From positions 32,001 to 96,000 of the forward strand of contig JAVJQW010000049.1 of NCBI GenBank assembly GCA_040218735.1: a stretch of 64,000 bases of DNA. Reading direction: 5' to 3'. Below, piece by piece: positions 1 through 64,000 of the stretch; the stretch's first letter is position 1, and every line of letters starts with the position of its first letter. The position numbers and the translations under genes were made by a program. The notes beneath the pieces were generated by a model. That model made no database searches, was not told the DNA's origin, and saw only the letters and a list, made by a program, of their open reading frames with translations. The stretch comes from Deltaproteobacteria bacterium. Its GTDB lineage: Bacteria > Myxococcota > Kuafuiibacteriia > Kuafuiibacteriales > Kuafuiibacteriaceae.

Positions 1-1
1 G

Positions 2-694
2 CAGATGACGATGGCGCGTGTCGTAAACGGCAACCGTCGCGATGGTCCGTCGGTGACCGATCAACACGCAATCATCATCGAGGTCATCGCGGCGCAGAGT
101 GGGTATGCGGCGGCGAGGGGTGGCCCCGGAAACCCGAAGACGATCTCATCGGTCCAACTCATGGGCGACTGGGCGACGCTCGATGGTGACTACCTGTCGA
201 AGATCGTCGCGCACGAGCTCTTCCACACGGTTAACGTCTACCACCACGGCGAGACCGACGAAGAGGTGACCTGGCGCGACGCGATGGGGGTCCTGGTCGA
301 GCGACGCCGAGGAGGCCCCGCCGCGGGCGCTGCGATCCGGGTGCTCGGCGAAAACGGCGTCGACGCCACGCGACTCATGCTCGCTCGTTTGCAGCGCATG
401 CCGGGCCTCGCCGAGGACTTCTGGCTCGGCGTCACCGGTGGCCAGCAGTCCGGCCACCACGACTGCGTGATGCGCTACAACAACGCCGAGACGTACGTCA
501 GCATGGCCAGCGCGAGCGATCGCTACCTGATCACCCAGCCGATGGGGTCGGGGTTGTGCATGTCACCCGACGGTACGGGGCCCAACGCGCCCGCGCACCG
601 TCCGCAGTCGCGCTTCGGCGCGGCGAGCGCGGGACGCGGGAGCTGTCGTGCCCAGCTCTTGGTGACGGACGCGGTCGCGGCGCCGGGGCGCTGA
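2..694 (+). CDS. 5'-truncated zinc metalloprotease-like (zincin) protein, C-terminal part
   Basis: Frame is open from the window edge; HELFHTVNVYH resembles HExxHxxGxxH; downstream CVMRY could be a Met-turn. Confidence 0.55.
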   Translation, partial: QMTMARVVNGNRRDGPSVTDQHAIIIEVIAAQSGYAAARGGPGNPKTISSVQLMGDWATLDGDYLSKIVAHELFHTVNVYHHGETDEEVTWRDAMGVLVERRRGGPAAGAAIRVLGENGVDATRLMLARLQRMPGLAEDFWLGVTGGQQSGHHDCVMRYNNAETYVSMASASDRYLITQPMGSGLCMSPDGTGPNAPAHRPQSRFGAASAGRGSCRAQLLVTDAVAAPGR

Positions 695-695
695 G

Positions 696-1429
696 CTAGA
701 GCCGCTCGATCGCGGGCCGGTACTTCTCTTTCGCGCCGCCGATCACCCGGACGCCGTGCACCGGGAGCACGTGGTCGAACTCGAGGTCGAGGAGCGCGCG
801 GACGTCGCCCTTGTTCGGCTTGGCGCCCTTGAGCCAGCCGGGGCCCACGTTGTGGGGTTTGATGAACCCCATGAAGCGCATGACGAGCGCGCCGAGCGTC
901 GAGAAGTAGCGATCGGTGACGCCGTAGTTCTGCAGGCAGTCGCCCGACACCAGCAGGCCGTCGTGGCGGTCGACGTAGATCATCCCCTCCGGCACCAGGC
1001 CGCGGAGGACGATCAGGCGGGCGTCGTCGATCGGGAGCTCGGTGTCGGGGGTCATCCAGACGTCCGGCTGCAGGTAGCCGTCCTCGGGGCGCACGTTCGC
1101 GTTCGTGAAGCCCTTCGCGTAGGCCTGGCCTTCGACCGCCCAGAGCTTCGCGCCGTAGCGGTCGCGGTAGAAGGCGTCGTCCAGCCCGTGGAAGCCGGCG
1201 ATGCGCACGACGTGGTCGACCTTGCCGAGTCGGTCGAGCTCCTCGAGGCCGACGTCGTTCAGGCGCATCGAGTTGACGATCGTCAGCGACCTTCCGCGGC
1301 GGAAGATCGTCATGTTGCGACTGAACCGAATGGCGACGGGCCCGCCCATCGCCGCCGTGCCCGTGACGAAGAAGACGCCGTCGAGCACCTCCTCGACCGG
1401 GCCGTGGGGCAGGGCGGGGGGAAAGCGCA

Positions 1430-1430
<1 letters not shown>
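696..1430 (-). CDS. Metallo-beta-lactamase-fold hypothetical protein (DUF4336-like)
   Basis: RNMTI..., GFHGLDD, LVSGDCL and LPVHG motifs; ATG abuts the gltA stop. Confidence 0.6.
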
Positions 1431-2758
<1,328 letters not shown>

Positions 2759-2813
2759 CGCTCGTTCCCTTGCCGCGGCGGGTCTATTCCGTAGTACGTT
2801 GCCTGGCAAGCCC

Positions 2814-3740
2814 GTGCGGTTCAGAGCGCCCGCCAACGTCCTCCTCCGGCGCGCACAGCTGACGCTGATGCTCGCAACGCTCGTCCCCACCGTCCTGATG
2901 ACGGCCCTGGGGATCGTGATGCTCGCGGTCGGGCAGGGCACCGCCAACGTGGTCATCGGGGTGCTGTTCCTGGCGTTCTGTACGACCTCCCTGACCGGCT
3001 ACATCCTCGGCTCCATCTTCGTGTCGCGCGGCGCGTCCCTCGCACGCGTCCAAAACGACTTCGTCTCGTCCGTTTCCCACGAGCTGAGGACGCCGCTGAC
3101 CTCCATCCGGATGTTCATCGAGACGCTCCGCGACGAGCGCCTCACGGATCCGGTCGAGCGGGAGAAGTGCCTCGGGTTGCTGCAGCGGGAGGTCGAGCGC
3201 CTGGACGGGCTCGTCAGCCGGGTGATCGAGCTGTCCCGCATCGAAAGCCGCGGCAAAGCCTTTCAGAAGGATCCCCTACGCCTCCTCGACGTGGTGAAGG
3301 ACGCCATCGCCGCCTTCGACGCGGCGACGCTCAACGATCCGGTGGAGGTCGGGCTCCAGGTCGACGACCGCCTCCACGTCACGGGCGACCGCGACACCCT
3401 CGCGCTCGCCGTGACGAACCTCCTGCTGAACGCGCACAAGTACACGTCGTCGGCGGATCGGGAGATCTCCGTGGTCGTGGAGGCGGTGACGAAGACGGAG
3501 GTGGAGATCCGCGTGAAGGACAACGGGTCGGGGATACCGCGGGCCGAGCAGAAGTTGATCTTCGAGCAGTTCGAGCGCGGTCAGCAGGCGATCGACGCAC
3601 GCACCACCGGCAGCGGGCTCGGGCTCGCGATCGTGAAGGCAATCGTGAGCGCACACCGCGGGCGTATCGAGGTACGCTCCAAGGAAGGCGAGGGTGCGGA
3701 GTTCTGCATCCGTCTCAAGCGGCGTGTGCTCCCGGCCTGA
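2814..3740 (+). CDS. Membrane sensor histidine kinase (HisKA + HATPase_c)
   Basis: Two TM helices; H-box VSHELRTPL; N-box NLLLNA; DNGSGI and GSGLGLAI; start uncertain (TTG 2799 or GTG 2814). Confidence 0.93.
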   Translation: MRFRAPANVLLRRAQLTLMLATLVPTVLMTALGIVMLAVGQGTANVVIGVLFLAFCTTSLTGYILGSIFVSRGASLARVQNDFVSSVSHELRTPLTSIRMFIETLRDERLTDPVEREKCLGLLQREVERLDGLVSRVIELSRIESRGKAFQKDPLRLLDVVKDAIAAFDAATLNDPVEVGLQVDDRLHVTGDRDTLALAVTNLLLNAHKYTSSADREISVVVEAVTKTEVEIRVKDNGSGIPRAEQKLIFEQFERGQQAIDARTTGSGLGLAIVKAIVSAHRGRIEVRSKEGEGAEFCIRLKRRVLPA

Positions 3741-3746
3741 CACGAG

Positions 3747-4466
3747 ATGACGGACGAAGTGCGGATCCTCATCGTCGAGGACGACGACGCGATCGCGACC
3801 GGCATCGCGCTGAACCTGAAGCTGGAGGGCTACGTCGCGGTGCACGCGCAGGACGGCGAGGTTGCGAGTGAGCACCTCGACGACCACGACTTTTCGTTGG
3901 TGCTGCTCGACATCATGATGCCGAAGAAGACCGGCCTCGACGTGTTGCGCGAGATGCGTGAGCGGCACGACGTCACGCCGGTGATCGTGCTGTCCGCGCG
4001 CGAGCACGAGTACGACAAGGTCGCGGCGCTCCGCCTCGGCGCGGACGACTACGTGACCAAGCCGTTCAAGCTCGCGGAGCTGCTCGCGCGCGTGCACGCG
4101 GTGTTACGTCGCGCGCAGCTCACCAAGGGGCAGAACAGCGGGCGCATCGTTCGGTTCGCGGACGTCGCGATCGACCTCGACCAGCGCGTCGCGTCCAAGG
4201 GCGACGAGCCGGTGCGTTTGACCAACCTCGAGTTCGAGTTGCTCCGGTTCTTCGTGACGAACCCGCACCGGGTGATCGGGCGCGGTGAGCTGCTCACCAA
4301 GGTGTGGGGTCAGGCGCACGGAGGGAGTCGGCGCACCGTCGACAACTTCGTCGCGCAGCTGAGGAGCAAGTTGGAGGCGGACGCGGAGGCGCCGCAGCAC
4401 TTCGTGACCGTGCGCGGCGCGGGGTACCGGTTCGAGCCGTCGTCGTCAGCCGGTCCGGCGGAGTAG
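3747..4466 (+). CDS. OmpR/PhoB-family response regulator
   Basis: LIVEDD, LLDIMMP, GADDYVTKPF and winged-helix TVRGAGYRF. Confidence 0.95.
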   Translation: MTDEVRILIVEDDDAIATGIALNLKLEGYVAVHAQDGEVASEHLDDHDFSLVLLDIMMPKKTGLDVLREMRERHDVTPVIVLSAREHEYDKVAALRLGADDYVTKPFKLAELLARVHAVLRRAQLTKGQNSGRIVRFADVAIDLDQRVASKGDEPVRLTNLEFELLRFFVTNPHRVIGRGELLTKVWGQAHGGSRRTVDNFVAQLRSKLEADAEAPQHFVTVRGAGYRFEPSSSAGPAE

Positions 4467-5831
4467 GTCGCCGTCGGCGCGCTCGTCGCGGAGGAACTGT
4501 TCCCAGGTCTCGACCGTCTTGCGGAGCTCCTCGAAGAAGGGGTTCAGCTCCAGCGCGCGGCGGCCGTGTTCGATGGCGGCGATGACGTCCTGCACCTGAC
4601 GGGCGGCGAACGCCTGGCGGGTGAGGAGCGCGGCCTGGTCGACGCGGTCGGGGCACACGCGGTTCCACGCACGGCGGAGCGTCGACAGCGACACGCCGGA
4701 TTCGTCCTTCGCGCGGGCGATGCGCTCGAGCGCGCGGACGTGGCCGGAGCGGAAGTCGTACTCGAGGCGCGACAGGTCGGACCCGAGGACGCGGCGGATG
4801 CGCGACAGTACCGTCGTCGCGGCGCGGACACGCGCGGACTGGGGCGGCGGGAGCGTGTGCGCGGCGCGCTCGAAGCGGTCGAACAGGATCGAGATGCGCT
4901 CGGAGATCTGGTCGGTGGTCGCGGTCGGGTAGAGATCGAGCGCGGCGTACAGCGCGTCGTGCTCGGCGTGGCGGAGGACGCGCTTCACTTCTTCGAAGAC
5001 GTTCTCGAGGTCGTCGTCGTCGTCGACCTGGGCGGCCTTCTCGAGGTCGCCGTCGAGGGCGTTGGCGATGCCGTCGACGTAGTCGCGGATCGCGGCCTTC
5101 TTCTGCTCGTTGAGGTCGGTGAACGCGAGGCCCGCGCCGGGCGCGATGCCGTACGTCTTGGCGCGGTCGGGCGGGACGACGTGGACGACGGTCGCGTTGA
5201 AGTCGAGCTTGCCGCCCGGGGTCTTGAGGTGGACGACGAGGGAGGTCCCGGGCGGGGGCGCCTCGTCCATCTCGACGAACAGGCCGCCCTTGGAGATGTC
5301 GCGCTGCCACAGCTCGCGGAGCTCGTCGCGCCCGGAGAGCTGAAGCTCCACGCGGCGGTTGTCGAGGATGCGGCGCGCGCGGCGGCTCGCCTCCGGCTGC
5401 TTCGGCGTCGGGGCGCCGATGCGGAGGTCGTCGGTGCGGACCTGCGCCGTGAGGTCGAGGACCGCGGTGATCTCTTTGACGATGTCGTTGTCGAACGCTT
5501 CGTGGGTCGCCTCGACCTCACGCAGATCCGGGCCGTCCTCCGCGGGGACGATCAGGGCGGTCTCGCCGATGAGGATGCTCTCGCCGCGCTCGAGGCGCTT
5601 CTTGCCGGACAGGCGCGCGTTGCCCTGCCAGCTCCCGTTGCGGCTCCCGGCGTCCTCGTACCAGACCGCGCCGTCCTCCACCCACACCGCGCCGTGCCGG
5701 CGCGAGATGCGGGGATCCCAGGTCAGCTCGACGTCGAGATCCGGGCCGCGGCGTCCGATGAACGCCTTCGACGACTTCTCGAGCGGAAATGAGAACTCCC
5801 CAATCGCGGGGTGCATGAGCGTGATCTTCAA
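4446..5831 (-). CDS. FHA + PilZ-like + J-like/TPR multidomain signalling protein
   Basis: FHA motifs IGRR...ISRRH...DAGSRNGS; PilZ-like DISKGGLFV...GAGLAF; J-like LYAALDLYPTAT; C-terminal TPR (RALELNP); TTG start with GGGAG RBS. Confidence 0.8.
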   Translation of the reverse strand: MKITLMHPAIGEFSFPLEKSSKAFIGRRGPDLDVELTWDPRISRRHGAVWVEDGAVWYEDAGSRNGSWQGNARLSGKKRLERGESILIGETALIVPAEDGPDLREVEATHEAFDNDIVKEITAVLDLTAQVRTDDLRIGAPTPKQPEASRRARRILDNRRVELQLSGRDELRELWQRDISKGGLFVEMDEAPPPGTSLVVHLKTPGGKLDFNATVVHVVPPDRAKTYGIAPGAGLAFTDLNEQKKAAIRDYVDGIANALDGDLEKAAQVDDDDDLENVFEEVKRVLRHAEHDALYAALDLYPTATTDQISERISILFDRFERAAHTLPPPQSARVRAATTVLSRIRRVLGSDLSRLEYDFRSGHVRALERIARAKDESGVSLSTLRRAWNRVCPDRVDQAALLTRQAFAARQVQDVIAAIEHGRRALELNPFFEELRKTVETWEQFLRDERADGDLLRRTG

Positions 5832-5967
5832 CTCGCGGACTCCCTTTGATCCTCGTATTCGGGAGACGAGACGAATTCAGTAGTTGTTTCTCATTGAGAC
5901 GAGAAAAAACGCACTGCGAGGGCTGCAGATCGATGCAGAGGGGGTGTTCTGAAAGCGGGACGCCGTA

Positions 5968-6720
5968 TCAACCGGCGGAGTGGAGGACGCCGGCGTCGAT
6001 GCCGCGCCAGCGGTAGTCGGCGCCGCCTATGTCGACGCACACCCACAGCGTCCCCGTGGTCTGCACGTGCACGCTGCCGGCGTGGTCGATGTGGCAGTCC
6101 CCGGCCGCCGGCTCCTCGGCGCCGCCCGGGACGATCAGCAGACGCCCCGCCGTGACCTCCTGCGCCCGCACCCTCCCGTCGACCTCCAGCGCGTGGCGCT
6201 GACCCGGCGTCGCGCCGATGAAGTCGCCGATCGCCACGTGCCCCGCCTCGTCGATTCGCAGCTTCTCCCCTGCGTTCGATCCCCCGAACGTCCCGAGCCG
6301 GAGCTCCTTCGAGCTCCCGTCCGCGTAGAGGTTCCACTCCTCGCCCCCCGCCTCCGAGCGGGTGTCGAGCATGATCCGCGCGGTCCCCCCGGCGCGCTCC
6401 GCCACCACCCGAACCGCCGGGACGTTCGCGCCGCTCGCGCCCCCCGACGCGCCGTCGCTCGTCCCGATCGCCAACCGCGCCCCGGCCGCCGGACGGCCGA
6501 CCCCGACGTTGCCATTCATGTCCACGGACATCGCGAGCTCGAACGCGGCGAGCCGCCGGTCGAGATCGTCGAACAGCGCATTCACCTCCGCCGCCACGAT
6601 CCGCGAGCCCGCCTGGAACGGGAAGAACGCCTCCAACGTTTCGTCGAACGCGTACGCCGTCACCGACCCCACCCCGCACATCAGCCACGCCACGTGGACC
6701 ATCACCTGTCGAACCTTCAT
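5968..6720 (-). CDS. Secreted protein with GNVGVG-type beta-repeat (fibre/adhesin-like)
   Basis: Signal peptide ending AYA; FQAGSRIVAAEVNALF; GNVGVG and GHVAIG repeats; LEVDGRV. Confidence 0.55.
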   Translation of the reverse strand: MKVRQVMVHVAWLMCGVGSVTAYAFDETLEAFFPFQAGSRIVAAEVNALFDDLDRRLAAFELAMSVDMNGNVGVGRPAAGARLAIGTSDGASGGASGANVPAVRVVAERAGGTARIMLDTRSEAGGEEWNLYADGSSKELRLGTFGGSNAGEKLRIDEAGHVAIGDFIGATPGQRHALEVDGRVRAQEVTAGRLLIVPGGAEEPAAGDCHIDHAGSVHVQTTGTLWVCVDIGGADYRWRGIDAGVLHSAG

Positions 6721-6732
6721 CTTTCGCTCCCT

Positions 6733-6927
6733 TCACTGCCAGCTCGACGCATCCCAACGCGCGTCGTCGTCGTCCCAGCGCGCGCTGACCGTCGCGGTGG
6801 TCGTCATCCGGGGCCCGCCGCCGGGCGCCTCGTCATCGATGTCGACGAGGCCCGAGACCTCCGCCGAAAAACACCCCGCGCCGCTCATCAGCAGCAGCGC
6901 GATCGCCATCCATCGTCTCCAGCTCAT
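6733..6927 (-). CDS. Small lipoprotein
   Basis: Lipobox-like GAGC after a hydrophobic stretch; in operon between neighbours. Confidence 0.5.
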   Translation of the reverse strand: MSWRRWMAIALLLMSGAGCFSAEVSGLVDIDDEAPGGGPRMTTTATVSARWDDDDARWDASSWQ

Positions 6928-6931
6928 CGTT

Positions 6932-7642
6932 TCAGTCCTCGTCCGCCACGAGCCGGCCGATCAGCCAGCCGGTCGCGCCGATCAAGATGGCCCCGCCCGC
7001 GAACATCGCGACGTCCGCACCTGCGGCGCGTGCGCCGAGGCCGCGAGCCATCGGGTTCGTTCGTGCCGTCGAGACGGTCGTCGCGCCGAGCACGAGCCCC
7101 GCGCCCAACACCGCCGCGCCGACGCCGCCCAGCACGACGGGCCCCGTCAGCGAAGGCGCCGGCTTGTGACCGACAAGATCCAGCACCGCCGTTCGCAGCG
7201 CGAGCGGGAGCTGCGCCTCGTCGTCGGTGCGCGCTTCGCTACGCCGCGTCGTGCGCTCGTCGCTCGTGTCGACGACCTTCACCGTGCACACGTACGCGCG
7301 ACCGAGCCGGTGCACCTCGGCGCCCGCGATGCGCCCGAAGTCCATCTTCCGCGCCGCGAGGATCGCGCAGCGCTGGGAGTCGTCGGCGCAGCCGAGCGCG
7401 GACTTCACGCGCTCGAACTCGACCTGCAGCTCGAGGTCCGCCAGCGACACCACACGATCGGGCGTCGACTCGGCGAACGCCTGCGTGAGGACGTCGCGGA
7501 GGAGCGCGGCCTGCGTCGGCTGGTCGGAGCGCTGCACCTGCAGCACGAGGAGCGGCTCCGCCTGCGCGACAGAGGCCGACAAGACGAGCGTCATGACCGA
7601 GGCGGCGATGTACCGGGCGAGGAGGGGCGTCGCAGCAGGCAT
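6932..7642 (-). CDS. Exported protein with C-terminal TM helices (TolB-N/DUF2380-like N domain)
   Basis: Signal peptide AQA; LGCADDSQRCA motif typical of myxobacterial exported proteins; two hydrophobic C-terminal segments. Confidence 0.6.
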   Translation of the reverse strand: MPAATPLLARYIAASVMTLVLSASVAQAEPLLVLQVQRSDQPTQAALLRDVLTQAFAESTPDRVVSLADLELQVEFERVKSALGCADDSQRCAILAARKMDFGRIAGAEVHRLGRAYVCTVKVVDTSDERTTRRSEARTDDEAQLPLALRTAVLDLVGHKPAPSLTGPVVLGGVGAAVLGAGLVLGATTVSTARTNPMARGLGARAAGADVAMFAGGAILIGATGWLIGRLVADED

Positions 7643-7689
7643 GTACCGGCGCCGTGCGGTGCGCCGCGCGCTTCGATCACTGCTTGACG

Positions 7690-7736
7690 AAGAAAGGGGC
7701 CCCCGGGCGCGAAAGGGAGGTGCGCCCGGGGGCCCC
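7690..7736 (-). terminator. Rho-independent terminator
   Basis: Perfect 15-bp stem GGGGCCCCCGGGCGC (7696-7710 / 7722-7736) followed by TTTCTT on the minus strand, just after the stop at 7761. Confidence 0.8.
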
Positions 7737-7760
7737 GTCGTAGCCCGGGGGGAGGCGGGC

Positions 7761-10511
7761 TCAGGGGGTCGGGCAGAGGACCGTGCCGTTGTCGATGGCG
7801 AACGGGGCCGTGGCCTCGTCGATCGACAGGAGGAACGCCTTCAGCGCGTCCCGCTCGGCAGCGGTCGGCGCGAAGTTCGGGTTCCCTGCCGTGGTGTGCG
7901 CCGCGAAGCGCGCGTCCAGCAGGTCGTCCAAGTCCGTCGCTCCACCGTGGTGCAGGTACGGCGCGCCCGTCGACAGACCGAGCAGTGACGGCGGGTTGAA
8001 CCCGTTGCGTCCCTGCGCCGGCGTCCCGTTGACGCGGACCTCGTCGGCGCCGCCCTCGACGCCGAACGTTTGCACGTTCCGGATGTTGCACGCCTGGCGC
8101 TTGAGCGCCGGGGCGCCGCCGTCCGAGTCGTCGCCGGCCACGAGGGTCGCGTCGACGTTCACGTCCAGCGGGAGCCCGACCAGCGCGCTCGGATCCATCG
8201 CGGTCTGGAACGCGGCGTCGGCCTCGAACGTCCGGCCGGGGAGGGCGCCTTCGAACGCCTCCGGCGTGTAGAACGTGCGGCTCACGGTCCACTTCGCGCC
8301 CGCGTGGCACTTGTTGCACCCGGCGTCCGCGAACACCGCGCGGCCCTGGTCGATCTGCGCCTGCGCGGCCGGCTTTGCGTTCGGGCTGCGCACCGTCTGG
8401 ATGTAGCGGTCGATCAGATCCCAGTCGACGCAGGTGCCCTCGTTCGAGCACACGCCACGCTCCCGCGCCACGAACGTCAACGAGCCGTTGAGCGCCTGGT
8501 GGTTCTCGACGGTCTGGCCGTCCTCCATCGTGAGCGACGCGAAGGGCGGGCCCGCCGGCGACGCCACCGGACCTTCGCCGTTGCGAATCGCGCCCGAGCC
8601 GCCGGAGACGCCGCGCGTGTTGAGCTCGAAGTCGGTGGTCTCGTCGAAGATCGCCGTCCAGTTCAGCGCGCGCATGTCGCTCGGGTCGTCGGACGCGTAC
8701 TGGCCGTCGAGGCTGATCGACTGGCGCGGACCGGCCGCGAAGCTCCAGGTGATGTTGTCCGTCAGGCCCATCGGGTGGCAGCCCTGGCACGAGCCCCAGC
8801 CTTCACGCGACCAGATGCCCGTGCCGGTGTTGAAGAAGCGCTTGCCGCGCCACACGGTGTGCTCGTCGGAGCCGGGCGTCGGCGTCGCGGTCGACTCCAC
8901 GGTGTTCACCGTGGCCTGGTCGCGGAACGAAACCACCGACAGGTCGCGGCTGATGAGGTTCGCGGTGTACGCGCCGGCGCCGGTCGTGCCGTGGCGCACC
9001 ACGAGGCCCTGCGGGTTCTGGCCGACGACGATGTTCAGCGCGGTCGCCGCGCCGATCTCCACCGTGCCGTCCTCGTTGAAGACGACGCGCACCATGATGT
9101 CGCTGCCCGCGGCGGTCACGTAGCCGATCGCGAGGTCGTCGCGGTTCACGAACGCGATGCCGTTCGGCACCGACAGGAAGCGCCGCCCGACGGTCTCGTC
9201 GCCGTCGTTGTCGACCTGGTCCTTCACGAGGCTGTTGAGGTTCGTGGACTGACCCGCGACCTCGGCTTCCGCGTCGACGTCGATGACCGACACGACCGCC
9301 TGCACGTTGTGGTTGAACTGCACCGGGCCGGCCGGCGACGCGGCGACGCTCGTGACGTAGGCCCACGTCCGGTCGAACGCCCGGTGGATGGTGATGCTGT
9401 TGAGCTGGTTCGGGAAGCAGCCGGTGGTGACGGCTTCGCCGTTGATCGGCGCGGTGAAGCAGTCGGCGATCGGCGCGAGGACGATCTGGCTCTTCTCGGT
9501 GTTCGCACCGACCTCGATGACGTGGACGATGCCCTGTGCGCCGTCGTCGGTGGCCTCGTCGGTCACACCCGCGCGGCGCTCGGCGTAGAACTGCGTGACG
9601 AGCGCCTTCTCGTCCTCGTCCTCGTCGTCCCCGTCGTTGGTGATAGCGATGGCGTACGGGTTGCGTCCGAGCTCGATGGTGCGGAGCGTCTGCATGGTCT
9701 CCGTGTTCACCACGGTCACGGTGCCGGAGACCCAGTTGGTCACCCACAACGTGCGGCCGGAGGGCGTGAGCGCGAGGCCGATCGGCTCGCCGCCGAGCTC
9801 GAGCTCCGCGTCACGCGTGGCGCCGGCGGTGCCGATGTCGATGATGCGTGCAACCGAGCCTGCGGCGCGGTTGGCGACGAACGCGGTCGTGCCGTTCGGG
9901 TGGATGACGACGGACATCGGCTCGGCGTTCGCGGTGGCGCTCGATTCGACGCGCGCGATCCGAGATTCCTGCTCCGGCGTAGCGTTGAAGAAGGACACGG
10001 AGCCGCCGTCGGTGTTGACCATCGCGACCACGGAGTCGTCGTTGTTGATGTCGACCGGCGTGGAGCGGCTCGGGCGCGCGAGGCGGTCCGTGGGGGGCGG
10101 CGGGGGCGCGGTTTCGCATGCGCAACCCGCGTTGCAGACGAAGCCCTCGTCGCAGCCGTCGTTCGGGCCGTTGCCTTCGCAGACGGGGGCGTCGGCCTGG
10201 CAGACCTCTTCGACGCACGCGCAGGACGTGTCGCAGAGGAATCCGTCCGCGCAGCCGCTGTTGGGGCCGTTGCCCGCGCAGACGGGCGCGGTGGAGTCAC
10301 ACACCGGGGCGTCGGCGACGCAGGTGCAGGTGTCGTTGCAGGAGAAGCCGGCGTCGCAGCCGCTGTTCGGGCCGCTTCCGGCGCACACGGGCGCCGTGGC
10401 GTCGCAGGTGGGTTCGGGTTCGGGTTCGGGTTCGGGCTCAGGTTCGGCCGTGGCGTTACACGCGACGAGTGCGAGCAGTAGGAGCGGGGGGAGTCGACGA
10501 ATCAGGTCCAT
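7761..10511 (-). CDS. Lipoprotein with Cys-rich repeats, YVTN beta-propeller and di-haem cytochrome c (peroxidase/MauG-like) domain
   Basis: Lipobox LVAC; (PE)n linker; three Cys-rich repeats; FVANR/WVTNW/YTAN blades; haem motifs CQGCH and CNKCH; PSLLGL..APYLHHG; GAGGAGG RBS before ATG 10511. Confidence 0.85.
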   Translation of the reverse strand: MDLIRRLPPLLLLALVACNATAEPEPEPEPEPEPTCDATAPVCAGSGPNSGCDAGFSCNDTCTCVADAPVCDSTAPVCAGNGPNSGCADGFLCDTSCACVEEVCQADAPVCEGNGPNDGCDEGFVCNAGCACETAPPPPPTDRLARPSRSTPVDINNDDSVVAMVNTDGGSVSFFNATPEQESRIARVESSATANAEPMSVVIHPNGTTAFVANRAAGSVARIIDIGTAGATRDAELELGGEPIGLALTPSGRTLWVTNWVSGTVTVVNTETMQTLRTIELGRNPYAIAITNDGDDEDEDEKALVTQFYAERRAGVTDEATDDGAQGIVHVIEVGANTEKSQIVLAPIADCFTAPINGEAVTTGCFPNQLNSITIHRAFDRTWAYVTSVAASPAGPVQFNHNVQAVVSVIDVDAEAEVAGQSTNLNSLVKDQVDNDGDETVGRRFLSVPNGIAFVNRDDLAIGYVTAAGSDIMVRVVFNEDGTVEIGAATALNIVVGQNPQGLVVRHGTTGAGAYTANLISRDLSVVSFRDQATVNTVESTATPTPGSDEHTVWRGKRFFNTGTGIWSREGWGSCQGCHPMGLTDNITWSFAAGPRQSISLDGQYASDDPSDMRALNWTAIFDETTDFELNTRGVSGGSGAIRNGEGPVASPAGPPFASLTMEDGQTVENHQALNGSLTFVARERGVCSNEGTCVDWDLIDRYIQTVRSPNAKPAAQAQIDQGRAVFADAGCNKCHAGAKWTVSRTFYTPEAFEGALPGRTFEADAAFQTAMDPSALVGLPLDVNVDATLVAGDDSDGGAPALKRQACNIRNVQTFGVEGGADEVRVNGTPAQGRNGFNPPSLLGLSTGAPYLHHGGATDLDDLLDARFAAHTTAGNPNFAPTAAERDALKAFLLSIDEATAPFAIDNGTVLCPTP
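10410..10446. repeat. Hexamer tandem repeat (GGTTCG)n encoding a Pro-Glu linker
   Basis: Seen directly; encodes EPEPEPEPEPEP. Confidence 0.85.
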
Positions 10512-10669
10512 GATGTAAGAGCCTCCTCGGGTGGCCATGGGTTCGATGATCAGTAGTGAGATCCGGGGGCGTTTCGGGTCTCGGGCTTTCGAATGGGAGC
10601 CATAGGCCTCGGCTATGTGGTGCGACGCACATGGACGCGCGCGCCCCGAGCTGCGATGCGAGGCACACC

Positions 10670-11398
10670 GTGAGCTTCGTGCTCGACCCGCCTTTGCACC
10701 TCGATCTGTCGGTGCCCTGTTCGCCCGAGCTCGCGGCCGAGCGGCTCGGTGCGCGGCTCACCGCGGTCGCGACGTTCGTGCCGGAGGGCTCGATCCCGGT
10801 CGACGTCGGCACCGACCACGCGCGGTTGTTGATCGCGTTGGTGCGTTCGGGGCGGTGTCCGACGGGCATCGGCGTGGACGTCGCGGAGGGGCCGTACCGC
10901 CGCGCGAAGCGTGCGGTCGCGGGCGCGGCGATGTCGCATCTGATCGCGGTTCGTCAGGGTGACGGGTTGGCGCCCGTCGATCCGGGGGAGGCGGACGTCG
11001 CGGTCCTCGCGGGCTTCGGCGGGCGCACGGCAAACGCGGTGCTCGCCGCGGCGTCCGATCGGCTCCCGATTCGGCGGTGGGTCGTGCAGGTGAACCGGGA
11101 CGTCCCCGCGGTGCGGCGTTCGTTCGAGGCGCGCGGCCTGGCGATCGTGGACGAAGCGTTGGTGTTCGACGACGGCCGGGTGTTCGTGGTGATGGCCGCG
11201 GAGGCGGGGGAGATGGCGTTGTCGGACGCGGACGCTTGGCTCGGTCCCAGGCTTCGTGCGGAGCGGTCGCCGTTGTTCGTCGCGTGGGTGAGGTCGCGGC
11301 GCGATCACCTTCGGGCGCTCGCGGCGAAGGGGCACCTGTCGGGCAAGTCGCGCGAGGAGCTGTCGATCGTCGAAGCGGAGCTTCCGGGTTCCTGCTAG
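10670..11398 (+). CDS. trmK: tRNA (adenine(22)-N1)-methyltransferase TrmK-like
   Basis: RLTAVATFV...DVGTDHARL...GVDVAEGPY...RQGDGL...LAGFGG; start uncertain. Confidence 0.8.
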   Translation: MSFVLDPPLHLDLSVPCSPELAAERLGARLTAVATFVPEGSIPVDVGTDHARLLIALVRSGRCPTGIGVDVAEGPYRRAKRAVAGAAMSHLIAVRQGDGLAPVDPGEADVAVLAGFGGRTANAVLAAASDRLPIRRWVVQVNRDVPAVRRSFEARGLAIVDEALVFDDGRVFVVMAAEAGEMALSDADAWLGPRLRAERSPLFVAWVRSRRDHLRALAAKGHLSGKSREELSIVEAELPGSC

Positions 11399-11410
11399 GC
11401 TCCGCGCCCA

Positions 11411-12232
11411 ATGGGTTACCGATGGTGGTGCGCGGCGTTCGTTCTGTTCAGCGCGAGCCCGGCGTACGCGGGTGGGTTCACGCAGGGCGAGGGCGGCTAC
11501 TACGTGAAGGCGTGGACGCGCTCGTTGATCGGCAACAAGGCGTTCGACACGGCGGGGGATCTCGTGGAGCTCCCGGAGTCGTTCTCGGACCACGCGTTGA
11601 ACGTCTACGGCGAGTACGGCCTGACGAACGACGTGACGTTGCTGATGTACGTCGTGCCGTTCGGCTACAGCGCGTACGGCGATCAGTCGCAGCTATACGC
11701 GGGGACGTTGTCGGTCGGGGCGCGGCATGCGCTGTGGTCGGGGTCGCAGCCGTTGGCGTTGGAGGTCCGCGCGGGCGGGCGTCCGGCGGTGGGTGACGAC
11801 CCGCTCGCGGAGGGGGTGCTCGACACGGGCCCCTACGTGGTGCGAGCGACCTTGCCGACGTTGTTCTTCGACGCGGAGCTGCAGGCGGCGGCCGCGTTGC
11901 CGTACGGGTTGTGGCTCTCTGCGGGGGCGGGCGCGCGGCTGCACTCGCGCGATGGGTTGTCGCCGGCGTTGTTCTCGAACCTGCAGCTCGGGTGGTCGTC
12001 GTCGTTCGGCTTGGTGCTCGACCTGCACGCGCAGGCGTACTTCTCGGTGGATCGGCCGGACATCATCGACGTGTTGGGTGTGGGCCAGACGGACTACATC
12101 GGCTTCGGTGTGGGCGCGGCGTACTGGATCACGGACGGCTTCGGCGTGACGTTGGGTTTCGACTCTGCGGCGCTCGCGCGTGCGAATGCGGGGACCGCGC
12201 CGATTCAGATCGGTGTTCAGCTCAAGGGTTGA
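11411..12232 (+). CDS. Outer-membrane beta-barrel protein
   Basis: Signal peptide AYA; alternating aromatic-rich beta strands (YGEYGLT, AAYWIT). Confidence 0.7.
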   Translation: MGYRWWCAAFVLFSASPAYAGGFTQGEGGYYVKAWTRSLIGNKAFDTAGDLVELPESFSDHALNVYGEYGLTNDVTLLMYVVPFGYSAYGDQSQLYAGTLSVGARHALWSGSQPLALEVRAGGRPAVGDDPLAEGVLDTGPYVVRATLPTLFFDAELQAAAALPYGLWLSAGAGARLHSRDGLSPALFSNLQLGWSSSFGLVLDLHAQAYFSVDRPDIIDVLGVGQTDYIGFGVGAAYWITDGFGVTLGFDSAALARANAGTAPIQIGVQLKG

Positions 12233-12269
12233 TTCGGGGGGCCGATAGCAGGGGGTGGAGGTCGTCCCC

Positions 12270-12605
12270 ATGTCGAACCCGAAAGACGCCAACTACCGCA
12301 ACCACCCCCGCGCCGCGGTCCGCTGGGCCGCCTACTGGACCGACGGCCTGCGCGCGCGCACCGGCGAGATCCGCGACATCTCCAAGGGTGGCCTGTTCCT
12401 GTCCCCGGCGTGGCGCCCGAGCACCACGTACAGCCCCGGCGACGAGATCGAGATCCGCTGCGCGATCGAGGATCTGTCGATCGACCTGAAGGCGGTCGTC
12501 CGCTGGTCCGGCACGAGCGAGCAGCACGCCTGCGAGGGCTTCGGCCTCGAGGTCCCGGCTACGGCGGACCTGGAGCGGCTGCTCGAGGCCGCCGAGAAGA
12601 ACTAG
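12270..12605 (+). CDS. Single-domain PilZ protein
   Basis: RxxxR (RNHPR) and DxSxxG (DISKGG) c-di-GMP motifs. Confidence 0.88.
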   Translation: MSNPKDANYRNHPRAAVRWAAYWTDGLRARTGEIRDISKGGLFLSPAWRPSTTYSPGDEIEIRCAIEDLSIDLKAVVRWSGTSEQHACEGFGLEVPATADLERLLEAAEKN

Positions 12606-13956
12606 AGGCGTCGTTCGCTCGCTGCGACGCGAGCACCCCGCCGATACACTCGCCGGTGACTTCGCCGACGACCCACCCCAGCGTTCCGAGCAGGAGCGTG
12701 AGCACCACCCGTCCGAACAAGACGCCCGCGACGATGCCGGCCTCGGTCGCGAGGCCGTGGGCGATCGCTTCGGAGGTCGTCGGTATCTCTTCGTCGGAGA
12801 GAAGGCGGGACAGCACCGTGACGACGATGAACTGCGCGAGGATCGTGAGCGCGGGGACGCCGACCGGCTTCATCACCACGCTGACGAGCAACGCACCGAC
12901 GACCGGGTACTTGATCGCGGGCGCGAGCCGGGTGCGCGCGAGGGCGAGCGCGGCGACAAACGAGAGGATGAGGCCCTCCATGTCGTTCGACTCGAGCGGC
13001 GTTCCGATGACTTGGCTGAGGCTGCGGTAGCCGCCGCTCATGAAGAGGAAGTAGGCGAGGGTCACGGTGACCGCGAGGATCGCGAGCACGTTGGTCACGC
13101 TGCGAATCAGCGGGTGGTCGGAGGGGATACCGGGGCGGTCGACGGTGGCGGGGCGAAAGGCTTCGACCGCGAGCCACAGCAGTCCGATGGACGCGAAGCC
13201 GAGGGCGATGAGTGAGATGGGTTTGGCGGTGACCGAGCCCGGGAGGCTGATGCCGACGCCAATCGACGTGACGACCGCCGTGTACTTCGCGAGGCGGGCC
13301 CCGTGTGGTCCGAAGGTGCCGTCGCGGCGGGTGACGGCTTCGGCGAGCGCAGGTTCGACGGCGATGCGCGCGTAGCGGAAGATCAGGACCGCGTTGAGCA
13401 TCACGACAGCGAACAGCGCGGCGACCTGCGTGGGTGGCAGCGGCGCGTCGATCTCTTGCATCACGACCGCGCCGACGCCCGCGCGGATGAACAGCGCCAC
13501 CAGCTGGATCACGAGGTACCCGAGGAAGCCGGTATTGAAGAGGAGGAACATGCCGAGCACGGCGACTGCGATGACGTAGCCGTTGCTCTGTCCGGTCGTG
13601 GCGGGGGGAGCGACCGCCGGTGGGGGTGTTGCGTCTTCACGTGTGACGGCGCCGTCGGTGGCGCTGACGTAGGTTCGTGCGTCGATCGTCTCGACGCTCC
13701 AGAACGGGAAGTAGACGAGCGGGAGCGTCGAGGTCGCGTCGATGACGACCCCTTCTGGAGCGCCCTCGACGAGCGGGCAGCGTGCGGGCAGCGGGAGCTT
13801 CGACGCCGGATCGCGGGGCGCCACGGCGGCGCGCTTCTTGTGGAGGATGAAGGGGATCCAGACGAGCTTCGTGACGTGCTCGGCGTCGGCGGGGACTCCG
13901 GCGACCGCGCGTGCAGCGTCGGCGTCGAGGTTGGGCGGTGCGTGGCGCGCGTTCAT
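12559..13956 (-). CDS. Polytopic membrane hypothetical protein
   Basis: N-terminal soluble domain (LVYFPFW..., VSATDG) followed by about 8 TM helices; ATG overlaps the upstream stop. Confidence 0.6.
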   Translation of the reverse strand: MNARHAPPNLDADAARAVAGVPADAEHVTKLVWIPFILHKKRAAVAPRDPASKLPLPARCPLVEGAPEGVVIDATSTLPLVYFPFWSVETIDARTYVSATDGAVTREDATPPPAVAPPATTGQSNGYVIAVAVLGMFLLFNTGFLGYLVIQLVALFIRAGVGAVVMQEIDAPLPPTQVAALFAVVMLNAVLIFRYARIAVEPALAEAVTRRDGTFGPHGARLAKYTAVVTSIGVGISLPGSVTAKPISLIALGFASIGLLWLAVEAFRPATVDRPGIPSDHPLIRSVTNVLAILAVTVTLAYFLFMSGGYRSLSQVIGTPLESNDMEGLILSFVAALALARTRLAPAIKYPVVGALLVSVVMKPVGVPALTILAQFIVVTVLSRLLSDEEIPTTSEAIAHGLATEAGIVAGVLFGRVVLTLLLGTLGWVVGEVTGECIGGVLASQRANDASSSSRRPRAAAPGPP

Positions 13957-14879
13957 GGCAGCCCCTTCGGCGCGCCGTGTTTCGAGCAGGTCGGCCCGGC
14001 GTTCGTCGAGTGGATGGCGCCGCCGTAGGGACACTCTCGAACCAGGAGCTGGTTGCTGTGGCAGCGTAGGATCTCTCCGTAGGAGGGGCCACCGAGCGCC
14101 ATGGCGACGGTCTGCGCGAAGCCGAGGTGGCTCGCGGAGAGCAACCAACCTCCGGAGGTGGTGATCGCGCCCGCGACGAGCATGCGCACAGCGGGGGATG
14201 CGAGCGGTCGCTCGGGGAGCTTCACGAGCGCGAGGGGTGAGCGACGGGTGCGTCGTGACCAGAGCCCGAGGAGCACGGCGAGCACGACGACCATCTGACC
14301 GAGGTCCCAGAGGGCGTCGGTCGGCCAAGGGCTGGGGGCGTCGGCGGGCGCTGCGGTTGGCGTGGGGTGCGCGTGACGAGGTCTACCGCGGTAGTCGACG
14401 GACCGCATGACGTCGCCGATGGTGTTGAATTCGATGCGTTTGCCGACGCGGCGTCCGTGGTCGAACTCGCCGCGCTCGGCGATCGCGCCGTCGGGGTACC
14501 AGTGCTCGTAGGGGCCGTGGCGGAGGCCTTCGTCGTAGTGGCCGACGTAGATGACGGCGCCGTCCTCGGCGTAGTCCACCCACCGCCCGGTGCGTTTGCC
14601 GGCGTTCATCTGTCCGACGCCGAAGACCACGGGCGGAACCGCGGTGTTGCGGATGTCGATCACGGGCCCGTGCAATCGTTGGTTGGCGTCGAGGCAACCG
14701 CGTCGCAGCGGGAAGGGGCCGTCGCGAACGGCGCCCATGTCCCATCGTTCGAGCTTCATCGTCGTGGGCGTCGTGCCGGGCGGGCACACGATCGGTGCGT
14801 CGGTGGCCGGCGCGCGGCTGGAGGTGTCCGTCCCGCCGCACGCGTGGAGGAGCACGAAGGCGGGGACCCAGCGGCGCAT
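13953..14879 (-). CDS. Lipoprotein with MORN-variant (YwqK-like) repeats and C-terminal TM region
   Basis: LHAC lipobox; GKRTGRWVDY, GLRHGPYEHWYPDG and GRRVG repeats; TATCGT 7 nt before ATG. Confidence 0.7.
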   Translation of the reverse strand: MRRWVPAFVLLHACGGTDTSSRAPATDAPIVCPPGTTPTTMKLERWDMGAVRDGPFPLRRGCLDANQRLHGPVIDIRNTAVPPVVFGVGQMNAGKRTGRWVDYAEDGAVIYVGHYDEGLRHGPYEHWYPDGAIAERGEFDHGRRVGKRIEFNTIGDVMRSVDYRGRPRHAHPTPTAAPADAPSPWPTDALWDLGQMVVVLAVLLGLWSRRTRRSPLALVKLPERPLASPAVRMLVAGAITTSGGWLLSASHLGFAQTVAMALGGPSYGEILRCHSNQLLVRECPYGGAIHSTNAGPTCSKHGAPKGLP

Positions 14880-15031
14880 GCGCGCGACGATAGCACCGAG
14901 CGGGCGGCACCGTGGGCCTGGCCGCCAGGTCAGCGAGCACCTTGGCGACGGGTGGAGCGTGCCGGTACGATTCCGTATCCACCTTGCCGAATGCGGGTGA
15001 ACCGTTCGCGGGAAGCCAAGGTGATTCTCAC

Positions 15032-15949
15032 GTGAACTCACTGGAGTCGACGATCGCCGCGATTCGAGAAGCGGGCCTTGTCGCGCGCCGATCTCCAGAA
15101 GGTGGCAACTGCATTGTCGGCGGCCTTCGCGAGACGTTGACGCCTGACGGCGTGCAGCTGGCCGAGTATCCCTTCGTTATTTCGCCCGACCACGACGGTT
15201 GGCGCCTTCGGACCACGCATGTCGGACGCGGTGAGTTGGAGACGACCCACGGCACCCTGTCCGAACTGTTGCAGGCGCTGAAGGTGTGGAGCGAGGAGCG
15301 GAGGCGCGAGAGAATGGCGCCGTTGGGCGAACGCGCTTCAACTTGGTTCGTCGATCCACCCCTCGCCGAGGCCAGCGTGTCGATGGCCTTCGCACCACTG
15401 GAGGCGTTGGGCCTCTTACGGAGCTTCGACTCGGACTTGATATGGCTCAGGCAGTTCAGTCGTTTCGGTGGCAGAGAGCCGACCGTCGTCCTCGAGCCTC
15501 CCAACACGGCTTGGACCGATGTCTCGGAGGGCGAGAGCGACGTCGGCCCGTACATCTTTGGTCGAATCTGTGTCGACGACTTGAGCGATGATCAGCTGCT
15601 CACTTTTGTCACGCGATCGAGCTTCGGTGTTGATTCGCTGATTGTGGCCTGGGGTACGAGCGACGTTGCTACAGGAATCTCGGACCTCCGCCGTGTTCTC
15701 GAGGAGCGCCGCGCCGCCAAGAGGCTCCCGATCGAAGAGTCGCTTCAGCGTCGCTTCATTCGCAGGGTTCTGGCCGTCGAAAAGTCCGGAGGTTTCATCG
15801 TGACGGCAGTGCGGGGGGACACTGCGAGGTTCATGCTGATCTTGACCGGTGCTTCGATGATCGGGACGGTCCTCCGCAGTCACGGTGTCAGCCCCATCTC
15901 CGCCATCCCACGCGACGAGATCGGATACCGTGTCTCGCCGATATTCTAG
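15032..15949 (+). CDS. Hypothetical protein (orphan cassette, possibly immunity-like)
   Basis: Open frame with atypical, AT-richer codon use; flanked by the island repeat motif. Confidence 0.6.
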   Translation: MNSLESTIAAIREAGLVARRSPEGGNCIVGGLRETLTPDGVQLAEYPFVISPDHDGWRLRTTHVGRGELETTHGTLSELLQALKVWSEERRRERMAPLGERASTWFVDPPLAEASVSMAFAPLEALGLLRSFDSDLIWLRQFSRFGGREPTVVLEPPNTAWTDVSEGESDVGPYIFGRICVDDLSDDQLLTFVTRSSFGVDSLIVAWGTSDVATGISDLRRVLEERRAAKRLPIEESLQRRFIRRVLAVEKSGGFIVTAVRGDTARFMLILTGASMIGTVLRSHGVSPISAIPRDEIGYRVSPIF

Positions 15950-15959
15950 TGTCACTCGC

Positions 15960-15981
15960 GTGATCGATCCTCGGAATCCAC
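15960..15981 (+). repeat. REP-like island motif copy
   Basis: GTGATCGATCCTCGGAATCCAC; 19/22 identical to the copies at 19605 and 21556. Confidence 0.8.
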
Positions 15982-16004
15982 GATGACGCCGCCAAGGCGA
16001 TAGA

Positions 16005-16346
16005 ATGCTGGTCGATGTACTCCAGAGCAGGCTGGCGCCGATCTTGACTGACTACGCATGGTCTTTTGAGAAGGGCATTGCGGTGATGCACTTTCTTCAT
16101 CAGTACCACGTGGTCTTTGAAGATGGATTCAGCATGAATGGCGACAGACACAATGAAGTGCTTGGCTTTGCGGAGGCATCGGAGTTGGTCTCTCGGCTAT
16201 GCGGCAATCCGAAAAAGTCTCCAACGTGGTGGAAGTCGCGTGCGCCCGCAGGGTTGGTCTCGTCCAGGAGACTTGCTGATCTTCTGGATGAACTCGTCGT
16301 CTTGTTTGAGTTCGATCCGGGGGTGCGAGGCGTGAGTGCTGATTGA
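16005..16346 (+). CDS. Small hypothetical protein (orphan immunity-like cassette)
   Basis: 113-aa ORF with AT-richer codons lying between two motif copies. Confidence 0.55.
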   Translation: MLVDVLQSRLAPILTDYAWSFEKGIAVMHFLHQYHVVFEDGFSMNGDRHNEVLGFAEASELVSRLCGNPKKSPTWWKSRAPAGLVSSRRLADLLDELVVLFEFDPGVRGVSAD

Positions 16347-16348
16347 AA

Positions 16349-16418
16349 AGAAGTGAACCATATTCTGCGAGAAGACCGCGAAGTGACCCAGGAGAAGTGA
16401 GCCATGTTCTGGAACCAG
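16349..16418 (+). repeat. Stuttered degenerate copies of the island motif (GAAGTGANCC x3)
   Basis: GAAGTGA at 16350, 16380 and 16394; GAGAAGTGAGCCATGTTCTGGAACCA aligns with GAGAAGTGATCCATCCTCCGGATCCA. Confidence 0.65.
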
Positions 16419-19294
16419 CGTGGAGACGTTCTGGTGGCGCACGCGCATCTTCAGACTGGTGAGTCCGGCGTCGGGTCGCCGACCGCGCTGCGGAGCTTCG
16501 CCTACGACTCGGGCCACCGGCTCACGTCCATCACTATGCGTGACCTGTCGACCGTGACGTTCGGGAACTTCCATCCGGTGCACCAACTGCCGCAGACGAT
16601 GAGGATGGCGTCCGCGGGGTCGATCAACTCCAGCTACAACGACCGTGGTGATCTGGTGAGCCTGACGACCGTCGACGGTGCCTACTCGGAGACCAACACG
16701 TATGTCCAAGATGCGCTCGGGCGTCCGCGTCGAGCCGACATTGCGAACGGGGCGAGCGTGGAGCTCGATAAGGATCCCAACAGGGGGGCGTGCAGCACGT
16801 CCGCGACTCTGCGGGGCGCCTCGAAAGCCTGACATACGCGGGAAGCGCGATGATGTCGGTGTCGGACTATGCGATGGCCTCGGCCCCGGGTACGGTGGTC
16901 CTCGGCAACGGCGTGGACCGTGTAGACGACTACGATCAGCGACGTCGACTGGTCAGCCGGACGTACGTGCAGGGCGGCAACATCGTCGCATCGTTTCGTT
17001 ACGCGTATGACAGCGCGAACCGAGAGGTCGCTCGGGTGGATGTCCATCGCGCGGGTCGCGCGAACCTCTACAGCTACGACCAGGAACGCCTGGGTACGGC
17101 GAACATCGGCGCGCGCCCGACAGTGTTCGGCTCTCTCCCGACGAACGGTGACTTCGGGGTGGGCGATGCGCACTTCACGTCGGTCTACGCACCGATCACG
17201 TTCGACGATCGCCTCCAGGAAGTGGTCACTCAGGTACCCGTGGGCGAGTCGACGCCTGAGATCGCGGAGCTGTACCAGGGCTACGACGCGATGGGCCATG
17301 CGACGCTGCTCGACGGGGTTGCGCGGACGCGAGACTCACTCGGTAACGTGACGTCGACGCCCTCCGAACAGGGCACGCTCGCCCTGGACTACGACGTCCG
17401 GTCGCGCCTGCGACAGGCGACGCGCCCCGACGGGTCGACCGTCACGTACGATTACCGTGCCGACGACGCGCTCTTGGGGCGCACCGTGACTTGCGCCGTG
17501 GGGGCGGCGGACTGCGTGGACTCGAACCGAGTGTACGTCTACGACGGGCTGCTCTTGCTCCAGGAGCACGAGCAGGGCGCAACGCCCTCGCTGCGCGCGC
17601 AGTACTTCTACGCCGATGAGGGCGACGTACCGTTCGCGGCGGACCTGTGGAACGCGACGACGCAGCAGCTGGAGCGCTACTACTACGTCGTCGATCGCAT
17701 GGGCTCGGTGGTGGGCTTGATGGACGCGTCGGGGCAGGTGGTCGAGCGCATCGACTATACGGTGTTCGGGTACCCGCAGATCACGGGGCAGGACACGGCC
17801 GCTCCGGCGGTCTCTTCGGTGCGCAGTGACGGGAGCGGTCGCTTGGAGCTGGTGTTCTCGGAGCCGGTAGACCCGGCGGTGTCGGGGACGCCGGTGCCGG
17901 TGTCGAACGGTCAGGTGGGCATCGAGGTCAATGACCTGACTTCTCACATCACCGTGCGTGACGGGCAGGGCGCCACGGTCGCGGTGACCGACGTGACCGT
18001 GGTGTCGGACGCGGCGCATCGGTACGGAACGGTGTACTCCTTGACGACCACGCCGCTGGCCGCGGGGATCTCTTATACGGTGGACGTGTCGGCGGGCGCG
18101 GTTCAGGACGCTTGGGCGAACTTGAGCTCTGCGCAGGCCGTGACGGTGACCTACGCAGCGGCGGCTGGGACGCTGCAGGCTACGGGGACGGTGGCAGGCA
18201 GCACGGCGCCGGCGGTCTTGGCGAGGAGTGCGGTCGGGAACTCGATCGGGTTCCAGGCGCATCTGCATGACTGGGACGTGGACTTGGTGCTGGCGAGGGC
18301 GCGGGTTTATGACGCGCGGTCGGGGATGTTCCTGCAGAGGGACCCTGAGGGGTATGAGGATAGCGTCAACCTGTATGCCGGGATGCGGTGGGATCCGGTG
18401 AACCTGAGGGATCCGACGGGACGGGCGACGGGTGACCCACGGTTCTACATGTCGCAGGCGCTCGGGCAGCTCATCGAGTTCTTCACGGGAGGCCGTGCGG
18501 ATCCCGCACGGGACAAGAAGCCGAAGCTCAGTGGGCGCGGTGGTGTGGTCGGGGGTGCAGTGGAGGCCGCTTGCTTCCGGTGCGGCTACCTTGAGTCGGA
18601 CAGGACGGGCCTGAGTTCGATCGGTGCGGATCACGGCGCCGGGATGGTGCCGTACCTCGACTCCGGAATGACTCTTGCGACTGGCGAAGATGTGCAAGGT
18701 CGAGAGGTTGGGCGGGGAGAAGCGGCGCTTCGGTTTGGACTTGAGGTCTTGCCCCTGGCTGTTCCCGCAACGCGACGCCTTCGTAGCGGGCCCAATCGCC
18801 GAATCGCATCGGGTGACCTGAGTCTCGCCGCGACCGATGAACTGCCAGGTGCGGCGGTGTTCACCAAGGAGGCCGATGAATTCGGAAGAAACGCGCAGAA
18901 GGCAAAGCCCGTTGACGGGTACACGGATATTGCTCTTCATGGTGGAGACGACTTTGTGTCTCAGGTCCCGAATCCGAGACTCGACGAGAAGATCTCGTCG
19001 GATCAGTTTGCCCGGTTGCTGAAGCGGTCGCCGTCCTACAACGGAGGTCCTATCCGCCTTATCGCCTGCGATACCGGATCGTGCGCTACGGGGTTCGCCC
19101 AGCAACTATCCAATGCGCTGGGTGTTAGGGTTCGTGCTCCATCGACCTATGTGTGGGCATTGCCGGATGGTACCCTCTTTGTTGCGGACCCTGTTAGGGT
19201 TCTGGTTCGCGGCCCGTCTGGTCTTGGAGTTCGGCAACTTCCAGTAGCCGATCTCACGAAGCCTGGGACGTGGGTCGATTTCGATCCGGAGTAA
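16404..19294 (+). pseudogene. rhs: N-terminally truncated, frameshifted RHS-repeat toxin with caspase-fold (clan CD) C-terminal protease domain
   Basis: YD repeats in both ORF 16404-16832 and ORF 16790-19294; core RARVYD..SGMFLQRDP and PVNLRDPTG; C-terminal DIALHG...IRLIACDTG; frame change at ~16775-16790. Confidence 0.85.
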
Positions 19295-19295
19295 C

Positions 19296-19577
19296 TTGGC
19301 TATGCTTCCCGCATCTCTGTGCTTCCTAGAAGCCTGGGTAGAACGCTTCGGTTGCCTGACCGAGACTGCGTCCTTTGCGAAAATTCATGAAGAGGCAACA
19401 GACGATGAACTTGAGCGGCTGTCTCAGATCATGACTGAACTGCTCATGGGTCGGCCTCTATCACTTCAGGCTGCGTTTCTTGCATTGGATGAGGTACAGG
19501 ACGAAGAGGTGAGGGTGAGAGCCACGTCACTTCTCTGTGCGATTCTACCGCGGATGGGTCAGGGGAGCGAGAAGTGA
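19296..19577 (+). CDS. Putative immunity protein for the RHS C-terminal toxin
   Basis: Small acidic ORF starting 1 nt after the RHS stop. Confidence 0.6.
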   Translation: MAMLPASLCFLEAWVERFGCLTETASFAKIHEEATDDELERLSQIMTELLMGRPLSLQAAFLALDEVQDEEVRVRATSLLCAILPRMGQGSEK

Positions 19578-19599
19578 TCCGGAGAAGGGATCCAAGGAG

Positions 19600-19775
19600 G
19601 AGAAGTGATCCATCCTCCGGATCCACTGAGTAGATTCTCGTTGCTCTGATTTGTCGTAACGCAGAAATATCGGAAGGGCTCTTGAGGGCGAGAAGTGATC
19701 CATCCTCCGGATCCACTGAGTAGATTCTTGTTGCTCTGATTTGTCGTAACGCAGAAATATCGGAAGGGCTTTTGA
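19600..19775 (+). repeat. 90-bp tandem duplication, each unit starting with the REP-like motif
   Basis: 19600-19689 vs 19690-~19775 nearly identical; motif GTGATCCATCCTCCGGATCCAC at 19605 and 19695. Confidence 0.95.
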
Positions 19776-19921
19776 AGGGGATTTCCTCTTCTTCTTAGCC
19801 GCCGTCTGAGGCCCTTCGCGAACCCGTGCCCGAGCGCGCTGCGCTCCTCCTCCTGAACCCTCTCTGTCGCTTCGTGGTGGGCCCGTCCGGGCCTGAACTC
19901 ATCCCTCAAGATCAGCTTCGC

Positions 19922-20836
19922 TCACGCGGCCGCGGCGGCCTCGACGGGCCATCGGAGTGGCAGCCTTGGCCTGAAGGTGTGCTCGGGGAAGTAGGTCCCG
20001 AGTCGCCCTTTTCGGAACGCCGCGCTGGCCTCTCTGTAGGTCATGACGAACCACCGCCACCCATCGCGGAACGCCATCCAGGCATCGCGGGTGGATGCGT
20101 GACAGAGGGGCGCAGGTCCGCGCTTGGTGCGCTCGGGCTCGTGGAGCGGGTCGGTCGCGAGGACGGTCTCGACGCCGAGGACGTCGCCGCTGCGGTCGCG
20201 TGCGAGTCGGTCCTCGCGCTGATGGATCGCCGCGCGAACGTCTTCGAGGTCGAGGGTGTCGTCGGTGTCGAGGTGGAGCTCGACGCGCTCGGTGAAGTCT
20301 TCGCGGGAGGGGACTTCGTCGCCGAGGCGCATGGCGCGGTCGAAGGCGCGGCGGTATCGCTTCCAGTGAAAGCGCGCGCAGGGAAGGGTGACGGCTTGGC
20401 CGCCGCACCAGGCGACGAGTCCCGGCCAGTCGCGGTGGGAGCGCACGAGGCCGGCGGCGGGGGGATTGGTGACGGTGTAGACGATGCGGTTGGCGAGCGC
20501 TTCGTCGTCGACGATTTCGATCGCGGAGTAGCGCCGCTCGAGGACTTGGCCGCGCACCTGGTCGACGGCGTTGAGGGCTCGGGCGAGCTGACCGTCGAGG
20601 TACTCCATGAGGTCGGCGAGCTGGGAGCGCTCGTCGGTGAGGACGAGGTGAAAGTGATTCGACATCTGGACGGCTGCGTGAAGGCGCACGCCGTCGCATC
20701 GCTTCAGGGCCTTGGCGAGGAAGAACTTGAAGAGCTCTGTGCGGTCGATGTCGGGCGTGAGTCGGAACTGGGATCGCGCGCATCGTACGGTGACGAACCA
20801 ACGTGCGCCGGGCGTGAGTCTTCTTGGTCTTCGCAT
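19922..20836 (-). mobile_element. REP-associated tyrosine transposase (RAYT / Y1 HUH, IS200-like TnpA fold)
   Basis: WFVTVRC, HUH motif MSNHFHL, RGQVLERRY, catalytic Y in IVYTVTNPPAAGLV...DWPG; 304 aa. Confidence 0.88.
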
Positions 20837-20849
20837 GCGCGAGGGGAAG

Positions 20850-20865
20850 AGCAACGCTCGCGCCG
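20850..20865 (-). promoter_or_regulatory. Sigma-54-type -24/-12 promoter for the RAYT gene
   Basis: Minus strand CGGCGCGAGCGTTGCT = GG-N10-GC with TTGC, 14 nt upstream of ATG. Confidence 0.6.
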
Positions 20866-21104
20866 TCCCGTCCGCGGTGTGTCTTGGTCGACGGTCGTCC
20901 GATAATCGGACTTCGTCCGAAGCTGTCCGAAAGTCGAAAGTGTTTCGGTCATCCCGCTTTGCGTGTGGCGCGCCACCCCCGCCCACCCGCGGGTCCGTCG
21001 GCTCGAGCGGATGGTTGATGCGGGGGGCGGAGTCGCTTTGCTTGCGGAACTGCCTCGCCTCCGATGGGGGCCCGCTGCGGGGTCCCGGGCCGTCGAAACC
21101 CCCG

Positions 21105-21144
21105 GCCACGACGGAGCCGCAACCGTCGAGCCGAAAGGCCCGCC
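21105..21144 (+). repeat. 40-bp structured direct repeat, copy 1
   Basis: GCCACGACGGAGCCGCAACCGTCGAGCCGAAAGGCCCGCC; 38/40 identical to 21795-21834. Confidence 0.85.
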
Positions 21145-21555
21145 TGTGCGAGCGCCTGGCCCGTACCGAGCGAGTCGCCCGCACATCCTCGCTTCGCGAA
21201 GGGGCGTCCGCCACCGCCCCTCGGAGGCCCGCTGCGCGGGCCTAGAAGAAGAGGGGCCGCCTCGCCGCGCTTGCTGTCGCGGGTGCCGTAGGTCGGGGAT
21301 CGCTGCTGCAGGGCAGCGACCCGGACCTCGACGTCTGAGGGTTTGGTCACCGCTCTCGCTGAGCGTCTTGCTGCCCCGCTGGTCTCCGCTATCGACGACG
21401 ACGACGACAGCAACCGTAAGCCTGTGAAGCTGTCCGCGGCAACCTGTCGACGCGCACGGTGATGACGAACGGTGGTGGGTACGCAGAGACCGACCCCAAC
21501 GAGGACGGCTCGGTGGCGCGGCTGACATATCCGCGGACGAGCGGCGTGGTGACGC

Positions 21556-21577
21556 GTGAACCATCCTCGGGATCCAC
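21556..21577 (+). repeat. REP-like island motif copy
   Basis: GTGAACCATCCTCGGGATCCAC; 20/22 identical to 19605. Confidence 0.85.
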
Positions 21578-21794
21578 TGCGGCGACGACGGCGTCGAGTC
21601 CGTCGTCCTCGTTGCCGTGGGCGAGGACCGCGAGCTCGGGCTTCTGTCTGGCGGCTTCGCGATCTCGGGTCCAGGCGTGGCGCGCGGTTGCAGGACGAGA
21701 GGCTGGAACAAGGAAGTCGCCTGGGACGATGGAGATCGGGTCGTGTCTGCGAATGGGAATCGGCGCATCGACGAAATCGGGATCGAAGAAGCGC

Positions 21795-21834
21795 GCCACG
21801 ACGGAGGCGCAACCGTCGAGCCGAAAGTCCCGCC
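21795..21834 (+). repeat. 40-bp structured direct repeat, copy 2
   Basis: GCCACGACGGAGGCGCAACCGTCGAGCCGAAAGTCCCGCC. Confidence 0.85.
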
Positions 21835-21845
21835 GCCGCCGAGGC

Positions 21846-22141
21846 CTAATGCAGCCGGTCGTGCCAGTAGTCGGGGTGCTGCTTGAAGTGCGCGAAGGCG
21901 ACGATGATGGGCTCGCGTCGACGAAGGCGATGAGGATCTTGTAGGGGAAGCGGTCGACGATGAAGCGTCGGACCTCGGCGTCGACGCCTGAGAGCTGGGT
22001 TCCCGCTCGCGGGAACCGCTCGGCAAACCGAACACGACGGTCGACGGTGCGCGCGAATCGGTCAGCGGTGCTTGGGCTCTCGGCTCGGAACTCGAAGGCG
22101 GCGGCCTCGTACTCGAGGACGGCCTCTTTGAGCCACTTCAC
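21846..22141 (-). pseudogene. RelE/ParE-family toxin with a single-base frameshift
   Basis: N part ...FPRAG...VRRFIVDRFPYKIL; the canonical C-terminus IIVAFAHFKQHPDYWHDRL* is in another frame after ~21915. Confidence 0.8.
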
Positions 22142-22377
22142 GAAATAGGCTCTTCGAGCTTCCTCAATAGGTCGCGCTGAACGTCCTCGTGGTCGACCGT
22201 CTCGGCCTCGCCTGTGCGGAGGGCATCGATTCTCTTTTGGACGGTCTCTCGGAGCTCGGGCTCCAGCTCGGGTGGCTCCGTCGAGAGGTGCTCGATCAGC
22301 GTATGAGCCGTGAGTTCCTGCTCCTCGCGTTTGAGCGCGAGGGCATCCGCGATGACCTTCAGCACGTCTCCGGACAT
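22138..22377 (-). CDS. Addiction-module antitoxin (TIGR02574-like)
   Basis: ALALKREEQ...LIEHL...RIDALRTGEAETVDHEDV; its stop overlaps the toxin GTG; TAGCAT 7 nt before ATG. Confidence 0.85.
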   Translation of the reverse strand: MSGDVLKVIADALALKREEQELTAHTLIEHLSTEPPELEPELRETVQKRIDALRTGEAETVDHEDVQRDLLRKLEEPIS

Positions 22378-22752
22378 GCCGCGCATGCTAGCGACCCGGG
22401 GTGTACTTTCCAAGCCCGAAAGTGATGACGTGCCGAGTCCTGTGCCTTCTGGTTTGATGGTTCTATGTATATTTACAATATTACACTAAGTGTTTGATGG
22501 GGCGATCGTGACGCGGCGTCATCGGACGAGTAAGGCGCACCCGGCGACCGCACGGACCCGGAGGGCTTTGCGGCGCTGCTCGATGCAGACGACGGATTGG
22601 ATGCTCATACGGATTCGCTCCCCCGAAGGTGCAGCTGATCGAGCGGTCGGTGGACGCTTTCATCGCTTGGTGCGACCAGCGCGGCGTGGTGCGCCCGAGC
22701 CAACGTGACGCGCCCGGTGCTGCAGCGGTACGCGCGACATCTACCGCTAGAC

Positions 22753-22774
22753 GTGATCCATCCTCCAAATCCAC
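22753..22774 (+). repeat. REP-like island motif copy (right island edge)
   Basis: GTGATCCATCCTCCAAATCCAC; 20/22 identical to 19605. Confidence 0.85.
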
Positions 22775-23041
22775 GTACGACCCCCGCTACGACGGGCGCC
22801 GGCGTACGACCACGGCGGGCGGCCTACTGACGACGGCGCACGCCGGAGTGTTGCGCGTGAATCGCCAGGCGAGCAGCGCCGGTCGGGGTTGGTGATTGAC
22901 CGGGTGCTCGACGCGCATCGCCGCGAGTCTGGTACTGGCGTGCCCACGTCCCCTCGCACACACTGGCGTTTTCGGCGAACGGCGGTCGGCGGGCTCCAAA
23001 CCGCTTGCCCCGCCGCCACAAAGACGCCACGAATCACGGCC

Positions 23042-23704
23042 ATGCCGACCGTCGAGATCACCGACGCCAACTTCGAGTCCGCCGTGTTGCAGTCGGAGCT
23101 GCCGGTGCTGCTCGACTTCTGGGCGACGTGGTGCGCGCCCTGTAAGGCCGTGGCGCCGGTGCTCGAGGAGCTTTCGGAGCAGTACGCGGGGAAGTTGGTC
23201 ATCGGGAAGCTCGACGTGGATGCGTCGCCGCAGACGGCGCAGATGTTCGGGATTCGTTCCATCCCCACGCTGGTGCTCATGGACCAGGGCAAGCCGGTGA
23301 AGGCCGTGCAGGGGGCGCAGCCGAAGGAGGCGCTCGTGGAGCTGATCGAGTCGAACGTCGCCGGGCTGCGCGCGCCGACCGTGAAGCCGGAGGAGCTGGC
23401 TGCGCTGATGCAGCGCGGGATGCCGATCGTCGTGTTCGACCTTCGCGACCCGCGCGACGTTTCGCGCAGTCACTTGCGGCACGCGAAGACGGTCGCCGCC
23501 GACGCGTTGCCCGCGGCGATCGCCGAAGCGGATCCGCGGTCGCTCGTCGTGCTCGTGTGCCGGACCGGAGAGATCTCTTCGGAGGCCGCGGCGAAGATCG
23601 GGCAGCCGAACGTCGTCGCGATCGAGAAGGGCCTCCTCGAATGGGAGGGCGCCGGGTTCGAGACTTTCAGCGACCGCGAGGAAGCCGAGCTCGACGCCGG
23701 CTGA
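23042..23704 (+). CDS. Thioredoxin-rhodanese fusion protein
   Basis: DFWATWCAPCK, FGIRSIPT; then DLRDP...SHLRHA...VLVCRTGEIS...KGLLEW rhodanese domain. Confidence 0.9.
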   Translation: MPTVEITDANFESAVLQSELPVLLDFWATWCAPCKAVAPVLEELSEQYAGKLVIGKLDVDASPQTAQMFGIRSIPTLVLMDQGKPVKAVQGAQPKEALVELIESNVAGLRAPTVKPEELAALMQRGMPIVVFDLRDPRDVSRSHLRHAKTVAADALPAAIAEADPRSLVVLVCRTGEISSEAAAKIGQPNVVAIEKGLLEWEGAGFETFSDREEAELDAG

Positions 23705-24223
23705 TCAGCGCATCGCAGGGATCGCGTCGGGGCGGGCGAATCGATCGCGCAGGACCGCGAGCTCGTCGCGACGCACCTCGACGGAGCGACCGTTCTCGAG
23801 ATCCTCCAGCACCAAGCTCCCGTCTTCGCTCAGACCGCCGCGGCCGATCTCCACACCGTCCGCGAGGACGCGGAAGCTCTCGGCTTCGCGCTCGAGCCGG
23901 TACTCGCGGTCGCCGACCTGCACGACCACGGCGTCCTCCGACTCCGACTTCACTTGCGCCGTCGCTCCGCCGCCGAGCGGGTTGGAGCCCGTCCAGAACT
24001 CGATCAGGTTGAAGATGATCGCGTCGCCGAGCGTGATGAGCTCGTAGACCGGGATGATGACCAGGACCCAGAACACGATCGTGTTGAGGAACTTGTTGCC
24101 GAGGCTTCCGTTCCAGGTGTGCAGCTTCTTCGTGAGCGCGAAGCTCCCGTAGCAGCCGGTCGTGCCGACCGTCGCACCGGTGATCGTCGTAGCTGCGAGG
24201 AGAGCGATGAGGCGTTTGTTCAT
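23705..24223 (-). CDS. DUF3332-family lipoprotein
   Basis: GCYGSFALTKKLHTWN...IPVY...DAIIFNLIEFWTGSNP. Confidence 0.85.
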   Translation of the reverse strand: MNKRLIALLAATTITGATVGTTGCYGSFALTKKLHTWNGSLGNKFLNTIVFWVLVIIPVYELITLGDAIIFNLIEFWTGSNPLGGGATAQVKSESEDAVVVQVGDREYRLEREAESFRVLADGVEIGRGGLSEDGSLVLEDLENGRSVEVRRDELAVLRDRFARPDAIPAMR

Positions 24224-24324
24224 GCGGCGCGGTATGCCGCGTGGGGACGCGCCGTCGCCATACACGACGCGGCGCTTTTGTATTCGTCCGGAGGGTGGGC
24301 GACAACCCGCGGTGGGGTCAGCGA

Positions 24325-25851
24325 TCAGACACCGTCGACGAGGCGCTGGATCTCCATGAGCGCGTCGCGCGCGGTGGCCGCTCGGGTGAGCTCGGCGCGC
24401 ATCGTGTCGAGGTCGGCCTGGAGCTGATCGCGCGCGGCACCGAGGTCCGCGATGCGACCCTCCGCGAGCTGCAGCTCCGCCGTCGTCGCCTCCAGCGCGT
24501 CCTTGAGCTCGGCGCCCTGCGCGCGGGACTTCGCGAGGGCCTCGTCCTTGTTCTCGAGCTCCTGCTCGAGCGCGCCGAGCAGCTCGCGCTGACGCTGGTC
24601 GAGCTCGGTGAGCTCCGTGATCCGATCGAGGACGCGGTCGCGCTCCTCCGCGAGCGCCTCCGACTCCTCGATCAGCTCGTCCGCGACCGCCTGCCGCTCC
24701 GTCGCGAGCGCCTCCGCCTTCTCGCGAGCCTTCTGCTCCGCGTCGAGGCGCTGCGTCAGCTCCGCGACGCGCCGGTCACGCTCCGCCAGCTGCTCGGCGA
24801 GCTTGCGCTTGTCGACCTGCGCGGTCTCCAACGCCTCGCGGAGCGAAGCCACGGTCTGACGCACACGCGACGCCGTCGCGGCCGGCGCGGGGGCTGGCTC
24901 CTCGGTGCGCTTCGCCGCGACCGCGAGGCGAGCCTTGAGGGCGTCGATGCGAGCGCGACCGGACTGCACGACGTCGGCCGCCGGGACCTCGAGGAGGGGG
25001 CGTCGGGAGGACGGCGGCGTGGTGGCGGCCGCGGGCTGCGCAGTGGTGGGGGAGGTCGCCGATGGGGGCGTCGGCGCGGCGATGGGGGCCTGCGCGGATG
25101 CGGTGGGTGCGGGCGCAGCCTGGGAGGCCGACGCGGGCGTCGGTGCGGATGCTGGGGCCGCCACAGGCGTGGACGGGGATGCGGTGGCTGCCGGTGTCGT
25201 GGCCGGGGCCGATGCGGCGCCGGACGCCGGTGGTGGTGAGGCTGCGGGGGCCGAGGCCGGTGACGGCGCCGGGGCTGCGGTCGCAGCGGGGACGCTCGCG
25301 GATGCCGAGGCGGACTCGGTCGCGGCTATGGGCTCGGGTTCGGACGCAGACTCCGGTGCGGCCACGGAACCGGACGCGGCCACGGAACCGGACGCGGACT
25401 CGGAATCGGACGCGGCCACGGAATCGGACTCGGAATCGGACTCGGAATCGGACTCGGAATCGGACTCGGAATCGGACTCGGCCACGGAGTCGGACGCGGA
25501 CACGGACGCGGACACGGACACGGTTGCGGACGCGGACTCGGGTGCGGCCACGGACTCGGACGCGGACACCGCCTCGGGTTCCGTCACCGCCTCCGGCACC
25601 GGCACCACCTCGGCACTCGCGGGCACCTCCGCCTTCGCCGCGGCAACACGCCCCGCGTCCTTGCTCTTACCCCTCGGCGCCTTGGCTCGGGCCTTCGCCT
25701 TTTCGGGACCCGGACCGGAACCGGGACCCGGACCGGGTGGGGTGGGGAGCTCCGACGGGACCTCGTCGCTCACGGGCAGGTCCGCGAGCATCGTGCCCAG
25801 GCGGGTGCGCGGCTTCTTCTTCGAGACGTTCTTCGAAAACGCGGACTTCAT
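24325..25851 (-). CDS. pomX: PomX-like ATPase-activating coiled-coil scaffold
   Basis: N-peptide MKSAFSKNVSKKKPRTRLG resembles the Myxococcus PomX N-peptide; Ala/Pro-rich linker; C-terminal coiled coil; lies downstream of pomZ. Confidence 0.8.
   Translation of the reverse strand: MKSAFSKNVSKKKPRTRLGTMLADLPVSDEVPSELPTPPGPGPGSGPGPEKAKARAKAPRGKSKDAGRVAAAKAEVPASAEVVPVPEAVTEPEAVSASESVAAPESASATVSVSASVSASDSVAESDSESDSESDSESDSESDSVAASDSESASGSVAASGSVAAPESASEPEPIAATESASASASVPAATAAPAPSPASAPAASPPPASGAASAPATTPAATASPSTPVAAPASAPTPASASQAAPAPTASAQAPIAAPTPPSATSPTTAQPAAATTPPSSRRPLLEVPAADVVQSGRARIDALKARLAVAAKRTEEPAPAPAATASRVRQTVASLREALETAQVDKRKLAEQLAERDRRVAELTQRLDAEQKAREKAEALATERQAVADELIEESEALAEERDRVLDRITELTELDQRQRELLGALEQELENKDEALAKSRAQGAELKDALEATTAELQLAEGRIADLGAARDQLQADLDTMRAELTRAATARDALMEIQRLVDGV
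25419..25478. repeat. 12-bp tandem repeat CGGAATCGGACT x5 (SESD)n within a longer degenerate tract
   Basis: Five perfect copies seen; degenerate units extend over ~25330-25570. Confidence 0.95.
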
Positions 25852-26843
25852 TGCATCTGCTCCGTGGCTACCGGCTCCGGCTGGGACGGCGTGACTTGGG
25901 CCGTCGCCGGGGCGTGGATGGCGTCGATCATGGTCTGGACGTCGGCGGCGCCCTTGCTCGACGGGTCGAACAGGAAGATCGGCGTGCCCTCGCTCGAGGC
26001 CTGGGCGAACGTCGTGCACTGCCGGACCACCTCCGGGAGCAGGTACTCCGGATAGTGCTCCGCCAACGCGTCCCGCGCGGCGCGGGCGATCTTCGTGGTC
26101 GGGTTGAACTGGTTGATCACGATGAAGACGCGCTCGAGGCGGTGGTCGAGATCCTCCGCGATGTCGTCCAGCGTCTCGAACAACAGCTTCAAGCCGTGGA
26201 ACGACAGGAAGTCCGGCAGCACCGGCACGATGAGATCGTCGGCCGCCACAATCGCGTTCAGGTTCAACAACCCGAACGAGGGCGGGGCGTCGAGCACCAC
26301 GTACTCGTACTCGTCCTGCACCGCCGCCAACGATCGCTTCAAACGATTCTCGCGGTTCGACATCGGCATCAGCGACAGGTCCACCGTCGCCATGCGCAGG
26401 TTCGACGGAATCAGATGCAGCTCCGGGATCTCCGTCTCGATGCGGACCTCCGCCATCGGGACCTTCTTCACGAGGACCTCGAAGAGCGTCGCATCCTGCT
26501 CCTCGCCGTCGTAGCCGACGCACTTCGTCGCGTGGCCCTGCGAGTCGAGGTCGATCAGCAGCACGCGGTGCCCCAGCTCCGCCAGGCGCTGCGCGTAGGA
26601 CACCGACAGCGACGTCTTCCCCGTTCCACCCTTGAAGTTCAGGAACAGCTGCGTCCGCAGCGGCTGCCGCGCGGGTTGCCGCGCGAGCCGCGCGCGGTAA
26701 CGCGAGAGGTCACCGAGCGGATAGGTCTCCTTCGGGCCGCCGAGCTCCGACAGCACGCCGACGCGCTCCAGCGTCTCCAGCTCGTCGACCGACATCGACA
26801 GCAGCTCCGCCATCCGCTTCTTGGGGTACGTCACGTCCTCCAT
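25848..26843 (-). CDS. pomZ: ParA/MinD-family ATPase PomZ
   Basis: QLFLNFKGGTGKTSLS, IDLDSQGHATKC, DAPPSFGLLNLNA and DFLSFHGLKLLFET; N-terminal HTH-like extension. Confidence 0.9.
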   Translation of the reverse strand: MEDVTYPKKRMAELLSMSVDELETLERVGVLSELGGPKETYPLGDLSRYRARLARQPARQPLRTQLFLNFKGGTGKTSLSVSYAQRLAELGHRVLLIDLDSQGHATKCVGYDGEEQDATLFEVLVKKVPMAEVRIETEIPELHLIPSNLRMATVDLSLMPMSNRENRLKRSLAAVQDEYEYVVLDAPPSFGLLNLNAIVAADDLIVPVLPDFLSFHGLKLLFETLDDIAEDLDHRLERVFIVINQFNPTTKIARAARDALAEHYPEYLLPEVVRQCTTFAQASSEGTPIFLFDPSSKGAADVQTMIDAIHAPATAQVTPSQPEPVATEQMQ

Positions 26844-28429
26844 TGCGTGTTCCTTTCCGCCGCGCCTTCGGCCGGCGCGAGGCGCGCGCACAGCTGCGCG
26901 CGCAGCGACTGCGCCATCTTCCGTCGCGTCGCGGCGTCCGCCTCGGCGACGCCGTTCAACGTCACACCGAGCCGGCGCGACAGCGCCCGCGCGACCCCCA
27001 CGCGCACGGCGTGGTCCTCGTCCATCAGCTGACGCGTCAACGTCAGCAACGCGCGCTCGTCCCCGCGCGTCCCGATCGCCGTGGCGATCGCGCGGCGCGT
27101 GCCCGCGTCCTCGTCGTCCATCGCGCCGAGCAACACACCCACCGGGTCGAACGAGCTCGTCCCCGACGCCGCCAGCACCGCACGCCGACGCACCCGCGGA
27201 TCCGCGTCCGCGAGCGCCGCGCGCAAGAGCATCGCGGGGTCGTCGGCCTCGGCGAAGCCCGCGCCGTTCACCGAGCCCGCGCCGTTCACCGAGCCCGCGC
27301 CGTTCGCGGAGGCGCCCGCGCCGTTCGCTTCGAAGTCGCGGCCGTCGAGCGCCGACGTGCGAGCGCTCGGTCCCTGCGCGCGCCGCGTCGCCCCCGCGTC
27401 CATCCGCGCCAGCCCCGCCTCCACGCTCGCCGCGCGTATGCGCCAGTCCGCGTCCGCCCGCGCCGCCAAGAGCGCCTGCTCCGCGACCGGGCCGGGCAGC
27501 GTGCCGAGCCCGCGCAGGCAGGCGTCGCGGGTGTCGAAGTCCGCCGACGAGCGCAGCACGAACGCCAGGGCCGGGGCCGCCGCTTCGTGGGCCGAGGACA
27601 TCAGCGCCTCGACCGCGCCCGCGGCGCGCTCGGCGGTGCCGTCGAGGAGCGCCTCGAAACACGCCGACGCCTGGGCCCGCGACAGCGAGCCCTCGATGGT
27701 CTCCAGCGCCGCCCGCGCGTCCGCCGCGGACAGGCCCGTCTCGGACGGAGCCACCGGCGGCGCCTCCAGCCAGCGCGGCGTGCTCGGCGGGGTGGACGGC
27801 GTCGTCGGCACCACCGCTTGCGGAGGCTCGACGCCCGCGTCCGCGAGCGCGTGGCGGAGCGCGCGGTTCGTCGCCTCCGTCGCCGTCCGATCCGCGGACA
27901 GCTTCAAGGTCTCGTTGCGCAGCTCCGCGATCAGGCTCGCGAGATCGATGGCGTCCCGATCCCCCGCCGCGACCGCGTGCTGCCAGCGCACCAGCCGCTC
28001 GAAGAAGCGCTCCTGCTGACGCTCCATCCGATCGATCCGCGCCTGCGCGCGCGTGAGCGCTTCGCCGTCGGCGTCGTCCTTCTGCCGCGTCGCCAGCAGC
28101 CGCGCGTACGCCTCGGCCACGCGGTCCTGCGTCGCCTCCGCGCTCCCGCGCCGCTCGACCTCGCGGAGCGTCTTTTCGGCCTGTGCGGCCCGATCCGACA
28201 GCCTCGCGGACTCCGCGCGCGCCTCCGCGAGGCGCGTCGTCAGCCCCCGGATCTTCTCCGCGGACTCCGCCTCGCGGCGTGTGCTGTCCGCGACGAGCCG
28301 ACGTTGCGCGTTCACCGCCTCACGCTCGGACTCGAGGCGGGCCGCCATCTGATCCAGTCGCCACTCGAGGAAACCGATCCGCTCGACGGCAGCCGCCAGC
28401 GCTTCGAGATCCATGTCCTTGCGATCCAT
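26831..28429 (-). CDS. pomY: PomY-like coiled-coil/HEAT-repeat protein
   Basis: N-terminal coiled coil; HEAT repeats (DADWRIRAA, DADPRVRRRA, DEDAGTRRA, DEDHAVRVG); lies upstream of pomZ. Confidence 0.75.
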   Translation of the reverse strand: MDRKDMDLEALAAAVERIGFLEWRLDQMAARLESEREAVNAQRRLVADSTRREAESAEKIRGLTTRLAEARAESARLSDRAAQAEKTLREVERRGSAEATQDRVAEAYARLLATRQKDDADGEALTRAQARIDRMERQQERFFERLVRWQHAVAAGDRDAIDLASLIAELRNETLKLSADRTATEATNRALRHALADAGVEPPQAVVPTTPSTPPSTPRWLEAPPVAPSETGLSAADARAALETIEGSLSRAQASACFEALLDGTAERAAGAVEALMSSAHEAAAPALAFVLRSSADFDTRDACLRGLGTLPGPVAEQALLAARADADWRIRAASVEAGLARMDAGATRRAQGPSARTSALDGRDFEANGAGASANGAGSVNGAGSVNGAGFAEADDPAMLLRAALADADPRVRRRAVLAASGTSSFDPVGVLLGAMDDEDAGTRRAIATAIGTRGDERALLTLTRQLMDEDHAVRVGVARALSRRLGVTLNGVAEADAATRRKMAQSLRAQLCARLAPAEGAAERNTQWRT

Positions 28430-28561
28430 CAGAGGCGATCCGATCCGCGCGCCGGATCCATCGCCGAGGAGACTCGGAGACACGACCGAACGTCGCGAAC
28501 CCTCTACGCCGGCAAGGTACACAACACCTGTGGGGCCGTCGATCCCCATTCTACCGAAAAG

Positions 28562-29623
28562 ATGATATCGAAAAGAACGCCGGCTGGACCGCGCTCACGA
28601 TCCCCTGCTAGGCCATCCGACGTGGAAACACGATCGCTGCGTTCCGTCCCCGACGCGTACCGGGGCCGGCACGAACCTCTCGACCCAAAGCACGTCTTCG
28701 AGCTCATGGTGAAGTCGCGCGCGCTCGAAGAGCGGCTGATCGCGATGACCCGATCCTCGGACGGCTTCTTCTGGATCGGCGGCCCCGGCGAAGAAGCGTT
28801 CAACGTCCCGCTCGGCCTCCTCGTGAACAAGGGCGAAGGCCTCGATCACGACTTCCTCCACCTGCACTACCGCAGCTCCGCGATCCTCACCGCGATGGGC
28901 ATGCCGATGATCGACGCGATCCGGCAGATGGCCTCCAAAGCGACCGACCCCCACACCGGCGGCCGCAACTTCATCAACCACTTCGCCATGAAGGCGTGGA
29001 ACGTCGTCCCGGGCACGTCGACCATCGAGACCCAGTACGCCGTCGCCCCCGGCACCGCCCTCGCGCAGAAGCGCCACGGCGGTCACGGCATCACGATCGT
29101 CAACGGCGGTGACGCCGGCAGCGCCGAGGGTGACTTCGCGACGTGCCTCAACTGGTCCAGCCGCCCCGGGCGCGAGCTGCCGCTCCTCATCATCGTCGTG
29201 AACAACAAATACGGCATCTCGACGCCGTTCGATCAGGTGCACGGCGACCAGTTCATCGCCCGCCGCGGCGAAGCGTTCGGCATCCGGTGGGACGTCCTGA
29301 ACGGCAACGACCCCGTCGAGTCGCACCAAAAGCTCTCGGAGATCATCGCGTACATCCGCGAGGAGCGGATGCCGTTCGTGCTCGAGGCGTACACCTCGCG
29401 CCTTCACGGTCACTCCAGCTCATCGGGCGCCGCGCGCGTGCACGACGAGCCGGACTGCGTGAAGGACTACGGCGAAAAGCTCGTCGCCGAGGGCATCTTC
29501 ACCGCGGACGACATCGCCCAGCTCGAGAAGAAGTACCGCGACGAAGGCCTCGCCGCGCTCGAGCAGGCCCGTAGCGAACCCGATCCGGATCCGTCGACGA
29601 TCCACGACCACACCTTCGCGTGA
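28562..29623 (+). CDS. bkdA1: 2-oxoacid (probably branched-chain) dehydrogenase E1 alpha subunit
   Basis: TPP motif GGDAGSAEGD...NN; GEEA, HYR, RLHGHSSS; start uncertain (28562 or GTG 28622). Confidence 0.88.
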   Translation: MISKRTPAGPRSRSPARPSDVETRSLRSVPDAYRGRHEPLDPKHVFELMVKSRALEERLIAMTRSSDGFFWIGGPGEEAFNVPLGLLVNKGEGLDHDFLHLHYRSSAILTAMGMPMIDAIRQMASKATDPHTGGRNFINHFAMKAWNVVPGTSTIETQYAVAPGTALAQKRHGGHGITIVNGGDAGSAEGDFATCLNWSSRPGRELPLLIIVVNNKYGISTPFDQVHGDQFIARRGEAFGIRWDVLNGNDPVESHQKLSEIIAYIREERMPFVLEAYTSRLHGHSSSSGAARVHDEPDCVKDYGEKLVAEGIFTADDIAQLEKKYRDEGLAALEQARSEPDPDPSTIHDHTFA

Positions 29624-29631
29624 GATAGAAA

Positions 29632-30690
29632 ATGGCGAACATCGCGCAAGCACTTCGAATGGCCCTGCACGTCGGCGAGACCCGCCTCGGCGTCACCGAC
29701 GTCTTCGGTGAGGACGTCGGCCCGCCGCTCGGCGGCGTCTTCACCGCGACGCAGGGGCTCACCACGACCTGGAACTCCCCGCTCGACGAACGCGGCATCG
29801 TCGGCACCGCGTTCGGCCTCGCGCTCGCGGGCCAGCGCGCCGTCGCCGAGATCCAGTTCGTCGACTACATCTACAACACGATCGATCTGCTGAAGCTCGT
29901 CGGGAACTGCCGCTGGTCCTGCAACGGCATGTTCGAGGTCCCGCTCGTCCTCATGACGCCGGTCGGCTCCGGCATCCACGGGTCGCTCTACCACTCCCAC
30001 TCGTTCGACACGTTCGCGACCCACATGCCGGGCTGGAAGGTCGTCCTCGTCTCGACCCCGCTCGACGCCTACGGCCTGATGATCAGCGCCATCCAGGATC
30101 CGAACCCGGTCATGTTCCTCTACCCGAAGGCGCTGATCCGCATCCCCGGCAGCGACAAGATCCCCGGCGAGCCGGAGGACGCGAAGGAGCTGTCGCGCCG
30201 CATCGACGCCCCCGTCGGTGCCGCCCGCGAAGGCTGGACGCCGGACTGGCCGGAGCTGCCGGACTTCTCCATCCCGATCGGGGAGGCGAAGACGATCGCC
30301 GAGGGCACCGACGTCACCTGCGTGACCTACGGACGCACCGCACCGCTCGCGAAGAAGGCCGCGGCGAAGCTCGCCGAGGAAGGCGTCTCGGTGGAGGTCA
30401 TCGACCTGCGCACGCTCGTCCCCTACGACTGGGACGCGATCGTCGCGTCCGTGAAGAAGACGCGCCGGTTCATCGCGATCAACGAGGACACCGAGGTGAC
30501 GAACTTCGGCGAGCACCTCGCGCGCCGCGTGACCGAGGAGCTGTTCTACGAGCTGGAGGCGCCGCCCAAGGTGCTCGCCGGCGCGAACACGCCCGGCATC
30601 GGGCTCGCCTGGTCACTCGAACAGGTTCAGGTGCCGCAGGCCGCCGACATCGAGCGCGCGCTGCGCGAGCTCGCGGCGATCTACGCCTGA
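29632..30690 (+). CDS. bkdA2: 2-oxoacid dehydrogenase E1 beta subunit
   Basis: FGEDVG..GGVF, PLDERGIVG, AEIQFVDY, HSHS and EVIDLRTLVP. Confidence 0.92.
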   Translation: MANIAQALRMALHVGETRLGVTDVFGEDVGPPLGGVFTATQGLTTTWNSPLDERGIVGTAFGLALAGQRAVAEIQFVDYIYNTIDLLKLVGNCRWSCNGMFEVPLVLMTPVGSGIHGSLYHSHSFDTFATHMPGWKVVLVSTPLDAYGLMISAIQDPNPVMFLYPKALIRIPGSDKIPGEPEDAKELSRRIDAPVGAAREGWTPDWPELPDFSIPIGEAKTIAEGTDVTCVTYGRTAPLAKKAAAKLAEEGVSVEVIDLRTLVPYDWDAIVASVKKTRRFIAINEDTEVTNFGEHLARRVTEELFYELEAPPKVLAGANTPGIGLAWSLEQVQVPQAADIERALRELAAIYA

Positions 30691-30700
30691 GGAGGCCGCC

Positions 30701-30994
30701 ATGAAGGACGCCACGAACGAAGCGGAGTACATCGAGAAGCTCAACGCCGCGCACGAGTTCCCGAAGATGTTCACGTTCAAGATCATCGGGAAGAACGAGC
30801 CGGAGCTGGAGCAGGGCACACGCGACGCGATTCGCGCGATGTATCCCGACCTCGAGCCCGAGATCACGCAGCGCGCTTCGTCGAAGGGCAAGCACCTCGC
30901 GCTCACCGTGGTGATGCTCGTGCCCAACGCGGAGGCCGTCGTCGCGCTGTACCGGCGCTTCAACGAGCTACCGGGCCTGCACATGCTGATGTAG
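30701..30994 (+). CDS. DUF493 / YbeD-family protein
   Basis: EFPKMFTFKIIG...RASSKGKHLALTV; GGAGG RBS. Confidence 0.85.
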   Translation: MKDATNEAEYIEKLNAAHEFPKMFTFKIIGKNEPELEQGTRDAIRAMYPDLEPEITQRASSKGKHLALTVVMLVPNAEAVVALYRRFNELPGLHMLM

Positions 30995-31005
30995 CATTGC
31001 CGCCC

Positions 31006-32016
31006 GTGTCCGACCTGCCCAGCGTCGCCATCATCATGCCCGCGTACAACGCGTCGCATCTGCTCGGCCGTTCGCTCACCGCCGCCCTCGTCGCCGCGAA
31101 GGACCAGAAGGTCCTCGTCGTGGACCCCGGCTCCACCGACGACACCGCGGACGTCGCGCGCAACATCGGCGCGGACGTCATCCGGCTCGAAAAGCGCGCC
31201 GGCCCCGCGCACGCGCGCAACGTCGGCGTGCGCCACGTCGACACCGACATCGTCCTGTTCATCGACTCCGACTGCGTCGCGCACCCGGACGTCGTCGACC
31301 GCGTCCGCGAAGCGTTCCAGGACCCCGAGCTCGTCAGCCTCACCGGGTCCTACGACGACACCCCGCCCGAGCAGAACTTCTTCTCGCTGTACATGAACCT
31401 GCGCCACCACTTCACGCACCAGCGCGCGAACACCGAGGACGCCTCGTTCTGGGCGGGCTGCGGTGCGGTGCGGCGCACGGTCTACGAGCAGATCGGCGGG
31501 TTCGACGCCGAGCAGTTCCCGATGCCGATGATCGAGGACATCGAGCTGGGGTTGAGGCTGCGCCCGAAGGGCAAGACGCGCCTCGACCCGAAGCTGCACG
31601 TCACGCACCTGAAGAAGTGGACGTTCAAGAGCGTCGTCTCCACGGACATCAAGAACCGCGCGATCCCGTGGACGCGCCTGATCCTCGCGACCGGTCAGAT
31701 GCCGAACGACCTGAACCTCAGGCTCTCGCAGCGCGTCGCCGCCGCGCTCGCGCCGTTTGTGCTCGGCGGCCTCGCCGTCGCGCCGCCGCTGTTCCTGACC
31801 GGCATGTTCCCGCTCGGCGCCGCCGCGCTCGCGCCCGCCGCGGTGTCGGCCGTGATGCACTCCGAGATGATCGGCTGGTGCAACCAGGTCCGCGGGCCGT
31901 CGTTCGCCGCGCGCTTCTGGCTCTTCCACCAGGTGCACCTCGTCTACTCCGCCGCGACGTTTGTGTGGTGCCAGCTCGAGCACCGCATCCGTCCGCGCAC
32001 GGCCGCGGCGACCTGA
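31006..32016 (+). CDS. Glycosyltransferase family 2
   Basis: IIMPAYN, VVDPGSTD, GPAHARN, FIDSD, GGFD...IEDIEL; C-terminal TM. Confidence 0.92.
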   Translation: MSDLPSVAIIMPAYNASHLLGRSLTAALVAAKDQKVLVVDPGSTDDTADVARNIGADVIRLEKRAGPAHARNVGVRHVDTDIVLFIDSDCVAHPDVVDRVREAFQDPELVSLTGSYDDTPPEQNFFSLYMNLRHHFTHQRANTEDASFWAGCGAVRRTVYEQIGGFDAEQFPMPMIEDIELGLRLRPKGKTRLDPKLHVTHLKKWTFKSVVSTDIKNRAIPWTRLILATGQMPNDLNLRLSQRVAAALAPFVLGGLAVAPPLFLTGMFPLGAAALAPAAVSAVMHSEMIGWCNQVRGPSFAARFWLFHQVHLVYSAATFVWCQLEHRIRPRTAAAT

Positions 32017-34217
32017 TGCGCCGCGCGGTCGTCGCGCTCGCGCTCGCACTCGCGCTCGCACTCGCGCTGTACGGCTGCCCGTCCGACGTCGGCCCGGTCG
32101 ACCCGACCGCTTACGCGAGCTGCAACGGGCGCTGCGTCGTCGCGTTCGACGTCCCCTACGACTGCGACGGCCCACCGCCGCTCGACCGCGCCGTCGCTGT
32201 GGCGGCCGTGCAGCGCTCCAACTACCAAGCCGCCGTCGGCGGTGAGCCCTGTCGCTACGACGACCCGTTCCTCGACGCCCGCTTCGGCCCGACGTGCATC
32301 GACGGGACGTGCACGCTGACCCGCGACGACACCAACACCGGGGTCGTGTGCCAGCGCGACGAGGATTGTGGCGCGGGGTACCGCTGCCTCGACGTCGAGG
32401 GGTACGCGGACCCGGTCTGCGTCGCGGTCGAGGAGGTGACGTGCACGCCCGAGCCCGTCGCGACGCCGTCGTCACCCGAGCTCCCGCTGCCGACGACGAG
32501 GCCGTTCGAGACGGCGCCCATCTGTAACGGTCAACTCGCTCACCTGGGCCCCGACTTCGCCTGTGCACGCGTGGGCTCCGAGTGCGCCGAAGACGGTTGG
32601 CCGACGAACCTCCCGGCCGGCGCCGTCTTCGTGGACCCGACCGCTTCCGGTGACGGCACCCGCGCGACGCCGTTCGGTACGCTCGACGAGGCGTTGGCGT
32701 CCACCGCCGGCGTCATCGCGCTGCGCACCGGCGACCACGTCGTCACGTCGATCCAACGTGACGTCCAGATTGTCGGCGCGTGTGCCCGGGGCGTGCAGCT
32801 GCGCGGTGACCTCGACGTGGTGCGGGGCACTGTCGCGCTCCGCGAGGTCACCACCGAGGGGGTGAGGGTCCGCGCAGCGGCGACGGTAGCGATCGAGGAC
32901 GTGACGATGACCGGAGGCGTCGAGGTGCACGGAGCCGCGACGATCCTGCGGTCGTTGTCGACCGGCGCCGACGCCCGCGGGGTGTTGGTGACCGGGTCCG
33001 CCTCCATCGAGCGGTCGGAGATTCGCGACGCTACGGACGAGGGCCTGAGGGTCGAAGCGGCGCAGGCGACGCTCACCGGCGTGTGGATCGGCGGGACGCG
33101 GAGCGTCGAGGAGGACTTCTCCGAGGTGACCATCACCGGGACGAGCGCGGTCACGCTGCGGGACGTACGCGTGGTGGGGTCGAGCTTCGGCGTCGTCCTC
33201 CTGGGCGGGCAGGTCGTGGCGCAGCGCTTGGCGATCGTGCGCGGCACGCAGGCGATCCTCGCGCGGCTCGGCGCCCAGCTCATCGCCCAGACCCTCGACA
33301 TCTTCGGCGTCGATCGAGGTTTGCTGCTCCTCGACGGTGAGGTCGAAATCGAGGATGCCGCGATCCGCGACGTCGATCGCGGGATTCATGTCCTCGCGAT
33401 GACCGAACCGGCGGTGCTTCGCCTGAGAAGGAGCTCGATCCGAGCACGCGAGGAGGGGATCGTCTCGGCCAACGAGCTCGCCACGGTCGCGGTCGAAGAC
33501 GTCGAGCTCCGGGGCCCGATGAGAGCGGCGTTCAGCGTGCAGTTCGGGAGCCTGCAGGCGGTCCGCGTCTTGGTCGAGGACGCAGAACACGGCGCCTTCG
33601 TGTACGGCGGCGACACCACGTTCATCGACCTCACGATGACCGACGTAACGCGAGGCATCGAGGTCGTCGAAGACGGCCGGCTCACCGTCGAACGCGCGCA
33701 CGTTCAGCGCGTCGACGTCGCCGGATTCATCGCAGCGCTGGGCGCGGTGGCCCAGCTCTCGGACGTCGAGGTCATCGAAGGCTCCGGCAACGCCGAGGGA
33801 GAGTTCGGGCGCGCGGTCGCCGTCGAGAGCCAAGCACGAATGAGCGTCCTGCGCGGGCGGTTCATCCGCACGCGGGAGGTCGCCGCGACCGCGCTGCACC
33901 CGGGCTCGCAGCTGTTGCTTCAGGACGTGATCATCGACGAGACGCGGCCGCGGGCGTGCTGCGCCGAGCTCGGTGTCGGCGTCGGGGCCTACGACGGCGC
34001 TTCGGCGGAGCTCATGGGCTTCGATATCTCCGCGCCCCTCGCGTGTCTGCAGGAGGGGAACGGCGGGCGGGTCGCCGGGAGCACGGGCACACTCCGGGAC
34101 TGCATCGTCGGTCACTACATCGACGAGAGCCCGCCGCTCACCGACGTTTGTCACGTGGACGTGATGGCGCGGACGAACGTCGCCGGGATCGAAGTCCCGA
34201 TCGTCTCGCTCCCGTGA
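32016..34217 (+). CDS. Cys-rich lipoprotein with right-handed beta-helix repeats
   Basis: LYGC lipobox; Cys-rich N region; VFVDPTASGDGTRATPFGTL; repetitive beta-helix rungs. Confidence 0.75.
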   Translation: MRRAVVALALALALALALYGCPSDVGPVDPTAYASCNGRCVVAFDVPYDCDGPPPLDRAVAVAAVQRSNYQAAVGGEPCRYDDPFLDARFGPTCIDGTCTLTRDDTNTGVVCQRDEDCGAGYRCLDVEGYADPVCVAVEEVTCTPEPVATPSSPELPLPTTRPFETAPICNGQLAHLGPDFACARVGSECAEDGWPTNLPAGAVFVDPTASGDGTRATPFGTLDEALASTAGVIALRTGDHVVTSIQRDVQIVGACARGVQLRGDLDVVRGTVALREVTTEGVRVRAAATVAIEDVTMTGGVEVHGAATILRSLSTGADARGVLVTGSASIERSEIRDATDEGLRVEAAQATLTGVWIGGTRSVEEDFSEVTITGTSAVTLRDVRVVGSSFGVVLLGGQVVAQRLAIVRGTQAILARLGAQLIAQTLDIFGVDRGLLLLDGEVEIEDAAIRDVDRGIHVLAMTEPAVLRLRRSSIRAREEGIVSANELATVAVEDVELRGPMRAAFSVQFGSLQAVRVLVEDAEHGAFVYGGDTTFIDLTMTDVTRGIEVVEDGRLTVERAHVQRVDVAGFIAALGAVAQLSDVEVIEGSGNAEGEFGRAVAVESQARMSVLRGRFIRTREVAATALHPGSQLLLQDVIIDETRPRACCAELGVGVGAYDGASAELMGFDISAPLACLQEGNGGRVAGSTGTLRDCIVGHYIDESPPLTDVCHVDVMARTNVAGIEVPIVSLP

Positions 34218-35146
34218 AGCGCGTGCCCCGCGGACCTCACGTACGGCGGTGGGTCGGCGTCATCGCCGCGCTCGCGGCGCTCGTCGCGCCGCTCGCGTAC
34301 GTCGGCTTCACCCCGGGTGCGCTCGTCCTCTCCGTCGCGCGTCACCTGTCGGTGTTGTTCGCGCTCGTCGGCGTGCTCGCGGTGGTGCACCGGGAGTGGC
34401 GAACCGCGCTCCTCGTCGCGCTCGCGTGTGTCGGGTTGTGGCTGCCGTGGTGGATCGCGTCGGTGCCGACGGTCGAGGTCGCGGCGCCGACGTCGCCGTG
34501 TCGGCGGCTCTTCGTCGGCAACGTCTTCGAGCGGAACGTCGAGCCGACCGACGCCATCCGCGCCTCGCTCGACGCCGCCCGCGCCGACGTCACGCTGCTG
34601 ATCGAGCCGCGCCCGGACCTCGTCGCCGAGCTCGCTCGGACCGCGACGGTGATCCTCCACCACGACGCCGAGGCGAAGTTCGATCTCGCCGCGCTCGTCG
34701 TCGACCGCACCTTCGTACGCGCGTCCCGGCTGCACACGTTCGAAGGCACGGGGAGCGTGGTGGGGGAGGTCGAGCTCGCCTGCGAGGTCCCGGTGTCTGT
34801 CTTCTTCGTGCACATCCCGGCGCCGACCGTGCCGCACCAGCAGCGCGCGCGCTGGCACATGAAGGACGCGCTCGCGGCGATCGTGAGGGCGCGCGAGCAC
34901 GTCGTCGTCGCGGGGGACTTCAACGCGACGCCGCCGAGCCCGGTGCTTCGGGATCTCGCGGCCGGCGCCGAGCTCGTGCGGGTGACTTCGGGCGCGACGT
35001 GGCCGGTCCGCTCCGGACCCGTCGGCGTTCCGATCGATCACGTCTTCGTGCGCGGGGTCGACGTTCGCGTCGAACGCCACAGCGTGGCCGGCTCGGACCA
35101 CGCGGGGTACATCGTCGAGGTCAGTCCTCGACGACGTGGCCCTTGA
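34214..35146 (+). CDS. Membrane-anchored endonuclease/exonuclease/phosphatase (EEP) family protein
   Basis: N-terminal TMs; VAGDFNATP, PIDHVFV and GSDH. Confidence 0.88.
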   Translation: MKRVPRGPHVRRWVGVIAALAALVAPLAYVGFTPGALVLSVARHLSVLFALVGVLAVVHREWRTALLVALACVGLWLPWWIASVPTVEVAAPTSPCRRLFVGNVFERNVEPTDAIRASLDAARADVTLLIEPRPDLVAELARTATVILHHDAEAKFDLAALVVDRTFVRASRLHTFEGTGSVVGEVELACEVPVSVFFVHIPAPTVPHQQRARWHMKDALAAIVRAREHVVVAGDFNATPPSPVLRDLAAGAELVRVTSGATWPVRSGPVGVPIDHVFVRGVDVRVERHSVAGSDHAGYIVEVSPRRRGP

Positions 35147-36530
35147 ACACCTCGCGGAAGCCGGCCCACTTGTGGCGGTCGAAGCCGCGGTCCGACACAC
35201 ACTCGACGGCGCAGTAGGCCATGAACAGCGCGTGGTGGAGGTTGTCGTGGGCGAAGAGGCCCTGGCGCCCGAACGTGAGGAAGCCGTCGAGGTCGCTCAC
35301 GAACTGGTCGAGCGCGGTGAGCGGTCGGTCGTACCCCTTCAGGTAGATCGGGTACGCCTGCGGGAGCCGCTTCGTGAACACCTGCTTCGGCGGGTGCGGG
35401 ACGTGCAGATCCGCCCGGGCCATGTCTTCGACGAGGAGCTTGCCGAGGTCCTCGTCGCTCATGGTCCACAACGCGTCGCCGAGGTCGCAGGGGATCTCGG
35501 CGCACAGCACCGTGCTGCCGTTGGGTGCGGTGTGGCCGTAGTAGTTCTTCGGCTCCGAGAGGCGCGTCATCTTGACGTTCTCTTCGGGGAAGTAGTGCGC
35601 GTCCGTCGCGTGGAACTGCTGCACGTCGAACTGGGCGTAGACCAACACCATCGCGCGGTAGTCGATCTGATCGATCGCGTCCGTGATCGTGTGCGGCGCG
35701 GCGGGGGACATCATCTTCGTCGCGAGCGTGACCGGGATGGTCGACCACACCTGGTCGGCCTCGATCGAGCGTGGCCCGTCGGCGTTCTTCACCTCCACGG
35801 TCCAGCGCCCGCCGCCTTCGGTGGGGCGCTTCAGCGCGCTGACCTCGGTGGAGGTGAGTAGCTCGGCGCCCGCGTCCTTCGCGGCGCGCGCGAACGCGCC
35901 GCTGATCTGCCCGTAGCCCTCCTTGGGGTAGTAGAAGCGCCCTGCGCCCGGCGGCTTGAGGACCTTCTTCACGAGCTTCGCGAACGTCCCGCTCGACACA
36001 CGTTTGTACGCCTGGATGTCCGAGAGGACCTCGGGCTCGCGGCCCCACATCTTGCGCGCGTACGGGAAGTAGAAGTGCTCGCAGATCGTCGGCCCGAGGT
36101 TGGCCTCGAGCACCGACGCAAACGTGTCGCCGGGATCCTTCTTGCCGGGGAGGGCGCCGCGCGCCATGTCGGTCGCGGCGCCGACGGCGAAGCGTTTGTC
36201 CAGCGAGAGGAAGAGGTCCTTCGCCTGGAGCGGGAACTTCACCCACTTGCCGCGGAGGCGGATGCGGCCGTTGCGCGGGCGGTCGGCGAGGTCGCCGGCG
36301 AGGAGGCGTTGGATGTCCGCGAGGATGTTCGCGTGACACGCGGAGTGGAGGCGGTGGCTCCCGTAGTCGAGGTGCTGTCCGCACGCGTCGAAGCTGCCGG
36401 CGTTGCCGCCGAAGCCCTCGTTCCGTTCGACGAGCGTGACCGTCGCGCGGTCCGACTGCCGGAGTTTGTACGCGGCGCCGACACCCGCCGGACCTCCGCC
36501 GAGCACGACGACGTGCGGCTTCCCCATCAC
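35121..36530 (-). CDS. FAD-dependent oxidoreductase (HemY/UDP-galactopyranose-mutase-like)
   Basis: VLGGGPAG, DYGSHRLH, AYPIY and GRQGLFAHDNLHH. Confidence 0.85.
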   Translation of the reverse strand: MMGKPHVVVLGGGPAGVGAAYKLRQSDRATVTLVERNEGFGGNAGSFDACGQHLDYGSHRLHSACHANILADIQRLLAGDLADRPRNGRIRLRGKWVKFPLQAKDLFLSLDKRFAVGAATDMARGALPGKKDPGDTFASVLEANLGPTICEHFYFPYARKMWGREPEVLSDIQAYKRVSSGTFAKLVKKVLKPPGAGRFYYPKEGYGQISGAFARAAKDAGAELLTSTEVSALKRPTEGGGRWTVEVKNADGPRSIEADQVWSTIPVTLATKMMSPAAPHTITDAIDQIDYRAMVLVYAQFDVQQFHATDAHYFPEENVKMTRLSEPKNYYGHTAPNGSTVLCAEIPCDLGDALWTMSDEDLGKLLVEDMARADLHVPHPPKQVFTKRLPQAYPIYLKGYDRPLTALDQFVSDLDGFLTFGRQGLFAHDNLHHALFMAYCAVECVSDRGFDRHKWAGFREVFKGHVVED

Positions 36531-36552
36531 GGCTCGCGTAACACCAAACTTT

Positions 36553-38385
36553 TCAGAGCGCGACCAGGTCGCGGCAGGTCACGGCCTCGGGCTCCGTCGC
36601 GCCGAGCCGCGTGTACAGGCAGAGCGTATGCAGACCCTCCGCGACGGATACACCGATGTCGACGGTGCCGCTCCCGGGGATCGCGGCCTGCGTGCGCCCG
36701 CCGTTGTCGAGCGCGTACTCGAACGTGAGGCCCGCCGCGCCGACGACCGTGAACGTCGCCGCGCCGACCGGTAACAACACCTGCGTGGCTTCGGCCCAGG
36801 CGGGGGCGCGGGTGAACACCGCCGGTGTGACCATGAGGCCCGCGACGGTGGGGGCGTCGATGCGTACGAACCCGTCGCCGCCGTCGCCGCCCACGCCGTC
36901 CGCGCAGCTGTAACCGAGGCCCCCGGCGCCGCCGGTGACGTCGATCGTGCCGGTGAAGGTCGCGTCGCGCGCGCGGAGGAGGATCGCGCCGCCCGCGCCG
37001 CCGCCTCCCGCCGTCGCCGCCGCGACGCAGCCGAGCCCGGTCACGAGATCCACGCCGACGCCCCCCTGCGCGGAGAGTGTGCCGGTGAGGCTGAGCGTCG
37101 AGCGTGCGCGCAGCTCGAGCACACCGCCGCCGCCGGCCCCGGTCGAGCCCTGTCCGCCGCCGCCGCCGCCGCCGCCGTGCGCCGACAGCGGGATGAGGAA
37201 CGCGTTGACGTTGGTCGCGGGGGTCCCGCCCGACGCGAAGCCGCCGCCGCCGTCACCGCCCGCCGTGCGGTTCGCGCCGCCGGCGCCGCCGCTCGCCGCG
37301 AGGAGGCCCGCGACGCCGGCGCGCCCCTCGGCGCCGCCCTTGGGCGGACACGGCGCCGCCTGGCGTGTGCCTCCGCCTTGGCATCCGGCCGGGCCCGCGG
37401 TGCGGTTGGTATGGCCGTCGACGCGCACCGTGCCGTCGATCGTGACGGGGCCGTTGGCGTCGAGCACCGCAGGGCCGTTGGTGGTGACCGTGAGGACCGC
37501 GCCGGCGGCGACGTCGATGCGCGCGTAGCGAGCGCGTGGGTTGGCGAGCGTGGTCATCGAAGTGACGTCGAGCTCGTCGCGTCCGATCAGGAGCGTCGTC
37601 TGCGTGGCCTGTGCGGCGCCGTTGGCGACCGAGATCGCGATCGCGCGCGTGTCACCCTCGTCGAGGGTGGTGTCGACGCCGACGTCGAGCACCGCGGCCG
37701 CGCGTGTGCCGGCGGCGTTTACTGCGGACGTGAGCACGTCGATCGTCGGGTCCGACACGACCACGCTCCCGCCGGGCGGGAGCAGCACGCCGGTGATCCA
37801 CACCGGCACGCCACGCGCGCCGTCTTCGAGCATCCCGGAGCCGAAGACGATCTGCGTGATCTGAGGGACCCCACCGTCGCGCAGGCCGCCGTCACGGAAG
37901 CCGGCGTCGACCTGACCGGCGTCCACCGCGCCGCCGTCGCGCGGGGTCGGGGTGCCGCCGTCACGCGGGGGGGCGTCGCCGCCGTCGCGTGGGGTGTTGA
38001 TGCCGCCGTCGCGCGGGTCTTCGCCGCCGTCGCGTGGTTCTTCGCCGCCGCCGTCGCGGGGATCTTCGCCTCCATCGCGCGGCGTATCTTCGCCGCCGTC
38101 CCGCAACGCGCCGGCATCGCGCTCCGGTCCGCCGTCGCCCGCGTCGCGCGCCGCGCCGCCGTCGCGTTCGCCGCCGTCGAGCACGCCGCCGTCGCCGGCT
38201 TCGTCGCCGCCGTCGCGGGGCGTGAGCCCGGAGTCACGGAGGTCGTCGCCCCCGTCCCGCGGTGCAGCATCACCTGCGTCGCGGTCCGCGGTGACGCCAC
38301 GGAAACGATCCCCGTCGATCGCGAGCGAGCAACCGCTCGCGAAGACGAGCGCGGATCCGAGGGCAACGAGTACAGAAGCGCGCAC
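36553..38385 (-). CDS. Lipoprotein with RDGG low-complexity repeats and Gly-rich domain
   Basis: ASGC lipobox; more than 12 RDGG/RDAG units; GGGGAGG-rich beta-roll-like region. Confidence 0.75.
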
Positions 38386-38490
38386 GGTGGAGTGCTATCG
38401 TATGCGCTTCGTGCGCCGATTCGCGACCATGGACTTGATCGAAGTTCGACCCCGTCGTACCCCCGAGGCGTCCGATCTCGGACCGAGAGC

Positions 38491-40335
38491 ATGACCGACA
38501 CGCCTGACAACACACGCGCCATCGTCATCGGTGCGGGCCCCGCCGGGCTCACCGCCGCCTACGAGATCGTCGAAGGCGGCGCGGAGGCCATCGTCTTCGA
38601 ACAAGCCCACATCGTCGGCGGGATCTCGCGAACCGATCAGTACAAGGGCTACCGGTTCGATATCGGCGGCCACCGCTTCTTCACGAAGGTGAAGATCGTC
38701 CAGGACTGGTGGATGAACATCCTGGCCGACGAGTTCCTCGTGCGGCCGCGGCTGTCGCGCATCTATTACAACGACAAGTTCTTCGACTACCCGCTCAAAC
38801 CGATGAACGCCCTTCTCGGATTGGGACCGGTCGAGGCGGTGCTCATCGGGTTTTCGTACGTCAAAGCGCAACTCTTTCCGGTGAAGCCGGAGGAGAACCT
38901 CGAGCAGTGGGTGTCGAATCGGTTCGGCAAACGCCTCTATTCGATCTTCTTCAAGACGTACACGGAGAAGGTCTGGGGCATGCCGTGCACGGAGATCGGC
39001 GCGGACTGGGCGGCGCAGCGGATCAAGAACCTCGATCTGAAGACCGCCGTGAAGAACGCGTTCCTCGGTCAGCGCGGCAGCGACGGAGAGGTCGTCACCA
39101 CGCTCATCGAAGAGTTCCACTACCCGCGGCACGGACCCGGGATGATGTGGGAACGGGTCACGGAGCTGCTCCGCGAAAAGGGCCACCCGGTGCGGATGGG
39201 CAAGCGGGTGAAGACGCTCCACCACGAGGGCGGTCGCGTCGTCGCGGTCACCGTCGTCGATCGTGAAGGCAACGCGGAGCGCCACGAGGGCACGGACTTC
39301 ATCTCGTCGATGCCGATCCGCGAGCTGCTCAACGCGTTCGATCCGCCGCCGCCGCCCGAGGTGCTCGAGGCGGCGAACAAACTCCGCTACCGCGACTTCC
39401 TCACGGTCGGGTTGATCGTCGGCAAGGAGGAGCTGTTCCCCGACAACTGGATCTACATCCACTCCGAGAAGGTGAAGGTCGGGCGCGTCCAGAACTTCAA
39501 GAACTGGAGCCCGGAGATGGTGCCCGAGGAGGGCAAGAGCTCCATCGGCCTCGAGTACTTCGTGCAGGAGAACGACGAGGTCTGGAGCGCGAAGGACGAG
39601 GACCTCATCGAGCTCGCCAAGAAGGAGATGCACACGCTCGGCTTGGTGGATGAAAAGGACGTCGAGGACGGCGTCGTCATCCGGATGCCGAAGGCGTACC
39701 CGGTCTACGATCAGGTCTACAAGGAAGCGCTGGAGGTGCTGCGCGGGTACCTCGATCCGATCGAGAACCTGCAGCTCGTGGGGCGTAACGGCCAGCACCG
39801 TTACAACAACCAGGACCACTCGATGGTCACCGCGATCTACGCGGCGCACAACGTCCTCGGTAAGCGGCGCCGCGACGTCTGGGACGTGAACGTCGAGCAG
39901 GAGTACCACGAGGAGGTCTCGGAGAACGAAGCGAAGGGCGCGACCGGTGACCGCCTGGTCCCGCAGCGCCTCGTCCTCGATCCGATGCTCGTCCTGCGGC
40001 GCGCGTTTGCGCGCTACGACCCGGTCGCGCTGGGCGGCGCGACGGGGGGCATCCTCGCCCTCGGGCTGTTCATCGCGACGGCGGCGCTGCTCATCAAGGG
40101 CGGCACCGTGGTTGGACCGCACCTGTCGCTGCTGTCGAACTATCTCCTCGGGTTCAAGGTGAGCTGGCCCGGCGCGTTCGTGGGGATGCTCGAAGCGGGT
40201 GTCATCGGGTTCGTGTTCGGCTACGTGCTGGCGTCGGTCATCAACCTCGTCGTGTCGATCCACGAGCGCGCGCTGTTGTCGCGGCTCGAACAGTCGACGG
40301 CCCTGGAATCCCTCAACCTGGAGCCCCCATCGTGA
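38491..40335 (+). CDS. FAD-dependent oxidoreductase (UGM/amine-oxidase-like) with fused C-terminal 2-TM module
   Basis: [40 protein letters not shown] and [11 protein letters not shown]. Confidence 0.9.
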
Positions 40336-40658
40336 GCAACCAAGAGCTGACCAACAACGAGTGGCGCGAGATCGATCGCGCGATCGCGCGCCTTCGGGCG
40401 TCGGTCATGGCCGTCGTGTTCGCGATGGTCGGTGGGTTCGGCCTGTTCGTGGCGACGATGTGGCTGGTCATCCAGGGCGGCAAGGTCGTCGGACCGACGC
40501 TGTCGCTGCTGTCGAACTACTACCCGGGGTACACCGTGACGGTGGGCGGCTCGTTCATCGGGCTCGTCTACGGCGCGCTGACCGGCGCCCTCATCGGGTA
40601 CGTGTTCGCGCTCGTGTACAATCTGATCGCGGGCAAGCGGCACGGTCCAGCGGACTGA
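40332..40658 (+). CDS. Small 2-TM membrane protein
   Basis: [19 protein letters not shown]; paralogous to the C-terminus of the preceding gene. Confidence 0.8.
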
Positions 40659-40686
40659 GCGGCGCGCCCCGGGAGGTTGTTGGGGC

Positions 40687-41670
<984 letters not shown>

Positions 41671-41679
41671 CCGCGACGT

Positions 41680-42312
41680 TCAGATCGCCGCGGCGGCGCG
41701 GGTCCGACTGTCCAGCACCTGCACGATCGTCTCGGGGCTCTGCGCACCGGGGATCGGGTAGCGGCCATCGACCACGTAGAACGGGACGCCGGTGATCGTC
41801 TCGGCGCGGGCGGTTTCGGCTTCGGCGCGGATGCGGTCGCGGTCGTCGCCGCTCTCGAGGCGAGTGAGGACCTGCGCTTCGTCGAGGCCGTGCTCGCCGG
41901 CGATGCGCGCGAGCACGTCGAACGCACCGACGTCCTCACCGCGCTCGAAGTAGGCGGAGAGGAGGGCGGTCGCGACCTCGTCCTGGCGGTCGACCTGCTC
42001 GGCCCAGTCGATCACGCAGTGCGCGGCGGTCGTGTCCGGGACGCGCGTGATGCGGTCGTAGTCGACGTCGAGGCCCACCGCGCGCGCGGCGTCTTCGACA
42101 CGACGGAACATGCGGCCCGACGCGCGGCCGAACTTCATGGTCATCAGCTCGTCCTTCGCCATCCCGCCGGGGCTCAGGTACGGATGCAGGAGGAACGGCC
42201 GCCAGCGAATGCTCGTGACCAGGCCCGGGCGCTGCTCGAGCGCGAGCTCCAGGTGACGGCGGCCGATGAGGCACCAGGGGCACACGACGTCGGAGACGAT
42301 GTCGATCTGCAC
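41680..42312 (-). CDS. DsbA-family (FrnE-like) oxidoreductase
   Basis: IDIVSDVVCPWCLIG, ITGVPFY and GAQSPE. Confidence 0.92.
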   Translation of the reverse strand: MQIDIVSDVVCPWCLIGRRHLELALEQRPGLVTSIRWRPFLLHPYLSPGGMAKDELMTMKFGRASGRMFRRVEDAARAVGLDVDYDRITRVPDTTAAHCVIDWAEQVDRQDEVATALLSAYFERGEDVGAFDVLARIAGEHGLDEAQVLTRLESGDDRDRIRAEAETARAETITGVPFYVVDGRYPIPGAQSPETIVQVLDSRTRAAAAI

Positions 42313-42406
42313 GGGCGAAGCGTGGCACGCGCGATCCGGCTTCGGTAGCCGGGTGATCCCAGCACCGACCTTGCGCGCGGTGCGCGCACACGATCGACCG
42401 TGCAAG

Positions 42407-43348
42407 TCAGGCGAGCTTAGAAAAATACGCGATGGTCTTTTCGAGCCCGACCTCGAGCGGCACCTTCGGCGCCCAGTCGAGGATCGTCTTCGCCTTGGTG
42501 ATGTCCGGGCAGCGGCGCACCGGATCGTCCTGCGGCAGCGGCTTTTCGATCAGCGTGCTCTTCGACCCCGTGAGGCGGATGACCGTCTCGGCGAGCTCGC
42601 GGATCGTCGTCTCCACCGGGTTGCCGAGGTTGATGGGACCGGTGACCTCGTCGGGCGCGGCCATCAGGCGCAAGAAACCTTCGATCAGATCGTCCACGTA
42701 GCAAAACGCGCGCGTCTGCGAGCCGTCGCCGTAGATCGTGATCGGCTCGCCGCGCAGCGCCTGCATGATGAAGTTCGACACGACGCGCCCGTCGTTCGGG
42801 TGCATCCGCGGACCGTAGGTGTTGAAGATGCGCGCGACGCGAATCGGGATGCCGTGCTGGCGGTGATAGTCGAAGAAGAGCGTCTCCGCGCAGCGTTTGC
42901 CTTCGTCGTAGCAGGCGCGCGGACCGATGGGGTTGATGCTCCCGCGGTACTCCTCGGGCTGCGGGTGCACTTCGGGGTCGCCGTACACCTCGGAGGTCGA
43001 CGCCTGGAACACCTTCGCGCGGAGGCGCTTCGCGAGGCCGAGCACGTTGATCGCGCCGTGCACGCTGGTCTTCGTGGTCTGCACCGGGTCGTGCTGGTAG
43101 TGCACCGGCGAGGCGGGGCAGGCGAGGTTGTAGATCTCGTCGACCTCCACGTAGAGCGGGAACGTCACGTCGTGGCGCATCAGCTCGAAGAGCGGCTCGT
43201 TCAAGAGCCCGAGCAGGTTCGCCTTGCGTCCGGTGAAGTAGTTGTCGACGCACAGGACGTCGTGGCCCTCGGCGATGAGGCGTTCACAGAGGTGGGAGCC
43301 GAGGAAGCCCGCGCCGCCGGTGACCAGGATGCGTTTCGAGGTCAGCAC
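42407..43348 (-). CDS. uxs: UDP-glucuronate decarboxylase (UDP-xylose synthase)
   Basis: [43 protein letters not shown] and DGRVVSNFI. Confidence 0.95.
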
Positions 43349-43376
43349 CAAGCAAGGGCGTAACACCGCGCCGGGT

Positions 43377-44339
43377 TCAGCGCGAGTGCCCGCGGGTGAA
43401 CAGCCACCACGCGCCGGCGATGAAACCGCCCACGATCAGGATGCTCTGCCAGACGAGCGACTCCGCCACCGCGAGCGAGGCGGAGGCGAACGGCTTCACC
43501 AGCGCGCCGAACGCCGCCTCCCGCACGCCGAGGCCGCCGAGGCTCACCGGCACCATCGCCGCCACCTTCGCGAGCGGCCACAGCAGGAACCAGAGCCGAA
43601 GGTCCAGCTCCAGGCCCATCATGTTGCCGAGGTGCACGTTCACGAGCACGAACCCCGCCTGCAGCGAGAGGCACCACGCGAGGCCGAGGGCGGCGCGCGG
43701 TGCGTTCTTCGCCATCGTGCCGGCGGCGACCAGGAGGCGCTCGACGATCGCCTGGACCTTCGTCGGGAGTTTGTCGCGCGGGAACTTCGCGAGGAACAGC
43801 CACAGCACGAGCAGGCCCAGCACGCCGAGGCCGAGCACCACGAAGAACACCACGAAGCCGTCGATGGCGCCGGGGAGATCCTCCATCGCGGAGGGGGCGA
43901 CGACGAAGCCGATCCCCACGAGGAGCCCGAGCGCGGCGACGTCGCTCAGCCGGTCCACGACGCTGCCCAGCGCGATGGCCTCCTTGTCCTCGACGACCGA
44001 CATCGCGAGGCCCGCGCGCAGCACGTCGCCGCCGACGAGGGAGGGGAGGCAGAGGTTCGCGAACAGGCCGGCGCCGTAGAAACGAATCGCGCTCGGGAAC
44101 GGGAGCTTCGCGCCGGCGAGGCCGAGGAAGAAGCGCCACTTCGCAGCGGAGACGAAGTGCAGCCCGAGGAAGCCGACGAGGCCCACGAGCCACGGGCCGA
44201 GGCGCACCTTGTCGAAGGCTTCGAGGATCGCGTCCGGGCCGATGATGGCGAAGACGACGCCGAGGACGGCGAGGCTCGCGCCGAGTTTGACGGCCGCCTT
44301 GAGCGGTTTGACGCGCGGGCGCGCGGCTACCTCGGCCAT
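43377..44339 (-). CDS. Lysylphosphatidylglycerol-synthase TM-domain / flippase-like protein
   Basis: [26 protein letters not shown] and [11 protein letters not shown]. Confidence 0.88.
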
Positions 44340-45325
44340 GACTCGCGGTCGAGGCCGAGCTTCGAGTTCTGGTCGGCGAGGAGGCCGAGGCCCCAGATCA
44401 ACATCGCGCCGATGATGCACATGACGGCCGACTCGGAGAGGTTCTCCTTCGTGACGTCGTAGCCGAACTTGCCGAGGCCCACGAGGAAGGTGACGAGGCC
44501 GAGCGGCAGGAACACCTTCAGCGGGTTGAAGAGCACCGTGACGCGGAGGATCAACATCATGAAGTGGTACGCGTGCGTCCACTTGATCTTCGAGGAGCCG
44601 ATTCGCTTCAGGTAGTTGATCGGGACGTAGCCGATCGCCAGCTCGTTACACATGCACGACAGCGTGATGGTCGTCGTGAACGAGAAGCCGGAGGGGAGGA
44701 TGTGCGCGAAGCGGCGCACGTGCTCACGGCGGATCACGCGCAAGCCGGAGTTGAGATCCGGGATCATCTGCCCCGCGAGGTAACTCGCGAACATCCGCAG
44801 GAACCACTTCGCCGGCCGCCGGATGAGCGGGATGTGCACGCTCTCGCCGGTCCGGGCCCCGACGACCATGTCGTAGTCGTTGGCCTGCTCGAGGAGCCGC
44901 GGGATCTCCGTCGCGGGGTAGGTGCCGTCGGCGTCGGTGATGATCACGAGCTCGGAGCGCGCTTCGCGGAAGCCACGCTTGAGCGACGCGCCGTACCCCA
45001 TGTTCCGCGGCTGGCGCACGACCGTGCACGGCTTGGTCTCCGCGATCTCCGCGGTGCGGTCGGCGGAGCCGTCGTCCACGATGATGATCTCGTAGGTGAG
45101 ATCCAACGTCTTCATCACGTCGTGGAGACGATCGATCTCCTCCGCGATCGCCCCCTCCTCGTTGTAGGCGGGGATCACGACCGTGATGTCGTAGCGCTCC
45201 GCGCGCGCGGGCCGCTCGTGGTTCTCGGGGGACGGATCCGCCGGATCCGCCGCGCCGTCCGAGGCCTCGCTCGTCGCTTCTCGTACCTCCAAAGCCGCGG
45301 CATCATGCAACGAAGCCGCAGTCAT
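44327..45325 (-). CDS. Glycosyltransferase family 2 (polyprenol-phosphate glycosyltransferase-like)
   Basis: VIPAYNEE, VDDGSAD, ITDADGTY, PDLNSGLR, RIGSSK; two C-terminal TMs. Confidence 0.92.
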   Translation of the reverse strand: MTAASLHDAAALEVREATSEASDGAADPADPSPENHERPARAERYDITVVIPAYNEEGAIAEEIDRLHDVMKTLDLTYEIIIVDDGSADRTAEIAETKPCTVVRQPRNMGYGASLKRGFREARSELVIITDADGTYPATEIPRLLEQANDYDMVVGARTGESVHIPLIRRPAKWFLRMFASYLAGQMIPDLNSGLRVIRREHVRRFAHILPSGFSFTTTITLSCMCNELAIGYVPINYLKRIGSSKIKWTHAYHFMMLILRVTVLFNPLKVFLPLGLVTFLVGLGKFGYDVTKENLSESAVMCIIGAMLIWGLGLLADQNSKLGLDRESWPR

Positions 45326-45407
45326 CGCAAAGGTTGAACGATTCTCCCCGGTTCACACTTTACGGATGCGGGCGACGCGTATTTCGTCGTACGTCCACTG
45401 AAGGTCC

Positions 45408-46490
45408 ATGCGGTACCTCAGCCCTGCGTTCGCGCTCCTCATGCTCGCGGCCTGCGGCGAGCCCCAGGTCGAGGTCGACACCCTCGACGCCCCGGGCCCC
45501 TACGCCGTCGGCGTGCGCACGCTCGAAGTCGAGTACCGGCCGCCGCTCACCCTCGAGACCCGGACGCTCCAGACCGTCGTCTGGTACCCGGCGGAGGCCG
45601 CCGAAGGTGAGCGCCCGTTCTACGTGCTGCGCTCCTCGGAGGTGGCGACGATCGACGCACCGCCGCTCACGCTCGGGCCGCGCCCCGTCGTCGTCTTCTC
45701 CCACGGCCACCAGGCCTACGCGGCCGCGATGAGCCGCATCACGGAGCACCTCGCGTCGCATGGGCACGTGGTCATCGCGCCGACCCACAGCGGCAACACA
45801 TTCCTCGACGGCGACAACCGCGAGACGGACATCTACTACCTGCGCACCTACGACCTGAAGGCGGCGCTCGACCACGTCGCGGGCCTCGGCGACGGGCTGT
45901 CCGCGCTGGTCTCCGAGACGCGCGTCGTCGCGGGGCACAGCTTCGGCGCGTACACCGCGTTCGCGGTCGCGGGCGCCGAGTATCCGGTCGACGATCTCGA
46001 CGACGGCTGCGCAGCGGGCACCGTCTCCTCGGGGTACTGCTCCACGCTCGACGACGAAAAACGCGAGCTGTTCGCGGCCGGATTCGAAGACGATCGGTTC
46101 TCGGCGGTGCTCTCCTACGACCCAGGTGACTTCGGTCTGTTCGGGGAGGCGGGGGTCGCGAAGGTCGACGTCCCGACGCTGCATGTCGTCGCCGAGATCA
46201 GCGGGCATCCGGTCGGCGATCCGGCCGCGGACGACTACTGGCGCTCGTTGAATCACCCGGACGACTTCCGCTTCCTGCTGAAGGGCGGCGACCACAACGA
46301 CTTCACCGACGCGTGTGAAGCCGGCCTCGACGTCCGGTGCAGCACGCTCATCCCGGAGCGCGTGTGGAGCGCGACGCGGATCTACACCCTCGCGTTCCTC
46401 GACGGCGTCGTGCTCGGCGAGCCCGGCTACGAGGACATCCTCAGCGGCGCGGCCGAGGTGTCGTCGCTGGCGGAGGTCACGGACCGGTGA
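45408..46490 (+). CDS. Alpha/beta-hydrolase lipoprotein (PAF-AH/dienelactone-hydrolase-like)
   Basis: LAAC lipobox; PGPYAVG, VWYP, FSHG, GHSFG and GGDHNDF. Confidence 0.88.
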   Translation: MRYLSPAFALLMLAACGEPQVEVDTLDAPGPYAVGVRTLEVEYRPPLTLETRTLQTVVWYPAEAAEGERPFYVLRSSEVATIDAPPLTLGPRPVVVFSHGHQAYAAAMSRITEHLASHGHVVIAPTHSGNTFLDGDNRETDIYYLRTYDLKAALDHVAGLGDGLSALVSETRVVAGHSFGAYTAFAVAGAEYPVDDLDDGCAAGTVSSGYCSTLDDEKRELFAAGFEDDRFSAVLSYDPGDFGLFGEAGVAKVDVPTLHVVAEISGHPVGDPAADDYWRSLNHPDDFRFLLKGGDHNDFTDACEAGLDVRCSTLIPERVWSATRIYTLAFLDGVVLGEPGYEDILSGAAEVSSLAEVTDR

Positions 46491-48058
46491 AGGTGTCGAT
46501 CGGCCGGCGCGAGTTCCTCGGCTGGGCGGCGGCGACCGTCGCGGCGGGCTGCGCGGAGGGCCACGACTGCGAGCCGGACGGGGATCCGATCTTCGAGGAC
46601 GTCGCGTCCGCGCGCGCCGAGACACGCGTCGCGGCGGCGCCGTTCACGTTGGGCGTCGCGTCGGGCGACCCGCTGCACGACCGCGTGATCCTCTGGACGC
46701 GCCTCGCACCCGAGCCGCTCGAAGCGGGCGGCGGGATGATCGCGGAGGACGTCCCGGTCGGTTGGCAGGTCGCGCGCGACGAGGCGTTCACGGACATCGT
46801 CAGCCAGGGCGTCGCGACGGCGCGCGCCGAGGACGCCCACGCGGTGCACATCGACGCCGTCGGGCTCGACGCGGACAGCTGGTACTACTACCGGTTCTTC
46901 GTCGGCGAACACAAAAGCGCCGTCGGTCGCACGCGCACGTTCCCCTGCGCGGACGCGGAGCCGGCCTCGACGCGCTTCGCGTTTGCGTCGTGCCAGAAGT
47001 ACCGCGACGGCTACTACACGGCGCACCGCCACCTCGCGGAGGAGGACCTCGACTTCGTCTTGTTCCTCGGCGACTACATCTACGAGAGCGGGGGCGACTC
47101 GGTCCGCGAGGAGAACTTCGAGACTGAGGAAGCCGAAGACCTGGACGGCTACCGCCACCGCTACGCGATCTACAAACGCGACCAGGACCTGCAGGCCGCG
47201 CACGCCGCCTTCCCGTGGATCGCGGTGTGGGACGACCACGAGGTCGACAACGACTACGCCGGCGTCCTCGCGGTGGGGGACGAGGCGCCGACGGCCGAGT
47301 TCGCGGCGCGCCGCGCGGCCGCGTATCGCGCGTACTGGGAGCACATGCCGATCCGCGCCGCGGCGCCGGTGGCGGATTCGCTGCGGCTGTACCGGAGCTT
47401 TGCGTTCGGCGATCTGTTCGAGCTGTTCGTCGTCGACTCTCGTCAGCACCGCGACGACCAAGTGTGCAGCGACGACGACTTCGGGCCGGTGTGCGACGCG
47501 CGCGACGATCCGTCCCGCACGATGCTCGGGTTCGAGCAGGAGCGTTGGCTCTTCGACGGGCTCGCCTCGTCGACGCGGCGTTGGAAGTTGATCGGCAACC
47601 AGGTCGCGCTCGCGACGCTCGACTTCGACGGCACCGTCGCGAACTTCGACATCTGGGACGGCTACACCGCCGCCCGGCAGCGCCTCCTCGACGTGCTGCG
47701 CGACGTGAACAACGCCGTGGTGCTCACCGGCGACCTGCACGTCGCGGGCGTCGCGGACCTCACTGCGTTCGGGAACCTGCCCGGGGGCTCACGAGTGATC
47801 GCGGCGGAGCTGGTCGGCACGTCGATCACCTCGGGCGGCGACGAACCGGCGTCACCGATCGCGGAGCTCGTCACGAGCGAGCCGCACATCCACTACGTGA
47901 ACGCGTCGGTGCGCGGGTACATGCGGTGCACGCTGGATCGTGCGGGGCTGCGGACGGACCTGCGGGTGGTGAGCACGGTCGAGGCGCCGGAGGCGGACGT
48001 TCGCACCGAGGCTTCGTTCGTCGTCGACGACGGCATCCCCGGCGTCCGGCTGGCGTAG
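46487..48058 (+). CDS. phoD: Alkaline phosphatase D family protein (Tat-exported)
   Basis: RREFL Tat motif; GVASGDP, FASCQ, LGDYIYE, WDDHEVDND and TGDLH. Confidence 0.95.
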   Translation: MKVSIGRREFLGWAAATVAAGCAEGHDCEPDGDPIFEDVASARAETRVAAAPFTLGVASGDPLHDRVILWTRLAPEPLEAGGGMIAEDVPVGWQVARDEAFTDIVSQGVATARAEDAHAVHIDAVGLDADSWYYYRFFVGEHKSAVGRTRTFPCADAEPASTRFAFASCQKYRDGYYTAHRHLAEEDLDFVLFLGDYIYESGGDSVREENFETEEAEDLDGYRHRYAIYKRDQDLQAAHAAFPWIAVWDDHEVDNDYAGVLAVGDEAPTAEFAARRAAAYRAYWEHMPIRAAAPVADSLRLYRSFAFGDLFELFVVDSRQHRDDQVCSDDDFGPVCDARDDPSRTMLGFEQERWLFDGLASSTRRWKLIGNQVALATLDFDGTVANFDIWDGYTAARQRLLDVLRDVNNAVVLTGDLHVAGVADLTAFGNLPGGSRVIAAELVGTSITSGGDEPASPIAELVTSEPHIHYVNASVRGYMRCTLDRAGLRTDLRVVSTVEAPEADVRTEASFVVDDGIPGVRLA

Positions 48059-48060
48059 CG

Positions 48061-48495
48061 TCAGTGGCAGCCTTCGAAGATCACGTCGCCTGAGACCACC
48101 ACGCGCTGCATCGCGTTGTTCTCGTCGATGTACGAATGATCGCAGTCGATCTTTGCGTCGCCGTCGAGCGCGACGACGTCGTTGATGCGGGTGTTGGAGT
48201 CGAGGATGGTCCCGGTTGCACACGCGCCGAGGCGCGGCCCCATCTGGCGGCCGGCGGGGAAGAACGAGACCTCGGTGATCTCGGTGCCGAGGCTGTCTCG
48301 GTAGAGGCGGACGAGGCGGTCGTCGGTGGTCACGAGGTCGACGCCGTCGAAGCCCTTCGGCTCGAGCGACTCACAGCGGTCGAGCTCGGCCGTCGTGCCG
48401 TCGATGGTGAGGGTGCCTTCGACGGACGATCCGCAGGCGGTCGCGAGTGCGATGAACGAGAGGAAGGCGGGTGCGGTCCACTTCATGGACCTCAT
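48061..48495 (-). CDS. Hypothetical lipoprotein
   Basis: ATAC lipobox; four further Cys residues. Confidence 0.65.
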   Translation of the reverse strand: MRSMKWTAPAFLSFIALATACGSSVEGTLTIDGTTAELDRCESLEPKGFDGVDLVTTDDRLVRLYRDSLGTEITEVSFFPAGRQMGPRLGACATGTILDSNTRINDVVALDGDAKIDCDHSYIDENNAMQRVVVSGDVIFEGCH

Positions 48496-48550
48496 CGTCG
48501 GGCAACGAAGCGTCGGTCGCGAACGCGTGCGAGCGGGCACGCGACGGCGC

Positions 48551-49405
48551 TCACGACTCCAGGCGTTTGGCCTTCGCGGCTTCGAGCGTGGACTCCTCGA
48601 TCTTGAACAACCGCGCCGCCGTCCGCCACGCGATGTTCTCGAGCTGCTCCTGTACGAACTCGAGCTCGTGCATGAACTTGAGATAGGGCTTCATCGCGAC
48701 GAGCGGCCAGTCGCTGCCGTACATGAGCTGTTTTCCGGGGTCGCCCATGTACGTGATCATCTCTTTGAGCCGCATCGCGACGTAGCGTTCGAACGCGTAG
48801 TCGAATTCACCGAGCGTGAGCCCCGAGATGTCGGCGAACACGTTGTCGTTCTTGTAGAGGACCTCGGCGGCGTCCTGGAACCACGGGTTGCCGAGGTGGC
48901 ACATCACGAACTTCACGTCGGGGTAGTCGACCGCGACGTCGTCGACCAGGAGGGGGTGCGCCATGCGGACCTTCGCGGTCTTCGCGTAGGTGTCGCCGGT
49001 GTGGATCATGACCGGCACGTCGTACTTGGCGGCGATGCGGAAGACACTCTCCAGCGACGGGTCGTTGATCGGGTAGTGGTCGTAGCCGGGGTAGAGCTTG
49101 ATGCCGCGGACGATGCCGTCGCGGATGCGCTCCTCCATCGAGAAGAGGTCGGTGCGTTCGTCACCGCGCCACCTGAGCCCCTCGACGACGGTGCTGCGCG
49201 GGTCCTCATGGAGGTGGTCGACGAGGTCCTCGACGGCGGGACGATCCACGTCGACGCGGTAGGAGGTGATCACGACGACGTGGTCGACGCCGGTGTCCCT
49301 CATCTTTTCGTAGAGGTCCGCGACGTTCTCCTGCGTCGGGCGGCGGGTCGACTCGTGGTAATTGTTGAGGTGCACGTGCGAGTCGATCAGGAAACGCGAG
49401 CTCAT
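48551..49405 (-). CDS. Amidohydrolase family (amidohydro_2) protein
   Basis: IDSHVH, GIKLYP, MIHTG, CHLG, DISG and YGSDWP. Confidence 0.92.
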   Translation of the reverse strand: MSSRFLIDSHVHLNNYHESTRRPTQENVADLYEKMRDTGVDHVVVITSYRVDVDRPAVEDLVDHLHEDPRSTVVEGLRWRGDERTDLFSMEERIRDGIVRGIKLYPGYDHYPINDPSLESVFRIAAKYDVPVMIHTGDTYAKTAKVRMAHPLLVDDVAVDYPDVKFVMCHLGNPWFQDAAEVLYKNDNVFADISGLTLGEFDYAFERYVAMRLKEMITYMGDPGKQLMYGSDWPLVAMKPYLKFMHELEFVQEQLENIAWRTAARLFKIEESTLEAAKAKRLES

Positions 49406-49428
49406 GCGGGGAGCCTACCGGACGCACG

Positions 49429-50422
49429 GTGGCCGCTCCACGTCGTGACGGGTTTCCTCGGGAGCGGGAAGACCACGCTGATCGCGCACCTCCTCGAATC
49501 CCCCGCGGCGTCGGGCACCGCGGTGATCGTGAACGAGGTCGGCGACGTGTCGATCGACGACCGCCTCGTGGCGCACGTGACCGAGGACGTGCAGGTGCTC
49601 GCGTCGGGCTGTCTGTGCTGCACGCTCCGCGACGATCTCGCGGGGGCGATCGAGCAGCTGCACACCGCGTCCGTAGAGGCGGGGCGGGCGATAAGCCGTG
49701 TGGTCTTGGAGACGAGCGGGATCGCGGACCCCGCGCCCATCGTGCACTCCGCCGCGCGGGATCCGCGGCTCGCCGCGCGGCTGCGCGTCGCGGGGGTCGT
49801 CGCGGTCGTCGATGCCTCGCGCGCGTTGACGTTGCTCGACACGCAGCCGGAGGTCGCGCGTCAGATCGACATCGCGGACCACGTCGTCCTCACGAAGGAG
49901 GACGTCGCGCCCGAGGGGGCCGTCGAAGCGATCGAGGCGCTGCTCACCGAACGTTACCCGGGGCGGGGGATCGAGCGGGGCCCCGCGGCGCTGCTCGTCG
50001 GTGCGCCGACGTTGACCAGCCGCGCCGAGGCGGCCGGCTGGCTCGCGCCGCTGCACGACGGCGACGCGGCCGTGGACCGACGGACGATCGATCTGCCGAG
50101 CCCGGTGTGCCTCGACGCGCTCGCGCTGTGGCACCGCATGGTGACGAGCCTCGACGGCCTTTCGCTGCTCCGCATCAAGGGGATCGTAGAGGCCGACGGC
50201 GCGCGCTGGGTGATGCAGTCGGCGCAGCACGCGGTGTTCGAGCCGCGTCCGCTGGCGGGGGCGCCCGAAGCGTGGTCGGGCTCGCGCCTCGTGGTGTTGA
50301 GCCGCGGGATGCCGAAGCCCGCGCTCGATCGGCTCGAGGAGGCCGCCGTCCTCGCCGCGCGCGGTACAAGGCGTCGACCCGTTCGGCAATCGGCTGGAAT
50401 TACTGGCTCCAGACCTCGGTGA
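49429..50422 (+). CDS. CobW/COG0523 metallochaperone GTPase (start anomalous)
   Basis: TGFLGSGKTT, NEVG, GCLCC, ETSGIADP, TKED and LRIKG. Confidence 0.88.
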
Positions 50423-50477
50423 CACTTCGGGCGAATGACCGACCGACCGATGGCCGCACCGATCCGGTGTGGTATTC

Positions 50478-52079
50478 ATGTCCCACATGGACCGTCGCCC
50501 CTGGGCCCTCGCGCTCGCCGTCCTCGCGGCGTGTTCGCAGAAGGCCGAAGACCCGCCCATCGTGCTCACCGAGCTCCCGGACGTGGCGCCGGCCGAGGCG
50601 CACCTGACGCGCCTCACGGCCACGCAGTACCGCGCCGCGATCACGGACGTGCTCGGCGAAGGCCTCGCGCTGCCGCCGCAGCTGGAGCCGGATCTGCCGT
50701 CGTCCGGGCTGCTGTCGGTCGGGGCGTCGGAGTCGACGATCTCCGCGTGGGGGGTCGAGCAGTACGAAAACGGCGCCTTCTCGATCGCCGCGCAGATCAT
50801 GGACGACGAGACGCGTCGCGCCGCGCTCGTGCCGTGCACGCCGCAGGGCACCGTCGACGCCGCGTGCACGACGGCGTTCGTGGAGCAGGTCGGCCGTCGT
50901 CTGTGGCGTCGCCCGCTCGAGACCGATGAGCGCGACGCGCTGGTCGCCGTCGCGAACGAAGCGGCGATGACCCTCGACGACTTCTACGCGGGGCTGGAGT
51001 TCGCGCTCGCGGGGCTGCTCCAGTCGCCGAACTTCCTCTTCCGCGTCGAGCTCGGCGAGAGCGGGCGCTACGACGACTGGGAGATGGCGTCGCGGCTGTC
51101 GTTCTTCCTGTGGAACACGGTGCCGGACGAGGCGCTCCTCGACGCCGCCGCCGCGGGTGCGTTGAGCACCGCCGAGGGGCTCGCCGCGCAGGCGCGCCGG
51201 ATGATCGACGACGAGCGCGCGCGCGACGGCGTGCGGCAGTTCTTCACGGACATGTACGAGCTGTACGAGCTCGACGCGCTCGCCAAGGACCCGACGCTGT
51301 TCGTTCACTTTTCGACGGACGTCGGCGGGTTCGCGCGGGAGGAGACGTTGCGGCTGGTCGAGTACATCGTCTTCGAGAAGGACGCCGACTACCGCGAGCT
51401 GATCACCACGAACGAGACGTTCGTGAACCGGCACCTCGCTTCGATCTACAGCGTCCCCGCCGCTTCGCGGGAGGGCTTCGCGAAGGTGACGCTGCCGCGC
51501 TCCTCGGGCCGGCGCGGGGTGCTCGGGCACCTGTCGTTCCTCGGCTTGCAGTCGCACCCGGCGGCGTCGTCCGCGGTGCTGCGCGGGTTGTTCGTGCGGA
51601 AGGTGCTCCTGTGCCAGGAGATTCCGCCGCCCCCCGTGGACGTGAACACGGCGCTCCCGGAGCCGACCGAGGTCGCGCCGACGCTGCGCGAGCGGAACAA
51701 GATCCACCTCGAGAACCCGAGCTGCGCGCAGTGCCACAACTTCATGGATCCGATCGGGCTGGGGTTCGAGAACTTCGACGGCCTCGGTCGGTGGCGTGAG
51801 AAGGACAACGGCGCGCTGATCGACGCGAGCGGCGACCTCGACGGCAAGCCGTTCACGGACGCGTGGGAGATGGCCGAGGTCGTGCGTGAGCACGAAAACG
51901 TCGGCATCTGCCTGACGCGTACGCTGTACCGCTACGCGACGTCCCACGTGGAGCAGGCGGACGAGGGGCAGCTGATCGTGGCGCTGTCCAAGCGGTTCGA
52001 GGAGCAGGGCTACCGGATCAAGGCGCTCCTGTTCGACATCGTGACGAGCCCCGGGTTCGCGAAGGTCGAGGTGCAGTGA
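50478..52079 (+). CDS. DUF1592/DUF1595/DUF1588/DUF1585 domain lipoprotein (c-type haem motif)
   Basis: RLTATQY, LQSPNFLFR, ASRLSFFLW..PD, RGLFVR..LLC, CAQCH..MDPIG.GFENFD. Confidence 0.92.
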   Translation: MSHMDRRPWALALAVLAACSQKAEDPPIVLTELPDVAPAEAHLTRLTATQYRAAITDVLGEGLALPPQLEPDLPSSGLLSVGASESTISAWGVEQYENGAFSIAAQIMDDETRRAALVPCTPQGTVDAACTTAFVEQVGRRLWRRPLETDERDALVAVANEAAMTLDDFYAGLEFALAGLLQSPNFLFRVELGESGRYDDWEMASRLSFFLWNTVPDEALLDAAAAGALSTAEGLAAQARRMIDDERARDGVRQFFTDMYELYELDALAKDPTLFVHFSTDVGGFAREETLRLVEYIVFEKDADYRELITTNETFVNRHLASIYSVPAASREGFAKVTLPRSSGRRGVLGHLSFLGLQSHPAASSAVLRGLFVRKVLLCQEIPPPPVDVNTALPEPTEVAPTLRERNKIHLENPSCAQCHNFMDPIGLGFENFDGLGRWREKDNGALIDASGDLDGKPFTDAWEMAEVVREHENVGICLTRTLYRYATSHVEQADEGQLIVALSKRFEEQGYRIKALLFDIVTSPGFAKVEVQ

Positions 52080-53395
52080 TGAAGCTGTCCAGGCGCACGT
52101 TGCTCAAAGGCGCGCTCGGCGGCGCGACGGTGACCGTGGGGTTGCCGGCGCTGGAGTGCATGTTGAACACCCACGGCACCGCGCTCGCGAACGGGACGCT
52201 GCCGAAGCGGTTCGGGATCTGGTTCTGGGGGAACGGTGTGCTCCCCACGCAGTGGGTGCCGACGGGCGAGGGCACGGAGTGGACGCTGTCGGATCAGCTC
52301 TCGCCGCTCGCGGACGTGAAGGACGACATCTCCGTCGTCAGCGGGATGTCGGTGAAGACCGGCAACGCGATCCCGCACGGCTCGGGCCCAGGCGGGATCT
52401 TCTCGGGCGCGCCGCTGATCCTGCAGGGCGGGGAGGAGTACACGTTCTCCACGCCGAGCATCGACCAGTTCATCGCGCGGGAGATCGGCGGCGAGACGCG
52501 CTTCCGTTCCCTGGAGCTCGGCGCGAAGCCGGGGCCGGGGCTGTCGTTCAACGGACCGAACAGCAAGAACCCGCCGGAGTCCTCGCCGCGCCGGTTCTTC
52601 GACCGCATCTTCGGCGGCAACTTCACGCTGCCGGGTGACGACCCGACGCCGGACCCGCGGCTGAGGCTGCGCCGGAGCGTGCTGGACGCGGTGATGGGCG
52701 ACGTCGGTCGTTTGAACGCGCGGCTGTCGATGCACGACAAGCAGCGCCTCGATCAGCACCTCACGGGCATTCGCGATCTCGAGCGGCGCCTGCAGCGCCT
52801 CGAAGAGAACCCCCCTTCGCTCGAATCGTGTGCGCTCCCGGATCGGCCGGCGGAGACGTTCCCGGACGTCGACGGGCGGCCGCCGATGCCCGAGATCGCG
52901 CGGGCGATGGCGGACGTGTTGGCGTTGGCGCTCGCGTGTGACCAGACGCGGGTCTTCTCGTTCTGGTTCACGTACCCGGTGAACAACGTGCTGTTCCCCG
53001 GGATGCCCGCGGGGCACCACCGCCTGACCCACGACGAGCCGGGGGAGCAGCCGATGGTGAACGACATCGTCAAGCTGATCACCACGGAGCTCGCGTACTT
53101 CGTCGCGCGCCTCAAGAGCATCCCGGAGGGCGACGCCACGCTGCTCGACAGCTGCGCGGTGCTCGCGACGTCCGACACCTCTTGGGGCCGAAACCACACG
53201 CTCGACGACTACCCGATCGTCATCGCGGGCAACGCGTGCGGCGCGCTGAAGAAGGGCGTGCACTACCGCTCGCCGTCGAACGAGAACGCCACGATGGTGT
53301 TGTTGTCGCTGGTGCGCGCGATGGGGATTCCGGCGGCGGAGTACGGCGCGGAGGCCGGGCACGTCGACCGCAGCCTGGGGGCGATCGAAGCATGA
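52076..53395 (+). CDS. DUF1552 domain protein (Tat substrate)
   Basis: LSRRTLLKG, LPALE, SIDQ, SVLD, ALACDQTRV and HHRLTH. Confidence 0.92.
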   Translation: MMKLSRRTLLKGALGGATVTVGLPALECMLNTHGTALANGTLPKRFGIWFWGNGVLPTQWVPTGEGTEWTLSDQLSPLADVKDDISVVSGMSVKTGNAIPHGSGPGGIFSGAPLILQGGEEYTFSTPSIDQFIAREIGGETRFRSLELGAKPGPGLSFNGPNSKNPPESSPRRFFDRIFGGNFTLPGDDPTPDPRLRLRRSVLDAVMGDVGRLNARLSMHDKQRLDQHLTGIRDLERRLQRLEENPPSLESCALPDRPAETFPDVDGRPPMPEIARAMADVLALALACDQTRVFSFWFTYPVNNVLFPGMPAGHHRLTHDEPGEQPMVNDIVKLITTELAYFVARLKSIPEGDATLLDSCAVLATSDTSWGRNHTLDDYPIVIAGNACGALKKGVHYRSPSNENATMVLLSLVRAMGIPAAEYGAEAGHVDRSLGAIEA

Positions 53396-54210
53396 GGCGC
53401 TTCACGTGGACGTTGGTGTTCGGGCTCGCCGCGTGCGGCGGGACGGCGGTCGAGCCGGGGCCGACGCGGTCTTCGGTGTTCAGCGTGGTGTCGTTCGAGC
53501 GGGAGGCGGACGGTGTGTCGGCGGGGATGAACCTCGACGGCTACGTCAGCACCACCAACGACGATCGCGCGTGTAAGAAGGAGGACTTCCTCGCGCCGGA
53601 CGGCACCGAGGGGGTCGACAACCAGCTCGCGACGCTGCTCCCGCTGATCGATCTCGTGGGCGAGAACGCGGTGGAGGAGATCCTCCAGATCGCGGTCGAC
53701 GAAGGGCGCCTGCTCATCGTAGCGGACCTCGCGATAGCGGAGGACGGCACGGCGACGGTCGACATCCTGCGCGGGCAGGACGTCCCACTGCTCGGCACGG
53801 ACGGACGCATCCTCGGCGGGCAGACGCTCGGGCTTTCGGACGAGCCCCCGCTGGGATCGACGGAAGGCGCGATGGTCGACGCGGATACACTCGAGACCGC
53901 GCCGTTCAACCTGCGCTTCCCGGTGCTCGTCTTCACGCAGCTGTACGAGGTCACGTTCGAGGACGCCGTGGTTCGGTTCGAGCTGGACGAAGCGGGCCAC
54001 GTGAAGAGCGGCCTCATGGCCGGCGGTGTGCCGATCGTGGAGCTGATCGACCTGTTGGAGACGGCCGCGAACTTCGGTCAGGACTTCGCGGATCTCTTCG
54101 GCGACGCCGTGCGTGAGTCCGGCGACCTCGCGCGGGCGTCCGACGGCACCTGCCAGAACATGTCGGCGTCGATCTCCTTCGAGGCGGTCCCGACGTTCAA
54201 GTTCAGGTAG
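53392..54210 (+). CDS. Hypothetical lipoprotein
   Basis: LAAC lipobox; GMNLDG...GVDNQL motif common in myxobacterial lipoproteins. Confidence 0.75.
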
Positions 54211-54220
54211 GCTGGGGCGC

Positions 54221-54604
54221 ATGAACGACGACGCGCCGGACAACGACGACAAGAGCCTGACGCGCGCCTTCTTCGAGGACCGGATCCCCCGCGCGATCTT
54301 CGACAACCGCACGATGTTCGAGCTGCTGCGGGGGAGCATCTGCATCGCCGTGAAGGACGAGGGGGCCTGGACGCTGCGGTTCGGTTCCACGAACCCGGGG
54401 TTCTTCACCGAGGAGCTCGACGAGTCCGCGGACTGCGTCTTGGAGTTCGAGCGGGTGGCGTTCGAGAAGGTGCTCCGGAGCGAGCCGCTCGAGCCCCAGG
54501 ACGAGCCTCGGATGTGGGGCGAGGACAAGATGCTCAAGGCGTTCGGGAAGCTCCTGGACCAGGGCGCCAAGGGGCAGCTCGGCATCCGCACTTCGAGGGA
54601 ATGA
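54221..54604 (+). CDS. SCP2 sterol/lipid-carrier-like protein
   Basis: GAWTLRF...ADCVLEF...WGE pattern. Confidence 0.55.
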   Translation: MNDDAPDNDDKSLTRAFFEDRIPRAIFDNRTMFELLRGSICIAVKDEGAWTLRFGSTNPGFFTEELDESADCVLEFERVAFEKVLRSEPLEPQDEPRMWGEDKMLKAFGKLLDQGAKGQLGIRTSRE

Positions 54605-54930
54605 GCGGCTTCGATCTCGAGCGACACGTCACGCGGGCGCTCGCCGAAGTGCTGCGTTCGCGGCTCGGCGCGGCGCCGATGCCGGGGCGCGTGGTCGTCG
54701 CGATCGAAGCGGTCGAGGCGGGGCTGTGGTTCTTCGAGATCGAGGGGAGCGGGGCGCGGCTCGTCGGGGAGGTGACGCCGATCGACGCGACGCTCCGCGC
54801 GCATCGTCTGGACTGGGTCGATCTGTTCGAGGGCGTGGCGTCGATGAAGGCCGCGCTGGTCGACGGGCGGCTGGAGCTCGAAGGGGACGTCGCGGTCGCG
54901 AGCCGCGTGTGCCGCGCGATCTTCGACTGA
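54601..54930 (+). CDS. SCP2 sterol-binding domain protein
   Basis: DATLR...DWVDLFEG...ALVDGRLELEGD. Confidence 0.75.
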   Translation: MSGFDLERHVTRALAEVLRSRLGAAPMPGRVVVAIEAVEAGLWFFEIEGSGARLVGEVTPIDATLRAHRLDWVDLFEGVASMKAALVDGRLELEGDVAVASRVCRAIFD

Positions 54931-54935
54931 CGCCC

Positions 54936-54976
54936 AAAAGAAAGAGCGCCCCTCGCCGACGCGGCGAGGAGCGCTC
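54936..54976 (-). terminator. Rho-independent terminator for the 55090-56367 transcript
   Basis: GAGCGC(T)CCTCGCCG hairpin followed by TTTCTTTT on the minus strand. Confidence 0.75.
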
Positions 54977-55089
54977 GTTCAGATCAAGGCTTGCGTGGGG
55001 CTAGGCTGAGGCCGGTCGCGAGAGCGACCGGTCCGAGGCCTGTGCCTAGGGCCTCCGCGTAGCGGAGGTGGCGTGAAAGGCCTAGCGCT

Positions 55090-56367
55090 TCACGCGGGCG
55101 GGTTGAGCGCGTCGATCGAACGCTCGGTGCGGTCGAGGTCGCCGCCGAAGGTGCGCATCAGCGCGCGGTGCACGTCCTGACGCTGGTCGGTGCAGATGAA
55201 GCCGCGCTCCGCCGTACGGCCGCGCGACAGGTAACGGCTGACCGCCGCGTACGTCGTGCGGATGGCCGTGGCCTCCGCCTGGTTGCCCTGGGCCTCCTGA
55301 GCCGACGCGCGGCGCTCGACGTCGCGCGGGCCGTTGATGCTGCGGCGACCGCCGTCGTAGAGGAGCTCCATCGCGTAGGCGACCTTCGACGCAAACGCCG
55401 CTTCGCTGCGGAAGTTGGCGGACGTGTCGATGTCGTTGATGCGCTGCATCCGGGTGCCGGTCAGGAGCGCGTCGGCGTTCGAGCTGTCGGAGCGCGCCGA
55501 AGCGATCTCGTCACGCGTCAGGTAGCCCTTGTCGCCGGCGCGGCGCTCGTAGATGCCGTTGAGGTCCTTCTCGAGCTTCGCGAGGTTCGCCGCCGTCGGG
55601 ACGAACGCGAGGACGCCGTTCGACGTGGACTGGTTGCGGTGCGCGCCGTAGCGGGCGGCCTGCAGGAGCACCTGGACGATCGAGTCGGAGATGCCGTTCG
55701 CGGACATCGTGCGCTCGAGCGAGCCGGGCTGGCCGCCCTCGGACGCGAAGGTCACGACCTCACGCATCTGACGCGTCCAGCGGGTCTCGCTGTTCGAGGC
55801 GGGCTCGAGCGTGGTCGCCTTCGCGAGGAGCGCGACGATCGCCTTGTTGGCCGAGCGGATGTCGTCCAGCGTCTTGGCGCCGGCCGGAATCGACGGGGCC
55901 ACCGGAGCGGTCGGCGCGGTCGGGGCGGCGGGGGCGCTCGGCGCGGTCTGGCCGGCGTTGCTGCTGGGGCGGCTCGGCTTGCTCGAGGAGCCCGGGGCGC
56001 CGTCGGTCGCGTGGAAGCGGCCCATCTGCTGCAGGAAGTAGTCGCGCGACTTCGTGGACGTGAAGTCGACCGCGCGCTCCTTCTTGCCCGTGACCTCCAT
56101 GGACACGTTCTGGCGCATGTCGTCCGCCTTCACGTAGAGCGGGCGGAGCGCGGCGGCCTCGGCCTTCGACCAGCGGCGGGCGCCGGGCGTGACGGCGCGG
56201 TCACGGAGCTGCGGGGCGCGGACGAGCTCGTCCGTGTCCTTCTCGCTCCAGCCGCCGCGGAGGTTGTTGTACGTGAGTGTCGCGACGCTCTTGTCCGCGC
56301 GAGCGCTCTCGAACTGGGGGTTCGCGGCGCCGATTTGAGTCTTGACGGTGGTCGTGCTGAAAGCCAT
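55090..56367 (-). CDS. Hypothetical protein, two domains joined by a Pro/Ala linker
   Basis: Strong GAGGAG RBS, strong codon bias, own terminator; no Sec signal. Confidence 0.85.
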   Translation of the reverse strand: MAFSTTTVKTQIGAANPQFESARADKSVATLTYNNLRGGWSEKDTDELVRAPQLRDRAVTPGARRWSKAEAAALRPLYVKADDMRQNVSMEVTGKKERAVDFTSTKSRDYFLQQMGRFHATDGAPGSSSKPSRPSSNAGQTAPSAPAAPTAPTAPVAPSIPAGAKTLDDIRSANKAIVALLAKATTLEPASNSETRWTRQMREVVTFASEGGQPGSLERTMSANGISDSIVQVLLQAARYGAHRNQSTSNGVLAFVPTAANLAKLEKDLNGIYERRAGDKGYLTRDEIASARSDSSNADALLTGTRMQRINDIDTSANFRSEAAFASKVAYAMELLYDGGRRSINGPRDVERRASAQEAQGNQAEATAIRTTYAAVSRYLSRGRTAERGFICTDQRQDVHRALMRTFGGDLDRTERSIDALNPPA

Positions 56368-56447
56368 TTCTTCGTCTCCTCAGGGCGATTGAGCCCTGTT
56401 CCTCCTGGCACTTGAGCAGACGGTGCGTCCTCGGCGTGCCTGATAGC

Positions 56448-56586
56448 GTTCGGTGCAATGTTCGGTGCAACTGTCGGTAGGAGACTTACTTGCTCCCACC
56501 TTGCAGGGATATGTATCGCGGGGTGAGACAATTTGTTGTGTGACAGAACACGTCACACAGGGTCCGTGTTCAGGAAGTCACAGGAA
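56448..56586. promoter_or_regulatory. Divergent control region with direct and inverted repeats
   Basis: GTTCGGTGCAA x2 (12-bp period); TGTGTGAC-N7-GTCACACA (56537-56559); CAGGAA x2. Confidence 0.55.
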
Positions 56587-56665
56587 ACGCTCGGGTTTCC
56601 TCCACCAAAAAAATTTGGGCGCCCTACGGACGAACCCCGCAGCGGTTCCGCGCGATAATGTAGGC

Positions 56666-59600
56666 ATGCCGCGCCCGGGCCCCAACGCGCCGCTCTCGTG
56701 GCAGCGGCCGACCGTCCCGACGCGGTCGGAGGCCGAGGCGGTCACGTCCGGGGTCGAGACCGAGCTCCTCGAGCGCGTCGACGAGCTCAAGGAGCGCATC
56801 GGGACGGGGCAGGAGATGGGCGGGGAGGCGGGTGGCCCCGACGTCAACCTGCGCCGTGACGCGCTGTCGGCGCTCCGCGCGAAGTACGACGCGCAGGCGC
56901 TCGAAGCGCGGCTCCCCAAGCGGGGCCGCCGGGTGTTCACGAACCTCGTCAAGGACCTCGCGTGGATCGACGCCGCGGAGCGCCAGTCTTTGACCGACGG
57001 CAAGCCGTTCGACTTCTCGTGGTCGAAGAACCCGATGAGCACCGCCTCCGTGCTCACCCAACTCGCGGCCAAGCGCGCGACGTTCGCGGCCGAGCAGACG
57101 GCGGCCATCCAAGCCAACCCCGCGCTCCCCTACGATGCGAGCAACGACTCGCTCCTCGGGCCGCTCCAGGTCGACGACAAAAATCTCGCGGGGCAGATCC
57201 TCGCCGACACCCTCATTCAGTTCCGAGCCAAGCGCCGCAGCGAAGCGCTGATGGACCAGTCCCTCACGCCCGACCCGGAGCGCCGCTCGCAGGGGCGCAT
57301 CGGATCGTCGGGCACGGTCAGCGCGTTCGAGCAGCGCCTCGCCGCCCAGTCGATCGACTCGGGGCGCGGCCTCGCCCCGCAGCGGCTGTACGCGCTGGGG
57401 CGGCTGACGATCGGCGGGGCGGTCGCCGGCTCCGTCAACGGGATCTACAAGGGGCGCAACTCGGTCGGATCGTTGCCGGGGTTCATGGGGCGCGGCGTAG
57501 CGTACGACCCCGTCGCCGAGGGGGCGGGCTTTTCGGCCAACTTCCACGACGCCATCCACAAGAGCTACTCCGCGAACACCCCGGCGGCGGTCGAGCACTA
57601 CGTCAAACACCGCGCGTTCACGGGCGGCGACGTCGAGGACCGCCCGTTCATCATGCGCGACCTCGTCGATGCGGCGCTCGAGCGCGACGTCGACAAGGCG
57701 CGTTTGATCCTGGACGGCGTCGAGCGCCGCTTCGGCTACACGGTGCCGGGCCTCGACGGCATCACGAAACACGAGGACCTGAAGAAGGCGATCGCGAAGC
57801 ACTTCAAGAAGAACACGGATCTCCCCGGCCTCAAGACCGCGAAGCTCGTCGGCGTCCTCAAGGCGCTCTCGCTGATCTCGACGACGTACCAGGCCATCGT
57901 GCTCGACCGGCCCACGGTGCGTGAGCTGCGTGGGTCGATGTTCTTCGCGAAGAGCGCCGAGCTCGACGTCGCGCGGCTCGTCGCCGCGATGGAGAAGGGC
58001 GACACCACGGCGCAGATCGAAGCGGTCGGGCGCGCGCGCAAAGCGCTGAAGAAGGCGTTCTTCGAGCTCGACGACGGCTACGAACGGCAGATGCTGTGGC
58101 GCCTCGATCGTCGCATCGAGCTGCTCGCGACGGAGCTGATCGGCACCTCCGTCGACCGCGTGCTCTCGGGGGAGGCGGACGTCGGCGAGGCCCTCGTCGC
58201 GCTCCGCTCCGCGCTCCGCAACGTCAACGCGAGCGGCTACGACGCGCTCCGCGGACGCAAGAAGACGGCGCCGGTCGAGGACCTGTCGAAGCTCGAGAAG
58301 GAGGTCGACCGCCTGATCGGCTCCGGCGAGACAACCGTCGAGGACCTCCGGGCGCTGATGACGAAGGTCTTTGCGTCGGCGACCGAAGTGACGGACGCGA
58401 TGTCGATCTACTTCGCGCGCCGGGAGTCGGCGATTCGGTTCTCGCCCATCGACGTCGAGCTCGACCCGGACTTCACGGGCAACCTCGTGAAGGAGTCGCC
58501 GCTGCAGCACCTCCTCAGCCTGTCGAACCACCTGCGCACGCTCGACATGAAGACGGACATCAGCGCCGAGCAGATCCGCTTCGTCGGCGGGATGCGGGTG
58601 CTGAACTCCACGGGGCCGCGCGTCTACAAACGCATCCTCGTCGCGAAGACCCCTGAGGCGCTCAAGCGCTACGCGCCGACCGTCGACGACCTGTGCGTCG
58701 TGCGCTCCGCCGACGAGAAGAACCTCGTGTACGACGGCGGCCTCGTGCTCGACACCAAGGACGCCGGACCGGGCCTCGCGCACGCCGCGGTGTTCGCGAA
58801 GGGGCACGGCATCAACGCGATCGCGCTGCCGAACCTCGACGAGGCGATCGAGACGTTCTTCGACAAGGCGAAGGGCGACGGACCGCACCTCGGCTTCTAC
58901 GTCGACCCGCGCGCCGAGAGCTTCGTGATCAAGCCGCTCTCCGCTGCGGTGAACGAGGGTCTGGTGAAGCCGGCGCAGATCGACACACTTCGCCCGGGGT
59001 TCAACCTGGAGATCGACGTGTTCGACGTGAACGACGCCGCCGAGCGCGTGCGGATCGCGGAGCACACGCTGCACCGCTCCGACCAGCACGAGACCCGGAG
59101 CATCGAGCTCATCGCGCCGGACCTCGACGACGCGCTCGACCTCGGCGGACCCGCGTCGTTTTCGAAGCTCGGCGCTTTCTCGATCGATCAGGTGCGGCAG
59201 GTGAGCGGGGAGAAGGGCGCGGTGCTCGTGGACCTCGCGAAGTCGGAGCGTCTGAAGGCGCTCGGCGTGAAGGTCCCGGACGGCGGCTCGGTCCCGCCGT
59301 TCTCCGTGGCTTCGTTGCTGCTCGAGGCGAAGGTCGGATCGAAGTCGCTCCTCGAGCTGTGGGACGCGGCGCCGGCGCGCGCTGGGTTCGACGATCCGAA
59401 GAAACGCCCGACGCAGCTGAAGAACCTGAAGAAGACCACCGCGACCGCGCTGAAGGGCGCGTTGCTCGACGGCAACAACCCCACCGCGCTGGGGCAACGC
59501 ATGCTCGCCCAGCTCTCGGACGCCCTGGATCTGAAGGACACCGACGACTGGATCTTCCGTTCGAGCTTCACCGCGGAGGACCGCCCCAACAAGAGCGGCG

Positions 59601-60130
59601 CCGGTCAGTACGACTCCGTGCTCGTCGCCGCGAAGCCGAAGCGCACCCTCGCCAAGCGCCGCCTGGAGGCGATCGCCGACGTGATCGCTTCGGCCTGGAA
59701 CCCCTCCGCGGTCGAGAGCAACCTCGCCGCGAACGTTCCGTTGGATCTCGTGTGGCCGAGCATCGTCGTGCAGCACGCGATCGACGACCCAACGGTGAGC
59801 GGCGTCGGTGTGTCGCGCGGCGCGACGGGGGGCTTCGGGGAGGTGAGCTACCAGGCCACCCCCGAGTTCGGCGGCGGCGTGGCCGGCGGTGACTGTGAAG
59901 AGGGCACCCTCGGAGCGCGGGACCAACGTGTCCTGACCGGCTTCGGCGGGCAGGACACGTCACTCCTCACGCCGAAGCAGCAGGGGCTGCTGCGCGACGC
60001 GATCCTCGCCATCGAGGAGGACTTCCACGAACGCATCGAGCCGGGGCAGGGACACGCGGTCGACGTGGAGTGGGCGTTCGTGAAGGACCAGCTCTACATC
60101 CTACAGGCGCGCGTCATCACCGGCGTGTAA
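56666..60130 (+). CDS. PEP-utilising-family dikinase with glucan-water-dikinase-like domain order
   Basis: His-swivel GPGLAHAAVFAKGHGI precedes the C-terminal ATP-grasp domain (GEKG, VPDG, RSSFTAED, GAGQYDS, VVQ, SGV, DVEWA, LYILQAR). Confidence 0.85.
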   Translation: MPRPGPNAPLSWQRPTVPTRSEAEAVTSGVETELLERVDELKERIGTGQEMGGEAGGPDVNLRRDALSALRAKYDAQALEARLPKRGRRVFTNLVKDLAWIDAAERQSLTDGKPFDFSWSKNPMSTASVLTQLAAKRATFAAEQTAAIQANPALPYDASNDSLLGPLQVDDKNLAGQILADTLIQFRAKRRSEALMDQSLTPDPERRSQGRIGSSGTVSAFEQRLAAQSIDSGRGLAPQRLYALGRLTIGGAVAGSVNGIYKGRNSVGSLPGFMGRGVAYDPVAEGAGFSANFHDAIHKSYSANTPAAVEHYVKHRAFTGGDVEDRPFIMRDLVDAALERDVDKARLILDGVERRFGYTVPGLDGITKHEDLKKAIAKHFKKNTDLPGLKTAKLVGVLKALSLISTTYQAIVLDRPTVRELRGSMFFAKSAELDVARLVAAMEKGDTTAQIEAVGRARKALKKAFFELDDGYERQMLWRLDRRIELLATELIGTSVDRVLSGEADVGEALVALRSALRNVNASGYDALRGRKKTAPVEDLSKLEKEVDRLIGSGETTVEDLRALMTKVFASATEVTDAMSIYFARRESAIRFSPIDVELDPDFTGNLVKESPLQHLLSLSNHLRTLDMKTDISAEQIRFVGGMRVLNSTGPRVYKRILVAKTPEALKRYAPTVDDLCVVRSADEKNLVYDGGLVLDTKDAGPGLAHAAVFAKGHGINAIALPNLDEAIETFFDKAKGDGPHLGFYVDPRAESFVIKPLSAAVNEGLVKPAQIDTLRPGFNLEIDVFDVNDAAERVRIAEHTLHRSDQHETRSIELIAPDLDDALDLGGPASFSKLGAFSIDQVRQVSGEKGAVLVDLAKSERLKALGVKVPDGGSVPPFSVASLLLEAKVGSKSLLELWDAAPARAGFDDPKKRPTQLKNLKKTTATALKGALLDGNNPTALGQRMLAQLSDALDLKDTDDWIFRSSFTAEDRPNKSGAGQYDSVLVAAKPKRTLAKRRLEAIADVIASAWNPSAVESNLAANVPLDLVWPSIVVQHAIDDPTVSGVGVSRGATGGFGEVSYQATPEFGGGVAGGDCEEGTLGARDQRVLTGFGGQDTSLLTPKQQGLLRDAILAIEEDFHERIEPGQGHAVDVEWAFVKDQLYILQARVITGV

Positions 60131-60139
60131 GCTCGGTGG

Positions 60140-61222
60140 GTGACCGAGCCGATCAACCTGCTGGAGCTGGAAGCGCTCGCGAAGAAGAAGCTCGCGCAGA
60201 ACGCGTTCGACTACTACGTCAGCGGCGCGCACGACGAGATCACCCTGCGCAACAACCGCGCGGCGTTCGATCGAATCGAGCTGATGTACCGCGTGCTCGT
60301 CGACGTCTCGACGCGTTCATTGGCGACGACCGCGTTGGGCCTGCCGATCGCGTTCCCGGTGATTGTCGCGCCGACGGCGTTCCACCGGATGGCGTGCGCC
60401 GACGGTGAGCTCGCGACCGCGCGCGCCGCGTCGAACGCGGGCACGGTCATGATCCTCAGCTCGCTGTCGAACACCCGCGTCGAGGAGGTCTGCGCCGAAG
60501 CCGATGGCCCGGTGTTCTTCCAGCAGTACATCTACAGGGACCGCGGCGCGACGAAGGCGCTGATGGAGCGCGCGGAGGCGGCGGGGGCGAAGGCGTTCGT
60601 CATCACCGTCGACGCCCCGAAGCTCGGCACCCGCGAGCGCGACGTGCGCAATCGCTTCCACCTCCCCGAGGGGCTCTCCGTCGAGAACATGGTCGCGGAG
60701 GGCTACGGCGAGGTCGCGGCCCCGCCGAACGACTCGGGGCTGTCGGCGTACTTCGCGTCGCTGATCGATCCGTCGTTTTCGTGGAAGGACCTCGACTGGC
60801 TGCGCTCGGTGACGTCGCTGCCGATCGTCCTCAAGGGGATCGTCCGCGAGGACGACGCAAAGCGCGCCGCCGAAGCGGGTGTGCAGGGCATCGTCGTCTC
60901 GAACCACGGCGGCCGACAGCTCGACACCTCCATCGCGACCATCGACGCGCTCCCCGGCGTGGTCGACGCCGTCGAGGGACGCGTGGAGGTCTTCATGGAC
61001 GGTGGCGTCCGCCGCGGTACGGACGTCCTCAAGGCGCTCGCCTTCGGCGCGCGCGCGGTGTTGATCGGGCGACCGATCCTCTGGGGCCTCGGCTACGCCG
61101 GTGAGGCGGGCGCGTCGCGCGCGCTCGAGATGCTGAAGGAGGAGCTCGACCTCGCGATGATGCTCGCCGGCGCGCCGACGGTCGCCGACGTCACCCGCGA
61201 TCTCATCCGCGTTTCTTCGTGA
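60140..61222 (+). CDS. FMN-dependent alpha-hydroxy-acid oxidase/dehydrogenase
   Basis: APTA, TVDAP..G.RE, LKGI, VSNHGGRQLD and DGGVRRGTD. Confidence 0.95.
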   Translation: MTEPINLLELEALAKKKLAQNAFDYYVSGAHDEITLRNNRAAFDRIELMYRVLVDVSTRSLATTALGLPIAFPVIVAPTAFHRMACADGELATARAASNAGTVMILSSLSNTRVEEVCAEADGPVFFQQYIYRDRGATKALMERAEAAGAKAFVITVDAPKLGTRERDVRNRFHLPEGLSVENMVAEGYGEVAAPPNDSGLSAYFASLIDPSFSWKDLDWLRSVTSLPIVLKGIVREDDAKRAAEAGVQGIVVSNHGGRQLDTSIATIDALPGVVDAVEGRVEVFMDGGVRRGTDVLKALAFGARAVLIGRPILWGLGYAGEAGASRALEMLKEELDLAMMLAGAPTVADVTRDLIRVSS

Positions 61223-61676
61223 ACGCGGCGAGGCCCTTCATCGCCTGACCGCGCACCTTGTTCTGTACGATCGGGCTCCAGCCGAGGAGCACACCCATGG
61301 GGCCGAGCGCCATGCGCGTCCACGCCCACATGTCGAACGTGTCGCGGTGCACCTTGATGAGGCCGTCCTCGATCTCGAAGCGCGCGTCGATCTTGTTGTG
61401 CACGAAGCGCCCGGTCGCGGAGAACGTGTACTTCGCCTCCCAGTGCGCGGTGACGATGCGTTCGCTCGCAACGACGTCGGAGTGGGTGACGACGAGATCC
61501 TTCCCGCGCTCGACGAGCATCCGCCACATGTTGCGAGCGCCCGCACCGTCGAGGTTCGTGAAGACCGGGTCCGAGAACTTCGCGTCGTCGCGGTAACACG
61601 ACGCCATCGTCTCGGCGTCCTTGTTCGCAAACGCTTCGTAGAATTTGTGGATCAGCTGCGCGTGGTCCGACGACAT
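61203..61676 (-). CDS. NTF2/SnoaL-like protein
   Basis: FYEAF..KD, FSDPVF, MWRML, HWEAKYTFSATGR.VHN and HRDTFD. Confidence 0.88.
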   Translation of the reverse strand: MSSDHAQLIHKFYEAFANKDAETMASCYRDDAKFSDPVFTNLDGAGARNMWRMLVERGKDLVVTHSDVVASERIVTAHWEAKYTFSATGRFVHNKIDARFEIEDGLIKVHRDTFDMWAWTRMALGPMGVLLGWSPIVQNKVRGQAMKGLAAFTKKRG

Positions 61677-61685
61677 GCCGGGCCT

Positions 61686-63182
61686 CTATAGCCAGCGTTC
61701 CGCGAAGTGTGAAGCGAGGCCCATGATCGTGTGCTGCGGGTTCACGCCGAGGTTCGTCGGAATCACCGACGCGTCCGCGACGTACAGGCCCTCGCAGTCG
61801 AAGACCTTGCCCGTCGCGTCGCACACGCCGCTCGAACGGTCGCGCCCCATCGCGCAGCCCCCGAACAAGTGGGACAGGATGGCCACGTAGGATCGCGGCT
61901 CGAGCGGCGCGTCGAGGAGTGTGTCGAGCTCGTCCGGTCCGATGTCGTACGCGAACCCGTGGATGAACGGCACCACGCGCTTCGCGCCGGCCGAGAAGTG
62001 CATCGACGCGACGAAGTGGATCCCGCGCCGCAGCCGCTCCATGTCGGCGCGGTCGAGTGTGTACTTCACGACCGGCTTGTCGAACATCCCGTTCGACACC
62101 GTGCCCGTCGACTCCGCGCGCACCGCGTGGACCCACATCGCCATGTGCCGGTACTCGGCGAGGCGGGCCATGAGCTTCTTGCCGCCGCCGCCGACACGCG
62201 ACGCCACGAGCTCCGGGGGGATGGAGAGCGTCTCGAGCTTGAGCCCCGGTGACTCGCGAAACTTCGTGCTCGCCCAGCCCTGCGTGGCGCCGATGTTCAT
62301 GTCCACGACCTCGTCGTAGAGCCCCATCACGCCCGTGCCGGGGTGCGCGCGGAAGTACTTGCCGAGCGCCGGGAGCTTCACGCCGGAGCGCTGGAGCAGG
62401 GCGGGGCTGTGCGTCGCCGAGGCCGCGATGACCACGCCGCGCTTGGCGCGCAGCTCGAAGGTCCCGCCGCGGCGTCGCGTCGAGGGGTGCTTGAAGCGGC
62501 CCGTCACGCCGACCGCGCGGCCCCCTTCGAAGCGAACACGTTTGACCGGCGCGCACGAGACGACGTGTCCGCCGCGCTCCATCACCTCCGGGATCCACGC
62601 GAGGTTCGTGCTCTGCTTGCGACCCTTCTTGCACCCCTGCAGGCACTGCCCGGTGCCTTCACAGTCCTTCGCGTAGCGGCGCATCACGTGGCCGCCGTAA
62701 CCGAGCCGTTCGTCCGCGAGGATCGCGAGCTCGTTGGAGCGCCCGAGCGAGGGCGGCGGCACCTCGTTCACCGACAGCTCCGACTCGATCCGGGTCTCGT
62801 GTTCGAGGACGTTGCGCTCGAACTCGGCGTCGCCGACGCCGTAGTCGTCGCGCCACTGCGCGAAGATGTCGCCGGGCGTGGTCACGGAGATCGCCGAGTT
62901 GATCACCGTCGTCCCGCCTACCGCGCTCGCCTGCACGACGGGCCACAGCGCACGCCCGCGCGTGATGGTGCTGCCCCAGTCGTCCATGAGGTCGCGCATC
63001 GCGCCGTACACCGAGACGGGGTAGTGGTCCGGGTCGCGCCACGCGCCGGCTTCGACGAGCACCACCGAAGCCCCGCCGCGCGCGAGGGTCAGCGCCGCGG
63101 CCGAGCCGCCGGCGCCGCTGCCGACGACGACGAAGTCCGCGTCGAGCTCGACGTCGCCGTCCGAATAGGCGGTGTGGCTCAT
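61686..63182 (-). CDS. GMC-family oxidoreductase
   Basis: VVGSGAGG, GGTTVINS, C.GTG.CLQGC, HLFGGCAMG and DASVIPT.LGVNP. Confidence 0.93.
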   Translation of the reverse strand: MSHTAYSDGDVELDADFVVVGSGAGGSAAALTLARGGASVVLVEAGAWRDPDHYPVSVYGAMRDLMDDWGSTITRGRALWPVVQASAVGGTTVINSAISVTTPGDIFAQWRDDYGVGDAEFERNVLEHETRIESELSVNEVPPPSLGRSNELAILADERLGYGGHVMRRYAKDCEGTGQCLQGCKKGRKQSTNLAWIPEVMERGGHVVSCAPVKRVRFEGGRAVGVTGRFKHPSTRRRGGTFELRAKRGVVIAASATHSPALLQRSGVKLPALGKYFRAHPGTGVMGLYDEVVDMNIGATQGWASTKFRESPGLKLETLSIPPELVASRVGGGGKKLMARLAEYRHMAMWVHAVRAESTGTVSNGMFDKPVVKYTLDRADMERLRRGIHFVASMHFSAGAKRVVPFIHGFAYDIGPDELDTLLDAPLEPRSYVAILSHLFGGCAMGRDRSSGVCDATGKVFDCEGLYVADASVIPTNLGVNPQHTIMGLASHFAERWL

Positions 63183-63610
63183 GTCGTCCGCCACCGCGGC
63201 GGGTCGGCCGGGTAGGGCTCGAGCGCGAGCCGCTCGCGCGTCGTCGCGTGCTGGCCCCAGCACAGGCCGCCGGCCATCTTCAGCAGGAACACCAGCTGCC
63301 GCACGAGGTACAGCCGATGGCCCGCGAGGCGGTCCGCGTGTCGGTCGAGGGTGTCCGCAGACAACCAGAACGACGGTACGGGTCGGTACACCGTGAACAG
63401 CGGCGTCACCGTGAACACGACCGCGCCCGCCACGATCCCGAGCCACATCAAACCCGACGCTTCACGTCGGTAACGGTCGACGAAGCCGTCGACGTCCATG
63501 CTCGCGATCCCGGGGAGCGCGTCAGACTCCGGAAAGAATGCGAGCAGCGCTCTCTTCACCAGCCAGCGCACGCCCCGTGATTCCTGACCGACTTGCGGGT
63601 CCTTTTCCAT
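63179..63610 (-). CDS. Hypothetical protein (GMC partner subunit-like)
   Basis: Coupled to the GMC gene by an ATGA overlap. Confidence 0.65.
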   Translation of the reverse strand: MEKDPQVGQESRGVRWLVKRALLAFFPESDALPGIASMDVDGFVDRYRREASGLMWLGIVAGAVVFTVTPLFTVYRPVPSFWLSADTLDRHADRLAGHRLYLVRQLVFLLKMAGGLCWGQHATTRERLALEPYPADPPRWRTT

Positions 63611-63668
63611 CGGTCGTTCGAGAAAAAATTGACGACATCGACAGATGAGTCCACACATGTCGCACATC

Positions 63669-64000
63669 ATGCGCAAGACGATCGGCACGCTCCTCATCGC
63701 GATGTTCCTGATGGCCCTCGGTGGCCCGGCGATGGCGGCCCCGCGCCGGCAGACGACCCTGCGCCTCGACGGGTTGCACCTGCAGATGACCGCCAAGAAG
63801 CTGCGTCGCCTGCAGCGGACCGTGCGTCGCGTGAAGGGGGTGCGTTGGGCGAAGGTGGATCTCGCGACGGGTGAGCTGTTCGTCGGTCACGCCCGCCGCG
63901 TCTCGAAGAAGCGCCTGGAGCGCGCCGTCGAGCGCATCGGTTTCGACGTCGTCACGCCCACCGTCCACGCGCAGGTCGACGCGACTACGCGTCCCCGCAG
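63669..64000 (+). CDS. 3'-truncated exported HMA-fold-like protein lacking CxxC
   Basis: Absent from the ORF track (runs off the window): MRKTIGTLLIAMFLMALGGPAMA signal, then LRLDGLH...VKGVRWAKVDLATGE...AVERIGF. Confidence 0.6.
   Translation, partial: MRKTIGTLLIAMFLMALGGPAMAAPRRQTTLRLDGLHLQMTAKKLRRLQRTVRRVKGVRWAKVDLATGELFVGHARRVSKKRLERAVERIGFDVVTPTVHAQVDATTRPR

Follow-up and report, generated by a model that had tools for sequence, protein, structure and literature searches.

A 22-bp sequence, or 29 bp when its left flank is counted, recurs in a single orientation at the junctions between unrelated units of an island of about 8 kb within the window, which is the whole stretch of 64,000 nucleotides analysed here. 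The repeat is real and is private to this locus, its copies are sharply bounded, a difference between two strains ends at one of them, and the RAYT-like gene lying within the array has separate flanks of its own. The sequence is tentatively interpreted as a recombination joint downstream of an Rhs toxin gene, where unrelated DNA segments may have been joined successively at one short site. Such a joint would mark the downstream edge of an exchangeable module of Rhs C-terminal toxin and immunity gene, the upstream edge of which would be the DPxG end of the Rhs core. It would also form the edge of other units, namely two orphan ORFs, a RAYT-like IS, and a toxin-antitoxin (TA) pair together with gene fragments.

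A repeat confined to one island

Five copies of the 22-mer are found on the plus strand of the window within three mismatches of the IUPAC pattern proposed in an earlier sequence-only reading (Table 1), copy 1 having one mismatch to that pattern. They are the only matches in the window, as had been claimed, and 100 shuffles gave none. Three degenerate copies had been proposed in addition, only one of which stands. The sequence at 16397 has six mismatches as a 22-mer, for which 0.47 occurrences are expected in the island, and when extended by the 7-nt left flank to a 29-mer it is one of only two six-mismatch matches in the genome, both of which are in the island. It is accepted as a sixth, degenerate copy, with a near-perfect left part (15 of 16 positions) and a poor right part (8 of 13). 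The other two are not above chance: the sequence at 14997 has seven mismatches, a level reached 3,802 times in the genome and expected 2.7 times in the island, and that at 16353 has more than eight.

Table 1. Positions in the window of the motif copies and of the units that they adjoin
Feature	Position	Strand	Remarks
Motif copy 1	15960-15981	+	10 nt past ORF1 stop, 23 nt ahead of ORF2 start
Motif copy 2	19605-19626	+	within 90-bp tandem duplication
Motif copy 3	19695-19716	+	within 90-bp tandem duplication
Motif copy 4	21556-21577	+	pattern scan, consensus scan
Motif copy 5	22753-22774	+	268 nt upstream of thioredoxin gene (23042-23704)
Degenerate sixth copy	16390-16418	+	29-mer; 22-mer from 16397; overlaps ATG of Rhs fragment
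Motif-like sequence d	19574-19595	+	GATCCG-N7-GATCCA; 7 mismatches, not significant alone
Tandem duplication	19595-19774	+	90-bp unit of motif and 68-nt AT-rich spacer; 96% identity, blastn
ORF1	15032-15949	+	305 aa, orphan; ORF list
ORF2	16005-16346	+	113 aa, orphan; ORF list, Pfam/NCBIfam search
Rhs gene	16404-19294	+	N-terminally truncated, frameshifted; YD repeat and Rhs_assc_core
93-aa ORF	19296-19577	+	immunity-gene position; stop codon within motif-like sequence d
IS-like unit	19785-21254	-	16-nt inverted arms (19785-19800, 21239-21254) around RAYT-like gene 19922-20836
40-nt direct repeat	21105-21144	+	second copy 21795-21834; 95% identity
Internal gene fragment	21578-21850	-	unnamed gene family; homology ends at last codon before copy 4
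TA pair	21847-22413	-	antitoxin 22138-22413, PF09720, E 7.7e-6
Tyrosine-recombinase 5' stump	22505-22743	+	residues 6-85 of 357-aa relative, three frames

When both strands of the 11.6-Mb genome are searched at up to three mismatches, the same five copies are returned and nothing more. The genome-wide scan that the sequence-only reading had suggested thus finds the motif private to the island rather than scattered, all five copies and the degenerate one being confined to 6.8 kb. Against the 22-mer consensus the strong copies (two without mismatch, two with two mismatches and one with three) are separated by a clean gap from the background, which comprises no sequence with four mismatches and 19, 99 and 808 with five, six and seven, respectively; outside the island no copy occurs in the genome at up to four mismatches. 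Isolated two-mismatch matches are found in three of 40 genomes of relatives, a public collection of genome contigs yields 13 single matches in unrelated taxa where about 17 are expected by arithmetic, and a metagenome scan matched 27 loci, none of them related. In the relatives and in both public collections the single matches are at chance level.

Read directly, the motif consists of two arms of 7–8 nt around a centre of 6–7 nt, with the centre ATCCTC identical in all five strong copies and the arms variable. Similarity between copies is restricted to about −7 to +24 around the motif, with no shared sequence past 29 bp. Two aspects of this architecture count against a recombination joint: the arms are offset by one base, and an equally good parse gives a pair of direct GATCCA half-sites at a distance of 13 nt, an arrangement atypical of core sites. 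The half-site pattern GAnCCA-N7-RAnCCA is kept in five of the six accepted copies, the left half-site of copy 1 being GATCGA, and its loose form occurs only seven times in the genome, five of them in the island. The half-sites could be an operator bound by a local DNA-binding protein, or the motif an RNA element containing an SD/anti-SD pair, travelling with the modules and having no role in recombination. A regulatory site of this type is very unlikely. Several copies do lie just upstream of starts or just past stops, but copies 4 and 5 sit between dead gene fragments with nothing to regulate, no promoter-like or terminator-like site accompanies any copy, and there is no Rfam match.

Units and joints of the array

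Annotation bears out the placement of the motif at joints between unrelated units. The Rhs gene contains YD repeats (TIGR01643) and an RHS-associated core domain (TIGR03696, E 6.4e-13), the core ending at 18420 (DPTG) and being followed by the C-terminal toxin (CT) region at 18421–19294. With its repeats, core domain, variable tip and small downstream ORF the locus has the composition of an Rhs toxin-immunity locus. The small ORF matches no family in Pfam or NCBIfam and is, from its position, a putative immunity gene. The Rhs product is 42% identical to an Rhs protein of genome G008 in an alignment whose start in that protein, itself incomplete, is residue 244, and relative to strain X3 the gene lacks 111 nt at 16768/16771.

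ORF1 has no family in Pfam or NCBIfam, no paralogue in the genome and no usable match in the ESM Atlas, the Atlas model having a pLDDT of 0.43. Orphan modules of Rhs loci keep a piece of the core for homologous exchange; no Rhs similarity is found in the ORF1 and ORF2 units. The AT-richness that had been ascribed to the island holds for ORF1 (GC 0.63), ORF2 (0.54) and the toxin-tip and immunity unit (0.60) when compared with the flanks (0.69–0.71), but does not extend to the RAYT and fragment units (0.68).

At copies 4 and 5 the homology of two gene fragments stops 0–9 nt from the motif. The unnamed fragment matches a paralogue elsewhere in the genome (contig C23, L069; BLASTP, E 2e-6) up to query residue 95, at 21578–21580. 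The recombinase stump, 76% identical to the protein P0001 (E 1.1e-4 in 5.8 billion sequences, with the Pfam domains checked on P0001), ends 2 nt short of the 29-mer of copy 5 when mapped by tblastn, and the remainder of its gene is found by tblastn neither in the window nor in the genome. As the stump breaks off at codon 85, copy 5 in its present state cannot be its native att site, a point against the joint. Between the two fragments, the partner of the antitoxin (21847–22141), for which no family was found, overlaps the antitoxin upstream and is frameshifted near 21915; strain X3 has an extra C behind 21915, and contigs of X2 agree with the window.

A 41-kb contig of strain X3 matches the window from 16771 to 18420, carries 1,443 other letters in place of 18421–19599 and matches again from 19600, which is 5 nt short of copy 2, whilst a second X3 contig spans 19689–25323. 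The comparison of cargo between strains, which the sequence-only reading had put forward, therefore gives a divided answer at this one locus with one informative second strain: the cargo of one joint differs up to the motif, but the left end of the variable segment is the end of the Rhs core and not a motif copy, which counts against the joint, and no cargo difference running from motif to motif is seen between the window and X3. Ordinary homologous exchange would produce the same pattern if the flank downstream is conserved. Also against the joint, X3 has an extra 21-nt copy of the motif inserted behind 19708 that differs in the 'invariant' centre, and another X3 difference resumes at 16459, 41 nt to the right of the sixth copy rather than at it.

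Polymorphic toxins, Rhs proteins among them, are considered to exchange their tips and immunity genes through homologous recombination in the conserved core. The motif could simply be the first conserved sequence past the polymorphic module and act as a short-homology anchor. Modules would then be swapped by RecA-type exchange through homology that is long on the left, within the Rhs core, and short on the right, at the motif or beyond it, and illegitimate joins and local duplications would have multiplied the copies. This is judged unlikely. The strain-variable segment does begin at the canonical end of the core and extend to the motif, as in ordinary tip exchange, the 90-bp and 21-nt tandem copies demonstrate local duplication, and an intact recombinase is absent. 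Short homology nevertheless leaves unexplained the motif-bounded units without Rhs core (ORF1, ORF2 and the TA unit), the two cases of gene homology stopping at the motif edge, and the sharp limit of similarity at about 29 bp.

A site-specific rather than a short-homology origin of the joints is suggested by the privacy, sharp bounds and co-orientation of the motif, its arrangement of variable arms around an identical centre, the lower GC of the cargo, the two homology stops and the replacement in X3. In three other Rhs loci of the genome a conserved tyrosine-recombinase gene directly follows the variable toxin-tip and immunity stretch, and in G008 an integrase of the stump's family lies next to a repeat that flanks an orphan fragment of Rhs. 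Against the joint, this contig carries no intact recombinase (none of the 13 PF00589 matches of the genome), and no similar motif at up to six mismatches lies at the eight loci of stump-family relatives. The joints were probably made by a tyrosine recombinase rather than by the HUH enzyme of the RAYT-like gene, a site-specific enzyme of the tyrosine type being the most likely maker. A circle carrying one site would insert into the resident site and leave its cargo between two co-oriented copies, and aberrant events with secondary sites would produce half-good sites and truncated neighbours. The sixth copy, good on the left and poor on the right, would fit such a hybrid of site and secondary site. 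The array would now be a fossil within a decaying island of Rhs and mobile-element remains, as its only recombinase trace is the frameshifted stump abutting copy 5 and most of the cargo is broken.

Truncated genes abutting the motif on its left (the integrase stump) and on its right (the unnamed fragment) could also arise if the motif were the end or footprint of an unrecognised small MITE/IS-like or one-ended rolling-circle element that struck several genes of the island, with adjacent deletions having truncated the neighbours. A 110-bp repeat with inverted ends does occur at the Rhs fragment junctions of G008. An element of this kind is nonetheless quite unlikely here, since no further copies exist in the genome or the public collections, terminal inverted repeats are lacking, as is any internal sequence shared past 29 bp, and no target duplication is visible.

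Relation to other modular arrays

As in Rhs polymorphic-toxin loci generally, a YD-repeat core is followed by a tip and small ORF that differ between strains past the core end, the cargo is low in GC and mobile-element genes are nearby. The present locus differs in that its orphan units lack a core piece, its Rhs gene is itself truncated and frameshifted, and a private 22–29-bp repeat instead of core homology lies at the downstream edges. To our knowledge, how the downstream edge of Rhs modules is defined has rarely been asked. Here a private site marks that edge together with the edges of other units, and one strain difference stops there.

The likeness to integrons that had been proposed does not amount to membership. 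Co-oriented sites right after the stops of unrelated ORFs, and cargo that is strain-variable at one boundary, are shared with integron arrays. However, the contig has no intI-type gene, its only trace of a recombinase being the frameshifted 80-codon stump, and some units lie on the opposite strand, with gene fragments among them. The attC sites of integrons are imperfect palindromes of 57–141 bp that fold as single strands, whereas the present site is 22 bp long without a stable single-strand fold.

Integrative elements that accrete in tandem at a single att site offer a second parallel, in that direct repeats of a short core flank successive unrelated units and an integrase remnant lies at one end. 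Accreted elements are direct-repeat-flanked units that each have an integrase, with attB in a tRNA or conserved gene. Here the units are far smaller (0.09–3.2 kb), a trace of an integrase is present in only one of them, and the window contains no tRNA gene and no recognisable attB gene.

The rAID-1 arrays of Bacteroidales, as far as they are described in bioRxiv 10.1101/471110, have an intact 5'-terminal XerD-like gene together with as many as 31 co-directional immunity genes, and are called reminiscent of integrons by their authors. The present island resembles that description in being an interbacterial-toxin array with skewed GC, repetitive intergenic sequences and a tyrosine recombinase alongside, and it has both the repeat and low-GC co-directional units (ORF1, ORF2 and toxin tip with immunity gene). 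It differs in lacking an intact recombinase, the dead stump being of another recombinase family and at the 3' end, and in its few units of mixed orientation. Acinetobacter plasmids provide a further comparison, many of them having in common 28-bp XerC/XerD dif sites (PMC6449649, PMC13141974). The pdif modules outlined in these accounts are likewise discrete, include TA pairs, are bordered by short imperfect palindromes and have no recombinase inside, but the present motif is private to one chromosomal locus and its acting enzyme is unassigned.

In a bolder version, Myxococcota would possess a chromosomal system of cassettes holding Rhs toxin-immunity modules, each cassette being closed by a short core-type site that has no relation to attC. 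Circles would be inserted and excised there by a tyrosine recombinase dedicated to the task, and the whole would amount to a 'toxin integron' evolved independently of integrons and of Bacteroidales rAID-1. The site would therefore also trap TA pairs, IS elements and gene fragments. So complete a system is improbable. Should a recombinase act at the site, part of the toxin and immunity exchange in these large genomes of soil and marine bacteria would be site-specific, parallel to integrons and to the rAID-1 arrays found in gut Bacteroidales. Otherwise the locus still serves as a clear caution: a palindromic repeat does not become a REP by adjoining a RAYT-like gene, a matter that whole-genome counting decides quickly.

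Fold of the motif and the RAYT-like gene

The sequence-only reading had the RAYT-like HUH enzyme recognise the motif as a REP-like hairpin and capture or shuffle cargo there, which now appears highly improbable. HUH rolling-circle elements are known for capturing gene fragments, and in favour of such a role an intact RAYT-like gene conserved in X3 lies inside the array and GTGG opens the minus strand of the motif. The proposed bulged hairpin, however, is weak, at −2.6 to −5.2 kcal/mol for the copies taken singly (z −1.4 to +0.6 against shuffles), and, read directly, all three variant strong copies (1, 4 and 5) carry substitutions that disrupt stem pairs with no compensating change. Stability is reached in the array only by the doublet of sequence d and copy 2 (19567–19631), a hairpin of −12.8 kcal/mol (z −3.16, none of 200 shuffles being as stable) that counts in favour of the HUH reading.

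REPs, in the accounts of PMC3733652 and PMC5581495, exist as tens to hundreds of dispersed copies. The motif resembles the REP/REPIN and RAYT systems described there and in PMC3337134 as a 22-bp imperfect palindrome with a GTGG start on one strand, adjoining a RAYT-like gene and possibly forming one inverted doublet. It is unlike them in its five or six local copies, in a hairpin that is not maintained across copies, and in the absence of inverted motif copies around the gene, the nearest ones (19695 and 21556) being co-oriented and 205 and 719 nt away. Being private to the locus, the motif is not a REP family, and its link to the RAYT is unsupported.

The gene is instead bracketed by a different inverted pair (19785/21239), which includes CCTCTTCTTCT; this 11-mer is present 12 times in the genome, two of these occurrences flanking the RAYT-like gene. 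Judged from these sequences, the gene is a passenger IS with inverted ends of its own. Its product scores below the cut-off of NCBIfam NF047646 (54.9 bits against 80, E 8.4e-15) and weakly against Pfam Y1_Tnp (E 0.066), and is therefore termed only RAYT-like, within the IS200-like Y1 HUH superfamily. Homologues in genomes G011, G019 and G004 possess inverted flanks of their own built on the core TGGCACC, a sequence not present in the island, and form IS-like units of about 1.3 kb in G011, a further point against recognition of the motif by the enzyme. RAYTs are typically single copy per genome and inherited vertically. The present family has one close copy and five at about 30% identity in this genome and is multi-copy in many relatives, with three copies at 83–89% nucleotide identity in G011.

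A short repeat private to the Rhs island

The 22-nucleotide motif is a real and unusual repeat, tied to the module boundaries of an Rhs island. Its five strong copies, all on the same strand, were recovered from the window with the original pattern at up to three mismatches, a threshold at which none of 100 shuffled controls contained any match. Genome-wide scatter, which would have spoken against a local role, was not encountered, as a search of both strands of the whole genome (11.6 Mb, 68.8% GC, 70 contigs) at the same threshold returned the same five copies only. The window is positions 32001-96000 of contig C29 in this genome, which by its size, GC content and phylum-level relatives appears to be of a large myxobacterial type. 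When counted against the 22-mer consensus, the genome holds two matches with no mismatch, two with two, one with three and none with four, followed by 19 with five, 99 with six and 808 with seven, and the gap at four mismatches marks the five copies as distinct from background.

Of the three degenerate copies that had also been proposed, that at 16397 is supported whilst those at 14997 and 16353 are not above chance. As a 22-mer the 16397 copy carries six mismatches, with 0.47 such matches expected in the island, and when extended by seven nucleotides of left flank to a 29-mer it is one of only two six-mismatch matches genome-wide, both of which lie in the island. The 14997 sequence has seven mismatches (2.7 expected in the island) and that at 16353 more than eight. 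All of the motif copies are found inside 6.8 kb. By pairwise local alignment, similarity between them is restricted to about positions -7 to +24, with the exception of copies 2 and 3, which sit in a 90-bp tandem duplication. The centre, ATCCTC, is invariant in the five strong copies and the arms are variable; the sixth copy is well matched in its left half and poorly matched in its right. The arms are shifted by one base relative to each other, and the motif is equally readable as two direct GATCCA half-sites.

Isolated matches with two mismatches occur in three of 40 relatives. When one genome from each of 185,579 species was scanned, 13 single matches turned up in unrelated taxa, close to the approximately 17 expected by calculation (18 fixed bases, 596 Gb). 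None of 27 metagenome loci is related, the sole two-copy locus being a longer coding repeat on a contig of 49% GC. Around the genome's other integrase and RAYT-like genes, motif-like matches with five to six mismatches are at chance level. It is improbable that the motif represents a terminus or footprint left by some small, unrecognised mobile element, and a regulatory site is given still less credence; a promoter and terminator scan gave nothing at any motif copy. Two snoRNA-like matches in Rfam were at chance level. The sole near-copy outside the island is a 21-mer in an argC-like coding region, identical to copy 1 minus one base; it was the best outside match in a profile search (E 0.13) and is probably due to chance.

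Units between the copies and their variation between strains

As had been read from the sequence, the motif lies at the joints between unrelated units, which are listed in the table.

Features of the island and related loci (window positions unless a contig or genome is named)
Feature	Position	Strand	Description
Motif copy 1	15960	+	one mismatch to the original pattern
Motif copies 2 and 3	19605, 19695	+	
Motif copies 4 and 5	21556, 22753	+	
Sixth copy	16397		degenerate
ORF1			305 aa; no family, paralogue or confident fold
ORF2			113 aa; no family, paralogue or confident fold
Rhs gene	begins at sixth copy		YD repeats and Rhs-associated core domain; core ends DPTG at 18420, then 290-aa tip
93-aa ORF			stop inside motif-like 19574-19595
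Duplicated 90-bp unit			between 93-aa ORF and RAYT-like unit
RAYT-like ORF	19922-20836	-	NCBIfam REP_Tyr_transpos, E 8.4e-15, 54.9 bits (below cut-off of 80)
Inverted 16-nt pair	19785, 21239		brackets RAYT-like gene
40-nt direct repeat	21105-21144, 21795-21834		95% identity; internal 6-bp stem
90-codon fragment	right of copy 4	-	
TA pair			antitoxin PF09720 intact; partner frameshifted
AT-rich stretch			between TA pair and stump
Recombinase stump	22505-22743		P0001 residues 6-85, in three frames
Near-copy of motif	C46:40514-40534		21-mer
Three other Rhs loci	C36:1-6000, C37:1-22000		outside the window
G008 repeat, ~110 bp	L107 (C84) 4285-4400, 4702-4816; L120 (C49) 3441-3549		
G011 duplication	L122 (G011:C1:6126000-6145999)		8.1-kb tandem, 95-100% identity

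ORF1 and ORF2 gave no usable match in the ESM Atlas. The Rhs gene, frameshifted near 16790, aligns only from residue 244 of its relative in genome G008, which is itself incomplete. The 90-codon fragment resembles, at E 2e-6, a paralogue from contig C23, with the similarity ending at the codon that adjoins copy 4. It was at first presumed to be an Rpn/YhgA-like nuclease, an assignment that was rejected as PF04754 does not match the C23 paralogue and NCBIfam gave only low-complexity FliH-like matches. The antitoxin's partner resembled ParE/RelE by eye but matched no family, and an apparent YD repeat to the left of copy 4 (21459-21555) reached only E 0.056 by BLASTP against the G008 Rhs protein, so that this assignment was not adopted either. 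Beyond the weak C23 match, no paralogues of the island DNA or, by targeted tblastn, of its protein fragments were found in the genome. The lower GC content ascribed to the island holds for ORF1, ORF2 and the tip with its small ORF (0.54-0.63, against 0.69-0.71 in the flanks).

Parts of the island occur in eleven public sequencing runs, and contigs belonging to four runs, which come from three studies, were compared over 11000-27000. A 41-kb contig from run X3, a sponge metagenome by label, matches 11000-13178 apart from one 330-nt replacement, after which 26,619 other letters, presumably with the absent 5' portion of the Rhs gene among them, replace 13179-16458. ORF1, ORF2 and two of the motif copies lie in the replaced stretch. 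From 16459 to 18420 the contig matches again, 111 letters longer at the site of the window's Rhs frameshift (16768-16771), before 1,443 other letters replace 18421-19599 and the match resumes at 19600, five nucleotides before copy 2. The toxin tip and small ORF thus form a strain-variable module that extends from the core end to the motif. On the cassette reading cargo would vary between motif copies; on the right of the module the replacement ends at the motif, but its left edge is the end of the Rhs core. For the other large difference, matching sequence returns 41 nt rightward of the sixth copy and not at the copy itself.

A second X3 contig spans 19689-25323 with 149 differences, an extra 21-nt motif copy behind 19708, different in the centre, and an extra C at 21915. 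The contigs of run X2 agree with the window at 21915, and the frameshift there is therefore not an assembly error. The Rhs gene and the antitoxin's partner may be intact in the X3 strain and broken in the window. Both strains have the RAYT-like unit, the TA pair, the stump and motif copies 3-5. Motif-to-motif joints, as left by excision or deletion, were not seen in contigs of X2, X3, X5 and X6, which is uninformative either way since contigs drop rare variants; those of X2, X5 and X6 have no cover over 18476-19009, a gap that none of the contigs spans. In G001, of the same genus, the thioredoxin flank is kept at 81% identity and the upstream neighbour is a different gene, so that, with its short contigs, synteny gives no island boundary. 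The evidence as a whole draws on a single locus, a single informative second strain and cargo that is for the most part dead.

The RAYT-like gene and the REP question

The sequence-only reading had seen the motif as REP-like and the RAYT-like HUH enzyme as an agent that may capture or shuffle cargo at it. The enzyme has a weak Pfam Y1_Tnp match (E 0.066), and its translation shows an HFH triplet and a Y..TNP stretch, which are taken to be the HUH and tyrosine motifs. The family is present in 104 of 401 genomes of the phylum, often in multiple copies. Three copies in G011 are 83-89% identical at the nucleotide level across 0.8-1.3 kb; a repeat lies upstream of them and its inverse follows downstream, and this repeat, at 0-1 mismatch, occurs five times in that genome, always beside these genes. 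The same inverted layout, with a common TGGCACC core, is found in G019 and G004. In gene orientation GGTGCCA lies upstream and TGGCACC downstream at loci L043, L074 and L075 (G011), L141 (G019) and L139 (G004); the G011 copies form three IS-like units of about 1.3 kb, with an in-frame TGA in each.

No core of the TGGCACC type is present in 14801-23100 of the window. The RAYT-like gene there is bracketed by its own inverted pair, the 11-mer core of which occurs 12 times in the genome, two of the 12 being this pair. The nearest motif copies share one orientation and stand 205 and 719 nt away. The gene consequently looks like an IS-like passenger with its own ends and is most likely a bystander to the motif; capture of cargo by the HUH enzyme is very improbable. 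The 40-nt direct repeat, found nowhere else in the genome, has its first copy on the upstream side of the RAYT-like gene, whereas the second follows the frameshifted ORF of the antitoxin's partner.

The motif is not a REP. REPs are described as high-copy, dispersed palindromes (PMC3733652), and a survey regards as REP-associated only those RAYT groups with flanking 16-mers at 57-140 replicon-wide occurrences (PMC5581495). The present copies are confined to a few kilobases and fold weakly as single units (-2.6 to -5.2 kcal/mol; z -1.4 to +0.6), no better than shuffles. On direct reading, every change in the three strong copies that vary (positions 5, 7 and 15-16) disrupts a stem pair without compensation. 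The sole significant fold joins the motif-like sequence at 19574-19595 to copy 2 (-12.8 kcal/mol; 0 of 200 shuffles as stable).

A possible recombinase origin

With its two arms and a spacer, the motif is laid out like the core sites of tyrosine recombinases. The array may be the product of site-specific events of this type, a reading that is favoured over its rivals but only tentatively. Recombination would have taken place repeatedly at one short core-type site, with a circle carrying one such site inserting at a resident site so that its cargo comes to lie between two direct repeats of the site; exchanges with secondary sites would generate hybrid sites and truncated neighbours. This is suggested by the private short site with sharp edges, by the co-oriented copies at joints of unrelated units, by the invariant centre with variable arms and the half-good copy, and by gene homology that ends at the site on either side.

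The 5' stump of a tyrosine-recombinase gene stops 2 nt short of copy 5, counted as a 29-mer. Its single match among 5.8 billion proteins is P0001, a protein of 357 aa with integrase domains (E 1.1e-4, 76% identity). Against a recombinase origin, the contig has no intact recombinase, the stump is cut at codon 85 with the remainder of its gene nowhere in the genome, and no similar motif lies near stump homologues at any of eight loci. The one-base offset of the arms, the half-site alternative and the differing centre of the X3 copy also count against it. Moreover, ordinary homologous exchange with a conserved downstream flank might account just as well for the one strain difference ending at the motif; short-homology exchange together with local duplication is, overall, an unlikely source of the array. 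The remaining probability belongs to something not considered.

By membership the array does not count as an integron, although it may function as one does. Its closest functional analogues are the exchange of Rhs tips and immunity genes and the recombinase-associated immunity arrays of Bacteroidales (10.1101/471110).

Context for the recombinase reading comes from the Rhs loci of contigs C36 and C37, with their adjacent recombinase, and from a G008 repeat near an integrase of the stump's family. The three C36/C37 loci share one layout, in which a conserved core is followed by a variable tip/immunity stretch of 2-2.8 kb and then by a tyrosine-recombinase gene on the opposite strand. This gene is conserved at about 91% nucleotide identity, starting at its stop codon. 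The G008 repeat comes after the ORF that occupies the immunity position at the closest Rhs homologue, where it brackets a 60-codon orphan Rhs copy, and also lies about 470 nt downstream of the integrase, which is 53% identical to P0001. Each copy of the G011 tandem duplication contains a P0001-like integrase.

Follow-up and report, generated by a model that had tools for sequence, protein, structure and literature searches.

Glucan dikinases of the GWD and PWD types are regarded as eukaryotic hallmarks of starch metabolism. The window analyzed in this study, a stretch of 64,000 nucleotides from a Myxococcota genome, carries a gene whose product shows the domain order of these enzymes. This raises the questions whether the bacterial protein is homologous to GWD and what kind of acceptor it may phosphorylate.

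In the protein, an all-helical N region (aa 1-625) is followed by a histidine-swivel domain (aa 635-776) and, at the C-terminus, a PPDK_N ATP-grasp domain (aa 836-1154); the corresponding features are collected in the table below. The layout obtained from Pfam and AF2 matches the GWD/PWD order of substrate-side helices, phospho-His and ATP-grasp. It bears out the first-pass annotation, which had described a helical N region, a phospho-His swivel with the His codon at 58781, a C-terminal ATP-grasp domain and no PEP/pyruvate barrel. The TIM barrel (PF02896) was not matched by Pfam, and the ATP-grasp domain forms the end of the protein. The same annotation had named substrate-His-nucleotide as the order of plant and algal GWD/PWD. 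The order is indeed present, but His followed by ATP domain is not unique to GWD/PWD, because P0086, P0148, P0093, P0134 and P0146, which are probably bacterial, possess PEP-utilizers followed by PPDK_N.

Table. Features of the predicted dikinase gene and its neighbors in the window
Feature	Coordinates	Strand	Evidence
Whole gene, predicted 1154-aa GWD-order histidine-swivel dikinase, subfamily I of the Myxococcota family	56666..60130	+	ORF, start, homologs
Family-specific helical N-terminal module, aa 1-215	56666..57310	+	AF2 helices, invariant columns
Helical domain, aa 216-625, probable homolog of GWD-type central (acceptor) domain	57311..58540	+	hhalign
Phospho-histidine swivel domain, aa 635-776	58568..58993	+	
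CAC codon of His706, predicted phosphoryl carrier	58781..58783	+	Sequence, invariance, alignment with His of GWD-type pHis domains
Beta-hairpin insert and linker between swivel and ATP-grasp, aa 777-835	58994..59170	+	AF2 strands
PPDK_N-type ATP-grasp nucleotide domain, aa 836-1154	59171..60127	+	
Divergently transcribed 425-aa gene, conserved neighbor of subfamily I	55090..56367	-	Homologs upstream of dikinase
FMN-dependent alpha-hydroxy-acid dehydrogenase gene	60140..61222	+	Pfam PF01070, E 1.4e-135

Invariant residues were found in each part of the protein. The N-terminal module contains R63, D97, D181, Q185 and R187; no relatives of this module were detected, and it lies outside every significant hhalign alignment. 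An ESM Atlas search with aa 1-630 as query returned nothing usable. The following helical domain displays invariant E222, R224, R264, H298, S302, R458, D481, R586 and K609. The swivel fold of aa 635-776 was recognized by structure comparison, while both Pfam models for the His domain missed it, including GWD1_pHisD (PF22973) at E<=1. In the insert, AF2 strands span 780-788, 794-802 and 810-816, and G778 and N780 are invariant. The conserved Lys, Arg, Glu and Gln residues for ATP and Mg are present in the ATP-grasp domain, with K850, R965, E971, D972, E1135, Q1147 and R1149 invariant. Across 35 sequences, with identity as low as 27%, neither the carrier His nor any core ATP-grasp residue varies.

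A total of 15 full-length homologs with 41-94% identity were found, and 25 genome loci of the family were gathered. The family is small and patchily distributed: of 401 Myxococcota genomes sampled, 26 contain a member. A second copy in the host genome is a paralog with 31% identity, and another paralog locus, L044, represents a third, more divergent one. The gene is genuine and conserved in myxobacteria, and ATP-driven phosphate transfer is predicted from the sequence of its product. Inspection by eye revealed no secretion or export signal, and no CBM45, Ig_N_CWD1 (PF23166), CBM20 or other carbohydrate-binding domain was matched by Pfam at E<=1, in agreement with the earlier statement that neither signal peptide nor CBM is evident. 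The true GWD sequences P0171 and P0175 match PF23166. The protein is probably cytoplasmic.

The relationship to GWD emerges through an intermediate family, the Omnitrophota-type GWD-like proteins. The dikinase family aligned with this family by hhalign at 98.9% (E 2.2e-17) across the helical module, His domain and ATP-grasp, and the Omnitrophota-type family aligned with true GWD at 100% (E 1.2e-51) from the central helical domain through the C-terminus. Full-length comparison with a profile of Omnitrophota and GWD sequences gave ~99% over aa 434-1150. ARKALKK..RQMLWRLD and DFTGNLVKESPL, which the first-pass annotation had likened to the GWD/PWD central domain, both lie within this 99% alignment. 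The helical part alone matched the helical part of the same profile at 72.4% (E 3.3e-5, 316 columns, query 216-625), and the third segment so likened, FHDAIHKSYS with His298, aligns with the GWD-type motif HNN..P.D in this helical-only alignment (72%). As a control, the helical part was compared with 22 RPH/PPS-like proteins, ~850-920 aa in length, and scored 0.4-0.7%; an origin of the N region as a permuted RPH-type substrate domain is not supported.

Direct comparison with true GWD was not significant, with 0.1% for the helical part and 16-37% for pieces. The family profile searched against PDB sequences, 9ha9 and 9qvi included, gave no 9ha9 match at E<=10; its matches were ATP domains of PEP synthase and RPH, besides three chance-level rows (E > 0.5). 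Single-sequence comparison matched P0171 and P0175 only along a 29-40-residue ATP-site motif. Fold searches returned no 9ha9 from libraries that end 2026-04-08 and possibly do not include this structure. Moreover, at E<=1e-3 the ATP domain of true GWD is not among the matches of the family HMM, so an ATP-grasp alignment including GWD would be unreliable for tree construction. By hhalign, the ATP-grasp domain matched the bacterial PPS/RPH type at 99.9% (E 2.5e-35) and the GWD/Omnitrophota type at 98.7% (E 2.6e-16). K609 is aligned with GWD R915, which by motif position would be equivalent to StGWD1 R904 (PMC13553574).

These alignments indicate that the GWD homology is genuine but indirect. The helical domain, His domain and ATP-grasp (aa ~216-1150) appear to be distantly related, by way of the Omnitrophota-type family, to the GWD-type module, and aa 216-625 are probably homologous to the GWD-type central domain. 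The earlier comparison of the N region with GWD probably holds for aa 216-625 via intermediates; a direct match was not significant, and the first ~215 aa matched nothing.

On balance, we favor an active, cytoplasmic, ATP-dependent histidine-swivel dikinase with a non-starch acceptor. The domain folds and their order, the invariant carrier His and ATP-site residues, and the conservation of the family are direct results. For catalysis, the dikinase stoichiometry, and the position and identity of the acceptor, we infer the following scheme. Mg-ATP would be bound by the C-terminal ATP-grasp domain, and the beta-phosphate would be transferred to His706 of the swivel domain with release of AMP and Pi. 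The swivel domain would then turn to the helical domain and pass the phosphate to a hydroxyl of the acceptor. The last helices of the helical domain, with K609, D481, R458 and R586, may hold the acceptor, and the His298 region may contribute. Starch granules would not be the acceptor. A small or lipid-like molecule may tentatively be put forward; a molecule outside the classes named here is a lesser possibility, a soluble glycan is rather doubtful, and a protein acceptor is unlikely.

The first-pass annotation had proposed a glucan or other macromolecule as substrate, a proposal that finds no support here. We judge it unlikely that the protein is a true alpha-glucan dikinase acting on cytoplasmic glycogen or maltodextrin. 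Such an activity would fit the transitive homology of the acceptor-side helical, His and ATP domains to GWD, and the preservation, as K609, of the GWD motif with the proposed catalytic Arg (PMC13553574). The agents of prokaryotic glycogen phosphorylation are also given as unknown in one review (PMC13666283). Since bacterial glycogen is soluble, a glucan dikinase without CBM is conceivable. Against a glucan substrate stand the lack of CBM45/Ig-like or other carbohydrate-binding domains, the failure of direct comparison to reveal any similarity to the GWD central domain, and the patchy distribution noted above. No glycogen-metabolism genes were found among the window ORFs or in the related loci examined, and the neighbors in both subfamilies, SCP2 and uncharacterized proteins, give no hint of glucan.

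The neighboring genes bear on a slightly less probable explanation, a protein-directed kinase or regulator whose swivel His phosphorylates, or is controlled by, a partner such as the 425-aa neighbor. Homologs of this divergent gene (L002, L003) are located upstream of the dikinase gene in all three subfamily-I loci with upstream sequence, and no Pfam family was found for it. Neighbors vary by subfamily: the paralog subfamily is accompanied by an SCP2 lipid-carrier gene and a ~450-560-aa protein, which adjoins the dikinase gene in nine loci and is fused to its N-terminus in P0022. A PPDK-derived regulatory kinase, VadK of M. tuberculosis, is described in the literature (PMC13400623). However, gene proximity is a weak basis, partner binding is hypothetical, and in its acceptor-side helices the protein is similar to enzymes with non-protein acceptors. 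Cys342, His388 and Asp405 are invariant in the ~450-560-aa family, for which a transglutaminase-like nature is only a possibility by sequence; one of eight members matched Transglut_core weakly (E 0.038), and the PDB search gave a single chance-level row, 2e6j (HYDIN, E 0.51). The dehydrogenase gene begins 10 bp past the dikinase stop, a layout shared only with L001, i.e. among close relatives. Between 55000 and 61500, no promoter-like site was found, and one terminator-like site was found on the minus strand, fewer than the shuffle expectation and therefore uninformative.

A secreted or injected predation effector phosphorylating a prey macromolecule, as suggested earlier, is very improbable: the large Myxococcota genome (11.6 Mb) and the 900-aa N-terminal extension of P0022 would suit it, and the protein carries no secretion signal by eye. 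That the protein is a scaffold or pseudoenzyme without catalytic activity is equally improbable. The failure of the Pfam models on the His domain might point to this, as might Gly605, which stands in place of an acidic residue common in the family, but the invariant carrier His and ATP-grasp core contradict it.

If the favored dikinase reading is correct, the family adds an uncharacterized class to the His-swivel dikinases, and its acceptor would define a new myxobacterial phosphorylation reaction. As a bacterial family of GWD order with a probably related acceptor-side domain, it is an experimentally tractable relative of GWD, useful for studying the phosphate handover from swivel His to helical acceptor domain and the origin of GWD. 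Its present value is limited because no substrate can be named. There is a slight chance that the central-domain/His/ATP module of the eukaryotic GWD/PWD goes back to a prokaryotic stock represented by the Myxococcota and Omnitrophota-type families, and that the enzyme described here phosphorylates a bacterial alpha-glucan such as glycogen; if true, this would be the machinery for glucan phosphorylation that is given as unknown for prokaryotes in reviews. A bearing on the origin of starch phosphorylation, as suggested earlier, is plausible, although the Omnitrophota-type family, being closer, provides a better basis for it than this gene does.

Compared with known systems, the predicted dikinase shares with GWD1/PWD (EC 2.7.9.4 / 2.7.9.5; potato StGWD1, PMC13553574) the order of acceptor-side helices, phospho-His and C-terminal PPDK_N ATP-grasp, and its His706 aligns with their carrier His. 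The central all-helical domain of StGWD1 comprises aa 483-926 (PDB 9HA9). The dikinase also keeps the GWD1 motif F-x-[DE]-x-L-[VI]-[KR] in the linker helix, where K609 would correspond to StGWD1 R904. In contrast to GWD1/PWD, the dikinase is bacterial and probably cytoplasmic, lacks the CBM45/Ig-like starch-binding domains, carries a 215-aa N-terminal module unique to its family, and shows the canonical early RSSxxxED motif in an ATP-grasp that resembles the bacterial PPS/RPH type more than the GWD/Omnitrophota type. The closest detectable relatives beyond the family are the Omnitrophota-type proteins (P0064, P0164-P0168; 1657-4256 aa), which are likewise bacterial and of which P0164 has no CBM45 by Pfam. 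They differ in possessing Pfam GWD1_pHisD and clear true-GWD homology, and are far larger with other N-terminal regions (HEAT repeats in P0166). PEP synthase and PPDK have the ATP-grasp, the swivel His domain and ATP-site motifs in common with the dikinase, whereas their nucleotide domain comes first and a TIM barrel is present; NCBIfam scores of the dikinase reach at most 43 bits against equivalog cut-offs of 500-1350. The rifampin phosphotransferase RPH-Lm (PDB 5HV1; PMC4844700) and the phenolic/polyphenol dikinases have the permuted order of ATP-grasp, helical domain and His, and 5hv1 aligns through the ATP domain only. In the two-component dikinase HpeHI (PMC12167813), HpeI (PDB 9GOJ) is a stand-alone ATP subunit, whereas the protein described here unites all domains in one chain and differs in its acceptor-side domain.

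The start of the dikinase was set at the ATG that gives a protein of 1154 aa, since the closest homolog (P0002, 94% identity), also of 1154 aa, aligns from residue 1. The G+C content of the window is about 69%, and the dikinase frame, with a GC3 of 0.91, resembles the window's other genes in this respect. Only one Pfam domain, PPDK_N (PF01326, aa 848-1152, E 4.3e-20), was detected in the protein; no PEP-utilizers mobile domain, PEP-utilizers_C barrel, GWD1_pHisD or CBM was found by Pfam at E<=1. NCBIfam gave partial matches only, to its models of PEP synthase and rifampin phosphotransferase, with at most 43 bits against cut-offs of 500-1350. The AlphaFold2 model of the whole protein, built from 16 family sequences (pLDDT 81), is all-helical to residue 624, mixed alpha/beta at 640-776, and continues with a beta insert (780-816) and the ATP-grasp domain from about residue 836. 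His706 is invariant in 16/16 and 35/35 aligned family members, as are the ATP-site residues K850, R965, E971, D972, E1135, Q1147 and R1149. The architecture proposed in the first-pass annotation, in which a helical N region precedes a phospho-His swivel and a C-terminal ATP-grasp domain, is borne out by Pfam, by the model and by the codon and invariance of His706, on every testable point; a signal peptide is likewise not evident, as judged by eye. The gene encodes a real, conserved His-swivel dikinase with GWD-type organisation, which is predicted from its sequence to be probably active. Its N-terminal module is new, and the first ~215 residues are family-specific.

Features of the dikinase, its relatives in the host and other genomes, and its surroundings (window positions unless a locus is named)
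Feature	Position	Strand	Remarks
Open frame of dikinase	56453-60130	+	
Dikinase from ATG	56666-60130	+	subfamily I
Gly605 codon	58478-58480	+	
His706 codon	58781-58783	+	CAC
425-aa gene	55090-56367	-	upstream of dikinase, divergent, no Pfam family
FMN-dependent alpha-hydroxy-acid dehydrogenase gene			starts 10 bases past dikinase stop
E1_dh-containing gene	26843-29623	+	926 aa; E1_dh only at aa 621-917, 600-aa N-terminal region without family
Amine-oxidase gene	37177-40335	+	1052 aa; domain in C-terminal half only
PhoD phosphatase gene	46337-48058		upstream of the gene pair below
CobW-domain gene	48326-50422		upstream of the gene pair below
DUF1592/DUF1588/DUF1595/DUF1585 (PSD/PSCyt) + DUF1552 type gene pair	50469-53395	+	4-bp overlap
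Host paralog	L039 (contig 42) 8063-11656	+	subfamily II, 1197 aa
Host SCP2 gene	L039 11670-11993	+	107 aa, 13 bp after paralog
Third, more divergent form	L044 8102-11203	+	~1030 aa

The order of the His domain followed by the ATP-grasp domain is not unique to GWD. Among the profile matches, five proteins (P0086, P0148, P0093, P0134 and P0146), probably bacterial and unnamed in the databases, have a clear PEP-utilizers mobile domain of the canonical type ahead of a PPDK_N at the C-terminus. This order therefore recurs in several unrelated-looking families.

The true GWD sequences used for comparison have the Pfam domains Ig_N_CWD1, GWD1_pHisD and PPDK_N, and one of them is source-named alpha-glucan, water dikinase. 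The alignment of 15 such sequences (A3) is a valid GWD profile, since it matches 9ha9, the central domain of StGWD1 as solved by crystallography, at E 2.5e-88. The dikinase family profile gave no match to 9ha9 at E<=10, and its hhalign scores against A3 were 16-37% in short pieces only, one of which (aa 562-733) sets His706 on the invariant GWD His; the N region alone scored 0.1%. Residues 1-632, modelled separately, give a confident structure (pLDDT 86, pTM 0.87), for which Foldseek found no solved relative at E<=0.001 in libraries ending 8 April 2026. 9ha9 was not among the structures listed by the search; as its paper dates from August 2026, it may be absent from these libraries.

A family of bacterial proteins (P0064 and P0164-P0168, 1657-4256 aa), two of them source-named Candidatus Omnitrophota, carries GWD1_pHisD and PPDK_N; no CBM45 match was found in P0164. 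Among bacterial proteins they stand nearer to GWD than the window gene does: their hhalign match to true GWD (probability 100%, E 1.2e-51) begins at the conserved central-domain motif HNN..P.D (GWD residue 645) and extends to the C-terminus. The Myxococcota family matches this Omnitrophota-type family at 98.9% (E 2.2e-17, query 445-1150) and the merged Omnitrophota and GWD profile at 99.0% (E 4.7e-18, query 434-1150). Since a strong ATP-grasp could pull the alignment through the helices, the profiles were also cut by domain. The helical part (aa 1-632) scored 72.4% against the merged helical part (E 3.3e-5, 316 columns, query 216-625) and 56.8% against the Omnitrophota helical part alone (E 1.1e-4), whereas the negative control, aa 400-632 against 22 RPH/PPS-like proteins, scored 0.7%. 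The positive control, Omnitrophota helical against GWD helical, scored just 42% (E 2.6e-4) although the homology of these two families is certain; comparisons limited to the helices are thus underpowered, and 57-72% is the score expected of a true distant relative. The relationship to GWD put forward earlier is supported indirectly, through the Omnitrophota-type intermediates; direct comparison with A3 and 9ha9 is weak. On these alignments, homology to the central domain of GWD type is very probable for residues ~434-625 and probable for residues ~216-434. The His domain is equally close to the Omnitrophota and GWD group (72%) and to RPH/PPS-like proteins (79%), and the ATP-grasp domain is nearer to the canonical bacterial PPS/RPH type (99.9%, E 2.5e-35) than to Omnitrophota and GWD (98.7%, E 2.6e-16).

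The three motifs that the first-pass annotation had likened to the GWD/PWD central domain align at GWD-type motif positions. ARKALKK..RQMLWRLD falls within the 99% alignment, and FHDAIHKSYS, when the helical parts alone are aligned, has its invariant His298 opposite the His of HNN..P.D. DFTGNLVKESPL is aligned with the GWD helix F-x-E-E-L-I-R-G, which by motif position would correspond to E900/E901/R904 of StGWD1, residues that face the carrier His and were proposed to assist transfer in a 2026 structure paper (PMC13553574). By alignment and motif position, the invariant K609 occupies the place of R904. As a caution, Gly605, aligned with the proposed catalytic residue E900, is shared by the window protein with its three nearest relatives, whereas the other 12 of 16 aligned subfamily-I members have Asp or Glu there.

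A total of 15 full-length homologs (1086-1180 aa, 41-94% identity) were obtained by word-indexed search, and 46 clusters at E<=1e-30 by profile search of 1.84 billion representatives. When GTDB species genomes were scanned, 25 loci emerged, all from MAGs. Their labels are Myxococcota, Myxococcales/Myxococcaceae, Archangium or Deltaproteobacteria, apart from single loci labelled Bdellovibrionales, Pseudomonadota and 'bacterium' (L001, the locus with 74% identity). With the N-region profile, a match at E<=1e-10 occurs in 26 of the 401 genomes sampled from the phylum (17 of the 316 that are of high quality), with a patchy distribution across families, e.g. 7/11 in one, 5/172 in another and 0/67 in a third. 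Two members are encoded in the host genome (11.6 Mb, 70 contigs): the window gene and a subfamily-II paralog 31% identical to it; the scanned loci with 27-33% identity are mostly orthologs of this paralog. The third form, also 27-33% identical, was seen in L044 and, in another genome, as a frame of 1028 aa, sharing genomes with a subfamily-II copy. No description of the Myxococcota family was found in the literature searched.

The 425-aa protein upstream, a conserved neighbour of subfamily I, combines a Pro/Ala-rich linker with a conserved domain of ~260 aa at its C-terminus that belongs to no known family. Homologs are also encoded upstream of the dikinase in L002 and L003, both other subfamily-I loci with upstream sequence; in the one from L003, an EF-hand-like motif reaches 20 bits at best, under the Pfam cut-off of 25-26 bits. 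Linkage to the alpha-hydroxy-acid dehydrogenase was found only in the window and L001. In subfamily II, a gene for an SCP2 protein of 106-137 aa is directly downstream in eight loci, the host paralog and L005, L007, L010, L014, L017, L020 and L021. SCP2 domains are lipid carriers. A protein of ~445-560 aa is encoded near the subfamily-II dikinase in nine loci (L005, L006, L007, L014, L016, L017, L018, L019 and L021), with invariant Cys342, His388 and Asp405 and one weak Transglut_core match among eight members. In P0022, a protein of 2062 aa, this neighbour is fused to the dikinase N-terminus, its extension being 40-51% identical over ~400-500 residues to the eight complete neighbours and 39% over 185 to a contig-end fragment; the fusion links the two genes.

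The SCP2 neighbours, together with the rifampin, phenols and hydroxyphenylethanones reported as acceptors of characterised non-GWD enzymes in the superfamily, make us lean, with low confidence, to a small or lipid-like acceptor. A polar acceptor would also be compatible with the large number of Arg, Asp and Glu residues that are invariant in the N region. The glucan acceptor suggested earlier finds no support, as the window contains no glycogen or starch genes, the protein has no CBM, and nothing in the dikinase neighbourhoods of both subfamilies points to glucans; nor is a role in predation supported. Prokaryotic glycogen phosphorylation is described in one review as being without known machinery (PMC13666283), and a preprint reports a perfect correlation, among eukaryotes, of GWD with semi-crystalline glucans (bioRxiv 10.64898/2026.09.25.754361).
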